Virus record (IMG/VR): IMGVR_UViG_3300005805_000116
Location: 1-53,239 of that record
DNA length: 53,239 bases
Reading direction: 5' to 3' (one strand)
Source: a virus
Lineage: Duplodnaviria; Caudoviricetes
Positions 1 to 53,239 of this stretch are shown here, piece by piece. Below the pieces are notes generated by a model, which saw nothing but the letters and a program-made list of their open reading frames with translations, did not search any database and was not told the DNA's origin. The position numbers and the translations under genes were made by a program. Position 1 is the stretch's first letter; every line of letters begins with the position of its first letter.

Positions 1-90
1 GGTGATGCGATGCGTGAGTATCCGCAAATGGTGGGTGGGCCGACTCGAGATGTGTCGTTACTGATGGCTGGCATTCCGGGTCTCGTTGCC
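1..90 (+). other. Non-phage fragment resembling an internal part of a bacterial L-asparaginase II-family gene
   Basis: 53/90 G+C versus about 40% elsewhere; frame 1 reads GDAMREYPQMVGGPTRDVSLLMAGIPGLVA, resembling the AMRxxPxxVxGxxRxxxxLMxxxPGLVAK segment of asparaginase II proteins as I recall it. Confidence 0.45.
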
Positions 91-390
91 AACTTTTCTA
101 AGCTCCCAAGACAGTAGAAAAAACAAACAACAGCCCGCATTAGCGAGATGTGTCAATCGAGTCTCTTTGTCTTTGTCTTGTCCGTGAAACCATCGAGTGA
201 GGTGTCTCTGAAGAGCACCAAACGCACGAGACCAGTCCATGCCTTTTTCCCAATTTCGTGCTTCATACTTAGCAGCACCGAATGTGAGAACTTTTGCTAT
301 CTCATTTACTGCATCATAGGGAACAAGATCCCATCTAATTTTTTGCTGATCGTGCTTGACACCTTCTACCTTCTTAGTTTTCTTTGACAT
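58..390 (-). CDS. dATP/dGTP diphosphohydrolase domain protein (DUF5664-like); last ~10 codons may be chimeric
   Basis: GVKHDQQKIRWDLVP, VLTFGAAKY..RNWEKG, ALQRHL, DKETRLTHLANA motifs typical of this family. Confidence 0.8.
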   Translation of the reverse strand: MSKKTKKVEGVKHDQQKIRWDLVPYDAVNEIAKVLTFGAAKYEARNWEKGMDWSRAFGALQRHLTRWFHGQDKDKETRLTHLANAGCCLFFLLSWELRKVGNETRNASHQ

Positions 391-423
391 GCAATTTACA
401 CCTGAATGATTAAAGAGAGCTAC

Positions 424-452
424 AGTATATAGCTTCAGTGTTTGTGAATCAA
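424..452 (-). promoter_or_regulatory. Sigma70-type promoter
   Basis: TTGATT-N17-TATACT on minus strand upstream of the ORF starting at 390. Confidence 0.7.
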
Positions 453-481
453 CAGAAATAAAACAGTGGAAATAAATTTGC

Positions 482-1246
482 CTAGTCCAGATCTAGGTTT
501 AGCCTGGCGATCAAATAATCTTTCACGAATCCAGATCTGACAATATCATCAATCGTAAACTCAATAAGCTCGAAGCTCTTCATGTATCTTGCAACACGAA
601 CCAGATTTTCAATTCCAGATACCTGATTTTTCTTTCCAGTCATCTGCAAGTCATTCTGTCTGTAGTCACCACACAATATGACACGAGTGTTCTTGCCGAC
701 ACGAGTTAGCACAGAGCTAATTTCATGATCTGTGAGGTTTTGCACCTCATCAACAATGATGATTGAGTCATCAAACGTGATTCCTCGAATGAATGATGTT
801 GACATAAACTCAAGATAGTCTCTCTTCTTAAGAAGATCGTAAACATCTCTTCGTCCACCACACAATTCTGCAAACACTTCTCTATACGGCGCTTCATATA
901 GAGCCATTTTTTCAGCTAGTGTTCCCGGCAAGAATCCTTGGTCTCTTGTAGTGACTGCGCTTCTGACTATGATGATTCTCTTTGCATGTCCCAAAGAAAG
1001 ATCAGTAAGAGCAAAATACGAAGCAAGAAAAGTCTTTCCCGTTCCTGCAACTCCATACAAGAGCAGATGTTTGCCAGATCCGTTCGCATGAAACGCACTA
1101 TCTTGATTATCTGTTAGAGGAACAACTTCTTTGATCTGAAAATTGTGGCTCAAAACCTTTTTCTGTCTACGATACGGATCTTGAATCTCTTCAATAACAG
1201 ACTCTTCATGCTGCTCTTGCTGCTTCTTTCTGGACCTCTTGCCCAT
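482..1246 (-). CDS. phoH: PhoH-family ATPase
   Basis: Walker A GVAGTGKT, GFLPGTLAEK, FIRGITF, DEVQN, GDYRQNDL, DIVRSGFVK. Confidence 0.93.
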   Translation of the reverse strand: MGKRSRKKQQEQHEESVIEEIQDPYRRQKKVLSHNFQIKEVVPLTDNQDSAFHANGSGKHLLLYGVAGTGKTFLASYFALTDLSLGHAKRIIIVRSAVTTRDQGFLPGTLAEKMALYEAPYREVFAELCGGRRDVYDLLKKRDYLEFMSTSFIRGITFDDSIIIVDEVQNLTDHEISSVLTRVGKNTRVILCGDYRQNDLQMTGKKNQVSGIENLVRVARYMKSFELIEFTIDDIVRSGFVKDYLIARLNLDLD

Positions 1247-1507
1247 TTAGTAGTCCTTGATAGTATTTTTTCTTCCTGAAGTTTTCTTTATCTGCTGCAT
1301 ACGATCTCTGAAGTCACCTTTCGGTTTGACTAAGCCATCTATTCGAAAAGGACTCACTAGAGATGGAGCAGACAAAGACAAAAAAATTGAATCCTTCGCA
1401 TCACAATTAGGACAAGGATCTTTCTCTGCATCAAGTCTATTATCTATTCTACAGATTTTTTCGAATGAGTGTTCACATTTTGAACATGTGTAATCATACG
1501 TTGGCAT
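1247..1507 (-). CDS. FmdB-family zinc-ribbon protein
   Basis: MPTYDYTCSKC...CPNC; start moved to the ATG at 1507. Confidence 0.75.
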   Translation of the reverse strand: MPTYDYTCSKCEHSFEKICRIDNRLDAEKDPCPNCDAKDSIFLSLSAPSLVSPFRIDGLVKPKGDFRDRMQQIKKTSGRKNTIKDY

Positions 1508-2069
1508 GTGTGTCCTTATTGCTGATAAACCAAGGAGGTGTAGGTCGTTTAGTCCATCGAGCAAACTTTGACTTGGCGCCAATATAATACTGTTGATATG
1601 CAACAACTGGGTCGCTGTTGCGATACTCAGGTGGCATAGCTTGCGCGGGAAGTGTAAAAGAGGAGTGGGAAATACTTACTGGCGCAGTTTTTAATATGTC
1701 GCGCAGTAGCGTATCGGTCTTGTGTTTTTTGCCGTAGCGAAACGTGTACTCATCGCACAACGCCACGAAAAGTTCATATAACCACATATAGTTATTTATG
1801 CTATCACGAGCCCAAATAGCACAAGGATGGTTAATATGTGTTGCTTGATACATGACAGCATCGTTTGTCATGTTTGACAGAACATAGCGTTTGACAGAAC
1901 GGCTTTTGCCAGTCTTAGTCAATTTTGATTGCTGTGTTACAGTGCCATCGAGAATACGATGTGCGGTACATAGAAGCTGTGCTGTTTCTAGAATCATCTT
2001 GACAACGTGTTTGTCGAGATGGAACTCTGCTGCTTGTTTTGGATTGTGTGATAAGTAGAATATATTCAT
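1494..2069 (-). CDS. Pyrimidine-dimer DNA glycosylase / endonuclease V-like protein
   Basis: MNIFYL..P..AA..HLDKHVVKMILETAQLL, THINHPCAIW, EYTFRYGKKH, QAMP..Y motifs; start at ATG 2069 directly below a promoter. Confidence 0.7.
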   Translation of the reverse strand: MNIFYLSHNPKQAAEFHLDKHVVKMILETAQLLCTAHRILDGTVTQQSKLTKTGKSRSVKRYVLSNMTNDAVMYQATHINHPCAIWARDSINNYMWLYELFVALCDEYTFRYGKKHKTDTLLRDILKTAPVSISHSSFTLPAQAMPPEYRNSDPVVAYQQYYIGAKSKFARWTKRPTPPWFISNKDTHANV

Positions 2070-2076
2070 ACTCTCC

Positions 2077-2105
2077 AATATAGCATAAATACATGTGTGT
2101 GTAAA
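2077..2105 (-). promoter_or_regulatory. Sigma70-type promoter, 7 nt from the start codon
   Basis: TTTACA-N17-TATATT with TG extension. Confidence 0.6.
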
Positions 2106-2124
2106 TCTGTTTTGGGTAGTAACG

Positions 2125-2256
2125 ATGAGTATCAAAAGAGTTAAGTGTCTTGTATGTCGTGTTCTTTTTGCTCTTGGATTGATCAAGGCGTGTAAGGCAC
2201 CGCCACTTCCAACAAACGTGGATTCCAAGAAATCTTCCAAAAAGAAATCAAAGTAG
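2125..2256 (+). CDS. Small basic 43-aa protein (not in ORF track)
   Basis: MSIKRVKCLVCRVLFALGLIKACKAPPLPTNVDSKKSSKKKSK*; fills the gap between two minus-strand genes; preceded by late-promoter-like CATAAATA at 2084-2091. Confidence 0.5.
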   Translation: MSIKRVKCLVCRVLFALGLIKACKAPPLPTNVDSKKSSKKKSK

Positions 2257-2257
2257 A

Positions 2258-2908
2258 CTATCTTGCCGATTCGGGCTTTTGTGTGTTTGCTGAAATTAGG
2301 GCCTTTGCTCTATCAGAAGGCTCGTAGTAAGGCGGCTCGCACTTACTCCATATCTCTTGATCGTGGCCACCACCCGTTGTTTCTGGGTCATGCTCGTGTA
2401 AGAAATAGTGCTGAAGCTCGTGTCTGTATATCTCCGCGGCGTCGATATTTTCTACGACATAAACTGTTCTTGTTTCGGGTTGATATACACCCACAACAGA
2501 ACCCAAGTCAAAACTATCGAAAATTAACACGAAATTGATTCCGTCTTTTGAGAGAACATTCGGAGACTGCGCCTTCAGCACATAGCATCTGGGTATTGTA
2601 AACTCAAGCTCATCTTCTGATACTGGTCTATCAGACCAAACCTTTTCATTTACGCAAGAACGAGCTTTGCGAAACTCTTCTTGTTCATTAAAATACTGAC
2701 CACATGGGGCAAGATCGTTCCAAGATGACTGAGGGAACAGCTCGTGAATTTCAACACGATCAGTTTTTCCTACAGCAGGAACTCCTCGATTAAAATATAT
2801 GACAGGTGATGTGAGAACAGTAAAGACTAAAACTGAAGGAAGAACTAGAAAGAATAGTCTTACTGAGAATGATACGAAACTAAAGAGAGCAGATAGTAGT
2901 GTATTCAT
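2258..2908 (-). CDS. Membrane-anchored protein with HExxH (zincin-like) motif
   Basis: Hydrophobic N-terminus; GVYQPE, YRHELQHY, downstream GGGH; late promoter GATAAATA at 2935-2942. Confidence 0.5.
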   Translation of the reverse strand: MNTLLSALFSFVSFSVRLFFLVLPSVLVFTVLTSPVIYFNRGVPAVGKTDRVEIHELFPQSSWNDLAPCGQYFNEQEEFRKARSCVNEKVWSDRPVSEDELEFTIPRCYVLKAQSPNVLSKDGINFVLIFDSFDLGSVVGVYQPETRTVYVVENIDAAEIYRHELQHYFLHEHDPETTGGGHDQEIWSKCEPPYYEPSDRAKALISANTQKPESAR

Positions 2909-2966
2909 GATGATTCCAAATCTACAGCCTGATCTATTTATCGGCGGCAGATTTAAGAATCCACAA

Positions 2967-3251
2967 CTAATCTTCTGAATCTTCTGGAGATGCGGGCACT
3001 ATGGAGATTTTACTCTTGCGCTTGGGATCTTTGTATATCTGAGGAAACGAATCTTTGAAGCTCCTACATATCAGCTTGTTAATTTCCTCTATCAGAGCCA
3101 AAGCCTGCTTTTCAACCTGATCGTCTGGTTTGTTTGTATCAAATATCAGAATCAGTTCGTGAAGTTTCACCATGCCCCGTATCGGAGCTTGCTGTGCGGT
3201 CGCCTGCTTTTGTGCGGGCAACGGCTTTTGCTGGGTGCTCTTTTTTGCCAT
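2967..3251 (-). CDS. Hypothetical protein
   Basis: 94-aa ORF overlapping the tail of the upstream gene. Confidence 0.5.
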   Translation of the reverse strand: MAKKSTQQKPLPAQKQATAQQAPIRGMVKLHELILIFDTNKPDDQVEKQALALIEEINKLICRSFKDSFPQIYKDPKRKSKISIVPASPEDSED

Positions 3252-3684
3252 GACTTTTACCTTCGGACTTTATGAGTCCTGGAAAAACTTCGTCTATTAC
3301 CTTCTTTGTCAATCCCAAATCAAGAGTTCTATCTTTAGCCTTAATCAGTATGTCAGCTTCCTTACTGTCAAGTGACTCAAGGAGATTTACAAAAAGCGAC
3401 TCTCGCTTTGACTGTTTCAAAGATGGAGCAGCGTCCTTTACAAACACATACCAACCCCTAGAAGATGCCTTCAAAGTTGTGTCTCCCAAACCAACTGGAT
3501 TAGGTGACTTCTTATAAGGCGGCGCTCCTTCGGGCAACGAAAGAACTAGATCTGCATCATAGTTCATTCTCAAAATCCCTCTCAGTGCCTGAGAATCATT
3601 ACTCTTCAAAATCTCAATGCGCTCTGTCTTAGTCTTTGCAGACTTCAGCAGATCACACACCTCAGCTACACTAAGCGACGACAT
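3139..3684 (-). CDS. Conserved T4-like phage hypothetical protein (DUF6433-like)
   Basis: LSLPEGAPPY, KRESLFVNLLESL..KEA pattern commonly found next to rnh in T4-like phages. Confidence 0.65.
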   Translation of the reverse strand: MSSLSVAEVCDLLKSAKTKTERIEILKSNDSQALRGILRMNYDADLVLSLPEGAPPYKKSPNPVGLGDTTLKASSRGWYVFVKDAAPSLKQSKRESLFVNLLESLDSKEADILIKAKDRTLDLGLTKKVIDEVFPGLIKSEGKSHGKKEHPAKAVARTKAGDRTASSDTGHGETSRTDSDI

Positions 3685-3694
3685 AACAACCCCA

Positions 3695-4582
3695 TCAGAA
3701 CTCTGAAATGCTTTCCATTAAGTATTTCAATCGGTTCTCTATAAAATAATTTAGTAAATTCTTGCGCTCACCTCTAGGACCTTTCTGAAAATCCTCAATG
3801 ATTTTCTGTTCCAAGTCTTGTGGCACGAAACTCAAGTCAATCAGAGTTTGGTTGCGCTTGAAGTTTCTGAGCATGTTTTCATCACAAAAAGACTCTGGAT
3901 TGCCATTCTCAATCCACTCTCGCAGTCTCTCTTTGCGTATAGGCTTCTGGCGCTGGCCGTCTGTCACAAACACGGCATCATTAGATAGAAAGTTTGGCAC
4001 TCCGTCGCCAGAATCGCCAATCAATATGTGCTCAAGTAGATACTCATTTGGCTTATCTTCTTTCAAGAACTTCTTCATCATGGGAGAATACTGCATGACA
4101 TTTGAATACTTCTGAAGCTGTAGAAAGTCTTTGTCACCAGAAACTATCAAGATGTCTTGTGCTCTCTGCTCAAGACCTTCTTGTATGAGAAGATTTGTTT
4201 GAGAATACTTACAGAGTGTCGCTATAACATCATCGGCTTCAGCACCTTCTACTTGAACAACAACATAAGGAAACTGCTCTCGTATCTCATCACGAATTTT
4301 GTTGAGTGTGTTGAATATGAGATTCCAATCAAACTTAGATGCATCGCGCATCTTCTTGCGATTAGCCTTGTAGTATGGGAAAAACTTTCTGCGCCAGTAG
4401 TTCTTGCCATCGGTACAAAATACAATCTGACCGTACTTGTCACCAAACTTGCGCTTGTATGAAAGTATAGTAGTCAACACCATATGTCGTATGAGATCTT
4501 CTGACAGATCTGCCATAGGGTTCGAGTTTATCTGGGACATTAGATTGGAAATGAGGGTCTGATTGAAGTCAATAAGTAACAT
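3695..4582 (-). CDS. rnh: T4-type RNase H (5'-3' exonuclease, FEN superfamily)
   Basis: LIDFNQ, YWRRKFFPYYKANR, EADDVIA, SGDKDFLQLQ, GDSGDGVPN. Confidence 0.93.
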   Translation of the reverse strand: MLLIDFNQTLISNLMSQINSNPMADLSEDLIRHMVLTTILSYKRKFGDKYGQIVFCTDGKNYWRRKFFPYYKANRKKMRDASKFDWNLIFNTLNKIRDEIREQFPYVVVQVEGAEADDVIATLCKYSQTNLLIQEGLEQRAQDILIVSGDKDFLQLQKYSNVMQYSPMMKKFLKEDKPNEYLLEHILIGDSGDGVPNFLSNDAVFVTDGQRQKPIRKERLREWIENGNPESFCDENMLRNFKRNQTLIDLSFVPQDLEQKIIEDFQKGPRGERKNLLNYFIENRLKYLMESISEF

Positions 4583-4621
4583 ATAAGAACCATAATAACA
4601 TGGTTACAATTCCAAAGAAAG

Positions 4622-5644
4622 CTATATTTTCGACAACAACAGCTTTTCGAAGAGGTTGTAAATTTCCTCTTTGGAAGGTAGAGATTCTTCGTACTTCTTA
4701 TGTAGAGTTTCTTGGGTTTTTGGATTCTTCGCGCACCACTTGATCTTTTCCACAACATCTTCTGCGCTGTGGCAGCGTTGCCAATCTTCGATTCCAAGTC
4801 TGCCAGTTATGTCGTACTGTTTCCAAACTAGCGGAGTCATGATTTTTGCTGCCATAGCTTCGTGATATCTTGCTGTGAGTGCGGTGTCTGACATCCAATT
4901 AAAGCATAAAGTAGTTCTGCTTCGCATCATGATGGGAAACAATTCTCGCAAAGGAAGCATTCCCGAATCTCTTTGAATGTTGTAGAATCTACCGACATAC
5001 ATGCTAGAAATATCAGACTGCTTTCTCACAACTTTGAGAATGTCATTTCTAACATCACCCGACTTCTCGCCGCCTGGCAGTTTTCTCTTGTCAGTTCCCC
5101 AATAACAAAAGTCATATTCCTTGGGTGTCTCTAGTGTGTCGAAACTTTGAGTTGATCGCAACACACCAGGCTTGCCGATAGCTTCTCTGAGAAAGTAATA
5201 CTTGAGCACATGAATTCCTTTTGGGAAATCATCTTCGTCTAGTATGTCTATGTCACACTTACAATCTGCGAGTGTGTACTTCTTATACAAGTCGGGATTG
5301 TCTGCTCTATCGTTCGACAACAGAATGACCTTCTTGTTGTTGATGTGAGGCTTGATAAGCTCTATTTTCTGATTACACTTTTCTAAATCAAGCCTATGAA
5401 GATAGTTCGGCACCCACGCATGAAACTCATTCTCTGTGGGTATCAATATCACATCAGCATTTTTGATTGCGTCAACGTCTCTGGTGGGTGTCTGATCAAA
5501 ACCAAAGTTGTAGTATGTGTACTTAAACTGAGGATGCTTCTCTCTGAATATACGCAAGCAGTAGTAAAAAGAGTCCATGAGATGATCTAGAGGCTCTTTG
5601 TAGTTCACTCTAGAACGCAATCTTGCAATAGCTATCGTTTTCAT
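4622..5644 (-). CDS. GT-B glycosyltransferase resembling T4 DNA beta-glucosyltransferase
   Basis: YDFCYWGxxKR...RND and ALTARYHEAM..PLVWxxYD parallel the BGT motifs D(V)IYGGxxR and ITLRVWE..D; similar length (340 aa); start ATG overlaps upstream stop (TAATG). Confidence 0.6.
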   Translation of the reverse strand: MKTIAIARLRSRVNYKEPLDHLMDSFYYCLRIFREKHPQFKYTYYNFGFDQTPTRDVDAIKNADVILIPTENEFHAWVPNYLHRLDLEKCNQKIELIKPHINNKKVILLSNDRADNPDLYKKYTLADCKCDIDILDEDDFPKGIHVLKYYFLREAIGKPGVLRSTQSFDTLETPKEYDFCYWGTDKRKLPGGEKSGDVRNDILKVVRKQSDISSMYVGRFYNIQRDSGMLPLRELFPIMMRSRTTLCFNWMSDTALTARYHEAMAAKIMTPLVWKQYDITGRLGIEDWQRCHSAEDVVEKIKWCAKNPKTQETLHKKYEESLPSKEEIYNLFEKLLLSKI

Positions 5645-6459
5645 TATGCACCTACGTTCCAAAACAAAACAGGCTCAACTCTATCATGAGTTTTATAATA
5701 GTCTAGCATAGGTTTCCATGCTTTTGCATCATACTCAGGGGCGCTAGGAAAAGGCGGCAGCTCATCGTTTTTTACAGTCTGATTCCACTTGTATTTTGAT
5801 GGATGAAAAATTGCTCTGCCTATTTCACGAGGGCTCATGTTATGACCACCAGAAGATACAACGTGAACTTCTGCGTGAGGCCAAGCAAGTTGAAGTGCTC
5901 TACTTAAAGTGCCAGAAGAACCTATGCTCCACACATGTCTCGGCACTATTGGCAAATCTCGCGCAACTTTGATGAAACATGCAAACACTGTCGGATGTTC
6001 AAGACCAATAGGCAGTAAAGCTCGCGTCTCTGGATCTTCTGCAACATAATCTCTCGCTCGCTTCTGAGTTACGTTTAGCATTCCGTCTGGTATCCATCGA
6101 TATTCAGCACCCAGAGCAATACCCCTTTTCTGATATACATGAAGATTGTTCATGCTTCTCTGTGCCATGAAAAGCACCGCTTTCTTACCATACTTATTAC
6201 ACAAAAACGGCAAGCTAATTTGTGCATAGCCCGTTGCTGGACATGAGCCATAGACCCACTCTTGTATGTTTTTGTGTTGATGACAGTGACCTATCAAATA
6301 GTCTGCACCGCGAACTTTAGTACCAGCATCAAGTAAATCATCTCGCACAACGTAAATTCCGTTGTGTTGTTCTAATACAGGCGCAGGAAATGGATCAGAC
6401 CATCCTTGAATCAGTCTCAGATACTCATCAGAGTTGTCGATGAGATATTCAAAATTCAT
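5644..6459 (-). CDS. PLP-dependent enzyme, fold type II (ACC deaminase/D-cysteine desulfhydrase-like)
   Basis: VVRDDLLDAGTKVR (PLP lysine), SIGSSGTL phosphate loop, YDAKAW, LFWNV. Confidence 0.8.
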   Translation of the reverse strand: MNFEYLIDNSDEYLRLIQGWSDPFPAPVLEQHNGIYVVRDDLLDAGTKVRGADYLIGHCHQHKNIQEWVYGSCPATGYAQISLPFLCNKYGKKAVLFMAQRSMNNLHVYQKRGIALGAEYRWIPDGMLNVTQKRARDYVAEDPETRALLPIGLEHPTVFACFIKVARDLPIVPRHVWSIGSSGTLSRALQLAWPHAEVHVVSSGGHNMSPREIGRAIFHPSKYKWNQTVKNDELPPFPSAPEYDAKAWKPMLDYYKTHDRVEPVLFWNVGA

Positions 6460-6460
6460 A

Positions 6461-6709
6461 TTAGTGCTTAGTTGGGCCGTACTTTATTCCCTTGTACTCT
6501 TGATATGCCTTCTCAGCAATCTCTTTTCTGAACAAGTCTGGATCATACTCACCCACACCCAAATAGAAACCATCTTCATAACCATGACAGTATACTTCTT
6601 TCTCTAGGTGAACTTGTATCTCTTTTTCGTGAGACAGACGAATTGCATATCCCGAAAAAACACCAATACACAAATTAACAAATGCAACAAGCAGTAGCGC
6701 AGCCAGCAT
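6461..6709 (-). CDS. Small membrane protein
   Basis: N-terminal hydrophobic segment; GGA-type RBS before ATG 6709. Confidence 0.55.
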   Translation of the reverse strand: MLAALLLVAFVNLCIGVFSGYAIRLSHEKEIQVHLEKEVYCHGYEDGFYLGVGEYDPDLFRKEIAEKAYQEYKGIKYGPTKH

Positions 6710-6710
6710 A

Positions 6711-7349
6711 TTAAGTCCTCCAGTCAATACTCTTCCTTCCGTGCTCAGTCAAATACTGGTTGGCTGAAGAAAAATGTTTACAGCCGAAAAATCCCGTATG
6801 TGCAGATAAGGGCGAAGGATGCGAGGATGATAGCACACAATGTTTTGTGACATCAATTAAATTTTCCTTAGACTTTGCATAAGCACCCCATAGCATGAAT
6901 ACAACATTGGATAACTGAGTTGATACATCCACTATGATCTTGTCGGTAAATTTTTCCCATCCCAAATTTACATGTGAGCCAGGCTCGTTTGGAGATACAG
7001 TAAGTATGGAATTGAGAAGTAAAACTCCTTGTTTTGCCCAAGCAGTTAAGTCGCCGTTCTTGTTCTCAATCTGCAAGTCTGATTTCAATTCAACAAAAAT
7101 GTTTCTAAGTGATGGGGGCAATTTCTGTTCTGATGATACAGAGAACGCAAGACCGTTGGCTTGACCCTCACCATGATAAGGATCTTGACCCAATATCACA
7201 ACACGAATGTCTTGAAAATTGACAAGTTCGAGCGCACGAAACATGTCGTTTTTTGGAGGATAGAAAACACCTCTACTCTTAACAGAAGCAGCAAGATCTA
7301 AAAAATAAGGCTTCTGTATCTCTTCCGAAAGAAGTGTTTCCCATGTCAT
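6711..7349 (-). CDS. ung: Uracil-DNA glycosylase, family 1
   Basis: VVILGQDPYH, GLAFSV, PPSLRNIF, QGVLLLN, HPSPLS. Confidence 0.96.
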   Translation of the reverse strand: MTWETLLSEEIQKPYFLDLAASVKSRGVFYPPKNDMFRALELVNFQDIRVVILGQDPYHGEGQANGLAFSVSSEQKLPPSLRNIFVELKSDLQIENKNGDLTAWAKQGVLLLNSILTVSPNEPGSHVNLGWEKFTDKIIVDVSTQLSNVVFMLWGAYAKSKENLIDVTKHCVLSSSHPSPLSAHTGFFGCKHFSSANQYLTEHGRKSIDWRT

Positions 7350-7462
7350 TTCTTTCGGCTCTTAACGCGCTTCATCTTACTAATTGCATGATCGAATCCT
7401 GCATAGAATCCGGCAACAAATGCACTAAACATAAACGCTACAAAAAGTAACAGCTCAAACAT
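7346..7462 (-). CDS. Small 38-aa membrane protein (not in ORF track)
   Basis: MFELLLFVAFMFSAFVAGFYAGFDHAISKMKRVKSRKK*; overlaps both neighbours, ATGA overlap with ung. Confidence 0.65.
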   Translation of the reverse strand: MFELLLFVAFMFSAFVAGFYAGFDHAISKMKRVKSRKK

Positions 7463-7700
7463 CTTTATCCTCCAACTCATTTAAATGCTTTTGGGTCCTG
7501 TGTACAAGCTCTTCTGTGGATAACTTCTCAATATTTTCCCCCTTCAAAGATGCAAGTGTTTCCACCTTTCTCAAAGCAGAGATTATCAGATTGACTCTCT
7601 GAGAGAATAATATTGAAGACTCGACTTTACCAAAAGTTCTGCCGAGAGAAAATGCCGCGAGGGCTAACAACGCGATGAAGGCGAAATGAACATTTACCAT
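7455..7700 (-). CDS. Small membrane protein
   Basis: Hydrophobic N-terminus, tightly packed in operon. Confidence 0.55.
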   Translation of the reverse strand: MVNVHFAFIALLALAAFSLGRTFGKVESSILFSQRVNLIISALRKVETLASLKGENIEKLSTEELVHRTQKHLNELEDKDV

Positions 7701-7975
7701 CTAAGAAACTTCTTCCAAAAGGGTGTGTTTGTCTTTACGTTTGTTCTCATCCAGAATAGTATGTTCTTAGCAGATTCTATCCTGTCTATCTGCTGAATGA
7801 AGTAAATTCTCTCATCTGGAGTCAACGGGTTTTTAAGATTCTCCATGTAAAGAATATCAAACTTGTTGTGCTCAAGTGTGTCTATAAGATAGTCTATCTG
7901 ACTTAGTATCGTGTCTCTGCGATGAATTTGAGAGACATCTACACTCTCTTTTTTACTAAACAGTCTACTCAACAT
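7694..7975 (-). CDS. Hypothetical protein
   Basis: ORF in operon, probable start MLSRLFSKK. Confidence 0.55.
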   Translation of the reverse strand: MLSRLFSKKESVDVSQIHRRDTILSQIDYLIDTLEHNKFDILYMENLKNPLTPDERIYFIQQIDRIESAKNILFWMRTNVKTNTPFWKKFLRW

Positions 7976-9326
7976 TCTTGGTTCTCTTGATACTCTTGAG
8001 TTCTGCACTAGCCAGTGTTGAAATTACAGACGAGTCATAAAACTCTCTGAGTTGCTTCATCAGATGTGCGTTCTTTTCATCCTTTGCAAGTAAATCTATC
8101 TGCTCTACAAGCTCGTTGTATGTAGGGTGAAAATCTTCGCTGTATACACCTGGCTCATACTTGCTATCAAAATGCTCTTTGCTCAACTTTAGCTTACCGC
8201 CATATCGATACAGAGCATACTCTTTGATCTGCGATTCCATAGAATCAACGTCAGATTCATTACTCAAATGTCGCAAGTAAAGCTGGCTCGCGTACTTACT
8301 CTTAGAGCGTTTGAGGTTTGTTAGATCTTTCATCCAGATAGCTTCGTACAGAGGACCAATATCTGAAATTGACATCATGAAAATGAACTGCTCAACGTCA
8401 CAATTCTTAGGTGGGAAAAAGTTTGCCAGCGTAACATCAGACAGTCCTTGTCTGGCTTTCGCGGCTCTTTGTGCGAGAACATCATCTTTGATGTATGACT
8501 TAACAGTTAGGCTTGATGTATTTTTGTTGTACCAATACACCGCATCACGGCCAGCACCCTCTTCAAACTTCTTTATGTTGATCCAAAGAGCTTGTGTCTT
8601 GTTTTCTTCTAGAAGGCACATGTTACAGTGATCATCGGAAACTAAGGCACCAGTCTGATCTCTGAATGGGTAGACCTGAACAACATCAAACTGTTTCTTT
8701 GAATCAACTTCATACGAAGAGTAGTTTCTCACATCAACACCAAAGTTATCAGCAAGATGCTGTGCAACCTTGATTGTGAGCATTACATCAGATAGAGACT
8801 CATGGTCTTGTTCTTTCGAGAGAAGATCAAAAGACTTAGCCACAGATTCTAGTTTGAAAGATGGCTCTCCATTCTCTTTCTTGATCAGCTTCTCATAGAA
8901 CTCTGGATTTTCATTCGCAAGTTTCCTCACAACATGAATAACATCACCATACTTGATCGTGCCACAGAAGTATGGATTCAAACCGTTTCGTATCATGCTG
9001 GTTCTCAAATACGGAACATCGAACTTGTTTGAGTTGTAGCCAACTAAACGAACGTCATCCCATTCAACAATGTCTGAGATATATTTCTGTATCTTAGAAA
9101 GAGCTACTGGTTCTGTCGCATCAGCAGTCTTGTTGTGTTCTATGATATCGACTCTGTTCGCGCAGATTGCATAAGGATTTGGTAGTTGTAGTCTAGAAAC
9201 TTTTATCGTACCACGAAGACAAGAGCGAAGATTCCAAGACTCATCAATCTCAACAAATGCATAGTTGAGAATCTGACCGACAGTGTTCAAGTCGGTCGTT
9301 TCTAGATCAAAAAATATTGTCTTCAT
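7965..9326 (-). CDS. DEDDh 3'-5' exonuclease, exonuclease I (SbcB)-like N-terminal domain
   Basis: FFDLETT, VGYNSNKFD..YLR, SFKLE, HESLSDV. Confidence 0.78.
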   Translation of the reverse strand: MKTIFFDLETTDLNTVGQILNYAFVEIDESWNLRSCLRGTIKVSRLQLPNPYAICANRVDIIEHNKTADATEPVALSKIQKYISDIVEWDDVRLVGYNSNKFDVPYLRTSMIRNGLNPYFCGTIKYGDVIHVVRKLANENPEFYEKLIKKENGEPSFKLESVAKSFDLLSKEQDHESLSDVMLTIKVAQHLADNFGVDVRNYSSYEVDSKKQFDVVQVYPFRDQTGALVSDDHCNMCLLEENKTQALWINIKKFEEGAGRDAVYWYNKNTSSLTVKSYIKDDVLAQRAAKARQGLSDVTLANFFPPKNCDVEQFIFMMSISDIGPLYEAIWMKDLTNLKRSKSKYASQLYLRHLSNESDVDSMESQIKEYALYRYGGKLKLSKEHFDSKYEPGVYSEDFHPTYNELVEQIDLLAKDEKNAHLMKQLREFYDSSVISTLASAELKSIKRTKNVE

Positions 9327-9328
9327 AG

Positions 9329-10432
9329 TTACAATGCTCTGAGTAGAATGGTATCTTTATTGATGCGACCCGTCAACTTTTTTTCTTTTGTTCTAATAGA
9401 CGGCAAGATTTTCCTCAAAGCAACTTTTCCAGATTCAAGAACCGATGGCAAAACATCTTCTGGCTTTCTGAGTGTTTTTGCCAAAGACTCGGACTCATCG
9501 TAATTCAAAATTGTACATCCTTTCACGGTAAAGCCATGAGGATTGTTACACACATACACACCAAGAGTTTTGTACTTAACGTTGTACACCCAAAGTTGTG
9601 TGGCGCCGACGATTTGTGTTGGCGGAACGCTCTTCAAATTTTCATGCTGCTTGAGATACTGCAACTTCTCAACCTGTTTGAGCGGAGGCTTTGGCTTTCT
9701 CACCCTTGGCGCTCTGTTTGTTTTTGATATCTGTCGAGCAATATCGTTCCACTTCTCAGCATCAGATACAAACGATTCGATGAAACGTATAAAGCTAGAC
9801 AGATTCTTCTTAGACAAGAATGAGTAACCTTCACTAAGCTGATCACAATCACCACTCTGAGACTCACGAAGCTCTTTCAACACAACATTCTTGTAGTAAT
9901 CAGCAACACTCTTGGCGTGGTTGTGCTTAATCTTTTTTCTCTGTAGCCACTCATACAAAGAAAATGAGGATTTGCATCCAGATGAGAGAAACGTATCAAT
10001 CTCAGCATCAAGCTCCCCTAGTATCTCGCGGAGCTGGTTCTGTATGTTTTCTTGAATATTCGGCTTGGTTCTTTGCTCTTCTACTTTTGGCTGCTCGTCA
10101 TCTGAAATGACTTGAAGTATTCGATTAGTCTCATCTTTGATATTGCGAAGATACTTAACTGGAAACAAAGTCTCATTCAGAGAGTAGATCCTGCACAACC
10201 AACCGATTGTTGTTGGTATGGAGATGTTAGATGTTCTTGTTTTTAGTTTCTCAAAAACATCCATGTCATACTTCTTGAGATAACTGAGAAAGTAAGCTCT
10301 GGCATCGTCAGAATTTTTGTTGTAGCTATACCAATTTAGCATCCTGGTCAGATCGTGTTGTGAATCGGGCTGCGTGAGTACAGGCTCGTTTGCTTCTGCT
10401 TGAACACGGTTTCCAGATTTGGCTTTTCTCAT
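9329..10432 (-). CDS. Conserved T4-like phage hypothetical protein
   Basis: LNWYSY, QIVGATQLWVYN, KTLRKPE, GRIN pattern; own extended -10 (TGcTATACT, 10456-10464) and GGAG RBS. Confidence 0.65.
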   Translation of the reverse strand: MRKAKSGNRVQAEANEPVLTQPDSQHDLTRMLNWYSYNKNSDDARAYFLSYLKKYDMDVFEKLKTRTSNISIPTTIGWLCRIYSLNETLFPVKYLRNIKDETNRILQVISDDEQPKVEEQRTKPNIQENIQNQLREILGELDAEIDTFLSSGCKSSFSLYEWLQRKKIKHNHAKSVADYYKNVVLKELRESQSGDCDQLSEGYSFLSKKNLSSFIRFIESFVSDAEKWNDIARQISKTNRAPRVRKPKPPLKQVEKLQYLKQHENLKSVPPTQIVGATQLWVYNVKYKTLGVYVCNNPHGFTVKGCTILNYDESESLAKTLRKPEDVLPSVLESGKVALRKILPSIRTKEKKLTGRINKDTILLRAL

Positions 10433-10573
10433 GAAATTCTCCAGATGTTTCGAACAGTATAGCACAGCAGAAATATCAAAAAAAGCTGTTTTTTACGCGA
10501 ATAAAAACAACAACTTAGACTATGCAAAATCAATAGGAATGTAGCGATCTGAGTAGAGTCATAGTGCGAGTCA

Positions 10574-11116
10574 TTAGGATTTGTGGAAGGTATACTTTGC
10601 TATGTAATATGAGTCAACTATGTCTGAAATGGGACTCTGGCCTTCTGCACAACCAAAATGCTTGTGTAGCTCGAATCCAACTTCTTCGATGAAAGACTCA
10701 TACATCTTCAGTTTGTTTGCGTTACCCTTTCCCGTGGCAAACTTCTTTACTGTTGGTGGAGAAATGATACTAAAGTCTTCGAGCATTTTCTTCTTGAACA
10801 GCTTGTGTTTCAAAATCGCAGTGTTCTCTGCGATATCAAACACCACACCCTTTGCGGCAAATGCATAACCCTCAATCGATATCTTAGATGATTCTGGTAT
10901 ACAAGAAAGAGCCCATGATGCTATGCCATCGAAACGCTCTTCTTGTGTGAGAAAATCTTTGTGGGCTTGTCCACAGAATTGTGCGTCTCTGACTTGATAC
11001 TTCTTTTTACCAGTCAGAAAATAAAATTTACAGTTGTCAAATGACCATCTACTGCCTTGATGAACACAAATAGATGGACTCGACATTGAGTAGTCTATGC
11101 CCACTACAATGCTCAT
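10574..11116 (-). CDS. RuvC-like Holliday junction resolvase
   Basis: VVGIDYS, IEGYAF, PPTVKKFATGKGNANK, SDIVDS. Confidence 0.82.
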   Translation of the reverse strand: MSIVVGIDYSMSSPSICVHQGSRWSFDNCKFYFLTGKKKYQVRDAQFCGQAHKDFLTQEERFDGIASWALSCIPESSKISIEGYAFAAKGVVFDIAENTAILKHKLFKKKMLEDFSIISPPTVKKFATGKGNANKLKMYESFIEEVGFELHKHFGCAEGQSPISDIVDSYYIAKYTFHKS

Positions 11117-11337
11117 CCTTCATCATCTTCTTCATCAAAGTCGTCTTCTTCAGAAAAATATTCAGCATCATCAAAATCATCATACTCATCAAAGTCTTTT
11201 AGAAACGGCCTCTCATCAACCACAGTCACACCTTCACCACAGAAAGGACAACACTGAGGAGAATGTTTGCCTTTGTAAGTGATAGTGAATTTAAGATCAC
11301 ACTCGTAACACTCGACTTCTTTCTTGGCTTTCTTCAT
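11113..11337 (-). CDS. Zinc-ribbon protein with acidic tail
   Basis: CYEC...CPFCG followed by a D/E-rich C-terminus. Confidence 0.65.
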   Translation of the reverse strand: MKKAKKEVECYECDLKFTITYKGKHSPQCCPFCGEGVTVVDERPFLKDFDEYDDFDDAEYFSEEDDFDEEDDEG

Positions 11338-13268
11338 TATTGTATCTCACAAGATCCAGCAGAACACGCCAATTCTTTGGAAGAAGTGGTCGTGTCTTCT
11401 TTTTCATACTTCGACAATTTAGTCCAATCTACATCAGACGGCATACGAGAACATAACTCTTGGAATTGCTCACGAGTACATTCTTGATATGGTGCTTGCT
11501 TGTACACATGATCACTGAAAGGTAAGAATGATATTCCAGATATGTGATCGAAGTGCTTGTAAACATATGCGGCGACATCCAGCCACTCATTCTCTTTGAC
11601 TGAAATCGTTATGGAGACAGTGTGCTCTGCCCAATACTTCTTATAGAAAAGCCAAAGCTCAAGGTGCTGAATTGCAGTTAGTTCTTCTCGAAAAATTGCA
11701 TGAGACGGCGATCTAACAGGAAACGAAAAGACTGTTGTATGCTCTGGTTTTGTTACGTCTGTCTCATGTGGAAAGCCCATCTCTTTCATCAGAACACACA
11801 AAGGATCTTTGTTATCTGATCGCACGGTGCGTATGTAGTATTTCGAATGTCGTGGATGTATTCCGGAGGCGCTGTCTACTAGCTGTGATACTGTGCCAGA
11901 AGGCTTTACACACGTTATGGCGGCAGACTCTTGTATTCCGAGCAGCTTTGCCCACTTTCTATTTGTCTGCACAGCTTTGTCTTTCAGCTCTACCAGAAGC
12001 TCTTTAAGCTCATCGCTAGGCTTAGACAACAGCTCATTGTCTAGAATTCCAGTCAATGACACTCCGAGAAGTCGCTCTTCTTCCGCGTTCTTCTGCCACT
12101 CTTTCGTGAGATACCTGAAGTTTGTCAGCGTTGATTGTATAGTACCTAAAATTGTCGCATACTCAACTTTCTTGAGAAGCGATTCTCTTGTGTCGTTAGA
12201 ACGAACAACAACTTCAGAAAGATTACAGAATCCTCGATTGCGAAGTAGAATCTCGGCGCAAGGGTTTGTTCCTGCAATCTTAGACACATCTCTGCGCGGT
12301 TCTTTCTTAGAATTCTCTCCCAGATTTTCTGCCGTCTTTCTTGCAGCAGCGAGATTGAATATACCACGCTCGCCAGAACGGGACTCATAGAGAGATTTCC
12401 ACTCGTCCATGAAGATGCCAATGTCTGGTTTTTCAGTATAGCAAGCTGAGTTGTTTGCGAGTGCTCGATGTACGTTTTCTATCCACCACTGACCACTCTT
12501 CGCAGCTCTCATTCTGTCATCAGACAGATTACTAAGAGAGATGAGAGCAGATCGGCGAACGCCACCGACAACGATCACTTCTGCAATCTTACACACGATA
12601 TCATGACACTCTATAGACTGTAGTTTGCGGCCTGCGGCGTTCTTAAAAGTCTTTACACAAAACTCATAGAGAGCAACAAGTGGTTCAGGACCTGAAGCTC
12701 TACCACCAAACGTCTTAAGAGGTGTGCCAGAAGGTCTCACGCGAGACACATCAAGTTTTGGTATCTGTCCCTGATACAAAAGTCCTATAATCTCTTTGAG
12801 AGATTTTGCCCAACCTATGCGAGAGTCTTGAACAACAACAGTAGTGTCTGACTCATAAAACGATTCTGCTACAGTAGGCAAAAGAGACACATACTGCCTC
12901 TCTACAGAAAATCCCACGCCGGTTCCACATGAGAGAATATACAGAATCTCATCAAATGCTCTTGGATTGTCGATTGCTATGAAAGAACAATTATAGCCGG
13001 CGGCCTCGTCACGTTCGAGAGCAGGACCAGCAGTCATCAAACATCGCATTGAAGGCATTACATCTAGAGAAAGTATTGCATCTTTCAGCTCATCTTTTAT
13101 GCCAGGTTTGAGATTAAAATCACAGCGAGACTTTAGATGAGTCTCAAAAAACGAGAAGTATCGATTCACTGTCTCTTCCCACGTTTCTCTGCGGCCCTCT
13201 GAAGGAAGCCAGCGAGAATAGCGAGAAAGATGAATGAACTCTTGATACAGAGAAGGCAAATTTTTCAT
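11337..13268 (-). CDS. nrdJ: Class II (adenosylcobalamin-dependent) ribonucleotide reductase
   Basis: RETWEETV, YNCSF, GTGVGFS, VVGGVRRSALI, TNPCAEI, VKPSGTVSQL, C-terminal CSAGSC; no beta subunit adjacent. Confidence 0.92.
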   Translation of the reverse strand: MKNLPSLYQEFIHLSRYSRWLPSEGRRETWEETVNRYFSFFETHLKSRCDFNLKPGIKDELKDAILSLDVMPSMRCLMTAGPALERDEAAGYNCSFIAIDNPRAFDEILYILSCGTGVGFSVERQYVSLLPTVAESFYESDTTVVVQDSRIGWAKSLKEIIGLLYQGQIPKLDVSRVRPSGTPLKTFGGRASGPEPLVALYEFCVKTFKNAAGRKLQSIECHDIVCKIAEVIVVGGVRRSALISLSNLSDDRMRAAKSGQWWIENVHRALANNSACYTEKPDIGIFMDEWKSLYESRSGERGIFNLAAARKTAENLGENSKKEPRRDVSKIAGTNPCAEILLRNRGFCNLSEVVVRSNDTRESLLKKVEYATILGTIQSTLTNFRYLTKEWQKNAEEERLLGVSLTGILDNELLSKPSDELKELLVELKDKAVQTNRKWAKLLGIQESAAITCVKPSGTVSQLVDSASGIHPRHSKYYIRTVRSDNKDPLCVLMKEMGFPHETDVTKPEHTTVFSFPVRSPSHAIFREELTAIQHLELWLFYKKYWAEHTVSITISVKENEWLDVAAYVYKHFDHISGISFLPFSDHVYKQAPYQECTREQFQELCSRMPSDVDWTKLSKYEKEDTTTSSKELACSAGSCEIQ

Positions 13269-13297
13269 GAAAACCCCTATCGTTAAGACCTACAGTA

Positions 13298-13326
13298 AGT
13301 ATATCAAAGATGTGTCAAAGTAGCAA
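13298..13326 (-). promoter_or_regulatory. Sigma70-type promoter for nrdJ
   Basis: TTGCTA-N17-TATACT with TG extension. Confidence 0.6.
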
Positions 13327-13334
13327 AGGAGAAA

Positions 13335-14663
13335 TTAGTCTATTCTGACTCTAGGATTAGCTATCTTATAGCAGATTTTTTGACCAGAAATGTCAACAGT
13401 CAAATAGACATTAAATGGGTATGTCGTAGGAGACACAGAAGAGCGAAATAATGGTCGACCGTCGTGATATGGTCCTGAAGAACTATAGCTATCGACAACC
13501 TCTCCTGCATGAATAATCTGCACTGATGTTGCACCTCTTAAATCGTTTGATAATATCACTACACCACCCCTATCTCTAAATTCAGACTGTTTTAGCAATC
13601 GACCAGATTTTGCACCATCAGAAAAATTCGTTAGAACTTGAGAACAAGAAGATTCTACAGAAAGCTCGTCTTGTGAATATTCTGGTATTGCATACACTTT
13701 TCCAGAAGATTGAACGTTTGCAATATCAGCAAAGATGCTCCTGTAAACGTCAGTAGATATACTATGATTACGAGAGCGAGGGTCAACAAAACGAGATTGT
13801 CGTTCGTCGATTCCATTTCCTTCGGCAGACCACACATAGGCAACTTCACATCTGTTTGCAAAATCTTCTATTAGCTGAAACAATGGAGTGCCGCTCTGAA
13901 CCCAGTTTTTAGACTGACCCTCTCTGTGATTTCTCTCACCTAGAGCTGGGCGAAATGGATATGAAACATCAGTTCCGTCCATGTTGTACAAACAAGGCGG
14001 CGAAATATTAGGATATAAGCCATGTGCTTCTGCCAAGTCTGCTGCTGTTGGAGCTATTTGTGCGGCAGATGTTTCTAGAGGATTCCAAACAACTCTTGCG
14101 TTAGGAAAAACTTCTCTCGTCCATGCAACAAGAACGGCGCCCGCTTCGAGACTAACATTACTCTCAAGACCGGGATTAACAAAAAGTTCAGTTGATGAGT
14201 CTAGAGTGTTCAGTACAGGCAGCAAAGGCTGAACGTAGTCAACAAACTTCTGCTTCAGAGAAGGGTCTTGTGCTCTTAGTTTTGCATCATAATCGGCTAC
14301 ACTTCCCACGGAAGAAAGAAATTCATACGATCCTAGTCTTCCATTCCTATGACCAGGCTCATTGATCAAGTTCACTTCAAGAGTTTCTAGTCTACCATCT
14401 GCAATCAAATTTTCTAGACAAGAAAAATTGTTACCGAAAGTGTTGTAAAGAAATGCAACGTGAAGGTGCTCGACAACTTGAGATGCTTCTAGAAATCCCA
14501 CACAGTTGAATGAGTCTGCTGTGAGGTTAAATGCTGCGTAGCCGACATTTGTTAGACCAGAACTTCTATCTGGACCATCATTTGTATTTCCTGAAGAGTT
14601 GCCTCCAGAACCACACGAAACGAGTGAAATAAGGCACAGAAAGTATGACAATAGTTTTTTCAT
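13335..14663 (-). CDS. Putative lipoprotein (442 aa)
   Basis: MKKLLSYFLCLISLVS-C lipobox followed by GSGGNSSG linker; start reassigned to ATG 14663. Confidence 0.65.
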   Translation of the reverse strand: MKKLLSYFLCLISLVSCGSGGNSSGNTNDGPDRSSGLTNVGYAAFNLTADSFNCVGFLEASQVVEHLHVAFLYNTFGNNFSCLENLIADGRLETLEVNLINEPGHRNGRLGSYEFLSSVGSVADYDAKLRAQDPSLKQKFVDYVQPLLPVLNTLDSSTELFVNPGLESNVSLEAGAVLVAWTREVFPNARVVWNPLETSAAQIAPTAADLAEAHGLYPNISPPCLYNMDGTDVSYPFRPALGERNHREGQSKNWVQSGTPLFQLIEDFANRCEVAYVWSAEGNGIDERQSRFVDPRSRNHSISTDVYRSIFADIANVQSSGKVYAIPEYSQDELSVESSCSQVLTNFSDGAKSGRLLKQSEFRDRGGVVILSNDLRGATSVQIIHAGEVVDSYSSSGPYHDGRPLFRSSVSPTTYPFNVYLTVDISGQKICYKIANPRVRID

Positions 14664-14724
14664 ATAGACCATTAACGAAGACTCACTTCTATGTATATCA
14701 GAAAGTGAAATTAGGTGACGGAAT

Positions 14725-15738
14725 TTACACTTTTCTCCACTGTGTAAACTCAAGCTGGGCGCTCAATCCAGAAAAAGTTCTGTTGCTTATTGTTTCGACA
14801 AGTTCGTTTACTGGCAGTCCAGACAAGATCATGTCGTTGATATCTTTTTCCACGATAGAAGGTGGCCATATACAAACAGAACAGCCAGAAGATATTGCAT
14901 CACTCATGAGATTAACAATGTCTCTGTTTCGAGGCTCATTATCATAAACCAAAACTGCATTAACACGAGTCTTGAGCTTAGAAATGACAGAGCGAAGATC
15001 TGAGTTTGCGGCGGCGATACAGTTTGGCAAAAACAGACTATCGATGGGGCCCTCAACAACGTAAACAACATCTGTGTAATTGAGTTTGTCTAATCCATAC
15101 ACCAAGTCGGTATTGGAGCTGGCCCTAATTGTTATATAACGCAAGCTCGATTCTGCAAAAAGAGAGCGACCTTGAAGTCCTATAACACAATCATTCTCGT
15201 CAAAAAATGGTATGACAAGTCGAACATCATTCTTGCTAAGATTTGTATACTTGCCAGGAAACACATCATCAACCAGTGCAGCAAAATCTTCAGTAAAGAA
15301 CAGTCTTGAAAGTTGCTCTTTAGGTATCTTTCGGTTCAATACATACTGTTTAGCATAGTGCAGATCATCAAGCTCAGTCAATTTGACTGCGTGTTTGCTA
15401 GTGAGTGTTGAGAACTTGACTGCAACTAGCTTCGATACTGGCTCAGATGTTTTGTTATTCGTAACACCAGACTTATATTTCTCAAGCAAAAACTCATCAT
15501 AATATGCAGGAAAAAGCTGCTTGAGAAAATTAGCTACGCCCATACCAGCAGAACAGTTATGGCACTTGTAGTACATCGACTGTCCCTTCTGATAGAAGAA
15601 GCCTCTAGCTTTGCTTTTTTTCTTTTCGCTGTCTCCGCATATAGGACACGAGCAGTTATACAAAGAAGTCTTTTTCTTCTTGAAGTTTCTGAGATTAGGA
15701 CCGACGAGAGAAATATACTTAAGATCAATATGCAGCAT
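14725..15738 (-). CDS. 61: DNA primase (T4 gp61-like)
   Basis: CPICGDS..KARG..YKCHNC zinc finger; VVEGPIDSLF; YDNEPRN; KDINDM. Confidence 0.95.
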   Translation of the reverse strand: MLHIDLKYISLVGPNLRNFKKKKTSLYNCSCPICGDSEKKKSKARGFFYQKGQSMYYKCHNCSAGMGVANFLKQLFPAYYDEFLLEKYKSGVTNNKTSEPVSKLVAVKFSTLTSKHAVKLTELDDLHYAKQYVLNRKIPKEQLSRLFFTEDFAALVDDVFPGKYTNLSKNDVRLVIPFFDENDCVIGLQGRSLFAESSLRYITIRASSNTDLVYGLDKLNYTDVVYVVEGPIDSLFLPNCIAAANSDLRSVISKLKTRVNAVLVYDNEPRNRDIVNLMSDAISSGCSVCIWPPSIVEKDINDMILSGLPVNELVETISNRTFSGLSAQLEFTQWRKV

Positions 15739-15744
15739 GTCTAC

Positions 15745-15773
15745 AGTATATGATGGTCGAGAAAAGGGAACAA
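15745..15773 (-). promoter_or_regulatory. Sigma70-type promoter, 6 nt from primase ATG
   Basis: TTGTTC-N17-TATACT-gtagac-ATG. Confidence 0.65.
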
Positions 15774-15780
15774 GTATGGT

Positions 15781-16011
15781 TTACTTCTTCTCAGAAATAA
15801 TGTCAGTCAATGACTGAACCAAACGCTCAAGAGTTGACACCCTCTCTTTAAGAGAATCAAACTCTTTAGAAACTACACTCGGCAAAAGAGATCGCTTCGG
15901 TGCTGGTGCAACTTGAACAGGAACCGCTACAACAGCTACAGGTGTTGGTGCGGCGCTTGAGGACTCTTTAGTCTTACTCTTCTTAGTCTTTGGACTCTTT
16001 GCCTTTGCCAT
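15781..16011 (-). CDS. Hypothetical protein (basic N-terminus, Ala/Pro/Val linker, coiled coil)
   Basis: 76-aa ORF with GGAG RBS. Confidence 0.55.
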   Translation of the reverse strand: MAKAKSPKTKKSKTKESSSAAPTPVAVVAVPVQVAPAPKRSLLPSVVSKEFDSLKERVSTLERLVQSLTDIISEKK

Positions 16012-16342
16012 TTATGCTCTCCTCATAGTATCGTCTATACAGCTTAATGATCTTTTGCTGACCCTTTATGTATGCTTTCATCTTAGCAAGATTCAGGGCC
16101 ATCTTTTTGTAGTCTTGCATGGTGAGAGCAACAACTACGGGCTCTTTGCCGGAGCTATCTACACTCTCGAAGTATGCATCTGCGTTGTGTTTGTGAATGA
16201 CTTTGAACTTCACATCATCGAGACGAATAGCATCTGGGTTAGGTAGATTGAGAGGTGGTCGCTCAAGGCAAGGACCTTCTGTTTGTGCAAAACATCCAGA
16301 TAAGGAAAGTATACATGAAATGAGAAACACTCTACGATTCAT
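15983..16342 (-). CDS. Putative o-spanin (outer-membrane lipoprotein)
   Basis: MNRRVFLISCILSLSG-C lipobox, Pro-rich segment, C-terminal helix ending YYE; directly downstream of an i-spanin-like gene. Confidence 0.6.
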   Translation of the reverse strand: MNRRVFLISCILSLSGCFAQTEGPCLERPPLNLPNPDAIRLDDVKFKVIHKHNADAYFESVDSSGKEPVVVALTMQDYKKMALNLAKMKAYIKGQQKIIKLYRRYYEESINGKGKESKD

Positions 16343-16343
16343 A

Positions 16344-16775
16344 CTAACAGTCTCCACCCTGCGTCAATTTTTCTATACAGCGCAACTCTTTTTCAGTCGC
16401 CTTGTTGATCTTCTTTTCTATCAAAGTGGTCTTCTTCGTAGCAAGCTCTTCTAGAGGCTTCTTATCAAGGTTCTCTCTAAACAACTTCTCGCGCAACTCT
16501 TCAACTTCTGTCTGTGTTTGCTTTATCTCTTTTGCAAGCTCATCTTTAGCGTCAATGATCTTGTTGTAATCAGACTTGATGTTTTCGATAGCTTTCTTCT
16601 GTTGCTCGATAACAAGCTCAAGTTGCGCGTTCTCTCTAATAAGAGACTCGATTTTGTGGGAAGCATGTAAATGATAGATGTAGAAAGACAGTGCAAGCAA
16701 TACGAACGTACCCAGACCAACTAGAACTCTATTGTCCCACAACTTTTTCAAGAACAACAAAACGCTTGTGTTCAT
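16344..16775 (-). CDS. Putative i-spanin
   Basis: Single N-terminal TM followed by a long coiled coil with C-terminal cysteines. Confidence 0.6.
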   Translation of the reverse strand: MNTSVLLFLKKLWDNRVLVGLGTFVLLALSFYIYHLHASHKIESLIRENAQLELVIEQQKKAIENIKSDYNKIIDAKDELAKEIKQTQTEVEELREKLFRENLDKKPLEELATKKTTLIEKKINKATEKELRCIEKLTQGGDC

Positions 16776-16776
16776 C

Positions 16777-17166
16777 TCAACATCTCTTAATCATCCACTT
16801 GCCATCATACACGATGTTATAGTCGTTTCTGATCTCTCGTAATTTATACACTACCGCATCAACTTTTTCAAGTCCAAAGTTGTCTTGAATGTATATTTTT
16901 GTCTTGAGTGGTTCTGTCAATCCAGACTGAGCACCAACAAAGTATTCAAGCTCAAGTATCTGTTGTGTGTCATGAGCGAGCCAAATTTGTCCATACACTT
17001 TTCCAATTCCTATTGGTGTGTAGCCCGCATCGAAGCCGATGTCCCAAAGTGTTCCTGAAGTATAGCTCTCATGTTCCCAAGTGAGAAGCTCGAATCCAGG
17101 AAAGGGCTCGTCCTTCAGATTAAATGTGTTAACCTTCAAGTTGTTAAAAATGAAGAACGCCTGCAT
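16777..17166 (-). CDS. Divergent gamma-glutamylcyclotransferase (AIG2/GGACT)-like protein
   Basis: GTLWDIG..AG....G.VYGQIW pattern; canonical FVYGTL appears as FIFNNL. Confidence 0.5.
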   Translation of the reverse strand: MQAFFIFNNLKVNTFNLKDEPFPGFELLTWEHESYTSGTLWDIGFDAGYTPIGIGKVYGQIWLAHDTQQILELEYFVGAQSGLTEPLKTKIYIQDNFGLEKVDAVVYKLREIRNDYNIVYDGKWMIKRC

Positions 17167-17171
17167 GAGTT

Positions 17172-17519
17172 TTAGTGAATTGTCTCATCACTCCACTCAG
17201 CAAACGTGGGCTCACCTGAACTAATAGAACTCAAAAATGACTTGGCATCGTCCTTAACCATATTTGACAATGCGCGAATTTTTGCAGCAACTCGATGAAA
17301 CTCAATAAAATTACCATCGGCAAAATGCTTATCAAGCTCGTCAATATACTCCCTCTGTTTGTCTATCGCAGGAAAATACGATTCAAGTCTGGTGCTATAC
17401 TCATGGCCGGCTCCATACTTCAGTAAAAACTGATCATATGCCTGAACAACCGAATACTCAAGCTCTGTTACTGTGCGCGAAAGAAGGGTGATGATTGTTT
17501 GAAAATCTTCTGGATTCAT
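17172..17519 (-). CDS. Hypothetical protein
   Basis: 115-aa helical ORF in operon. Confidence 0.6.
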   Translation of the reverse strand: MNPEDFQTIITLLSRTVTELEYSVVQAYDQFLLKYGAGHEYSTRLESYFPAIDKQREYIDELDKHFADGNFIEFHRVAAKIRALSNMVKDDAKSFLSSISSGEPTFAEWSDETIH

Positions 17520-17845
17520 TATTGCACCATATCGTTACTTTTACCAAAAATGACTGTTGTACAATCTGCTTTAATCGTGAGGCCCTTTTCTACTATTGTG
17601 CAAAGAAAAATTCCCGCATCAAATGTTCTTTGCTTTAGTACGCTTATCTTATCTTCATCTACAACATTCAGTGTTGCTTCGATTTGATCGTTGATCATGA
17701 CAACAATATTTCCTGGCTCGTCGCTGATGAATTTTGTAATTGCACCGTAGATTGGATACAACTGACCAACCTCAACATCACGATACTCTAGTGAGAGACC
17801 CAAATCTGTGAATAGATCTTTTTCGTTTTGTGTTTTATCGTCCAT
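17519..17845 (-). CDS. Hypothetical protein
   Basis: ORF preceded by AATAAATA (17851-17858) 5 nt before ATG 17845 and by TGcTATACT at 17872-17880. Confidence 0.6.
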   Translation of the reverse strand: MDDKTQNEKDLFTDLGLSLEYRDVEVGQLYPIYGAITKFISDEPGNIVVMINDQIEATLNVVDEDKISVLKQRTFDAGIFLCTIVEKGLTIKADCTTVIFGKSNDMVQ

Positions 17846-17903
17846 AACCATATTTATTCTGTTGTCTGATTAGTATAGCAGGCTGCTTACCAAAAACAAC
17901 AAA

Positions 17904-18260
17904 TTAACGTCGAGCTATGGCAAACTTCTTTCGCCTAAAAACGATTGGCTCTTTTAATCCGGCCACGTTGCCTCCAGAAATGGAATTGGCTGGAACTTCT
18001 TCTTCAACAGCTTTGAGTTTTGTGTAGTAGTCTGGCTTTTCTTTGAGATGTGCGAGTACGATTTTGGCAAGATCTTTCTTAGAATCAACCACATCCAATT
18101 TACCACCATCGTCGTGCTCAGATTCAACGGAGAGACCTTTTATGAACTCATCAATATCAACTTTGTTCCAATCAACATCCAAAGAGTCACCAAGAGACTT
18201 TGCATCATCTTTGCTAAATGTCTTCTGTGCTTCTGCTATGAATGTTCTAAACGAAATCAT
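17904..18260 (-). CDS. DUF5661-like protein with capsid-targeting-like N-terminus
   Basis: MISFRTFIAE; G..VE.EH...KIVLAHLKEKPDYYTKL; C-terminal EEVPANSISGGNVAGL. Confidence 0.65.
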   Translation of the reverse strand: MISFRTFIAEAQKTFSKDDAKSLGDSLDVDWNKVDIDEFIKGLSVESEHDDGGKLDVVDSKKDLAKIVLAHLKEKPDYYTKLKAVEEEVPANSISGGNVAGLKEPIVFRRKKFAIARR

Positions 18261-18673
18261 ATCTTTCTCAGTGCTGTAATGATGCCCTGATCTAATGGAA
18301 TGTTGGTGCTGATTATGGGGTCTTCTCCAACACCCGTTAATACTTCTGGCATGTAACTAAGAAACACCAAGAACGTTTTGAGTTGTGGCCAAAACTGCTC
18401 TTCTATCTTAAAGAAAAGCATTTTGGTTGCTTGTGTGCCAAATGAGTTGTAAAGAATAATCAAGTGATTGAGTATCAATCTCTCTTTCAATTCACCCGAA
18501 GAAACATATCTGCTGAACAGTCTCTTGATGTACTTGATCCGCTTTATGTCATCATTGAACTCATCAATGTTTAAGCATTGAGGGTTCTGATAATGCTTCA
18601 TCGCAAACATTATGAAGTTTTGCTCGGTTATCCGTAGCTGCATATTTTCATAAGGCGCATCAAGCATAATCAA
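18257..18673 (-). CDS. Conserved T4-like phage hypothetical protein
   Basis: FAMKHYQNPQC, RIKYIKRL, LKERLILNHLIILYN. Confidence 0.7.
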   Translation of the reverse strand: MIMLDAPYENMQLRITEQNFIMFAMKHYQNPQCLNIDEFNDDIKRIKYIKRLFSRYVSSGELKERLILNHLIILYNSFGTQATKMLFFKIEEQFWPQLKTFLVFLSYMPEVLTGVGEDPIISTNIPLDQGIITALRKI

Positions 18674-18685
18674 AAAGTGCGTTGC

Positions 18686-18991
18686 TTAATCGCCGCCGAC
18701 TCCCAAATCAGTCTCAACCGTGTCGCTACCAGCAGCATCTCCTGATTCTGATACTGGAGCGTCTGCAAGAGAAATCAAAAGCTCAGCCTTGACTCTATCA
18801 CCAGACTTTTGTATCAGATACCAGCCAGGACCTGTGATACCCTTCTTCTTGTTATCTGCGTTAGATGCTTCAGCATTGTCGATCAAAACCAGCTTCTTGC
18901 CAGACTTGTCCTGAGCAAGTGTGCCATCCGGATTCAACTTAACAAACTTAGGCTTGTCGGCAGTCGCGTCTTTCTTTCCCCAAAGTGCCAT
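18686..18991 (-). CDS. Hypothetical, probably late/virion-associated protein
   Basis: MALWG..D start, GITGPGW and RVKAELL motifs; late promoter CATAAATA at 19020-19027; AGGAG RBS. Confidence 0.6.
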   Translation of the reverse strand: MALWGKKDATADKPKFVKLNPDGTLAQDKSGKKLVLIDNAEASNADNKKKGITGPGWYLIQKSGDRVKAELLISLADAPVSESGDAAGSDTVETDLGVGGD

Positions 18992-19022
18992 ATTAGACTC
19001 CTATTAGTAAGTGTGTTTGTAT

Positions 19023-19592
19023 TTATGTATATCCAAGTCTTTTCAATTTGTTTATCACCGCAGGGCCAGATGTGGCCTGAACTGCTATGCCTCCGGCGGA
19101 GTCATACTCAGAGCAATTCTTGTCATAGTCATCGATGAGAACAGTCGGACGACCATTCACAACGGCATAGTTTTTCTTCTCAGATCGAAGAACTAGATGT
19201 ATTGAAGATAGGTTACTATTTCCCAAATTCTTGGAAAGCCAACGCTTCTTGCCTTCTTTACACACATCTCCAGCAAGAGAACCACATGCACTTAGTATAT
19301 GTGGTTTGTACTTCTTGACGAAATTCCATATTGCTTTGCCATCTGGCATCCAAGGTAAATTCTCCCAAAAGTTGGGTGTGTTGTTAAGGATGTCCCACTT
19401 AATTTTGTCTGCTTCTGACTCAGAGTATTTGTTCCAATGATCTGCGTGCCACTCTGGATGTCCGGCTGCTGCAAGAGCTTTGTTCGCACCTTCCATCCAA
19501 TTAACTATCGTTTCGTCCATGTCAAGATAGATGTCGGGTAACTTTGTTGCGACAGCTACATCTTCTTGAATGTAGTCACGAAACGATTTCAT
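19023..19592 (-). CDS. HAD-family 5'(3')-deoxyribonucleotidase-like phosphatase with capsid-targeting-like N-terminus
   Basis: IYLDMDETI, FWENLPWMPDG, GKKRW, LIDD; N-terminus MKSFRDYIQE. Confidence 0.8.
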   Translation of the reverse strand: MKSFRDYIQEDVAVATKLPDIYLDMDETIVNWMEGANKALAAAGHPEWHADHWNKYSESEADKIKWDILNNTPNFWENLPWMPDGKAIWNFVKKYKPHILSACGSLAGDVCKEGKKRWLSKNLGNSNLSSIHLVLRSEKKNYAVVNGRPTVLIDDYDKNCSEYDSAGGIAVQATSGPAVINKLKRLGYT

Positions 19593-19595
19593 ACA

Positions 19596-20303
19596 TTAAG
19601 CATCGACAGTAGAAGACGCATGAACTAGAGCAGCATCGACAGCTTCATTAAACTCCGGAAGTCCCTGAACAAGAGTTCTAAGATCCGCAACAGACACGGC
19701 ACCAGGCAAACTGACTGGAGGATAGATTCGAGTTCCTTCGTTTGTTGCATACTGAAGAAGAAGTCTATACTGAGTAACACCAGTGTAAGGATCTGTATCG
19801 TGAATTACGTCAGCGTGTTTAGGAGTTGCGACAAGTGTGTTTGCTACACCTACAGCACCGTTGGTTGCGATCTCATTTGCACCGAGGGCGACACTCTCTT
19901 TCATAGCAGCCTTTATTGCTTTATCTTTTGCTCCAAGATACTCTTGGGAGCTCGTCTCGACTTCGCCATCTCCGTCGTGATCTTTGTCTGCCTTTTCATC
20001 TTCATCAAGCTCTTTCTTCTTTTCACTAGACTCATCACCATCCTTGTGATAAACGGAATCACCTGGCATGTCGTCTTCTTCTACTTCACCACAGTGACAA
20101 TCAGACTCAGAAAGTCTGAGCTGTGTCCATGCGTGAAATGCTTTCTGATCAGATTCGGAGAGATCAGACACACTCTTGACACCGAAGTGCTTAAGTCCTT
20201 CAGCAACAACTTTCTCCACTAGCTTATTGTGATTCTCGGAACTCTGTGTGAACACTTCAACAACTGAGTTGATCAATGATTGCGACAAGTCTTTGATTGG
20301 CAT
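19596..20303 (-). CDS. Acidic hypothetical protein, probably head core/internal protein
   Basis: DKDHDGDGEVETSSQEYLGAKDKAIK motif; several (L/M)xE sites. Confidence 0.5.
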   Translation of the reverse strand: MPIKDLSQSLINSVVEVFTQSSENHNKLVEKVVAEGLKHFGVKSVSDLSESDQKAFHAWTQLRLSESDCHCGEVEEDDMPGDSVYHKDGDESSEKKKELDEDEKADKDHDGDGEVETSSQEYLGAKDKAIKAAMKESVALGANEIATNGAVGVANTLVATPKHADVIHDTDPYTGVTQYRLLLQYATNEGTRIYPPVSLPGAVSVADLRTLVQGLPEFNEAVDAALVHASSTVDA

Positions 20304-20310
20304 AACATTC

Positions 20311-21189
20311 CTAGTTAAAAAAATCCTTGAAACTGAGTAGCTTTCTCGTTGAGACAATCTCGAAAAAGGTTCTTTCCTCTTCTGTATTTAGCTTATCAAG
20401 ATCGAATTCTGTCTCACACCAAATAGGACGATAGTGTAATGTGAACTCTTTTGGCACTAGAACGATTTGTCCAGTTGTTCTCATAGAGTTGCGCTCAGGA
20501 TCTACACGCAGAGGGTTTAATTGTGGATTCTCATCTGAAGTATCGGACATGGCATCAAGAAATTGATCGAAGTCCTTTGCTCTTTTCAGTGCTTCTACCA
20601 CCTTCTCATATCTCTTCTCTGAAGAATCTCTTTTTGGAACTTGCTCTGGTATCTCCCTGCTGTAGCCTGTCCAAGGAAGATAGATTCCATGGTTCGTTCT
20701 AACAGCAATCTTCTCTTTAGGTATCTCAACTATCTTGTAAACGTACTCATCATTCTCAACAAATGCACCCTCAAGAAGAAAGCAGCGATCTTTGTCTGCG
20801 ATGATAGTGTTGCCTGGAATCTCAAGCTCGATCAATTTTCTTGCAGCTTCGGCTGCCGTTCTTTCAAACAACGCAGTTCGTATTCGTAGACCGTCAGGTG
20901 CGTAGTATGTTCTATTTTTAATCTTAGCTTTTTTGTCGAGCTTGCCTTTGTTGACTGCGGCAGCTCCTTCAGCTTCATCTTCTTTGACTGTAACGCTGGC
21001 ACTTACTATGGCAACGCCAAACTCGTTAATTCCTTCTGTGTACTTCGTGCGCTCGTCCCAAATATACAAACGCTCTGTATTCTGTCTGAACGATTTGCGA
21101 ATGAGAATGGTAGGCTTGTAATTGCGATCTCTGTTCTTTGCAATTACCCAACCAATGTCTTCAAAATACTTACAAGCAACAACGCACAT
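20311..21189 (-). CDS. N-terminal nucleophile (Ntn) cysteine hydrolase (C45/NRDE-like)
   Basis: Met-Cys start, AKNRDR, EGINEFG, VRTNHG. Confidence 0.72.
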   Translation of the reverse strand: MCVVACKYFEDIGWVIAKNRDRNYKPTILIRKSFRQNTERLYIWDERTKYTEGINEFGVAIVSASVTVKEDEAEGAAAVNKGKLDKKAKIKNRTYYAPDGLRIRTALFERTAAEAARKLIELEIPGNTIIADKDRCFLLEGAFVENDEYVYKIVEIPKEKIAVRTNHGIYLPWTGYSREIPEQVPKRDSSEKRYEKVVEALKRAKDFDQFLDAMSDTSDENPQLNPLRVDPERNSMRTTGQIVLVPKEFTLHYRPIWCETEFDLDKLNTEEERTFFEIVSTRKLLSFKDFFN

Positions 21190-21374
21190 TAGCTCTTCTT
21201 CTTATAGTCTGTCTGATAGAACCCAGTACCTTTAAACTGTGGTGTTCCAGTAACAGATATAAGACGGTCTACTTTAGCTTTGCAAGTAGGACACTTCTTC
21301 AATGGCTCATCACTGATTTTTTGACGAACCTCAATCGTACCACAATTTTTACACGCATACTCGTATAAAGGCAT
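21189..21374 (-). CDS. FmdB-family zinc-ribbon protein
   Basis: MPLYEYACKNCG...CPTC...FKGTGFYQTDY. Confidence 0.88.
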   Translation of the reverse strand: MPLYEYACKNCGTIEVRQKISDEPLKKCPTCKAKVDRLISVTGTPQFKGTGFYQTDYKKKS

Positions 21375-21398
21375 ACAAGTAGTATTTAGTGTAAAGAA

Positions 21399-21701
21399 TT
21401 ACTGTGTTACTGTAGTGTCGGCAGACTCAGCAGTTACCTCGGTGCTATCTGTAGTTGTAGTTCCAAGGTTTGCTTTTCCGATTAGAGAGTTTGCTACAAC
21501 AGCGATTGTGTCAAGAGCCTGTGACCACTGATTGGTCAAGAACCCAGGAACACGATCAAAGTTTGAGAAGAACTGATGTGCGGCTCGGAGGGCATTGATC
21601 TCCTGCTCTGTCGTGAGCGAAGGTGTCGTAGTAACTTCTGGAGCGGAAGTGGCTTCAGTAGTCGTCTCAGTTGCAGTGGATTCAGTCGTCTTTGTTGTCA
21701 T
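21399..21701 (-). CDS. Thr/Glu-rich hypothetical protein
   Basis: Low-complexity termini; late promoter AATAAATA at 21755-21762; GGAG RBS. Confidence 0.6.
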   Translation of the reverse strand: MTTKTTESTATETTTEATSAPEVTTTPSLTTEQEINALRAAHQFFSNFDRVPGFLTNQWSQALDTIAVVANSLIGKANLGTTTTDSTEVTAESADTTVTQ

Positions 21702-21757
21702 GATATTACTCCAAAATAAAATTAAGTGTACAAAGTTTCGTCACACAACGCAAGTAT

Positions 21758-22744
21758 TTATTGTCCAGGTGTTGCAGCTTTGTAAGTTTTTACGAGAACT
21801 AGAGTACCATCTTCCAAATACTCAGGCACATACTCAACATCTGAATCTTCTTCTGTAGATTCTTGCTGCTTTGCGTTCTTCTCGGCGTCTTTTTGGATCT
21901 GCTTTTGCTTTCTCTCGTTTTCTTTCTGTCTGAAGTCTGCTTCTCTCGCCTTTTCCAGTTCTCTATCGTGGCGGGCTTTGATCTCGTCATTCTCTCTATC
22001 TTGTTTATCTCTAGTCTTATCTACGGTCGAGGGCGGTTTGCTTCCCGATGACGGCTCTTCTGATATGAATGTTTTGAATGATTTCATGATTGTATTTATA
22101 GAAGGTGTTGTGATGATAGGTTTCTGCACAGATTCGACAGACTCTTTAATTCCAAGATTTTTTCTAACCAAATTGAATAACTCTTTGGCGTACTTTTGAC
22201 TTAGGCCAGATGGCACGCCCGTCTTAAATGTGTTGAAGTCTTTATTCTGGGCCGCTTCGCGCATCTTAGTTCCGCTAATTCCTGCTACACCCTCATCATC
22301 AGGATCTCTATCTCCGGCACTTACTGCATCAAAAGAATCGAGATCAAAACTCTTTTCAGGATCGGGATGATTTACATAAGTGAGAAAAGTTTTCTTCATC
22401 TCGTTTACTCTGTCCGAGCCAGCAACAAGAATGACATCAGTATAACCTTTGTCTTTAATGTATCCCAATGCATCAAACGGTGTTCGTATTGAAGTATTAT
22501 ATACAATACAAGAGGCGGCTTCAGGCACACCGAGCTTAAGATATTTGACTTTATCTTTTGCACTCAATGGATTCTTCTTTGTGTCTTGAGTATGAGACAC
22601 GAAGACAAAAGGTGTTGCGCCATTCTTAGAAGCAACATCAACAACTTTCTTGATTAGCTTCTCGTGGCCAGTGGTAGGTGGATTCATCCTACCGAAGGCA
22701 AAAACTGCCGTCTTTTTACCTCTGACCTCATTCAAAGATTTCAT
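21758..22744 (-). CDS. HIGH-family nucleotidyltransferase (cytidylyltransferase/NMNAT-like) with charged C-terminal extension
   Basis: FGRMNPPTTGHEKL, KNPL, VAGSDR, SAGDRDPD, ISGTKMR. Confidence 0.82.
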   Translation of the reverse strand: MKSLNEVRGKKTAVFAFGRMNPPTTGHEKLIKKVVDVASKNGATPFVFVSHTQDTKKNPLSAKDKVKYLKLGVPEAASCIVYNTSIRTPFDALGYIKDKGYTDVILVAGSDRVNEMKKTFLTYVNHPDPEKSFDLDSFDAVSAGDRDPDDEGVAGISGTKMREAAQNKDFNTFKTGVPSGLSQKYAKELFNLVRKNLGIKESVESVQKPIITTPSINTIMKSFKTFISEEPSSGSKPPSTVDKTRDKQDRENDEIKARHDRELEKAREADFRQKENERKQKQIQKDAEKNAKQQESTEEDSDVEYVPEYLEDGTLVLVKTYKAATPGQ

Positions 22745-22745
22745 A

Positions 22746-23012
22746 CTAATTTGTGTGCGCTACTTTTGAGGCGAACACTGTATCTCCAGGAGTTCCTGCA
22801 GGAACACTGAGCTTATGCTCTGCCGATTTTTGAAGGATGACGGACTCTAGAGGAACTAAAGTTAAACTACCAACAGTAGTATTTGATGAATCTACTATAG
22901 ACAACTCAACGGACGATGCTCCAGTATTAACAATCCGGACCGCTGTTGCTTTATCAACAGTTGTAGATTCGTCAGATAGATCTGCTTGCAATCCTAAAAC
23001 TTTTACTGTCAT
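22746..23012 (-). CDS. Hypothetical beta-rich protein
   Basis: 88-aa ORF with AGGAG RBS. Confidence 0.6.
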   Translation of the reverse strand: MTVKVLGLQADLSDESTTVDKATAVRIVNTGASSVELSIVDSSNTTVGSLTLVPLESVILQKSAEHKLSVPAGTPGDTVFASKVAHTN

Positions 23013-23026
23013 ACTATTCTCCTTTG

Positions 23027-24307
23027 CTATACATCCTTATCTTTGTCATTTATACGAGACTCAACAACTCGAACCTTGTTGTCTTTTTTATTCCAAACAA
23101 ATCTATCTGCGGACGCGGTCGAGGAGGCTTCTATTGTGCCACTTTCCACATCTATAACATATGTGAATTTGGAATTTGCTGAGGAGCCTGTAAATACTGG
23201 GCGACCTGATGCCGATTTGTCTGGAACAAAATTACTAACTTTTTCGGGTGCGCCAGTTGTTCTGATAAACTTATTAAACAGCTTTGCTGCTTGAGACACA
23301 TCTACAGCCTCGTTTACAGATCTAAGTCTATAGTAAACCGACTCTGTATCTTTGGGGTTAGATCCCCATTGAATTTTGACATCGATTACACCATCAGGCT
23401 TTGTCTTGATGTCGAACTTTCTGTAGCCATAAGGAATCAAGTATTGCTTAATTGCATCTTCTGGATTGTGTCCTCGCAGATTGACAACGCCACCAACCAG
23501 CTTCTTTGTTCTAGGACCATCTAGTATGTCAAATGAGTGAAATATCTCAGCAGGGCTTTCTGTCAACTTTGACACAGGCTTGTTGCTCCACATTTTGCAG
23601 GACCAATATCGTGCTTTCCATTTAGGTCCTGGATCATCACAGTTATGTCTTGCTCTAAAATTAGATCTCTTGCTGTCGCTGTCTCTCTTGATCTCCATGT
23701 CTGGGTCACCAAAAGTGACTTTGACTACGTTACCCTTATCATTCTTAACATAGACAGCAAACTTCTTCGGACCGTCTGGTGTTCTGAACGGCTTGTTGAG
23801 AGTTACCTTTTTACCCTCATGCTCTGCGTCTTCTTGTATATCATCTTCACCCTCTTTCATGCAAGATCCCTTTTCGTATGGCTTCTTGCCTGGAGTTGGC
23901 TTGTAACCATCCCAACAACGCTCGTTGACTATAGCAACACCACGAGGTCGTTTCAAGTCAGGCATTCCTATAAACGAATCAGACACCATGAAGAGGTTCA
24001 CATACGCATCTCTATCATCAGATTCGATGGAAGAATCTTCTAGCTTAATAATCGTCTTGAGAGAAGAGACTATCTGCGATGCGAGCTTCTTTGCTAGACT
24101 TCTATTTTTAGTTCCGTGGTCGCCTGGCTTAGCAATCTCACCTCTAGTGACAGGGCCAATAACATCAAAAGATAGTGACAACAAGTTGCTATCATGCTTA
24201 ACTCGTATCTGATTGGGAAAATTATTGTCTAGGATAGAAACAATCTTTCGTGCTACATCTTCTGGAGTCACAGACGACTCTTTCAAAAATTCATTGAACT
24301 TCTTCAT
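23027..24307 (-). CDS. Multi-module putative internal virion protein containing a DUF6321-like domain
   Basis: MKKFNEFLKE start; CWDGY...GSC module; LNKPFR..KKFAVYV..FGDP..FRARHNC..ARYWSC module. Confidence 0.62.
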   Translation of the reverse strand: MKKFNEFLKESSVTPEDVARKIVSILDNNFPNQIRVKHDSNLLSLSFDVIGPVTRGEIAKPGDHGTKNRSLAKKLASQIVSSLKTIIKLEDSSIESDDRDAYVNLFMVSDSFIGMPDLKRPRGVAIVNERCWDGYKPTPGKKPYEKGSCMKEGEDDIQEDAEHEGKKVTLNKPFRTPDGPKKFAVYVKNDKGNVVKVTFGDPDMEIKRDSDSKRSNFRARHNCDDPGPKWKARYWSCKMWSNKPVSKLTESPAEIFHSFDILDGPRTKKLVGGVVNLRGHNPEDAIKQYLIPYGYRKFDIKTKPDGVIDVKIQWGSNPKDTESVYYRLRSVNEAVDVSQAAKLFNKFIRTTGAPEKVSNFVPDKSASGRPVFTGSSANSKFTYVIDVESGTIEASSTASADRFVWNKKDNKVRVVESRINDKDKDV

Positions 24308-24651
24308 CTCTTTCCCCCATCATATTGAACAGCATGACCCTCGGAGATGAGGAGCTTGTTGATGTTAATGTTGTCCTTATCGTGAATAATTGCCAAAAAT
24401 CTACCATACTTCTCAGTGACATCTTTAACAGTTTCAACAAACACAATCTTACCTTCTATCAACTCTTTAAGTCTGGCTTTTGCGGCGAGCCCCTTGGCTT
24501 TCTCTTCTTTGTTTCTAGTTCTAGTTTCAGGAGTATTTATTCCGTGCAGTCTTATACGAATTTTATGTGAGATGTCAAATCCTAAGTCAATCTCTGCGTC
24601 TATCGTGTCGCCATCTATCACTTCCAAAACTCTTGCGTAGTATTGAAACAT
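24304..24651 (-). CDS. Thermonuclease (SNase-like)
   Basis: VIDGDTID, IRLHGINTPE, KYGRFLA, LISEGHA. Confidence 0.9.
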   Translation of the reverse strand: MFQYYARVLEVIDGDTIDAEIDLGFDISHKIRIRLHGINTPETRTRNKEEKAKGLAAKARLKELIEGKIVFVETVKDVTEKYGRFLAIIHDKDNININKLLISEGHAVQYDGGKR

Positions 24652-24653
24652 AA

Positions 24654-25865
24654 CTACCAGTCTTTGTCTGATGTGAAATTTGCTCTACTGAACTCAAGTC
24701 TGTCAACGAGCTTGTACGCTTTTCCAATCTTGTCGATAGCAACGAAACCTTCTGGTGAAGTGACTTTATATCCATCGGGAGTTTCAAGAAAAGTGCCTAT
24801 CGAATTTACTCGCCTGAGCTTGTTGATGAAGATGCCCTTCACATCTTCTATAAGAGCTGCCACAAGAAACATAGACACAAGGTCTTTTTGATTGCTCTTT
24901 ATGAATCGAAGAGTTTGTTTCAGTTGCTCTTCTTTGCCGGTTTTGCCCCTATCAGTCTTCAGAGTTTCAATCTCATCAGAAAATTTCTGTTGTATGAAAT
25001 CTACAAGACCGGTGGCATACTTTTTAGTACCAGCGATTCTTTCGCCCGCTCTAACTTTAGAATTTACATACTCTTTGATAAACGCTTTCAACTTTTTGTC
25101 AGACACTATTGACGCAACTGCGCTTGCATTTAGATCTTTGATTAGAGAGTTTAGATCAGCAAGTCTTTCTGAGACGTAGTTCGTTTCGTCTTTGGTGAGT
25201 GTTGCGGCACCAGAGGCATCTCTAAAGTATGCATCTTGCACCCACACTTTGTTGCTTTTAAGACCAGACACATCAGCACCAAATGACGCTTTCATGTCTT
25301 GAATTTTTTTACCACTGTATGTTGTGTGAAAAACAATTCCAAGGTTTGCGCTTAGTATGTCTGCTGCAAGGGCGCTGTTTGCTGGCACTGCATATCTAAT
25401 TGTGTTTGCCTTGAATGATACATATTCTTCGCCGTTGTATTCCATTGACTCAACGGAGCCTTTGATGAACAAAAGATCGCCTTGAATAACGCCTCTGATT
25501 CCTATGTTCTTCAGATTCGCAAGGCACACTTTTAGTTTTTGTGCGAGGGCACCTTCGTAGTTTTTGTCGATGTCTCTATCTGTATAGTTCAACTTTGGTT
25601 CTTTGTTGAACGCAGACTTTGTGCCGACGAAGAATTTACCATTTTCTGGATTGATTCCACAAACTACTGCGGGGGCGCCATCCCATTTTACTGTTACGTT
25701 CACAGAAGACTTTGAAGATCCTGACAACATACTCTTCAGTCCGCGTAGAAACGCAAGGGCAGACTTTGCGCCAGGGACGCCTGCATTAAACACATCATCT
25801 TCAAGATGCTCAAGATGTGTATTTTTGTTGGCAGACTCTTTAAGGTACTGTCTAAACGTTTTCAT
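24654..25865 (-). CDS. Conserved T4-like phage protein (DUF6267-like; ligase-like KxDG motif)
   Basis: KNTHLEHLED, TVKWDGAPA, FFVGTKS, IQGDLLF, PEGFV, KLVDRLEFS; N-terminus MKTFRQYLKE; late promoter at 25891-25898. Confidence 0.72.
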   Translation of the reverse strand: MKTFRQYLKESANKNTHLEHLEDDVFNAGVPGAKSALAFLRGLKSMLSGSSKSSVNVTVKWDGAPAVVCGINPENGKFFVGTKSAFNKEPKLNYTDRDIDKNYEGALAQKLKVCLANLKNIGIRGVIQGDLLFIKGSVESMEYNGEEYVSFKANTIRYAVPANSALAADILSANLGIVFHTTYSGKKIQDMKASFGADVSGLKSNKVWVQDAYFRDASGAATLTKDETNYVSERLADLNSLIKDLNASAVASIVSDKKLKAFIKEYVNSKVRAGERIAGTKKYATGLVDFIQQKFSDEIETLKTDRGKTGKEEQLKQTLRFIKSNQKDLVSMFLVAALIEDVKGIFINKLRRVNSIGTFLETPDGYKVTSPEGFVAIDKIGKAYKLVDRLEFSRANFTSDKDW

Positions 25866-25981
25866 TGGTCATAGTGTAACACAGACCAAGTATTTATTAG
25901 TATAGATTCGCTATCAAATTCAGAACGATGGCAAAAAGGAACGCGAATAAAATGTATGTGATGTGCTCTCTTTTAGTTGGC

Positions 25982-26875
25982 TTACGCATCATAGTTCCTG
26001 ATTATGGTTTCGGAAACGCTCTTTCTCGATGATACTTGAGCGCCAACTTTTCTGTTTATGGATATAGTCTCCACTTTATAGTCTTTGTACAGCTCAAATA
26101 CGATTGGTGCTGAAGAGTTTGATTGCATCCATTTAACACCCAGAGAGTTTAGCTTGTCACAAAAATCTTTCAGCTCTAGCTGATCTTTCATTGTGAAGCC
26201 ATCTTTGTTGTACTGCACAAATGATGAAGATACAGAAATAGGAATGTAAGGAGGATCTAAGTATACAAAAACTGTTCGACCAAGATTGATAAGGGAGCGA
26301 ATATCATTCAAAACAGATGTGTAACTCTTAGTATCTACGAAGACGGCTGGACGACACAAGACAGAATTACATGCAAAGATGTTCTCGGCGTCAACTATCT
26401 TAGGATTCTCGTAATGCCCGTAGTGAGCATTGAATTGACCATGTGAGTTTACTCTATACAGTCCGTTGAATGATGTTTTGTTAAGATAGATAAATCGAGC
26501 TGCTTTTTGTATTGGTGACCACTTCCACACATAGTCATCGTTTCTGTCTGCCGCACGAACTTCAAGAAAGTGCTCTTGTGTGTTCTTATGCTTGGATAGC
26601 TCTTCTATCAGAAGTCTAGGATTTGTTTGTATAGCTTTGTATGCTGTGATGAGTTCTTCGTTTTTGTCACTCAAATATGCCTGTGAAATTCTATGCGCTA
26701 GATGAAAGAAGAGAGCCCCTCCACCAAGAAATGGCTCAAAATAGACATCAATCTTTTGAGGCAAACGAGAATCTAATTCAGGCAAGAGTCTGCGTTTGCC
26801 GCCTAACCATTTAACGAAGGGCTTTGCTTGAACTGTGTCGCAATCTTTTTGTTCATCAGAATTGGAAATCATCAA
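25982..26875 (-). CDS. dam: DNA adenine methyltransferase (Dam family)
   Basis: KWLGGK, EPFLGGG, FNGLYRVN, YLDPPY, SNS. Confidence 0.92.
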   Translation of the reverse strand: MMISNSDEQKDCDTVQAKPFVKWLGGKRRLLPELDSRLPQKIDVYFEPFLGGGALFFHLAHRISQAYLSDKNEELITAYKAIQTNPRLLIEELSKHKNTQEHFLEVRAADRNDDYVWKWSPIQKAARFIYLNKTSFNGLYRVNSHGQFNAHYGHYENPKIVDAENIFACNSVLCRPAVFVDTKSYTSVLNDIRSLINLGRTVFVYLDPPYIPISVSSSFVQYNKDGFTMKDQLELKDFCDKLNSLGVKWMQSNSSAPIVFELYKDYKVETISINRKVGAQVSSRKSVSETIIRNYDA

Positions 26876-28274
26876 ATCCGCTCTTGTCGCGCTTTTCAGC
26901 TTTCATACTAGACCCGAACTTGCCTTTGTCAAACGTTGGACTATCGTCAACTTTTAGGTCTGTGTTTACTAACTCAGCTTGTGCAGAGTCATCTAAATCA
27001 AATAGCTTCATCTTGGATCTGTCAATACCTAGAACAAATCTCTTAAGTGAAGAAACGTCATTATAGCGATTTTTTAGCTGTTTCACAAGTATTTGTCCCA
27101 TCTGCTCAAGCTCTTCTGTTGTGGAAAGAGCAATCATGAAATCTGCTGTGGCAGGAAGACCAAACGATTCTGATGTGTTCTCTAAACCAATGTCGCTCGA
27201 AACATAACCCTGTCTATTTGTTTGTGTTGCAGTCCACAAAGGAACGTTACACTCTACAGCCAAACCACGAAGTTCTTCAGCTATGCTCTTGATGTATGTG
27301 TAGCTGTTGACATGGTTTGTGTTGTTGATTCTTGCTGAGGCTGCTATGTTTAGATAGTCAACAAAGATAACATCTGGAACAAAATTCTTTTTCAGAGACA
27401 GCTCATTCAACAGTGCTCGAAAGTGAGTTGTTGTTGCGGTCGCTGTTGGATACTCTTTCACAATCAGTCTACCCACTGTCTTGCTTCTGATTGCATCAAT
27501 CTTCTTGTCGTACATGTCTTTAGAAATCTTCTGAAGATCTGAAAGAGATACGTTCAATAGGTTTGCGTCTATTCGTTCTGCGATTCTCTCTTCTGCCATT
27601 TCAAGTGTAATGTAGAGTATGTTCTTACCTGTCATGAAATAGCTCGCAGCCATGTGACATAGTGCAAGAGACTTTCCAACAGCAGTTCCAGCTAGTATAA
27701 CATTGAGAGTCTTTCTAGGAACGCCGTTTTTTGTGATCTTATTCATACACTCAAGATCGAACGGGAACTTCTCTTCAACTCGATGGTAAGATTCATATCG
27801 AGCGTCAGTGTCGTCTAGATAGCTGTGACCTACATTAGGATCAAAAGACACTGCTAGTGCGTCTGTGAGCATCTTGGGTATGTTGCCGCGACTAAACTTA
27901 CTCTTCTTGTCATCAGCAATTTTTATGCTGTTTAAGAGTGCGTTGTAGATTGCTCTGTCTTTGCACCACTCTTCTGTCTGCTCAATAAGCCATTTATCAT
28001 CAACTTTGCTCTGCTCGAACGATACGATGATGTCTCTTGCGGCGCTCTCAACTTGTGAGTTGATCTTGTCATCTTTTGTTAGAGCTATCAGAAGGGCTTC
28101 TTTGCTTGGTCGATTTTCGTACTTCAGTATGAACTCAGAAATCTTCTCAAAAACAACCTTTTCAGAAACTTCTGTAAAATATTCACCCTTAAGAAAGGGA
28201 AGAACCCTGCGTGAGTATGAATCATCGAAGACAAGATTCTTCAGTATGATTCTCTCGACTCGATCATTTATCAT
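26856..28274 (-). CDS. 41: Replicative helicase (T4 gp41-like)
   Basis: AGTAVGKS, TLEMAEE, IVKEYPT, VDYLNI, ESFGLPATAD, KQLKNRY. Confidence 0.95.
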   Translation of the reverse strand: MINDRVERIILKNLVFDDSYSRRVLPFLKGEYFTEVSEKVVFEKISEFILKYENRPSKEALLIALTKDDKINSQVESAARDIIVSFEQSKVDDKWLIEQTEEWCKDRAIYNALLNSIKIADDKKSKFSRGNIPKMLTDALAVSFDPNVGHSYLDDTDARYESYHRVEEKFPFDLECMNKITKNGVPRKTLNVILAGTAVGKSLALCHMAASYFMTGKNILYITLEMAEERIAERIDANLLNVSLSDLQKISKDMYDKKIDAIRSKTVGRLIVKEYPTATATTTHFRALLNELSLKKNFVPDVIFVDYLNIAASARINNTNHVNSYTYIKSIAEELRGLAVECNVPLWTATQTNRQGYVSSDIGLENTSESFGLPATADFMIALSTTEELEQMGQILVKQLKNRYNDVSSLKRFVLGIDRSKMKLFDLDDSAQAELVNTDLKVDDSPTFDKGKFGSSMKAEKRDKSGFDDFQF

Positions 28275-28614
28275 CTTTCACCAACTCTAAGAAAACTTTG
28301 CCATCTTCTTTTTTAGCCTTGCTTGCGTGTGTGTCTATTATATCGATAAGAATCTCAGCAAGCAATCTGTCCATCTTAGCACCAACCTCGTCGGGAAACG
28401 TAACATTTTTAAGGTGGTCAGGAACATATATGATCTCAGTCTGAAACGAGAACTTTGGCTCTTTGTTTTCAGATTCAGGTGCGTTGAGAGAAAATTCCCC
28501 ATAAGAATAGAGAACGCCATGAAACGGAGCACAAGGAGCTAACAGCTCCACTACCCATTTCTTCGGGTCACTATCATCGATCACTATTCTGTACTTATCT
28601 TTAATGGGCGTCAT
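28264..28614 (-). CDS. Hypothetical protein in the position of T4 gene 40
   Basis: Between uvsX and 41; positional argument only. Confidence 0.5.
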   Translation of the reverse strand: MTPIKDKYRIVIDDSDPKKWVVELLAPCAPFHGVLYSYGEFSLNAPESENKEPKFSFQTEIIYVPDHLKNVTFPDEVGAKMDRLLAEILIDIIDTHASKAKKEDGKVFLELVKDDK

Positions 28615-29671
28615 TGAGAAGTTCCTCAACAACATCTTCAGTCTCTAAGCCGCTTGTTCCGTAGCTGAACTCCCTTTGTGCAGCTTCGTCAATTCTCTGC
28701 AACACATCTTCCGTAAAGAACTTTTCAGGGTTGTTGACTATCTGCTTTTCGAACACAGTCTTTCCATCACTGACTTCAATCTTTGTGGATATCTTCTTGA
28801 AAATGCCATGCTCGATTGCGAGATCTAAAAGACCATAGTATCTGTCAAGTCCCTTGTCATATGAAAGAAGAACGCTTGTTTCTGTGTTCTCTTTTGTTAG
28901 ACGAGACTTGAGGTTCTTACAGCGAATGAAGATTCCCGTAACATTACCTTCTGCATCTTTGTTCTTAGACTTTGAAAGAGCTATGATGTTGTTTGCGGCG
29001 TACTTGAGTCCACCGCCGCCGCCCATCTCTTTGGTCGGAAACATTCCCATCGTCTGATATACATGGTTTGTCACTATAAGTGGCACTTTGGCTTTACTTA
29101 GCTTCAGTGTAAGAACACGAAATGCAGCGCGGATCTCTGCTGTACGAGTCATGTCTTTCACTTCTTTTCCAGAGTTTGAGTCTGTCATCTCTTTAGTTGT
29201 AGAAAGCATACCTAGAGAGTCAAGAGCAAGAAGAAGTGGTCGTCTCTCTTTCTCTGCTGTGGCAAGATGATTTTCTACAACTCGAAGGGCCTGGGTCTTG
29301 AACTGCTGAATCGTCTCAACAGGAACGATAAGAACTCTCTTTGTATCTACGCCGCGAGACTGAAGAATCTCTTTTGTGATAGATCCCTCAGACTCAAAAA
29401 TAACGCTGACTGCTTTCTCGTTTGTGTCCAAGAAATTCTTGACTATACCCAGAAGAAAGAATGTCTTTCCGGTTGCTTCTTCACCAGCAAGAGCACTGAT
29501 CTTGTTCGCTGGCATACCCTTGTGAATACTACCTGAGTAGAGTGCGTTTAGAGCATACGAACCAGTATCGATAAAACCCACAACATCAGCAGAAGTCCCC
29601 TCCTCAGCCACAGCAGCATACTCATTCTCCAAAACCTTAAGCACATCTGTAAATGGGTTGTTCTTAGCCAT
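28601..29671 (-). CDS. uvsX: RecA-like recombinase UvsX
   Basis: DTGSYALNAL, GEEATGKT, DSLGML, DMTR, MGGGGG. Confidence 0.94.
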   Translation of the reverse strand: MAKNNPFTDVLKVLENEYAAVAEEGTSADVVGFIDTGSYALNALYSGSIHKGMPANKISALAGEEATGKTFFLLGIVKNFLDTNEKAVSVIFESEGSITKEILQSRGVDTKRVLIVPVETIQQFKTQALRVVENHLATAEKERRPLLLALDSLGMLSTTKEMTDSNSGKEVKDMTRTAEIRAAFRVLTLKLSKAKVPLIVTNHVYQTMGMFPTKEMGGGGGLKYAANNIIALSKSKNKDAEGNVTGIFIRCKNLKSRLTKENTETSVLLSYDKGLDRYYGLLDLAIEHGIFKKISTKIEVSDGKTVFEKQIVNNPEKFFTEDVLQRIDEAAQREFSYGTSGLETEDVVEELLNDAH

Positions 29672-29679
29672 AGTTTCTC

Positions 29680-30786
29680 CTACAAGTCGTCAAAGCTCAT
29701 CGTCTTCTTAGTAGACCAATTTATTGCATCCAGAATGATCTTGAGAGGGTCCAGAAAAGTTTTTTCGAACTGCAACTCATAGTCAACATACTTGTGTAAG
29801 TTCAACTCTTGCGGCAATCCATCTTCTGACATTGTGATCACATTTTGTTGAATGTGATTAGGCGTTCTCAAGTATATAAACTTTATCTTATCACCTTCTT
29901 GGATGCAAGGGTATTTCATCTCTAGCTTCTTCTCTTTGATTAGCTTGTTGTAGACGAGGGCGCCACGAACGTGGATGGGAGTGCCTTTTTTATATACAGA
30001 CTTGCCATCAGAGTATGTGGAGATGCCATTACAACCGCGAGGGAACGCAATATCTTCTGGAGACAGCTTTTTGAACTCGCTCTTGAATGTATCGATGTAT
30101 GTGTACAGATCGCTCTGTGTTTTTGTCAGAATGAGATTTACGGCATCTTTAATCTTCTGGCGACACACTTGAGGTGTTGATGATTTCACAGCTTCGATAC
30201 CTTGTATCTTGAGCTTGGGTGTCTCGTAGCGAACACCCTCATTGTCGTACACATTCAGAATGTAACGCTTCTTTGCTGTCCAGATTGCCTTGTCGGCGAT
30301 AGACTCTCGCTTCATCTGCATCTTTTGGGAGCGGGCGTTCATGTATTCTTTGAGATCTTTGCAGCTTTTGTCGATGACTGACTGAATCTTGGTGTTGGAT
30401 ACTTTATCGAGGAATTCTACTATCTTGCTTTTGTCGTCTGGTAGATTTTTGTTGTATGCGGTCTGCACGAGCGACTTGAGATTCAGATAGATCGAGTCAG
30501 TATCGATGGCGATAACATAATCAAGATTGATAGTCTTTAGCAGAGTGTTCAGATATGCGTTGATGTCTTTTGCGAGCCACTGAATGACAAGCTGTCCTGA
30601 CATAGTGACGGCTTCTGCGAGTCGCGTGTCATAGAAACGAAAGTATTGATTACCCATCGCACCATAAGCCGAATTGAGCTGAATCTTTTTCGTGAGCTGA
30701 AAGTTGTGATACTTAGAAATGTCGAACGACAACTTTCTGGCATACGCCTTTAGTTCTTCGTTTGACAGCTTTGTTATGTCTTGCAT
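29680..30786 (-). CDS. 43: Family B DNA polymerase, C-terminal subunit (gp43B)
   Basis: KIQLNSAYG (motif B), IDTDS (motif C), KKRY, KSSTP. Confidence 0.92.
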   Translation of the reverse strand: MQDITKLSNEELKAYARKLSFDISKYHNFQLTKKIQLNSAYGAMGNQYFRFYDTRLAEAVTMSGQLVIQWLAKDINAYLNTLLKTINLDYVIAIDTDSIYLNLKSLVQTAYNKNLPDDKSKIVEFLDKVSNTKIQSVIDKSCKDLKEYMNARSQKMQMKRESIADKAIWTAKKRYILNVYDNEGVRYETPKLKIQGIEAVKSSTPQVCRQKIKDAVNLILTKTQSDLYTYIDTFKSEFKKLSPEDIAFPRGCNGISTYSDGKSVYKKGTPIHVRGALVYNKLIKEKKLEMKYPCIQEGDKIKFIYLRTPNHIQQNVITMSEDGLPQELNLHKYVDYELQFEKTFLDPLKIILDAINWSTKKTMSFDDL

Positions 30787-30788
30787 GT

Positions 30789-31394
30789 CTACCTATCGTG
30801 TGCTGATGATAACACAATAGAATCAAACCCGTCATCAAAAAACATGTGTAGAATTTTTTGCCAATGATGGAATGGTATATCATTCAACGGAATCATCAAT
30901 TCTGTTTTCTCTCCACAGTGATTAAAGTCTTCGGCATCAGCTTGAAGAAGATTGTGTCGGGCACAATAGCTTTTTATCATGCGCTCGTTTTCTCTAAGCT
31001 GCTTCATGGGACCCTTTCTTATATACAGGGCACCAGAGTATTTCCATTCATCGGATGTGCATGTGAATCTCTCTGCAACTTCAAAGAACAAAGTAGTGCC
31101 TATTTTAGGATGTATAAGCTGTGATTTTACGTTATGAAAACCACACAAATATAATGTACCAAGCTCTTTCGCCGAGCCATCAGAAAAGCCTCTGAGATAG
31201 TAGTGTCTCCATCGACGGTAAATAGACTCTCCGGTTGCCTTGTTGATGAATCTCAATTTCGTTTCGGCAAGAATGTTTGACTTTGAGTTAAAATGCGCCA
31301 TGTCTAGAACATAGTTCTTGTTTGAAGACATCAGCGACATTTTGATAAACTCTAGTATGTCTGCTTTGTTTTTGGGTCTATTTTTGTAGCTCAT
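30789..31394 (-). CDS. Putative GIY-YIG (T5orf172/Seg-like) endonuclease between the polymerase halves
   Basis: GTLYL...KIGTT...ERF...E..I...GEKTE spacing resembles the GxxY/KIGxT/R/E/GxTE pattern. Confidence 0.5.
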   Translation of the reverse strand: MSYKNRPKNKADILEFIKMSLMSSNKNYVLDMAHFNSKSNILAETKLRFINKATGESIYRRWRHYYLRGFSDGSAKELGTLYLCGFHNVKSQLIHPKIGTTLFFEVAERFTCTSDEWKYSGALYIRKGPMKQLRENERMIKSYCARHNLLQADAEDFNHCGEKTELMIPLNDIPFHHWQKILHMFFDDGFDSIVLSSAHDR

Positions 31395-31395
31395 A

Positions 31396-32856
31396 TTACA
31401 GTCCTCTTCGATGCATCTCTTCTTTTACTCGCTCTAGCTCTCTCTGAGCATCAAGCATCTTCTTCTTGTATGTTTTTCTATCCTCGTACATACGCATGAG
31501 GATGTCGGGTAAGAAGCCAATCTTCTCATTACTGAAACAATGTCCGTTTGCGGCGAGGCTGATATTGTTTTCTCTTAGATCCTGTGTCTCTATCTGTTTT
31601 GACAGTAGAGACTGAACAGATACGGGGCGGAACTTATCTGGAACTAAACACTCAGGTGAGATGTTGAACTGAGCTATCAAGTTTGGATACAGAGAATTCA
31701 AGTCAAATGAAACGACCCACTCATACATGCCAGGAATGACTTCTTTCACGAAGGCGCCGGCATACTCAGTGTCTTTTTCATTGTCACTAAGTCTTGGCAT
31801 CACAATGTTTTGCTTCTTCAGATGATTGAAGATGATTGTGTCCCACATGCGAACTTGTGCGAAGGTGTCTGCGTAGTTTACTCGTGCGTCATATGCTAGT
31901 GCGACAACCATTTCGATGAGCTTTAGTTTCTCTTCGAGCTTCTTGATAAGCTCTACGTCTTTGATGTTGTACTGAATGAACTTTTGATAGTTGCTCTTGT
32001 AAAGATTGTGTAGCGAGCCATACTCTTCGTATGACAGCTTGCGTTCTCCTAGCTCAACGTGAGCGATGTAGTTCAGCTTCTCACTCTCTTGCTTGGGTTG
32101 AAACTTGCGATACATTTCCATGTAGTCAAGAGTAGAGATGCCCACAAGCTCTACTGCTGTTTGCTGGCGCCCTTTGTTGTAGGCAGGTCGAGTTGATAAG
32201 TAGCGCCAAGGAGACAGTCGCTTTGCTTCTTTATCACCAAACACTTTCGATATTCTGTTGACGAGATATGGAATATCGTAGAACTGAACGTTCCAGCCAG
32301 TTACAACATCCGGAGCAAGATGCTCCCAATGCTCAATGAAACGTCGTAGAAGATCACTTTCGTCTTTACACTGAATATACTTGATAGAAGAGTCTTCAGT
32401 CGAGAACTCGCCGCAGCCAAAAACGACATACACACCTTTCGTCTCAACCGTGATTGCGATGACTTGCTCGAAAGGATTCTCTGGAGGGGCGAACCCGTTT
32501 TCAGAGGCAACCTCGATGTCTATGTTTGCAATTACTATGCGGCTGAAATCGTAGTCAACAACATCAGGAAACTCGTCGCCTAGATATACATAGTGATACT
32601 TTGTGTTGCCATAGTACACAAAGTTGTCCACAGACTCGTAACGGCGAACAAACTCCTTAGCTTCATTTATGTCAGAAAATTGAATCTTGTCGGCATACTT
32701 ACCATCTAGGGTGCGGTACTTTGATGGCTTATTAGATGGCAGAAACAATGTCGGTTGAACGGTGAACTTCTTTGATACTCGCTCGTCATTCTCAACACCG
32801 CGATAGAGAATATTGTTGCCGACGCAAGTGCAGTTTGTGTAGAACTTATTACTCAT
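31396..32856 (-). CDS. 43: Family B DNA polymerase, N-terminal subunit (gp43A: exonuclease plus motif A)
   Basis: DIEV, GWNVQFYDIPY, YNIKDV, SFDLNSLYP; ends in the fingers helix. Confidence 0.92.
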   Translation of the reverse strand: MSNKFYTNCTCVGNNILYRGVENDERVSKKFTVQPTLFLPSNKPSKYRTLDGKYADKIQFSDINEAKEFVRRYESVDNFVYYGNTKYHYVYLGDEFPDVVDYDFSRIVIANIDIEVASENGFAPPENPFEQVIAITVETKGVYVVFGCGEFSTEDSSIKYIQCKDESDLLRRFIEHWEHLAPDVVTGWNVQFYDIPYLVNRISKVFGDKEAKRLSPWRYLSTRPAYNKGRQQTAVELVGISTLDYMEMYRKFQPKQESEKLNYIAHVELGERKLSYEEYGSLHNLYKSNYQKFIQYNIKDVELIKKLEEKLKLIEMVVALAYDARVNYADTFAQVRMWDTIIFNHLKKQNIVMPRLSDNEKDTEYAGAFVKEVIPGMYEWVVSFDLNSLYPNLIAQFNISPECLVPDKFRPVSVQSLLSKQIETQDLRENNISLAANGHCFSNEKIGFLPDILMRMYEDRKTYKKKMLDAQRELERVKEEMHRRGL

Positions 32857-32862
32857 GTAAAC

Positions 32863-32891
32863 ATGATGACACAGTTTAAGAACGGTGTCAA
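32863..32891 (-). promoter_or_regulatory. Sigma70-type promoter, 6 nt from 43A ATG
   Basis: TTGACA-N17-CATCAT (TG extension)-gtttac-ATG. Confidence 0.65.
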
Positions 32892-32892
32892 T

Positions 32893-33201
32893 TTACGAAA
32901 CTGTGGAGATTCCTGTATTCGTGGGGAGAATGAGTCCGCTGCCGAAAAGTTTGTTGTACTTGTTTACGATCTCTCGAATAGGCTCATACTGGCAGAGTAT
33001 ATTGTTCACACGAATTACAAGATACTTATCTGCCGCTAACGGAGCAAAGGGTGCCATATGTACATCTACGCTTCCTGTCTGTTGATTTGGTGCTGCGGCA
33101 ATTTGAGTTGGGTTCTCTATTCGTACCGTGTCACTATCAACAACATCTACGTCGCCAAGAATTTCTTCACCTGTAAGAAGTCTAGTCACTAATATAGCCA
33201 T
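32893..33201 (-). CDS. Conserved T4-like hypothetical protein (Sm-like fold suspected)
   Basis: RLLTGEEILG, IENP, Y...FGSGLILP. Confidence 0.65.
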   Translation of the reverse strand: MAILVTRLLTGEEILGDVDVVDSDTVRIENPTQIAAAPNQQTGSVDVHMAPFAPLAADKYLVIRVNNILCQYEPIREIVNKYNKLFGSGLILPTNTGISTVS

Positions 33202-33206
33202 GATGA

Positions 33207-33653
33207 TTACTCTCTAAGAAACAATTCTCGTTCTGCTTTTCTTCTGCGAGTCAGTCCTGCGAGCTTCTTGCCATCGGCTTTGTCCCACTTGAGAAACTCG
33301 TTTGCGGCTTCTTCTAGTTTCCCCGCATTGATCTTTTTCAGAAGCGTGGATTTTTTGAAATTGCCTATACCTAGATTATACACAAAACACACGAGGGCAT
33401 CAAACTGATTTTGAGTTAATTCGACGCCGACGTTTATGGATACAGCGTCTTCAAAAGTCTTCAGGTCTTGTTCCAAAAACACATCGGCTTCATCTGTAGT
33501 GACTCTAGTATCTTTGGTAACTTTAGATCCATTTATTCTTGTGGTTCCATATCCAACGGTCCACACGCCCGCAGGACACAAGTATGCTGTTGCTCTGAAG
33601 CCCTCAAACTCTCGTATTAAACTTTTACCCGACTCACTTGTTTTCTTAGGCAT
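33207..33653 (-). CDS. Lysozyme/endolysin (GH24)
   Basis: EFEG...AYLCPAGVWTVGYGTT, QNQFDAL, GLTRRRKAE. Confidence 0.93.
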   Translation of the reverse strand: MPKKTSESGKSLIREFEGFRATAYLCPAGVWTVGYGTTRINGSKVTKDTRVTTDEADVFLEQDLKTFEDAVSINVGVELTQNQFDALVCFVYNLGIGNFKKSTLLKKINAGKLEEAANEFLKWDKADGKKLAGLTRRRKAERELFLRE

Positions 33654-34359
33654 TGTCTTTCCTCAAACTCACAGGAGCACCTCTAGTGAATTTATATGGG
33701 GAGGAATTGACGAAATTGAACATGTATGATGAATTTTTAGGAGTGTAGTTTTCATCACAAACAGATGCGTTGCAGAAGTGTACGCCTGGGTGCTCTTCGC
33801 TGATGTATGTGCCATTACCTGCGTGAACATGTCCAAAAACATGCAGTCCAAGATCAGGCAATTTCTGCACTCGATTTGACAACTCAAGACAACCGACAGA
33901 GTTTCCAAATACTCTATCACCAATACCGAAAGGTGGTCCGTGAGTGATCAGAACATTCACATCATCAGGAATACAATCCCATACTCGTTTTAGTTCAACA
34001 CCTCTGGGTTTATTGAAAGCCCATGAACAGAACTCAGGTTGCCATGGACTGCCGTAAAATTTGATACCATCGATAACACATTCAGAGTCTTCCAAATAGT
34101 GTAACTTATCGCTGACTGCATTACGCAGTATATCAAGACACAGAACTTTGTTTCGATAGAACGCCCAATCATGATTACCTGCGACTATGATTACATGATT
34201 GAACTTGCTTTGCTCTTTACTCAACCAGTCGGCGAACTTAGACACTTGACCCGCATCGCCGCTGGTGCATATATCACCTGCAACAACTAACACATCACAT
34301 GAAACTAGAGAGAGGGAGTTTTCGTTTCCGTGAATGTCGGAAACGCAGAGTATGTTCAT
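33646..34359 (-). CDS. Calcineurin-like metallophosphoesterase
   Basis: SDIHG, AGD, AGNHD, THGPP, FGHVH. Confidence 0.9.
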   Translation of the reverse strand: MNILCVSDIHGNENSLSLVSCDVLVVAGDICTSGDAGQVSKFADWLSKEQSKFNHVIIVAGNHDWAFYRNKVLCLDILRNAVSDKLHYLEDSECVIDGIKFYGSPWQPEFCSWAFNKPRGVELKRVWDCIPDDVNVLITHGPPFGIGDRVFGNSVGCLELSNRVQKLPDLGLHVFGHVHAGNGTYISEEHPGVHFCNASVCDENYTPKNSSYMFNFVNSSPYKFTRGAPVSLRKDNA

Positions 34360-34360
34360 A

Positions 34361-34861
34361 CTAAACTCCAGTAGAACCAAATCCCCCTGAGCGAGATGTT
34401 TTCTTTTGTGGATGTACTGAAGTTTCTACGATGGGATATCGGGCGTCGGCGACTAATTCGGCCTGACAAATTCTGTCACCATGAGATATTTTAAACACAA
34501 CGTTTGATGTGTTGTGTAGTGCAACATATACAGGGAGTGTGTAGTCTTGATCAACAACACCTTCGCAGTTTACTAAACCGATGGCGCTCTTAAATGCAAT
34601 ACCAGAACGAGGGTGTAGTCTCAGAGAGTGATTCTTGGGTATGTCAAATATCAAACCCGTTGGAACCAAAAGTCTGCTCATAGGAGGCATGACTACAATT
34701 CCATACTCATTCACATACAAAACATCTTCTTCATTACTCCAGGAGCGAGACTTTACTGTTGTATGTGGCGGCAAACATGCGTGAATATCAAAACATGCTG
34801 AATCCTTTGTTGCGTATGAAGGAATGATCGCTTCGGGTTCAGACTTATACACTTTTAGCAT
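34361..34861 (-). CDS. dut: Trimeric dUTPase
   Basis: SACFD, PRSG, GVVDQDY, GDRICQ, RSGGFGSTG. Confidence 0.93.
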   Translation of the reverse strand: MLKVYKSEPEAIIPSYATKDSACFDIHACLPPHTTVKSRSWSNEEDVLYVNEYGIVVMPPMSRLLVPTGLIFDIPKNHSLRLHPRSGIAFKSAIGLVNCEGVVDQDYTLPVYVALHNTSNVVFKISHGDRICQAELVADARYPIVETSVHPQKKTSRSGGFGSTGV

Positions 34862-34867
34862 AATGAA

Positions 34868-35320
34868 TTACTTCTTGAGTGTGGGGGAGCCCACTTGTGA
34901 TGTCTTCTTGTTTGTTCCTATATTGTACTTTGGTTCCAATTTCCAGTTTGTCTTATCTTTGTACGCAACGATTTTAACAGAAGAGATGGGTGCGACAGGT
35001 GCCGCGCTCTTTGTCTTATCAACTAAAGACAACAGACCCCATTCGGCAAGAATGTTTGCTATGGTGTTTCTGCGGGCGATGTCTTCTTCAGTTATTGTTG
35101 TTGGTTTGCCATCGAGCTTGAACAGCTCTTTGAAGTGAACTATGTAGTATCTACTCTCTTTCGTATCTTTGTCTCTCTTGTGCAAGATGTGACAAGACTG
35201 GAACAGAGTCTTCTCTTTCTTCGATGCCACACCTATTCTAGTCAATGTCTCTTTGACTTTTAGAAAATCATCTGGTGCCGACAACTTAACTTCAATCAAA
35301 TCAGTAGTTACATTACTCAT
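34868..35320 (-). CDS. regA: Translational repressor RegA
   Basis: DDFLKVKETLTRIG, QSCHILHK, YYIVHFKELF, RRNTIA. Confidence 0.95.
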   Translation of the reverse strand: MSNVTTDLIEVKLSAPDDFLKVKETLTRIGVASKKEKTLFQSCHILHKRDKDTKESRYYIVHFKELFKLDGKPTTITEEDIARRNTIANILAEWGLLSLVDKTKSAAPVAPISSVKIVAYKDKTNWKLEPKYNIGTNKKTSQVGSPTLKK

Positions 35321-35333
35321 ACACACTCTAAAA

Positions 35334-35552
35334 TTACCACAAAGCCGCACATTTATTTAGCAATTTTAGGAGCGCACGAGTAACCACGTTTCTTTTTGGC
35401 GGGCAGACTTGTTGTTCAATTCTCTTTAGAACGTTTTGACAATCTTTGATGTTCTGATTGTTGTCTTCGATGAGGTCTGCCAGCTCTCTAGTAATTTCAA
35501 GAAGAGTATCTAGACTCTCATCGGGCAGATTTTTTCTTTGCATGATGACCAC
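35334..35552 (-). CDS. Hypothetical coiled-coil protein
   Basis: Fills the gap between 62 and regA. Confidence 0.5.
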   Translation of the reverse strand: MVIMQRKNLPDESLDTLLEITRELADLIEDNNQNIKDCQNVLKRIEQQVCPPKRNVVTRALLKLLNKCAALW

Positions 35553-35919
35553 CTTTGTTCAGTTTCGTTTTCATGTATGCTATGTCATCTTCTGATAATA
35601 CGGGAAGAACTTCTTTTGCCTTGTTCTTGCTGTATCCAAAATACTCACGGACAACATCCAAGTTTTCTTGTTCATTCTCTTTGACATACTTGAAGAATCT
35701 GCGACCCTTTTTGATCGAGTTCATGTAGTAGTCATACTGAAGTCTCTTCGGCAAGAAATGACGATTGTTCATTTCGTTTGCATACATGACTGTAGTTACA
35801 TCCATAGAGAGAAAGCGATTAACGGTCCATGGAGAATATAGAGACTCGTTACTCTCATCTAGGATGTCGGCTTTCTTTTCTGATAGGTCTTTTAGAAAAT
35901 CAAACACTGTCAACTTCAT
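35518..35919 (-). CDS. 62: Clamp loader small subunit (gp62)
   Basis: YSPWTVNRFLS, ANEMN, LQYDY, YFGYS..KA; follows 44. Confidence 0.88.
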   Translation of the reverse strand: MKLTVFDFLKDLSEKKADILDESNESLYSPWTVNRFLSMDVTTVMYANEMNNRHFLPKRLQYDYYMNSIKKGRRFFKYVKENEQENLDVVREYFGYSKNKAKEVLPVLSEDDIAYMKTKLNKGGHHAKKKSAR

Positions 35920-36863
35920 GCGAACTCACAATTAACCATAATCTCTATAAGACAAGCAAGAAGATTGATTTCAGTGTCCATACTGAAGGCAGACTTATAC
36001 TGATAGTCTGCTATGTGCAACACTGCTTGAGGCACTGAAGTAGGCTTCAAGTGCTCTTTCAGTCCATCATACAACTTTCTGTACACACGAGAGGGGTCAT
36101 TATCAACATTCTCAACAACCCACTCTCTCACTTCATTAAACTTTTTGCCCTTGAGAGCGAGATATAGCTTGTTGACGTTTATCTCACCCGCGAAAGTAAG
36201 TATACCCTCATCTATCTTTCCGTTAGCCTTGCTAAAAGACTGAAGCTCGTTTAGTATTCGCCTAAAGTCAGGAAAATATTTCACGACAACGTTCGCAAGA
36301 ACTTTGCCATCATACTCAATCTTCTCTACATCAAGTATCTTTACTATGCGCTTGTATACTTGCTCGACAATCTGCTTCTTATCATCTTTAGCAATCTTGA
36401 ACTCTTTTACAGAACATCGAGAATGTATTGGCTCAATCAGCTTGTTCTTGTAGTTGCAAGTCAGTATGAAAGAACAGTTCTTTGAGAACTCTTCCATGAC
36501 ACTACGAAGAGCTGGCTGAAAGCTCTGTGGGTTCAGATAATCGGCCTCATCAAGAATGACAACCCTGCGTTTGCCATCAAAAGATATAGCTGAAGCAAAC
36601 TGCTTTACTGTATTTCTCAGAGTGTCGATATTTCGATCATCTGATGCATTGATAAGGATGTATGTGGCATCAAGCTCGTTACACAATGCGCGAGCTACCG
36701 TTGTCTTGCCAGTACCAGCAGTACCACAAAGAAGAAGATGAGGAATCTCACCAGAATCAACTATGCCCTTGAATATCGATTTTAAGTTCTTAGGAAGAAT
36801 ACACTCATCAACAGTTTTAGGACGATACTTTTCAACCCAAAGAATGTGCTCACGTTCTTGCAT
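35916..36863 (-). CDS. 44: Clamp loader ATPase subunit (gp44)
   Basis: WVEKYRP, GTAGTGKTT, LDEAD, SRC, FPDFR. Confidence 0.95.
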   Translation of the reverse strand: MQEREHILWVEKYRPKTVDECILPKNLKSIFKGIVDSGEIPHLLLCGTAGTGKTTVARALCNELDATYILINASDDRNIDTLRNTVKQFASAISFDGKRRVVILDEADYLNPQSFQPALRSVMEEFSKNCSFILTCNYKNKLIEPIHSRCSVKEFKIAKDDKKQIVEQVYKRIVKILDVEKIEYDGKVLANVVVKYFPDFRRILNELQSFSKANGKIDEGILTFAGEINVNKLYLALKGKKFNEVREWVVENVDNDPSRVYRKLYDGLKEHLKPTSVPQAVLHIADYQYKSAFSMDTEINLLACLIEIMVNCEFA

Positions 36864-36884
36864 AATACAAAGATGATAACAAGT

Positions 36885-37088
36885 TTACTTAATGGAGTCA
36901 TCTTTTTCACCTAGAATCTGTAACACTTTTTGCCACTCATGCAGCTTAGAAGTCAGCTTGGCTACTCTCGATGTACTCTTTGCGGTCTGTAATTGTTGAG
37001 TGATAATCCGAATAGCCTTGCGAGCATATTCTTCAGGATCACTCAACAAATTCAGATGACTCACTAAACAGACTCCATCACAATCCAA
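36885..37088 (-). CDS. Hypothetical protein
   Basis: Fills the gap between 45 and 44; start uncertain. Confidence 0.45.
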   Translation of the reverse strand: MDCDGVCLVSHLNLLSDPEEYARKAIRIITQQLQTAKSTSRVAKLTSKLHEWQKVLQILGEKDDSIK

Positions 37089-37732
37089 TACTCAAGTGGA
37101 GTATTCTTGTTCTGAAAATGAGTAATCTTGGGACTTACGCTGACATCATATGTGCCAGGAAGAACCCTCAAGTTGTCGAGTAGAAGATTGTGCTGAAACT
37201 TACCCTCTGCTGCGTCAGCAATCTGAAGAGTGAAGTTGCCCAAAGTATCATTCGATATATCTTGTGCTACGACTCGAACGCCAGAAGAGTCGCCGATAAA
37301 GCTGATATAAGGCAGATGCATTACAGTAGCAGCCTGTCGAAGGCTCTTGAGGTCTTCTTCGGTCAAAGTAAATTTCTGAACTACAGAATCATCAGTAAAC
37401 ATGTTAGGAATCTTCTGCCGAAGAGGTGCAGCATCTTGCACAACAGAAGGATCTGCGTAGCAGTAATTTACTGAGCGGTGATTGTTCTTGATAACAACCT
37501 TATCGGTCTTGAAATCAAAATCAGGATTATCAAAGAGCGAAGAAACAGTGAGAAGACTGTTGAGATCGTGAATTGCAAAATCGTTTGGAATGTTGTCGGG
37601 CAACTTTGCATCAGCAAGAATACGCTTCGATGCGTCTACAGTAACGATATTGTTACCGCGACGAATGAGAATAGTAGTGTTGATTTCGGAAAAGTTCTTC
37701 AAAATTCGAATGGTTTCTTGCGACAGCTTCAT
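37064..37732 (-). CDS. 45: DNA polymerase sliding clamp (gp45)
   Basis: MKLSQETIRILKNFSEIN, FAIHDLN, LPGTYDV, YWI.ME; upstream of 44/62. Confidence 0.9.
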   Translation of the reverse strand: MKLSQETIRILKNFSEINTTILIRRGNNIVTVDASKRILADAKLPDNIPNDFAIHDLNSLLTVSSLFDNPDFDFKTDKVVIKNNHRSVNYCYADPSVVQDAAPLRQKIPNMFTDDSVVQKFTLTEEDLKSLRQAATVMHLPYISFIGDSSGVRVVAQDISNDTLGNFTLQIADAAEGKFQHNLLLDNLRVLPGTYDVSVSPKITHFQNKNTPLEYWIVMESV

Positions 37733-37744
37733 GATAATCCTTAG

Positions 37745-37780
37745 AAAAAATACGACTGGAGACATGATATCTCCAGTCGT
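37745..37780 (-). terminator. Intrinsic terminator-like hairpin
   Basis: 11-bp stem ACGACTGGAGA/TCTCCAGTCGT followed on the minus strand by ATTTTTT. Confidence 0.75.
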
Positions 37781-37792
37781 GTCAAATGTCAA

Positions 37793-38047
37793 TTAAGCAA
37801 CAGCATTAAAGAGAGATGCTGGAGTACCACCCACGTTGAGTCTGTACGCCGTAACCTTCTTACCTGCGTTCTTACCACCCTTTACGGTGATCTTGTTTGT
37901 GTAGATGGGAAAACCTTCCTCGCGGAGCTCATGAATACGAGCGGCGAGACGCTGAATCCCATACTTAGATTCTGCCTCAGCCACGGTCAGATTCTTTCCA
38001 GAGCTGAGTCTCTTTACGAGCTTTACTTTTTGCGATGTGCTAGCCAT
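37793..38047 (-). CDS. Small winged helix-turn-helix DNA-binding protein
   Basis: LTVAEA..YGIQRLAARIHELREEGFPI; promoter TTGCAA-N17-TACTGT at 38105-38133; GAGG RBS. Confidence 0.8.
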   Translation of the reverse strand: MASTSQKVKLVKRLSSGKNLTVAEAESKYGIQRLAARIHELREEGFPIYTNKITVKGGKNAGKKVTAYRLNVGGTPASLFNAVA

Positions 38048-38144
38048 ATTTACCTCATTATGTCAGTTAATTAACCTAAACGGAATAGCCGTTTATTAGA
38101 AAACACAGTAGCATGTGAAATGTATGGTTGCAAGAAATTTGAAC

Positions 38145-38172
38145 AAAAAAAGCCCCGCACTAAGGCGGGGCT
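38145..38172 (-). terminator. Intrinsic terminator
   Basis: AGCCCCGC/GCGGGGCT stem followed by a T run on the minus strand. Confidence 0.85.
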
Positions 38173-38200
38173 CAAAACCAAGAACATCGAAAAACTTGGT

Positions 38201-39463
38201 TTATGATTTGTTTGTCAATATCGAAATGATGTCGTGCTCTTTAGCTTCGAGGGTTTCCTCAGTCTGTGGAGCGGACTCTGGCTTATCAAGCTCGGAATTG
38301 AGATATGGATCTATGTTTTCATAGAAGCTCAGAAACGATGATTTTGTGCTCTCATCGAATCGAGCGATACATAGCTCAATAGCCTGTCGGCGAATCTTTC
38401 CAATCTCAACTTTATCATCCTCAGACGGGTGTCCAAGAATTGCATATGCGTTGATGATATGTACGAGACGGCGAGTGCTGATAAGATCCGCTGTTCCACC
38501 ACTCTCGAAGGTCTTACGGGTTCCAATCGACCAAGTAACTAGCTTCTGAATGAAGTCATCCATGACATCAGACTTAAGATCGTGGCTGGCACAGAGTTTC
38601 TTGAGAATGTTCTTCTCAACCTTCTCTTCTGGATACTTCTGCTCAAACGTGGCACAGAAACGCTCAAGGAATGCTTCGTTGAGAATGTTAGTTCCTACGA
38701 ACTTGCCAGTCTCAGATCCTTGACCCTTAGTGTTTGCAGTGGCTACGATAGTGAAGCCAGGTGCTGGGCGAACGTACTGGTTAATCTTCTTGAGAAGAAT
38801 ACCCTTACCTTCTAGCACCGGCTGAAGACAAAGCAGCTTGTTGCTACCAAGATCAACCTCATCGAGTAGTAGAACACCACCAGACTTCATAGCTCGAACA
38901 ACAGGACCATCAAACCACTTGGTTGAGTCATTAACGAGACGGAACCCACCAAGAAGATCATCTTCATCAGTCTCAATCGTGATGTTCACGCGATATAGCT
39001 CACGGTTATGATGAGCACATGCTTGCTCAACACCGAAGGTCTTGCCGTTGCCAGAAAGACCCGTGATGAAGATGGGGTAAAACATGTTTGAGGAAACGAT
39101 CTTTGAGATGAGATCGAAGTCACCATGTTTAACAAACAGCTTATCAACTTCTGGAACTAAACTTGCATGAAGAGACTCTACGGTGAAGTTATGAACTACG
39201 GATGTAGAATCAAGAGGACTCTGAACAGGCTGAGGAGTCTGTGCAACAACCACTGGCTTGGCGGTGCGCTTGCTATTAACACCAAGCGAAAATACGCCAC
39301 GCGAAACTCTAAACTTGAGTCCGTTAGTATTAACAAAGCTGTACGCCTCTTTTAGAAGGTCGTTACTTTCACCAAGGGCAAGGGCTTGCTTTCTGGTAAA
39401 CTCTTCTGCGCCGAACTTGTCTTCGAGAAGAGAAAGGAATTGATGTTTCGATGTTTTGTTCAT
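38201..39463 (-). CDS. MoxR/CbbQ/CobS-like AAA+ ATPase
   Basis: GLSGNGKT, LLLDEVD, ATANTKGQG, NEAFLERF, ISTRRL. Confidence 0.88.
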   Translation of the reverse strand: MNKTSKHQFLSLLEDKFGAEEFTRKQALALGESNDLLKEAYSFVNTNGLKFRVSRGVFSLGVNSKRTAKPVVVAQTPQPVQSPLDSTSVVHNFTVESLHASLVPEVDKLFVKHGDFDLISKIVSSNMFYPIFITGLSGNGKTFGVEQACAHHNRELYRVNITIETDEDDLLGGFRLVNDSTKWFDGPVVRAMKSGGVLLLDEVDLGSNKLLCLQPVLEGKGILLKKINQYVRPAPGFTIVATANTKGQGSETGKFVGTNILNEAFLERFCATFEQKYPEEKVEKNILKKLCASHDLKSDVMDDFIQKLVTWSIGTRKTFESGGTADLISTRRLVHIINAYAILGHPSEDDKVEIGKIRRQAIELCIARFDESTKSSFLSFYENIDPYLNSELDKPESAPQTEETLEAKEHDIISILTNKS

Positions 39464-39495
39464 TATTACCTCTCACTTATTCATTGTATGTACAT

Positions 39496-39525
39496 AGTAT
39501 ATCAGATACTATAACGACATGTCAA
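39496..39525 (-). promoter_or_regulatory. Strong sigma70-type early promoter
   Basis: TTGACA-N18-TATACT with TG extension and AT-rich upstream tract. Confidence 0.75.
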
Positions 39526-39555
39526 TATCGATTTTTCTTGAATAATTACAGAAAC

Positions 39556-40116
39556 TTACTTGCTCTTTTTCTGCAACTTTTCGAAGAATCCTTTGGACAT
39601 AAGCCCTTGTGGCTCTTCGACAGACTCGAACGTAAATGTTCTATGTCCTTTCATCTGTGTGTAGTACGATCCCACTTTGTTTGCAGACCATTTACCGACA
39701 CTAACTTCAGTGTTTAATCCTGGCCAGCGACCTGAAGCAGTGCCAATCAAAATGGCATCGTCACGGGATGCATCTTTGTATAGTACGGAATCTTGATCAT
39801 ACTTGACACCACTTCGCATAAGAAAGTGTTTAAGTCTGCCAGAATCGTTTGCGGAAGAAATGACAAGAAATGACTTCTCTCGAACTTTTCTCTCTTCGGG
39901 TGTGCCTGGATTCTCTACATAAAATCCTGTGACTGATACATACCCAAATCCAGCGGAGCGAATGTCAGAAACTAGCTGAGAGTTTCGCTTCTCATTCTGC
40001 TCGACTGGATACTGTCCTCGATATGCAGTGATCATGCCCATGTTGGATTCTTGAGAATGTTGATAGATGCGAGATAAACTCGACTCATGCAACATCTTGT
40101 CTTTAAATCCAAACAT
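39556..40116 (-). CDS. Conserved phage hypothetical protein
   Basis: ESSLSRI, ITAYRG, N..RN..L..DI...G.GY, EKSF, QDSVL; N-terminus MFGFKDKMLHE. Confidence 0.65.
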   Translation of the reverse strand: MFGFKDKMLHESSLSRIYQHSQESNMGMITAYRGQYPVEQNEKRNSQLVSDIRSAGFGYVSVTGFYVENPGTPEERKVREKSFLVISSANDSGRLKHFLMRSGVKYDQDSVLYKDASRDDAILIGTASGRWPGLNTEVSVGKWSANKVGSYYTQMKGHRTFTFESVEEPQGLMSKGFFEKLQKKSK

Positions 40117-40125
40117 ACGCGCTCA

Positions 40126-42297
40126 CTATGAGATGTGTTCGATGAATCTATTTAACAAAACCCTACTGACCATCTTTTGAGTCATCTGAGCTGTGAATTC
40201 TTTCTGAACAGATTTCATAGCTTTCTTAGCCTGTTTCTCATCTTCCCAATCAACGGTCGTGTCGATTTCTGGCTCAAACTCATCATTCGATACAGAAAGT
40301 CCAGACCCGTTTGGAATCACATAATAAGCATCGTAGCCGTCTACGTTATTGATCTCGGCGAAACGATTCTTTTTGAACGTATCGATCAGAGTGTCGCTCT
40401 TCTTTCTATCGCGGGTCATCTGCTCAATCTTGCTTTGGGCGTCTCGCTTCTTGGCAAGATAGAAACCGATGACTTTTGCGCCGGTCTTATCACGAAGAAT
40501 GTTCAACAATGTAGTAGTCGAATGGCTTATTTCCCACTGTTGTTTTGTGCGAGCATCACGAATAAAGTTCCTCTCAGTTCTGTCAGCACGTCCATAGTAC
40601 CTGCTATAGTATGAGCTACCCAGATATGACTCGTTACCTTCATTATCAACAAATGCTATACCATGAGTGTCTTCACCATCAGTTAAGAATATGGTGTTGA
40701 CGATATCAAGGCCGTTGTTTGCCTTAAACTTATTGACAACTTCGATTGCTGCTATGATAGCAGGATTTAAAGGTGTGCAATTAAGCTGCTCTTGAGTAGG
40801 AATGCCAGTGTACGTTGCGCGGCTGTAGTATTGCATCATACAAAGAATGTTCTGGAGAGCTTCGTTAAACTCAACACCAGTCATCTTGTTTGTGAAATAT
40901 TGTCGAAGGCAGAATCGCTCATCATACATGGCAGAGCCAATAGTTCTGGGATGGGAAAGCAGACCATCTCGTGAGTTATATGAATCAGTAAATCCATAAA
41001 CCTCAAAGGGTATGTTGACTCTACGACAGAACAGAACCAGATTAAGAAGCTGCTCGAACGTACCACAAATGCTATCATACATCGAGCTAGAAAGATCGAT
41101 GAACATAACAAGACCGTGGGACTTGCCCTGTGGGATTGTGGTAACTTTCTTGAAAACATCGTCGTTGTATCGATACGAGTGAACGCGATTCATATCAAGA
41201 GTACCAGTCTTCGCTGTCAGGGCGCGGACATCGAGGCGAGCTTTCTTCTTCATTTCGAAGATGTTTGCCATCTGATTAACAACGTTCTTGGAGTTATTTT
41301 TGAACGTGTTGACCTGAGTGGCTGCCCAGTCAAATACTTGCGGATAATAACGCGAGTAGTATTCACGAATCTGAGAGTGTACTCGCTTGTGTGGAACAAT
41401 AATCTTGTCGAGCTGTGTCTCTGGAAGATTCACATACACATTAGATCTAACATTCGTATCGACAAGACCCTTTAGTGCATTATCGAAACTCTGTTGAGTC
41501 TCAACACGGATTGAGTCTTTGTCTGGGTCTGAATCATCGCTATCAGTAGTTGATGTATTGTTAGGATCTAGTATTTCATCAATACTCTTTGCATCACTCT
41601 TCTGTGCATTAGGATCATCTTTGTCGTCGGACACTACTCCGACTTTAGCTTCTTGCACATCACCTTTTAAGTCGCTAGTGGACTGAGAATCTTGATCGGG
41701 TTGTGACTTGCCCTGAGAATCTGGATTCTCTTTAACGAATTCGATTAGATCTTTTGCAACGTTAAGAACATCAGAGAATGACTTGCAAGAATTGACACGA
41801 TCAACCCAAGGCTTTTCTTCATCAGAAAAAGGCACGTTGATATAACCGAAGTGACCAACTTTGAAGTGTATGTTTAATCGGTCGAGCAAACCATAGTCGC
41901 GTATGTCTTTACCTTCAGTGCCAAACAGATTAGCTTTTTGCAACTCATCATAGCCGGCTTTAAACGAGCGAATGATGCCAGGATACTTCTGTTGAATCAT
42001 CTTCTCGATTCGAACATCCTCAACGATGTTGACAACATTCTTGAATGAGTCTTTAGAAGATTCTTTCATGACAGCAGTTTCCCACTCATCTTTAGGAGTG
42101 AAAAGAGCGTGTCCTACTTCATGCGAGATGAGAAGTGTGTATACGTTGTCTGATATGTCTTTCCAATTAGGAAGAAACAGGCGGCGCTTGATAAGGTCGA
42201 ACGCGGCAGTAGGAACGTTTGCATGTTCAACAAACAAGTTCTCAGAAGCCATCAATTTTGCCAGTGTTTCTTTTGCGGAAGTTCTAGTGCTCGACAT
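40126..42297 (-). CDS. Metallopeptidase-like (HExxH) plus VWA-domain protein (CobT-like partner of the AAA+ ATPase)
   Basis: SHEVGHALFT, NIVEDVRIE, acidic linker, MIDAS DLSSSM, TPL, FLTDGE. Confidence 0.82.
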   Translation of the reverse strand: MSSTRTSAKETLAKLMASENLFVEHANVPTAAFDLIKRRLFLPNWKDISDNVYTLLISHEVGHALFTPKDEWETAVMKESSKDSFKNVVNIVEDVRIEKMIQQKYPGIIRSFKAGYDELQKANLFGTEGKDIRDYGLLDRLNIHFKVGHFGYINVPFSDEEKPWVDRVNSCKSFSDVLNVAKDLIEFVKENPDSQGKSQPDQDSQSTSDLKGDVQEAKVGVVSDDKDDPNAQKSDAKSIDEILDPNNTSTTDSDDSDPDKDSIRVETQQSFDNALKGLVDTNVRSNVYVNLPETQLDKIIVPHKRVHSQIREYYSRYYPQVFDWAATQVNTFKNNSKNVVNQMANIFEMKKKARLDVRALTAKTGTLDMNRVHSYRYNDDVFKKVTTIPQGKSHGLVMFIDLSSSMYDSICGTFEQLLNLVLFCRRVNIPFEVYGFTDSYNSRDGLLSHPRTIGSAMYDERFCLRQYFTNKMTGVEFNEALQNILCMMQYYSRATYTGIPTQEQLNCTPLNPAIIAAIEVVNKFKANNGLDIVNTIFLTDGEDTHGIAFVDNEGNESYLGSSYYSRYYGRADRTERNFIRDARTKQQWEISHSTTTLLNILRDKTGAKVIGFYLAKKRDAQSKIEQMTRDRKKSDTLIDTFKKNRFAEINNVDGYDAYYVIPNGSGLSVSNDEFEPEIDTTVDWEDEKQAKKAMKSVQKEFTAQMTQKMVSRVLLNRFIEHIS

Positions 42298-42325
42298 TTT
42301 TCACCTATGTAATACTGATACTGTT

Positions 42326-42355
42326 AGTATATCAAATATCAGCAAGTTATGTCAA
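42326..42355 (-). promoter_or_regulatory. Strong sigma70-type early promoter
   Basis: TTGACA-N18-TATACT with TG extension; IHF-consensus match at 42375-42387. Confidence 0.75.
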
Positions 42356-42387
42356 CCACATTTTTGATAATAATTAACTTATTGATT

Positions 42388-42654
42388 TTATTGCTTTTTA
42401 TAGACTAAGTACAAAATCAAGTTTGTTAATGAGACCACAGCATTGAACGTGTAGCTCACATTAAGTAGCGAAATGCCTTGAACAGATGTCACGAAAATAT
42501 CCATACAGATACAACCCACACATACGCAAGAAAGAGAGTACGGTGACAAGCCTGTAACTTTCTTAACTCGAATGATGCGGATCAGTTGCGGAATTCCACT
42601 CACTGCGAGTAGAAAAGAACCCAGCAATCCTAAAAAAACTTGCGAGGTGTTCAT
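42388..42654 (-). CDS. PQ-loop / SemiSWEET-family 3-TM transporter
   Basis: GLLGSFLLAVSGIPQL...VTGLS, three hydrophobic segments. Confidence 0.75.
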   Translation of the reverse strand: MNTSQVFLGLLGSFLLAVSGIPQLIRIIRVKKVTGLSPYSLSCVCVGCICMDIFVTSVQGISLLNVSYTFNAVVSLTNLILYLVYKKQ

Positions 42655-42905
42655 CTTCGATACTTGAAATAGAGAGCAATATTTGTGAACACGAGAGTTG
42701 TGTTTACACCATAGTTTATTAGCAGAGGCACTTGTGCTGTTGTAAAAACAACATACATGCCCATGAGAGCACAACCAAAACCCCAAAGAAGAAGCATGTT
42801 GAGAGAGAGACCTGAAGTGTCTTTAGACTTGAACGTTGTGTATAATTGAGGTGCAGAACTTAGTGCGAGAAGTATAGCACCAAAATGACCAAGAAATTCT
42901 ATCAT
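42651..42905 (-). CDS. PQ-loop / SemiSWEET-family 3-TM transporter
   Basis: GHFGAILLALSSAPQL...DTSGLS...PLLINY, three hydrophobic segments. Confidence 0.8.
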   Translation of the reverse strand: MIEFLGHFGAILLALSSAPQLYTTFKSKDTSGLSLNMLLLWGFGCALMGMYVVFTTAQVPLLINYGVNTTLVFTNIALYFKYRR

Positions 42906-44545
42906 ACTTTTTTGTAAACAAAGATTGGCTCATACTTATACCAAATGCTTTTCTCTTGAGCCTTAGCTCCCTTCTTAGCCTCTTTAACTCGACAGAAATT
43001 TTTAGCAGATGGCTTTCCAGTTTCTTCATCAACTCTATTTCCACCTGGCATTTGAGCAAGAGTCATTTTGAGAGTCTGCACTTTTTTCATTCCTAGAGAC
43101 TCAAGTATGTCATTAGATACTTTCTCCAGAGGCAAAATCTGACCGGCGAACTTTGCATCGGCGATATTCCAAAGAAGATATCGATTAGGTGCGAGCCACT
43201 CAACGGCAGTTTCTAAAGTAGGTCGCAAAAATCCTTCAACCCAAGAATCAAACGTGTTGAACTTTGTTGCACTCTGCGTTGGATCTGCTGAGTACAGCTC
43301 TTTTGCAAAGTACGGCGGACTTGTGAAAACAATGTCGAGCTTGCCTTTGTAATTCTGAAAACCAGGCTGCTCTTTCATGACTTCAGAACCACACTGATAT
43401 ATTTCGTATGTGTGGGGCGGGTTTGAAAAGACTGTTGTTGTACAGTTGTTATAGAAATCTGCAAGTTCATGATACTTTGTGCGACCATTTTCTGTTGTGT
43501 GATCTGTGTTTGGGTCTGTGCCGATGTAGTGAATTTTTCTAGTGTCATTCTCAACACTCATAGCACCAAGAATTCTTCCACCCCATCCAGAAGATGGATC
43601 CCATATTGTGATTCTGTCTTGATTCTTGAACTCTTCAGAAAATTTCTCGTACAGATACTTTGCTGTGAGAGGTGGAAAGTTCACTGCATACTGACACACA
43701 GATATACGAAACGCTTTCAGTCCTATTGGAAACAATTTCTGGCCACGTTTAAACACTCGTAGTCGAAACGTATCTCTACCTTTATACTCCATGTTTGTCT
43801 TACACTTGTCAGGAATGAGAGAGCCCAGCTCTTCTACTTCCTTGCTTGTGATAAACAGAAACTTCATAGAACGTAGATTCTCATCGTACCCTGTGTAAGA
43901 GTCATCGACTTCTCTCGACTCAAGCCAGTAGTCAAACTCGGTTTCGTATAGATGTCGTTTTGATTCGTAAGCTCTGATCCACTCCACCGCTGACTTTTTG
44001 GGCTCAAGAAAATACTTCTTCAGATAGTCTTTGATGTTGTCTTTCTCGCTGAAAAGAGGAACTGGATTTGAATGGTGATAGAAAGAATCTCTCTTGAAGT
44101 GTCTTCTTCCATATGTAATCATCTTCTCAAGTAACTCAGGGTTCTTGAAGTGATCGTAGATTGATAGTCCCGCTGAAGTATCATCGCTGTAGTTAATCTT
44201 GGTGGCCATCATTGTCGGAAACCACTGATTAGCTGCATTACCCAGAACACTATTATTGCGTATACAGTCTTTCTGACCAGTCTCTTCGTCTAAACAGACA
44301 AACCCATCAACTTCATGATGTACAGGATATGAACGCATTTCTCGAAACTGCTCTTTGATCTCTTGCTCAGAAAAGCCGACACGAGGGGGAATTCCCAAGT
44401 CATCCCAAATTCTGACAACTTCAGAACGCATATCAGCGACCCAACTTCTAAAGTCAGTGTCGCTCATCCACAATACTTCTTCGAATGTCTTATTTACTGG
44501 GCTTTGAAGCAGCTCGCTGTTTTTTTCGTAGAACCACTTTGTCAT
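42902..44545 (-). CDS. Large amino-methyltransferase (N4-C/N6-A type)
   Basis: SAM-binding WDPSSGWGGR and catalytic FTSPPY, WNIAD, YEPIF. Confidence 0.75.
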   Translation of the reverse strand: MTKWFYEKNSELLQSPVNKTFEEVLWMSDTDFRSWVADMRSEVVRIWDDLGIPPRVGFSEQEIKEQFREMRSYPVHHEVDGFVCLDEETGQKDCIRNNSVLGNAANQWFPTMMATKINYSDDTSAGLSIYDHFKNPELLEKMITYGRRHFKRDSFYHHSNPVPLFSEKDNIKDYLKKYFLEPKKSAVEWIRAYESKRHLYETEFDYWLESREVDDSYTGYDENLRSMKFLFITSKEVEELGSLIPDKCKTNMEYKGRDTFRLRVFKRGQKLFPIGLKAFRISVCQYAVNFPPLTAKYLYEKFSEEFKNQDRITIWDPSSGWGGRILGAMSVENDTRKIHYIGTDPNTDHTTENGRTKYHELADFYNNCTTTVFSNPPHTYEIYQCGSEVMKEQPGFQNYKGKLDIVFTSPPYFAKELYSADPTQSATKFNTFDSWVEGFLRPTLETAVEWLAPNRYLLWNIADAKFAGQILPLEKVSNDILESLGMKKVQTLKMTLAQMPGGNRVDEETGKPSAKNFCRVKEAKKGAKAQEKSIWYKYEPIFVYKKV

Positions 44546-45137
44546 TTTTCACCAACTCAAGATTAAATAACGAATCAATCACAGGTAGTCCAATATGGTC
44601 CGCAAGTCCGTGCTTAAGCACTTCTTTTGGCTCAAGGTACCAGTTTACATGCTTCTTCTCTGCAACTAGCTTCTGAAAATACCCCTTTGGCTTATTACAC
44701 TTGTCATTGAGAAGATTGAATATCTTAACGTTTAATCGCTCTGCTTCTCCCACATCAGCTTTCAGCTCTTCGATCTTACCGAATGACACTGTTGCAGCAT
44801 CGTGAACCATGACTGTAGTGTTGTCAGAGACGAAGCGGAAGCCTGGATTGCCACACGCTAAGAGAATACTTCCACAGCTCATCGCTTTGCCTAGAGCAAT
44901 CGTGGCAACGGGTTTTGTAGCGGTTGACATAATATCAATCATCGCTAGTAGCGAGTAGATTTCACCACCGTAGCTGTCAATAATAACTGGAATAATCGGA
45001 AGAGCACTGGAGTTAAGATCATCAAAATCAACTTTGAATTGCTTGACACCAAACTCTGTAAACTCATTCACAAGAACTGCATTTTTAACTTTGGGTTCAT
45101 TTGTCATCAGAATGTCCCTTTCATATGTGAATGGCAT
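44490..45137 (-). CDS. ClpP-family protease subunit
   Basis: IDSYGG, GKAMSCG (Ser), MVHD (His), EVLKHGLAD. Confidence 0.82.
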   Translation of the reverse strand: MPFTYERDILMTNEPKVKNAVLVNEFTEFGVKQFKVDFDDLNSSALPIIPVIIDSYGGEIYSLLAMIDIMSTATKPVATIALGKAMSCGSILLACGNPGFRFVSDNTTVMVHDAATVSFGKIEELKADVGEAERLNVKIFNLLNDKCNKPKGYFQKLVAEKKHVNWYLEPKEVLKHGLADHIGLPVIDSLFNLELVKNDKVVLRKKQRAASKPSK

Positions 45138-46849
45138 TAAGAGATCGTACTAAAATTCTTACTCTTTGTAAAGCGAATAGTTTTCTGGAACTTGTCAGAT
45201 ATTGTCTCTTTGTGAGATATCACAAAAATGTTCGTGTCTCTAAACATATCTGAATTTAGTAGAGACAAAACGTTCTCAGTGGCGCTCGTGTCGAGATAGC
45301 TGTCTAGCACTTCATCCATAATTAGCAAGTTTGTGTTCACGCTGTTCTTCATCTTGGCAATCGTGCGCCATGTAAACAGGAGAGCAAGATCGATACGTTG
45401 CTTCTCACCTTCAGAAAAGTTTTCGTAGCTGAAGTCATCTCTTCCACGAGACTTGATGCTCTCGTTAAACTCTTCATCAATATGGAACGACACAAAGAAA
45501 TTCATCGCATTGAGGAATACGTTTGTGTGCTTATTGATAAGTGGAAGATACTGCTTAATGATGCGAGCTTTTACGCCGTTGTCTTTCAGTAGCATTGTGG
45601 CAGAATCATGTATGCTCTTTTGTATCGAGTGCTCTTCTCTCAGCTTCTCTAAACGTTCTGATTCTTCACTGAGCTTGTGTAACTCTTCACTCTTTTCGCT
45701 GGGTGCTGCTTGCTCTTGCTTCAAGTCGAGTGTGTCTTGCGCTATCTTTTTGATAAACTGGTTGATGCCGCTGATGACACTCTCGTTTTTGCCAATCTGA
45801 TAGTTGAGTTTATCGATTTGTTCTTCAACATGTTTGACTTCTTCCATTCGTGAGAGAAGTTTACCAAGTGCGCTTTCTGCATCTGTTAAACCAGACTGCC
45901 ACTCACCAATCTTGTTAGTCTTCTTCTCAATCTCTACTTCTTTGAAAGTGTCTGGAATATCTTGCGAGCATGTTGGGCAAGTATCATGTTCTTCGTAGAA
46001 CACGATCTCTTTCTTTGTCTTCTTTACGTTCGAGTCGATCTTGTTCTTGATGTCTCGTATTTTCTCAATCTGAGAAGTTAAGTCTTGCTTGATGTCTGTT
46101 TTTGTTTGTAGCGACACTACGTTTGCTCTGAGCGATTCATTGTCAGTGCGTATCTTTTGTATGTCTGCTTTGTGCTTCTCAATAAGAGCGATATTCTCAT
46201 CGATTTTCTCTTGCTTGTCTTTCGACAAGTCGCTAATATACTTTTGCTGAATCGAGATTTTCTCTTTTATGATTGATGCTGCAAACTCATTCTCTTGTAT
46301 TGCTTGCTTGAGTGTGGACATCTTCTGCTTAAGAAGAGCGTTCATCACTGAAAATATCTCAATGTCGAGTAGACCTTCGATGATGATTCGTCTATCTGAA
46401 GGCTTCAGTTGCATAAACGGCGTAAAGTTTGAAGCACCAAGCACGATGATCTGTGTAAATGCTTTGAAGTTGAACTTGAGAATGTTTCGCTCAAGATACT
46501 GCTGATAATCTTTGGTGTGAGAGTCTTGATTGAGGAGAACACCGTCACAGAAAATCTCAAACACATTAGGCTTGATACCTCTACGAATGAGATAGTTTTG
46601 AGAGCCTATCGAGAACTCAGTCTCAACCAAACAGTTTTTTTGATTGACCATATTGACAAGCTGATTTTTGTTGATGTTACGAAACGGTCGATTGAACAAC
46701 ACGAACGCGATTGCATCGAGTAGAGTGCTCTTGCCACTGCCAGATTGGCCGAGAAGTATAGTTGTGTGCTTCTCAGCGAGCTTGACTTCTGTAAAGTTAT
46801 TGCCAGTAGATAGAAGATTCTTCCATCGAATCGTCTTGAATATTATCAT
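45137..46849 (-). CDS. 46: Recombination ATPase gp46 (Rad50/SbcC-like)
   Basis: GQSGSGKS, CPTC zinc hook, FSEGEK, IMDEVLD, ISH. Confidence 0.95.
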   Translation of the reverse strand: MIIFKTIRWKNLLSTGNNFTEVKLAEKHTTILLGQSGSGKSTLLDAIAFVLFNRPFRNINKNQLVNMVNQKNCLVETEFSIGSQNYLIRRGIKPNVFEIFCDGVLLNQDSHTKDYQQYLERNILKFNFKAFTQIIVLGASNFTPFMQLKPSDRRIIIEGLLDIEIFSVMNALLKQKMSTLKQAIQENEFAASIIKEKISIQQKYISDLSKDKQEKIDENIALIEKHKADIQKIRTDNESLRANVVSLQTKTDIKQDLTSQIEKIRDIKNKIDSNVKKTKKEIVFYEEHDTCPTCSQDIPDTFKEVEIEKKTNKIGEWQSGLTDAESALGKLLSRMEEVKHVEEQIDKLNYQIGKNESVISGINQFIKKIAQDTLDLKQEQAAPSEKSEELHKLSEESERLEKLREEHSIQKSIHDSATMLLKDNGVKARIIKQYLPLINKHTNVFLNAMNFFVSFHIDEEFNESIKSRGRDDFSYENFSEGEKQRIDLALLFTWRTIAKMKNSVNTNLLIMDEVLDSYLDTSATENVLSLLNSDMFRDTNIFVISHKETISDKFQKTIRFTKSKNFSTIS

Positions 46850-47928
46850 CCAGAACCTTGTACTTGCTCATTGGAGTTGAGTGCTTCAATGTACAGCTCT
46901 CTCAGAAGATCATTTAGCTGATTCTTGTGAGCGCCTAGCTCCAATGTATCAACACACTCTTTAAGTATTGTGAGTGTGTCTTTTGTTTCATCAAACGTCT
47001 CATCTTCATTCGAAAGCTCTTCAAAAGATGCTTCTATGACTGAGACATCACATGGATTGCACTTCTGTATATTCTCAAGAAACTGATCAAACCAGTATGG
47101 ATTGTTTTTCTTCTGTACAATCACTTTGACGAACATGCCGCTGACTTGAGAAAAGTCTTTGCTCATCAAGCTGTCGTAGCTCTCTGACGAATCGTTGTAG
47201 TAGATCTTGTGAAATATCTGTATTGGATTCTCAACAAACTTTAGCTCAAGAGTTTCAGTATCGAGCACATGAAAGCCTTTTGTTGATCCCCAATCACCCC
47301 ACATCATAGGATACGGAGCACCCAAATAGTGAACACCGCCGCGACTAGATTTTTGGTGAAAGTGTCCAGAGAGTGTCATGAAGAACTTGTCGAATAACTC
47401 AGAGCGAAGACCCTTATCAACGTTGAGATGCCCTGCGTACATTTCAAAACCAATAAGCTCAAGATGTCCCATGCAAACTTTAGAGCTAGAGCGAGAGATG
47501 AGTTCCATTGAATGTGCGTGATTGTCTTCGCAGATCCAAGGCATGTAAAGCACGTTTAAGCCTCCAACTTCTACTTCTGTAGCTTCTGGGTAGATACGAA
47601 ACTTGTCGTAAATTTTTAGAAGCTCTTCAACACTGTTCACTTTGTTTGTGTTCTTGTAGTATGTGTCGTGATTTCCGATGAGAATATCAACTCTGTCACA
47701 CATCTCATTCAGCGGCGCAAACACTCTACGCTGCCATGAGTGTAGAGTATTAAAGTTGATGTACTTGCGACGATCAAACGTGTCACCCAAATGAATCACG
47801 TTCTTGATATCGTGCTGTTTCAAGTAAGGGAAAAACACTTCTTCATAGAAGCGAAGAAAGTAGTCATTCATCGCTTGACTATCGTTTCCAGCTCCGCTGT
47901 GCGTGTCTGTGATTATTGCAACTTTCAT
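46846..47928 (-). CDS. 47: Recombination nuclease gp47 (Mre11/SbcD-like)
   Basis: TDTH, LGDTFDRR, GNHD, GHLE, SGHFH. Confidence 0.95.
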   Translation of the reverse strand: MKVAIITDTHSGAGNDSQAMNDYFLRFYEEVFFPYLKQHDIKNVIHLGDTFDRRKYINFNTLHSWQRRVFAPLNEMCDRVDILIGNHDTYYKNTNKVNSVEELLKIYDKFRIYPEATEVEVGGLNVLYMPWICEDNHAHSMELISRSSSKVCMGHLELIGFEMYAGHLNVDKGLRSELFDKFFMTLSGHFHQKSSRGGVHYLGAPYPMMWGDWGSTKGFHVLDTETLELKFVENPIQIFHKIYYNDSSESYDSLMSKDFSQVSGMFVKVIVQKKNNPYWFDQFLENIQKCNPCDVSVIEASFEELSNEDETFDETKDTLTILKECVDTLELGAHKNQLNDLLRELYIEALNSNEQVQGSG

Positions 47929-48158
47929 TACTTCGAGTTCTTTTCTGCTATCATCTCTCGCACAATATGACGTATAGCATCACCACGAGAAACATACTTT
48001 CCAGATTCAACTTGCTTGTCAATCTTCTCTACGACATCACAGGCAAGATCTAAAGATACGCTGATACAGTTGTTTGAAATCTTCTCATACGCTTGACCAT
48101 CAACAGAGATGTAGTCAGGTGCAGCTTTCTTTTTCTTTAAGGTTCGTTTGCGTTCCAT
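47928..48158 (-). CDS. Ribbon-helix-helix (CopG/Arc-like) protein
   Basis: ISVSL....EKIDKQVESGKYVSRGDAIR. Confidence 0.65.
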   Translation of the reverse strand: MERKRTLKKKKAAPDYISVDGQAYEKISNNCISVSLDLACDVVEKIDKQVESGKYVSRGDAIRHIVREMIAEKNSK

Positions 48159-48430
48159 AAACCGATATTCTCTTTCTGAGCCGGATAGAACAAATCATAC
48201 AATGAATTTACTGTGGATTCAAGATTTGATCCTGAATTTTTATATGGACGAATGATTTCTACTGCTTTGTCAACAATATGTGATGTTCCAATTAAACCTA
48301 AATCTGAAACCAATCCATCAAACACTTGCCTAGAAGTGGCAGTACGAACGCGACACTGTTTATACAAACAGTCGAGTAGCTTTTCTCTCTTCAGCTTTTC
48401 TTGCTCTTGTGTCCAAATCGATGTTGACAT
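48137..48430 (-). CDS. Hypothetical protein
   Basis: Probable start MSTSIW right after the gp55 stop. Confidence 0.5.
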   Translation of the reverse strand: MSTSIWTQEQEKLKREKLLDCLYKQCRVRTATSRQVFDGLVSDLGLIGTSHIVDKAVEIIRPYKNSGSNLESTVNSLYDLFYPAQKENIGLWNANEP

Positions 48431-48431
48431 C

Positions 48432-49013
48432 TCACTCGTCGATTGTGTCAATAATCTTTTCGAAGCCAACTTTCTTGGTGGGCTTCTTCTTACTCTTGAT
48501 TTTACGTTTCTTCTCTTCTTGTGTACGTTCAAAGTTCTGTAAGAACTCATGCATGTTTGCATCGGCATAATCACTTCCGTACTTCTGATTAGAATTTATG
48601 CCATCTGAATCTCCAGAAAGATCACTAAGAGACTCTTCAATGATTCTATACTTAGTGGCAAGGTGCTTCTTCTCCTTCTGTATACGTCTCACAAATGCGA
48701 AATAGATAATCTGTGTGAAGTATGCAAAGGGGTTTGATGACTTCTTTGGATTGAAATTGTTAAGATACTGAAGAGAGTTTTCTATGCCATCTGAAATCAT
48801 CTCTTCTCTAAAAGGGTAATTAACAAAGTTAGGCTTGTTTGCGAGCTTGTTTGCGATTGAGACAATACACTCACCGATGTAGTTTGATATCTGCGGAGCT
48901 GGTTTCTTGTCCTTCTTTGCTTTCTTAACAGCAGCAATATGAAGTTTCATCTCTTTAAGAAACTCTGGGTTGTTGACGTAGTGTAGTTTTTTGCCGGAAT
49001 CTTGTTTCACCAT
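48432..49013 (-). CDS. 55: Late-transcription sigma factor gp55
   Basis: HYVNN, PNFVNY..REEMISDG, NPFAYFTQI, FVRRIQKEKK. Confidence 0.95.
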   Translation of the reverse strand: MVKQDSGKKLHYVNNPEFLKEMKLHIAAVKKAKKDKKPAPQISNYIGECIVSIANKLANKPNFVNYPFREEMISDGIENSLQYLNNFNPKKSSNPFAYFTQIIYFAFVRRIQKEKKHLATKYRIIEESLSDLSGDSDGINSNQKYGSDYADANMHEFLQNFERTQEEKKRKIKSKKKPTKKVGFEKIIDTIDE

Positions 49014-49019
49014 GAAGAA

Positions 49020-49047
49020 AGATTAACACACTTCCTCCCATAGTAAA
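49020..49047 (-). promoter_or_regulatory. Sigma70-type promoter, 6 nt from gp55 ATG
   Basis: TTTACT-N16-TAATCT (TG extension)-ttcttc-ATG. Confidence 0.5.
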
Positions 49048-49386
49048 AATTTTTATTGAATGGAATGTGATCCCTTTAAGGGGTCCTAAAAGAATACTAA
49101 AGGCTGTTAGATCGCTTCTTCAAACGCTACACCCGCATTTAGTATTCCAATCGTGATTATGGTTGAATCCAGAGAAAATATTTTAGTGGTTCCTGTAACA
49201 CGTTGAGATCTAGTGAAAGAAAGTTTCACATGATGTTTGAACCGAACTGAAACCTGTAGTTATTGGTTCCAAACGGCTAATCCTATTGAGTGTTTTTCTT
49301 CGAGTCTGAGTGCAGAGACAGACTCCTTATTCCTATTAAAAATGCGTGTCCTAACGTGTTGATTTTGCTATATAATTGGACAGCAT

Positions 49387-49848
49387 TTATTGAATGTCGT
49401 CATCATCAAACTTGTGTTTCTTCAACTTGTCTTTGAGCTTCTTCGTTTTCGGGTCTGTTTCTGCTTCTGTGTCACTATCATCATCATCAGCTTCGTCTTC
49501 AAGTTCTCCTTCAGATCTTGAAAGCTGATCGAGAAGTCTGCCTGCCAGAACTATGTCAACGTAGTGTTGTTCTAGGTCTTGGTTTGCAGTGCCTATGGTT
49601 ATGACTTTGTTCTTATCGATTGGAAGAGTCACATCTCTGATTGATGGAACCCAGTCTATGAGATAGAGTGCGTGTACTTTGTTTACAGCATCGTAATCTG
49701 CAACGATTTTCATTGGATTGGTTACGAACAGCAGATTGTCGAGTGTGTAGTTCTCATCATCGCTTCTCTCGTCAGCACCGTCTCTGACTCCGCCAATGAT
49801 TTCGTCACCTGTTACTAGCTTTAATACTTTTAGTCCTACACTACTCAT
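49387..49848 (-). CDS. Conserved T4-like hypothetical protein downstream of uvsW (Sm-like fold suspected)
   Basis: VLKLVTGDEIIG, NPM, WVP; acidic tail. Confidence 0.65.
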   Translation of the reverse strand: MSSVGLKVLKLVTGDEIIGGVRDGADERSDDENYTLDNLLFVTNPMKIVADYDAVNKVHALYLIDWVPSIRDVTLPIDKNKVITIGTANQDLEQHYVDIVLAGRLLDQLSRSEGELEDEADDDDSDTEAETDPKTKKLKDKLKKHKFDDDDIQ

Positions 49849-49870
49849 CAGGCACCTCTATACTTGATAT

Positions 49871-51346
49871 TTAGAAAAGATTGACCTTATGTAATTTGAA
49901 CTTGAACTTCTCTTCGTTGTAGATTTTGACTCTCTCCAAGAAATGCTTTACAGCAAAATTTTTGTATGACTTGTCTGTTAGATCGTCTACGATATCATAC
50001 AGTGTGGCTTTGTCTGAGTGATCCCCTATTCTTAGTGTTCTTCCAATCGATTGTAGAGTCTTGATTCTTGATTTTGTGGGAGATGCAAAGATGATGTTCT
50101 CCAAGTTTCGTATGTTCACGCCGGTACTAAACACGCCAGATGATGCTATGATGATGGCATCTCTTTCATTTTCAGTTATAGTTCGTATCTGTTCTCTGGT
50201 CTCTGCGTCAGTTTCGCCTGCCACAAAGAACACTTTTCGATTTGGATCTTTCTTGTGTGCTAGATCTTTAATTGTGTCGTACAGAACTTTTCCATGTAGT
50301 TCTACAAACTGAAACAGCACAAGACAGTTTGCTTTTGTGCTCACAGCCAGATTTCGAATGAACTTGTTTCTCTTTTCATTTTGTACTAGAAATTTGATCT
50401 CTTCGTTGTATTTCACTTTCTTGACTTGCTTGCATGTTCGCTCATCATACTTGAGAACAACACATTCGATTTTTAGCTCTGCGAGCTGTTTCTTCTCCAT
50501 GAGCTTCTTTGTTGTCGTTACTGAGAATGTTTTGCCAAACAAGCCTTCAAGAACTAGCTTGTGTGTTTGTGTTCCGTCTAGAGTGCCTGTCGTGCCAAAT
50601 CGATACTTTGTATTTTCGAGCTTTGACATGATGCTCGTGAGAGACTTTGCTTTGAAGAGATGAACTTCGTCGCCTATCACAACATCAAATTGCGAGAACC
50701 ACTCTTTGGGCAACTTATAGATTGATTGCCATGTTGAGATTACGATCTTTTTGTTTGTGATCTTTTCTTGTCCGCTGTATATTGGGTGACATACTCGATC
50801 AACACAGAACTCTGGTTGATTCTTTGCGTACTCTTTGAAGTCTGAAAACATCTGTGATACTAGCGATATTGTCGGTACTATTATTAGCGTCTTCTTGTTA
50901 TAGAAACGAGATAGGGCGTAGATTATCAGAGATTTTCCAGATCCGGTTGGTGAAAGTAGTAATGATCTGTTTGTGTGTATGGCATTATGAATCGCGTCAA
51001 TTTGATAGTCTCTCGCTTCAAAAGGTAACTCTAGAGCCTCAAGAAACTCTGTCGTTTGTTCTCTCGAAAATTGAATACGTTCTGATAGAGCAGGGTCAAC
51101 TTCTAATTGATAGCCACGCGACTTGCAAAACTCTTTCAGATAGTCTAGCAAGCCAATGTATAGAGTACCATTCATCAGATTGAATAGTCGCAAACAACCA
51201 TCCCACATTCGCATCTTATATGCGGGCATGAACTGATATCCAGGAACCTGAAACTTGAAAAAGTCAGACAGCTCCCGATAGATCGAGGATGAAGTGTCTA
51301 CAGAAATGTAGACCTCGTTCAATTTTTTAGCAGTCAGTTTTTCCAT
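49871..51346 (-). CDS. uvsW: SF2 helicase UvsW
   Basis: RDYQ, SPTGSGKS, DEVH, TGT, FSTGVNI, QSIGR. Confidence 0.95.
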   Translation of the reverse strand: MEKLTAKKLNEVYISVDTSSSIYRELSDFFKFQVPGYQFMPAYKMRMWDGCLRLFNLMNGTLYIGLLDYLKEFCKSRGYQLEVDPALSERIQFSREQTTEFLEALELPFEARDYQIDAIHNAIHTNRSLLLSPTGSGKSLIIYALSRFYNKKTLIIVPTISLVSQMFSDFKEYAKNQPEFCVDRVCHPIYSGQEKITNKKIVISTWQSIYKLPKEWFSQFDVVIGDEVHLFKAKSLTSIMSKLENTKYRFGTTGTLDGTQTHKLVLEGLFGKTFSVTTTKKLMEKKQLAELKIECVVLKYDERTCKQVKKVKYNEEIKFLVQNEKRNKFIRNLAVSTKANCLVLFQFVELHGKVLYDTIKDLAHKKDPNRKVFFVAGETDAETREQIRTITENERDAIIIASSGVFSTGVNIRNLENIIFASPTKSRIKTLQSIGRTLRIGDHSDKATLYDIVDDLTDKSYKNFAVKHFLERVKIYNEEKFKFKLHKVNLF

Positions 51347-51349
51347 GCA

Positions 51350-51390
51350 GCAAACACAAATTATCCATTTGGATATTTATGTGTGTTTGC
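51350..51390 (-). promoter_or_regulatory. Inverted repeat containing a late promoter upstream of uvsW
   Basis: GCAAACACA..TATCCA/TGGATA..TGTGTTTGC with CATAAATA (51374-51381) in the 5' arm. Confidence 0.7.
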
Positions 51391-51402
51391 CGAAGCGTAT
51401 TT

Positions 51403-51834
51403 TTAGCTGCCGCTGGTGAACTTGATAAACTCGATGGCATTTTTGATCAGAAAGCCACGAGTGTTGAGTGTCTTGATGATGTCTTCCAGAAATTGAACTT
51501 TCTCTTTCTGCACACTGAGCTTCAGTAGTCTCTCAGCAACTTCTTTGTCAGCTTCCATATAGACTGATAGATCGTTCTTGAGTACGAATTGAAATGGTTC
51601 CCATCCAAGCTCGTTAAGCTCAGATTGTGATAGCTTGCCCGTGTAGTATTCGTGCTTCAGCTTATAGAACTGTTTGTATGATTGCTCTTCTGCTTTGAGC
51701 TGAACTTTCTCTCTTAGATAGAGCTTGTAGTATTTGCCATGAAGTGTAGGTATCTTAAGACTCTCTGCGTCTAGTTCTGTTCTATCAATTTTGCCGTCTT
51801 GTTCCCAGAGAGCTTCTAGTTCTTCAAGTTTCAT
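51403..51834 (-). CDS. uvsY: Recombination mediator UvsY
   Basis: W..D.KID, ESLKIP.LH.KY, YYTGK, IKNAIE; upstream of uvsW. Confidence 0.9.
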   Translation of the reverse strand: MKLEELEALWEQDGKIDRTELDAESLKIPTLHGKYYKLYLREKVQLKAEEQSYKQFYKLKHEYYTGKLSQSELNELGWEPFQFVLKNDLSVYMEADKEVAERLLKLSVQKEKVQFLEDIIKTLNTRGFLIKNAIEFIKFTSGS

Positions 51835-52103
51835 ACTACACAGTAGGCGTACCAGTTGTTTTGGAATTCAACACTGTTGCTGTAATCATCATACAGCAGA
51901 TCTTCCGTACGCTCAACTTTATTGTATGTGTATTTTACTGTAAGTGTTCCAAACGTGTTCGCATGATTGAAATTGTCTGGACAATTCGTTACAACTTCTG
52001 CGTATATGATGTTTCCTGTGTATGGAAAACACACGATGATTGTATCACCTTCTTTGAGGTTAGTAATCCATTCAGGTGCGCTACTCATCATCTTTGTCAG
52101 CAT
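51831..52103 (-). CDS. Hypothetical protein
   Basis: ORF in operon with ATGA overlap to uvsY. Confidence 0.55.
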   Translation of the reverse strand: MLTKMMSSAPEWITNLKEGDTIIVCFPYTGNIIYAEVVTNCPDNFNHANTFGTLTVKYTYNKVERTEDLLYDDYSNSVEFQNNWYAYCVV

Positions 52104-52458
52104 TTTGCATTATCCACTCTAAAAATTCAGGATTGTCCTTCAATACAGTATGTAGTCCGTTTGCCATCTTGCGAACAACTTTTTCCTCTTCACGAAGGTT
52201 TCGAAAGTTGATATCAAACATGTACACAACACCGTGTAGCATCTCATGAAGAATTGTGTTTACGATCTCAGACTTCTTTTGCTTCGAGTAGTATGCAATA
52301 TGAGCATCTTCAGGTACACACATTCCTACAGCTTTGTGTTTGATGCTCCACTTCTTAGAGCGCGGCACTAACTTGAAATTAAGATAGCCAATTTTGATTC
52401 TCTTCGGAGTCTTTCTCTTGACCATGTTCTTCTTCTGAGCTTGCTTTCTTTGTGTCAT
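52081..52458 (-). CDS. Phage HExxH metallopeptidase-like protein
   Basis: NTILHEMLHG, EEKVV, LKDNP. Confidence 0.65.
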   Translation of the reverse strand: MTQRKQAQKKNMVKRKTPKRIKIGYLNFKLVPRSKKWSIKHKAVGMCVPEDAHIAYYSKQKKSEIVNTILHEMLHGVVYMFDINFRNLREEEKVVRKMANGLHTVLKDNPEFLEWIMQNADKDDE

Positions 52459-52459
52459 A

Positions 52460-53020
52460 TCATCCAACCTTTTCAACTCGGTAATAGTCATACTTAAATG
52501 TCGCCGTGCAGTTTACATAAGTCACGTTTGTATCTGTTGTGTCGAATGTTGCTTCACTCAAGCTCACTGGGTGTAAATCAATGAAAGTTATGGCGACTTG
52601 TGGATTGTTCGCACTTGAATTGATGAGAAGTATTCCTTGTCCGTATAGATCGCCGCTCGTTCTAGCAGATGTTGACTCTCGAACTTTACCATCGAGATTT
52701 TTTACTGATGATTTGATGAGCGAGCCGTATTGTGATTGTCTTTCAGGAAAGCTGATGCTCTGCATCCAAGTAAAGATGTCGAACCAATTTCGCATTCCTT
52801 CGTCCATTTTGAAATCGATGCTGAGTTCGCCGAATTGCATGTGATCTCCAGGCCAAGGAATATTCACGAGAGGGTTTGCTCCTTGCCCCGCAGTGCCTAT
52901 AGTCAGTGAAGGTATGTTTATTTTTTGTATGAAGAAACTCAGATCGGGCAATCTGTCGATGCGAAACTCAAAGTTCAGTGGTGACTGAAAGTTTCTGTTG
53001 CTGATGTCTTTAATTGACAT
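52460..53020 (-). CDS. Tail-tube-fold protein (gp3 tail completion-like)
   Basis: FFIQKINIP, PGD, L.IDF..DE, F.DL.P.SLS, ATFKY; typical position between 23 and uvsY; late promoter CATAAATA at 53050-53057. Confidence 0.78.
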   Translation of the reverse strand: MSIKDISNRNFQSPLNFEFRIDRLPDLSFFIQKINIPSLTIGTAGQGANPLVNIPWPGDHMQFGELSIDFKMDEGMRNWFDIFTWMQSISFPERQSQYGSLIKSSVKNLDGKVRESTSARTSGDLYGQGILLINSSANNPQVAITFIDLHPVSLSEATFDTTDTNVTYVNCTATFKYDYYRVEKVG

Positions 53021-53133
53021 AACTGCTCGTAAAGTTTATTGTTATCGTATATTTATGATACATGGAGTCGGTTTTGATATCAAGAAGAAAGTAAAAAAGT
53101 GTTATGGAACCAAATCCATGCGGAATCCAAGCC

Positions 53134-53162
53134 AAAAAAAAGGGAGCCGAAGCTCCCTTTTT
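53134..53162 (-). terminator. Intrinsic terminator with cUUCGg tetraloop after gene 23
   Basis: Minus strand GGGAGC-TTCG-GCTCCC-T8. Confidence 0.92.
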
Positions 53163-53184
53163 CCAATCCATTGAACATTCTCAA

Positions 53185-53238
53185 TTAGAGAAGGTTCTTG
53201 ATTGCAATCTTACGATAGTATGAGTTAAGTCCGTTGTT
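53185..53238 (-). CDS. 23: Major capsid protein gp23, C-terminal end (partial)
   Basis: Minus strand reads NNGLNSYYRKIAIKNLL*, matching the gp23 NxYYRxxxxKNL terminus. Confidence 0.82.
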   Translation of the reverse strand, partial: NNGLNSYYRKIAIKNLL

Positions 53239-53239
53239 C

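Follow-up and report, generated by a model that had tools for sequence, protein, structure and literature searches.

The window, the whole 53,239-nucleotide stretch of viral DNA analysed here, carries on its minus strand five open reading frames that begin with the strict pattern M-[KI]-x-F-x-x-[FY]-[IL]-x-E, a label whose consensus is M-K-T/S-F-R/K-x-Y/F-L/I-x-E. The first encodes a DUF6267 protein of 403 residues (24654..25865, minus strand; Pfam PF19782, E 1.1e-115, match from residue 15), consisting of the tag MKTFRQYLKE (start 25865, codons 25865-25836; 30.8 bits in the matrix described below), a short linker and the domain from NTHLEHLED onwards. The strict tag is present in 103 of the 120 closest homologues; the DUF6267 proteins of S-SZBM1, S-SM1, S-PM2 and HTVC008M are untagged, and there the domain forms the very start. 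AF2 gives residues 1-18 a pLDDT below 50 and models residues 4-11 as a short, low-confidence helix. The label 'ligase-like' given to this protein in the original prediction has as its basis a K60-W-D-G63 motif, invariant across 32 sequences, and weak fold matches, in which ligase adenylyltransferase domains superpose on residues 57-215 with Z 4.6-5.7; we keep it as a weak prediction.

Next comes an untagged, 115-residue protein of the predicted staphylococcal nuclease fold (24304..24651, minus strand; Pfam SNase, E 2.6e-13; phrog_452 endonuclease, E 1.8e-38), whose frame overlaps each tagged neighbour by 4 nt, at both ends. The second tagged protein has 426 residues (23027..24307, minus strand) and opens with MKKFNEFLKE (start 24307; 19.3 bits). 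It is a chain of modules, at about 11-129, 130-250 (RCWDGYKPTPG and the phrog_7595 module, matched at residues 159-240), 251-333 and 334-416, linked at hydrophobic-x-Glu, protease-type junctions that read VNE129, LTE250, VNE333 and VVE416. Of the 282 homology breakpoints, which do not count as independent events since the sequences are related, 74% lie within 5 residues of one of the six internal [ILVM]xE sites; the random figure is 15%, and none of 20,000 permutations reached so high a value. Confidence in the AF2 model is low at 121-129 and 243-250, and residues 4-11 form a short helix of moderate confidence (mean 63 over residues 1-10). This modular chain had not featured in the original prediction. 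The adjacent 88-residue protein (22746..23012, minus strand) resembles S-SZBM1_195, which is abundant in virions (proteome emPAI 2.66), a likeness judged by eye for which BLAST gave no match; the relative L011 has a homologous ORF of 80 residues.

The third tag, MKSFKTFISE (start 22087; 20.0 bits), lies inside a frame of 328 residues (21758..22744, minus strand; phrog_3041, E 1.8e-55) that encodes a cytidylyl/adenylyl-transferase-like protein. Its putative enzyme domain spans residues 1-205 approximately and contains a TTGH motif; the match to Pfam PF01467 scores 20.1 bits, below the cut-off of 21, and that to the NMNAT model TIGR00482 has E 0.0038. The tag is at an internal methionine, residue 220, and opens a highly charged protein of 109 residues (21758..22087, minus strand). 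The sequence TATAAATA occurs once in the window, at 22093-22100, 5 nt upstream of this nested start. In L011 the homologue is a free-standing gene of 111 residues with the tag MKTFKSFLHE and CATAAATA 6 nt ahead of its ATG. The fused form of 328 residues recurs in three cluster members from several assemblies. The N-terminus of the nucleotidyltransferase itself, MKSLNEV, is untagged; the tag once proposed for this enzyme reduces to the in-frame fusion with a tagged module.

The fourth tagged protein, of 189 residues (19023..19592, minus strand), is a HAD-type 5'(3')-deoxyribonucleotidase-like enzyme (phrog_2643, E 7.6e-23), in which the tag MKSFRDYIQE (start 19592) is followed by a Thr/Ala/Val-rich linker and the predicted catalytic motif DMDET at residue 24. 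The tag is found in 43 of the 58 closest homologues versus 1 of 30 distant ones, and untagged NT5C-type relatives open 5-10 residues ahead of the DxD motif. The fifth is a DUF5661 protein of 118 residues (17904..18260, minus strand; Pfam PF18905, E 5.1e-17, match from residue 20), with the tag MISFRTFIAE (start 18260; 20.7 bits); its L011 orthologue opens with MIPFLAYLKE. Between these two lies a 101-residue protein (MALWGKKD...; 18686..18991, minus strand), an orthologue of the cyanophage virion structural protein S-SZBM1_136 (BLASTP E 1.5e-12), which is virion-detected with emPAI 0.80.

A six-frame scan of the window with the strict pattern returned five matches, the five starts above and none besides, while the core F..[FY][IL].E occurs just seven times in six frames, five of these being the tagged starts. 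The input to a position matrix was 110 distinct tags from relatives, with two of the window's own clusters (P0121 and P0241) excluded. With this matrix, in which F at position 4 is fixed by construction, the four tagged ORF starts score 19.3-30.8 bits and the next best among 72 ORF starts scores -13.6; the nested methionine at 22087 ranks first among 15,253 internal positions (20.0 bits versus 11.1 for the runner-up). The five strong motifs of the original prediction were all recovered in place, on the minus strand, by both the scan and the matrix. Two N-termini that it had listed as weaker examples are present in the DNA but do not score: MKSLNE (22744) ranks outside the top 14, and MFGFKDKMLHE (40116) scores -21.6. 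The latter opens a predicted S-AdoMet-lyase-family protein of 186 residues outside the cluster (39556..40116, minus strand; Pfam PF23780, E 2.1e-13), which shares 34% identity with the N-terminal portion of S-CREM2 gp6 (E 1e-18); the alignment begins directly after LHE in the window protein and LEE in gp6. Since this N-terminus ends in LxE without scoring as a tag, its tag status is ambiguous.

The tag is not a DNA repeat, because the codons at the fixed positions vary between copies and the DNA upstream is unrelated; the likeness resides in the peptide. Among 171 tagged homologues, in which positions 1, 4 and 10 are fixed by the selection rule, position 7 is Y or F in 168 and position 8 is L, I or V, with positions 3, 5, 6 and 9 variable. 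The tag is kept within each protein family, across dozens of homologues each, the Pfam models of the tagged proteins begin downstream of it, and other phages carry it on other enzymes. It is a portable add-on carried by unrelated proteins.

ATAAATA boxes stand ahead of the cluster's operons. They are found on the minus strand at 25891..25897 (25 nt upstream of the DUF6267 start), at 21755..21761 (53 nt upstream of a Thr-rich ORF of 100 residues, 21399-21701), at 19020-19026 (28 nt upstream of the 101-residue protein) and at 22093; a fifth late box had been proposed at 21383, where the sequence is CTAAATA and no ATAAATA occurs. The window contains 10 such boxes on the minus strand and one on the plus strand, a total that is not above chance, since 10 of 100 shuffles reach 11 (mean 7.06). 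The signal lies instead in the strand bias and the spacing, with boxes preceding five gene starts by 25-29 nt. Boxes of the type NATAAATA, the reported late promoter of cyanomyoviruses (PMC2984593), are found in the window. A context for them is supplied by a predicted gp55-type late sigma factor (48432..49013, minus strand; 36% identity, E 2e-38, to S-CREM2 gp153, which is annotated as a sigma factor for late transcription).

Virion association was assessed in four cyanophages with published virion proteomes (S-CREM2, S-SM1, S-SCSM1 and S-SZBM1), where six of nine tagged starts are virion-detected compared with 1.6 expected (P 0.0014). In S-CREM2 the annotated starts with the motif are those of gp6 (SAM hydrolase), gp14 (kinase) and gp154 (cytidylyltransferase); all three belong to the 52 of 219 proteins seen by mass spectrometry (hypergeometric P 0.013; PMC10665884 Table 3), and gp6 and gp14 are represented by 19 and 21 unique peptides from purified virions (PMC10665884). 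The cytidylyltransferase of S-SM1 (MKKFSAFLNE), the only motif match of that genome, is virion-detected (PMC3037559), as is that of S-SZBM1 (MRFRQFIIE), and the NMNAT of S-SCSM1 (MKSFLQFLKE) is an annotated virion protein. The tagged small proteins 191 and 192 of S-SZBM1 are missing among its 30 virion-detected proteins, and the tagged S-SCSM1_30 has no virion-protein flag. S-SCSM1 contains two more in-frame pattern matches, at 72277 (minus) and 194172 (plus); the strict motif is absent from the syntenic relative HTVC008M. The delivered enzyme set originally proposed is supported in so far as related cyanophages have tagged proteins, members of the nucleotidyltransferase family among them, in purified virions; the nucleotidyltransferase of the window has no scoring tag of its own.

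The 17.9-25.9 kb region is probably (about 0.7) a late-expressed cluster of capsid cargo genes, belonging to a T4-like myophage of freshwater or estuaries that is related to Kyanoviridae. The five late proteins carry the same ten-residue label that T4 uses for head loading, which makes their packaging into the virus particle probable. On the T4 model, the label would bind the scaffolding core during prohead assembly, and a gp21-type prohead protease would then cut after Glu10 and probably also cut the 426-residue protein at its hydrophobic-x-Glu module junctions. The mature proteins would stay alongside the DNA inside the head and pass with infection into the host, where a role in end healing or in an NAD-restoring counter-defence, as proposed, may follow. 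The 53-kb contig holds no structural module, prohead protease or scaffold, and the partner machinery is therefore assumed from relatives.

The tagged proteins could also be assembly or scaffold parts of the prohead core, degraded and expelled at maturation, so that nothing functional reaches the host. In T4, the core proteins are indeed degraded after assembly, the internal proteins excepted (10.1101/2021.01.19.427310), the 426-residue protein has cut-type sites at all its module junctions, and S-SZBM1 191 and 192 went undetected. However, the peptides of S-CREM2 gp6 and gp14 come from the enzyme bodies in purified virions, and folded enzymes (HAD, NTase-like domain, SAM lyase) would be odd as disposable scaffold, which makes this reading unlikely.

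A slightly less probable reading places the function of the decapeptide outside the virion, as a translation boost, a stability or degradation signal or an intracellular targeting signal, with virion detection due to co-purification. The S-CREM2 authors themselves caution that virion preparations may carry along late proteins that are abundant (PMC10665884), and several tagged genes have no obvious upstream ribosome-binding site, so that initiation could depend on a feature of the N-terminal codons. Against this, it is the amino acids that are conserved, with synonymous codons varying, the residues kept coincide exactly with the ones assigned to targeting and cutting in T4, the same pattern retrieves T4 internal proteins, and the tag ends in the protease's hydrophobic-x-Glu site, which recurs at module junctions. 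Chance, or recent duplication of one 5' end with no common function, might be suggested by five copies all inside 8 kb; it is contradicted by the six-frame counts, the dissimilar DNA of the copies and the conservation of each tag within its own family, and is very improbable.

Returning to the capsid cargo reading, the T4 capsid-targeting sequence is MKTYQEFIAE (10.1101/2021.01.19.427310), in which targeting involves residues 4 and 7, and processing residues 8 and 10 (PMC9026906). The original comparison with this sequence is borne out: these mapped positions are the conserved ones of the tag, and a search of the T4 genome with M-x-x-[FY]-x-x-[FY]-(codon NTN)-x-E gave three matches, which mark where ipII, ipIII and gene 61.1 begin, while the reversed control gave none. 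Like the gp21-cut leaders of IPII and IPIII, and the related leader of IPI, the tag is a ten-residue leader at the extreme N-terminus, in which Met-Lys-Thr/Ser at positions 1-3 is followed by an aromatic residue at positions 4 and 7, Ile/Leu at position 8 and Glu at position 10. Each kind of leader is portable from one protein to an unrelated one and occurs on late genes, and a single DNA pattern retrieves the T4 and window sets alike. Position 4 is Phe in the window tags, as in T4 gene 61.1, and Tyr in ipII and ipIII. The T4 internal proteins are small and basic, whereas enzymes and multi-module proteins make up most of the window cargo, with lengths of 109-426 residues and pI 5.0-9.3. The carriers here are aquatic phages related to Kyanoviridae, and for the phage of the window packaging and cleavage are predictions; we found no paper in the literature describing such a tag system outside T-even phages.

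The T4 ADP-ribosyltransferase Alt, which is head-packaged, gp21-processed and injected, sets a precedent: it shows that a T4-type head can carry an enzyme that its prohead protease trims (PMC9026906). No Alt homologue was seen in the window, whose enzymes are from other families, and cyanomyoviruses are reported to lack alt (PMC2984593). Giant phages of the SPN3US/phiKZ type likewise have head-internal cargo, including enzymes, and propeptide-bearing ejection proteins matured by a prohead protease, a likeness by description only, as their cleavage motifs and propeptides differ from the window tags. The cyanophage proteome papers, in the parts available, report detection and mention neither a leader nor a loading mechanism. 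The nucleotidyltransferase family and its neighbourhood between helicase gp41 and primase gp61 are common to the window and those cyanophages, the cyanophage enzymes being tagged and that of the window untagged. The virion enzymes of S-SM1, S-SZBM1, S-CREM2 and S-SCSM1 (NMNAT/cytidylyltransferase, kinase and SAM hydrolase) have the same leader as the window proteins.

Five matches to the strict pattern M-[KI]-x-F-x-x-[FY]-[IL]-x-E are found in the six-frame translation of the window, all on the coding strand. Four coincide with ORF starts (25865, 24307, 19592 and 18260) and one with an internal methionine (22087); the seven-residue core occurs seven times in total in the six frames. The carriers are, respectively, a DUF6267 protein (403 aa), a modular protein of 426 aa, a HAD nucleotidase, a DUF5661 protein and a small charged protein. 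A position matrix was built from 110 distinct homologue tags, with two of the window's own clusters (P0121 and P0241) left out. It scores the four tagged ORF starts at 19.3–30.8 bits, the next best among 72 ORF starts being -13.6; the nested methionine at 22087, with 20.0 bits, ranks first among 15,253 internal positions (second best 11.1). The six-frame search and the matrix scan of all ORF starts confirm the five tagged starts of the original prediction as the sole strict matches. Two weaker motifs that it had added, MKSLNE at 22744 and MFGFKDKMLHE at 40116 (an S-AdoMet-lyase-family protein, 39556–40116), fail the ungapped matrix, and the latter is kept as ambiguous only because its homologue is tagged.

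Position 4 is F and position 7 is F or Y in all five copies, which places an aromatic pair at the extreme N-terminus. With I or L at position 8 and, two residues on, E10 (5/5 copies), the tag ends in the sequence of a gp21-type cleavage motif, Leu/Ile-x-Glu. The copies are a selected peptide and not a repeated DNA element: the fixed residues are encoded by differing codons and the upstream DNA is unrelated.

The decapeptide is almost certainly a functional, portable N-terminal signal. The Pfam models DUF6267 and DUF5661 begin past it, at residues 15 and 20. Among the 120 closest DUF6267 homologues the strict tag stands at residue 1 in 103, and the core lies within the first 22 residues in 118; the DUF6267 protein of a soil Stenotrophomonas T4-like phage starts MMKFTQFLAE. 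Untagged DUF6267 proteins, starting right at the domain, are encoded by S-SZBM1, S-SM1, S-PM2 and HTVC008M, and an in-frame search of the HTVC008M genome meets no strict motif, its MKSF/MKTF starts being looser forms. In the HAD family 43 of the 58 closest homologues carry the tag, but among 30 distant homologues only one does. Relatives of the NT5C type that lack it start 5–10 residues ahead of the catalytic DxD; in tagged homologues the tag and a Thr/Ala/Val-rich linker of variable length are inserted before the domain. Five distant HAD homologues (P0310, P0314, P0316, P0319 and P0322) carry a second type of leader ahead of the domain, MKLL(L/M/F)ENWR(K/E/Q)(Y/F/I)(L/I)x(E/I), in which Trp replaces Phe and four additional residues stand in front; this may be a variant label. 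In the AF2 models of both the DUF6267 and the 426-aa protein, tag residues 4–11 are predicted as a short helix, at low confidence in DUF6267 (pLDDT below 50 over residues 1–18) and at moderate confidence in the 426-aa protein (mean 63 over residues 1–10).

In other phages the tag is found on the cytidylyltransferase/NMNAT (S-SM1, S-SZBM1, S-CREM2 and S-SCSM1), on a kinase, a SAM hydrolase and a P-loop kinase, and on small proteins encoded between the terminase genes. In two viral contigs of uncultured relatives (L013:2275 and L014:2479) the gene next downstream of DUF6267 encodes a 187-aa P-loop nucleotide-kinase-like protein; it is tagged MKSFKDYIFE and represents another enzyme family with the label.

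The original prediction described the protein starting at 25865, here DUF6267, as KxDG ligase-like. This putative motif I, K60-W61-D62-G63, is invariant in 32 aligned sequences. When the model was compared with PDB structures, adenylyltransferase domains of RNA/DNA ligases made up 10 of the 50 matches listed (Z 4.6–5.7), for example 6n67 (Z 5.7, rmsd 3.6, 105 residues aligned) and 2hvr (Z 5.0, rmsd 4.6, 132 aligned). Among the matches listed, the ligase alignments span model residues 57–215 or 57–391, and the non-helical matches to residues 57–215 are adenylyltransferase domains only. In the wide structure search helical bundles predominate among the matches listed (best Z 8.7, on 69 residues), and the C-terminal strands of the model have pLDDT below 50. 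Foldseek against the PDB gives nothing at E ≤0.001 (best ligase match E 0.11), Pfam up to E 10 returns DUF6267 alone and no ligase family, and a PDB profile search returns no ligase, only one chance match; the Atlas returns unnamed viral clusters only, and NCBIfam adds nothing for the tagged proteins. As the Foldseek, Pfam and PDB profile searches are without significant result, the ligase likeness is a lead rather than a result, drawn from the invariant KWDG and the weak adenylyltransferase-domain matches.

The ORF at 21758–22744 (minus strand, 328 aa) has PPTTGHEKL at residues 22–30, corresponding to the (H/T)xGH motif. It matches phrog_3041 (E 1.8e-55), and PF01467 at 20.1 bits, just under the 21-bit cut-off. 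Its sequence points to a nucleotidyltransferase alpha/beta fold of the cytidylyltransferase/NMNAT type, a family given one or the other name depending on the authors. One protein family, phrog_455, spans DUF6267 and the nucleotidyltransferase. In the S-PM2 record (L091:5998-7777, NC_006820.1) the DUF6267 frame reads straight into the cytidylyltransferase, ...RLEFSRANFTLEKSW-RPPSGEG-AKVAVFTFGRFNPPTTGH; the annotation splits this frame oddly. The natural fusion in S-PM2 and the coverage of both by phrog_455 suggest that the two proteins work together. The HAD ORF (19023–19592, minus strand) has DMDET, its predicted DxDxT catalytic motif, at residues 24–28 and matches phrog_2643 (E 7.6e-23), phage 5'(3')-deoxyribonucleotidases; distant HAD homologues carry PF06941, with no Pfam match on the window's own HAD protein. 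The end-healing or NAD-restoring role originally proposed for this cargo seems to us unlikely.

Homologues of the 426-aa protein (start 24307) cover 19–100% of it and differ widely in length, with high identity within the common pieces. Some are fusions with DUF5661 or with a C45-type hydrolase domain, each of which has its own gene in the window. The breakpoints of homology cluster at residues ~127, 148–163, 248–259, 327–336 and 416–423. All [ILVM]-x-Glu sites of the protein lie at residues 8–10 (the tag), 127–129, 150–152, 157–159, 248–250, 331–333 and 414–416. Of 282 breakpoints, which come from related sequences and are therefore not independent events, 74% fall within 5 residues of the six internal sites, versus 15% for random placement; none of 20,000 permutations reaches 74%, and other tripeptide classes give 0.4–19%. 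In dozens of differing contexts [LIV]-x-E stands before the RCWDGYKPTPG module, and the module that comes after it ends PVSK-[LIVM]-x-E. In the AF2 model confident domains are predicted at ~12–120 and 251–420, with low confidence at 121–129 and 243–250; Foldseek with this model finds nothing at E ≤0.001, only weak polo-box-like rows. We infer that the 426-aa protein is loaded as one chain and then cut at the module junctions. A 292-aa protein encoded at 20311–21189 (minus strand, start MCVVAC) resembles C45-family autoproteolytic Ntn hydrolases (NF040521, E 5.2e-10, below the cut-off), and other phages encode fusions of the C45 domain (PF03417) with the phrog_7595 module, a part of the 426-aa cargo protein.

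The nested frame at 22087 lies inside the nucleotidyltransferase ORF, whose own N-terminus, MKSLNEV, is untagged. The window's single TATAAATA stands 5 nt upstream of the nested ATG. In L011, a relative with 71% identity in DUF6267, the nested protein has as its homologue a gene of its own, 111 aa long, whose ATG is preceded at 6 nt by CATAAATA. We conclude that the nested frame is a genuine gene which came to be joined in frame to the nucleotidyltransferase. Three cluster members from different assemblies have this fused 328-aa form.

For cyanomyoviruses, NATAAATA has been reported as the late promoter (PMC2984593). The window has ten copies of ATAAATA on its coding strand and one on the other. 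Five coding-strand copies lie 25–29 nt ahead of gene starts, namely UvsW, the DUF6267 operon, an orthologue of a virion protein at 18991 and two more. The overall number of copies does not exceed that in shuffled sequence, so that the evidence for late expression consists of placement and strand bias only. An untagged gene of the staphylococcal-nuclease fold (24304–24651, minus strand) overlaps the tagged gene on either side by 4 nt, a translational coupling, and belongs to the operon behind the box at 25891. Two late-promoter-like boxes stand nearly on start codons: that at 17851–17857 (minus strand) overlaps the ATG of ORF 17519–17851, and that at 22093–22100 stands 5 nt before the nested ATG. 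L011 keeps this arrangement; should the boxes be real promoters, little or no leader would precede the coding sequence in the transcripts.

The link between tag and virion was tested only in relatives with published proteomes, S-CREM2, S-SM1, S-SCSM1 and S-SZBM1. In S-CREM2 the window-derived pattern matches three annotated starts, gp6 (SAM hydrolase), gp14 (an APH/ChoK-like kinase that begins at GTG) and gp154 (cytidylyltransferase), and one additional site inside NrdA that is not a start. All three tagged proteins are among the 52 of 219 detected (Table 3, PMC10665884; hypergeometric P 0.013), and they are three of the four enzymes flagged by the authors as unexpectedly present (PMC10665884). 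The fourth, gp12, has LRFASFMAE at residues 17–25, and the near-matches gp13 (MKDLHSFLTE) and gp136 (MQTFSMFFSE) are also detected. In S-SM1 the sole genome-wide match is the cytidylyltransferase, which was found in virions by Sullivan et al. (PMC3037559). The tagged NMNAT of S-SCSM1 is annotated as a virion protein and the tagged small protein SSCSM1_30 is not; two other in-frame matches occur in that genome. In S-SZBM1 the cytidylyltransferase (MRFRQFIIE) is detected, and tagged proteins 191 and 192 are absent among the 30 listed. Pooled over the four proteomes, six of nine tagged starts are detected versus ~1.6 expected (P 0.0014). The DUF6267 of S-PM2, fused to the cytidylyltransferase and untagged, fits the same pattern: Sullivan et al. 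(PMC3037559) list it as encoded and not detected in S-PM2 virions.

The S-CREM2 authors allow that abundant late proteins may have been carried over with the particles (PMC10665884), and contamination has been suspected more generally where several laboratories have reported NMNAT/cytidylyltransferase-like enzymes, kinases and SAM hydrolase, unexplained, in purified cyanophage particles. A T4-type loading tag on exactly those enzymes would provide a mechanism for their presence. We favour the reading that the tag loads proteins into the capsid as it does in T4, with a probability of about 0.7; the argument is by analogy with T4, from which entry of the cargo into the host together with the DNA would also follow. 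In the accessible text of the virion-proteome papers on these cyanophages, no mention of the leader was found.

All long ORFs of the window are on the minus strand. It encodes a T4-type replication and recombination module, identified by Pfam and pairwise comparisons, with UvsW, gp46/gp47-like nuclease subunits, sliding clamp, clamp loader, UvsX, gp41 helicase, Dam methylase, class II ribonucleotide reductase and a gp55-type late sigma factor (36% identity, E 2e-38, to S-CREM2 gp153). Two ORFs (31396–32856 and 29680–30786, minus strand) encode the parts of a split family-B DNA polymerase, separated by a 201-aa ORF (30789–31394); the S-CREM2 annotation is similar, a small ORF lying between its polymerase subunits A and B. 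The class II (B12-dependent type) reductase and an AAA_5 (CobS/MoxR-like) ATPase lie at 11337–13268 and 38201–39463 (minus strand), in contrast to S-SZBM1, S-SM1 and S-CREM2, in which class Ia NrdA/NrdB are annotated. The nearest named phages are cyanomyoviruses, Pelagibacter phage HTVC008M and Methylophilales phage Melnitz, with protein identity of only 37–44%, and megablast against the phage collection gives no nucleotide-level match of the region. The sequencing runs that contain window DNA are labelled as lake, river, estuary and reservoir metagenomes, which makes the phage freshwater or estuarine rather than oceanic; seven runs contain at least half of the sampled words, and one of the seven may be the source; none of the runs listed is an RNA run. 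The cargo region (17904–25865) is flanked by the helicase (26856–28274) and a primase-like gene (14725–15738), and in cyanophages a block of virion-associated genes occupies the same place. The 53-kb window carries replication genes, and the gp21-family prohead protease and scaffolding core are known from relatives' genomes (S-CREM2 gp143 and gp144; S-SZBM1_177 and 178). A 149-kb contig holding proteins identical to those of the window exists.

If correct, this reading turns the tag into a simple rule for predicting, from sequence, the capsid cargo of uncultured aquatic T4-like phages, and it would extend the T4 toolbox for protein packaging to other hosts. Tagged proteins would act before phage gene expression and are for that reason prime candidates for counter-defence or host take-over. 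A broader proposal, to which we would give slightly less than even odds, is that a single genome-readable label extends across the T4 superfamily, from coliphage T4 to Kyanoviridae-related aquatic phages, and loads enzymes and protease-cut module chains as a first-minute toolkit injected with the DNA; the enzymes would comprise the ligase-like and nucleotidyltransferase pair, the nucleotidase, SAM lyase and kinases. Sequence alone could then suffice to predict which proteins some of the most abundant aquatic viruses eject. Our literature search, which covered the main text of open-access papers, found no description of a capsid-targeting sequence (CTS) in cyanophages or other aquatic T4-like phages and no paper tying it to the recurrently reported virion enzymes. 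For the CTS in cyanophages it returned only a T4 review, for DUF6267 no paper, and for propeptides or prohead protease in cyanophages no relevant paper; internal proteins and the CTS are not mentioned by Petrov 2010 (PMC2993671).

The capsid-targeting sequence is textbook knowledge for the T-even phages. The T4 leader is MKTYQEFIAE (10.1101/2021.01.19.427310); residues 4 and 7 mainly direct targeting and residues 8 and 10 processing (PMC9026906). Similar leaders have been noted in T2 and T6 relatives, and the leader has been considered a possible general route by which T4-like phages load various proteins (PMC9026906). The consensus of 171 tagged homologues from three protein families is M-K-T/S-F-R/K-Q/T-Y/F-L/I-T/K-E, in which F4 and E10 are fixed by the selection rule. 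A scan of the whole T4 genome (NC_000866.4) with M-x-x-[FY]-x-x-[FY]-(NTN codon)-x-E gives three matches, all of them gene starts (ipII, ipIII and 61.1, a small gene beside the primase gene); the reversed control gives none. The matrix from the aquatic phages scores the ipII and ipIII leaders, which have Tyr at position 4, at +5.6 bits and gp61.1 at 25.4, versus -31 to -43 bits for neighbouring T4 genes. Gene 61.1 (L095:967-1131 of the T4 record, 18966–19130, minus strand) encodes a 54-aa hypothetical protein that starts MKTFKEFIKE, a complete match to the tag, and lies in the same helicase–primase interval as the cargo cluster of the aquatic phages. The likeness to MKTYQEFIAE that was originally proposed is upheld: one pattern finds both ipII and ipIII, and the conserved positions of the tag in the window and its relatives are Met1, Lys2 and the targeting and processing positions 4, 7, 8 and 10 of T4.
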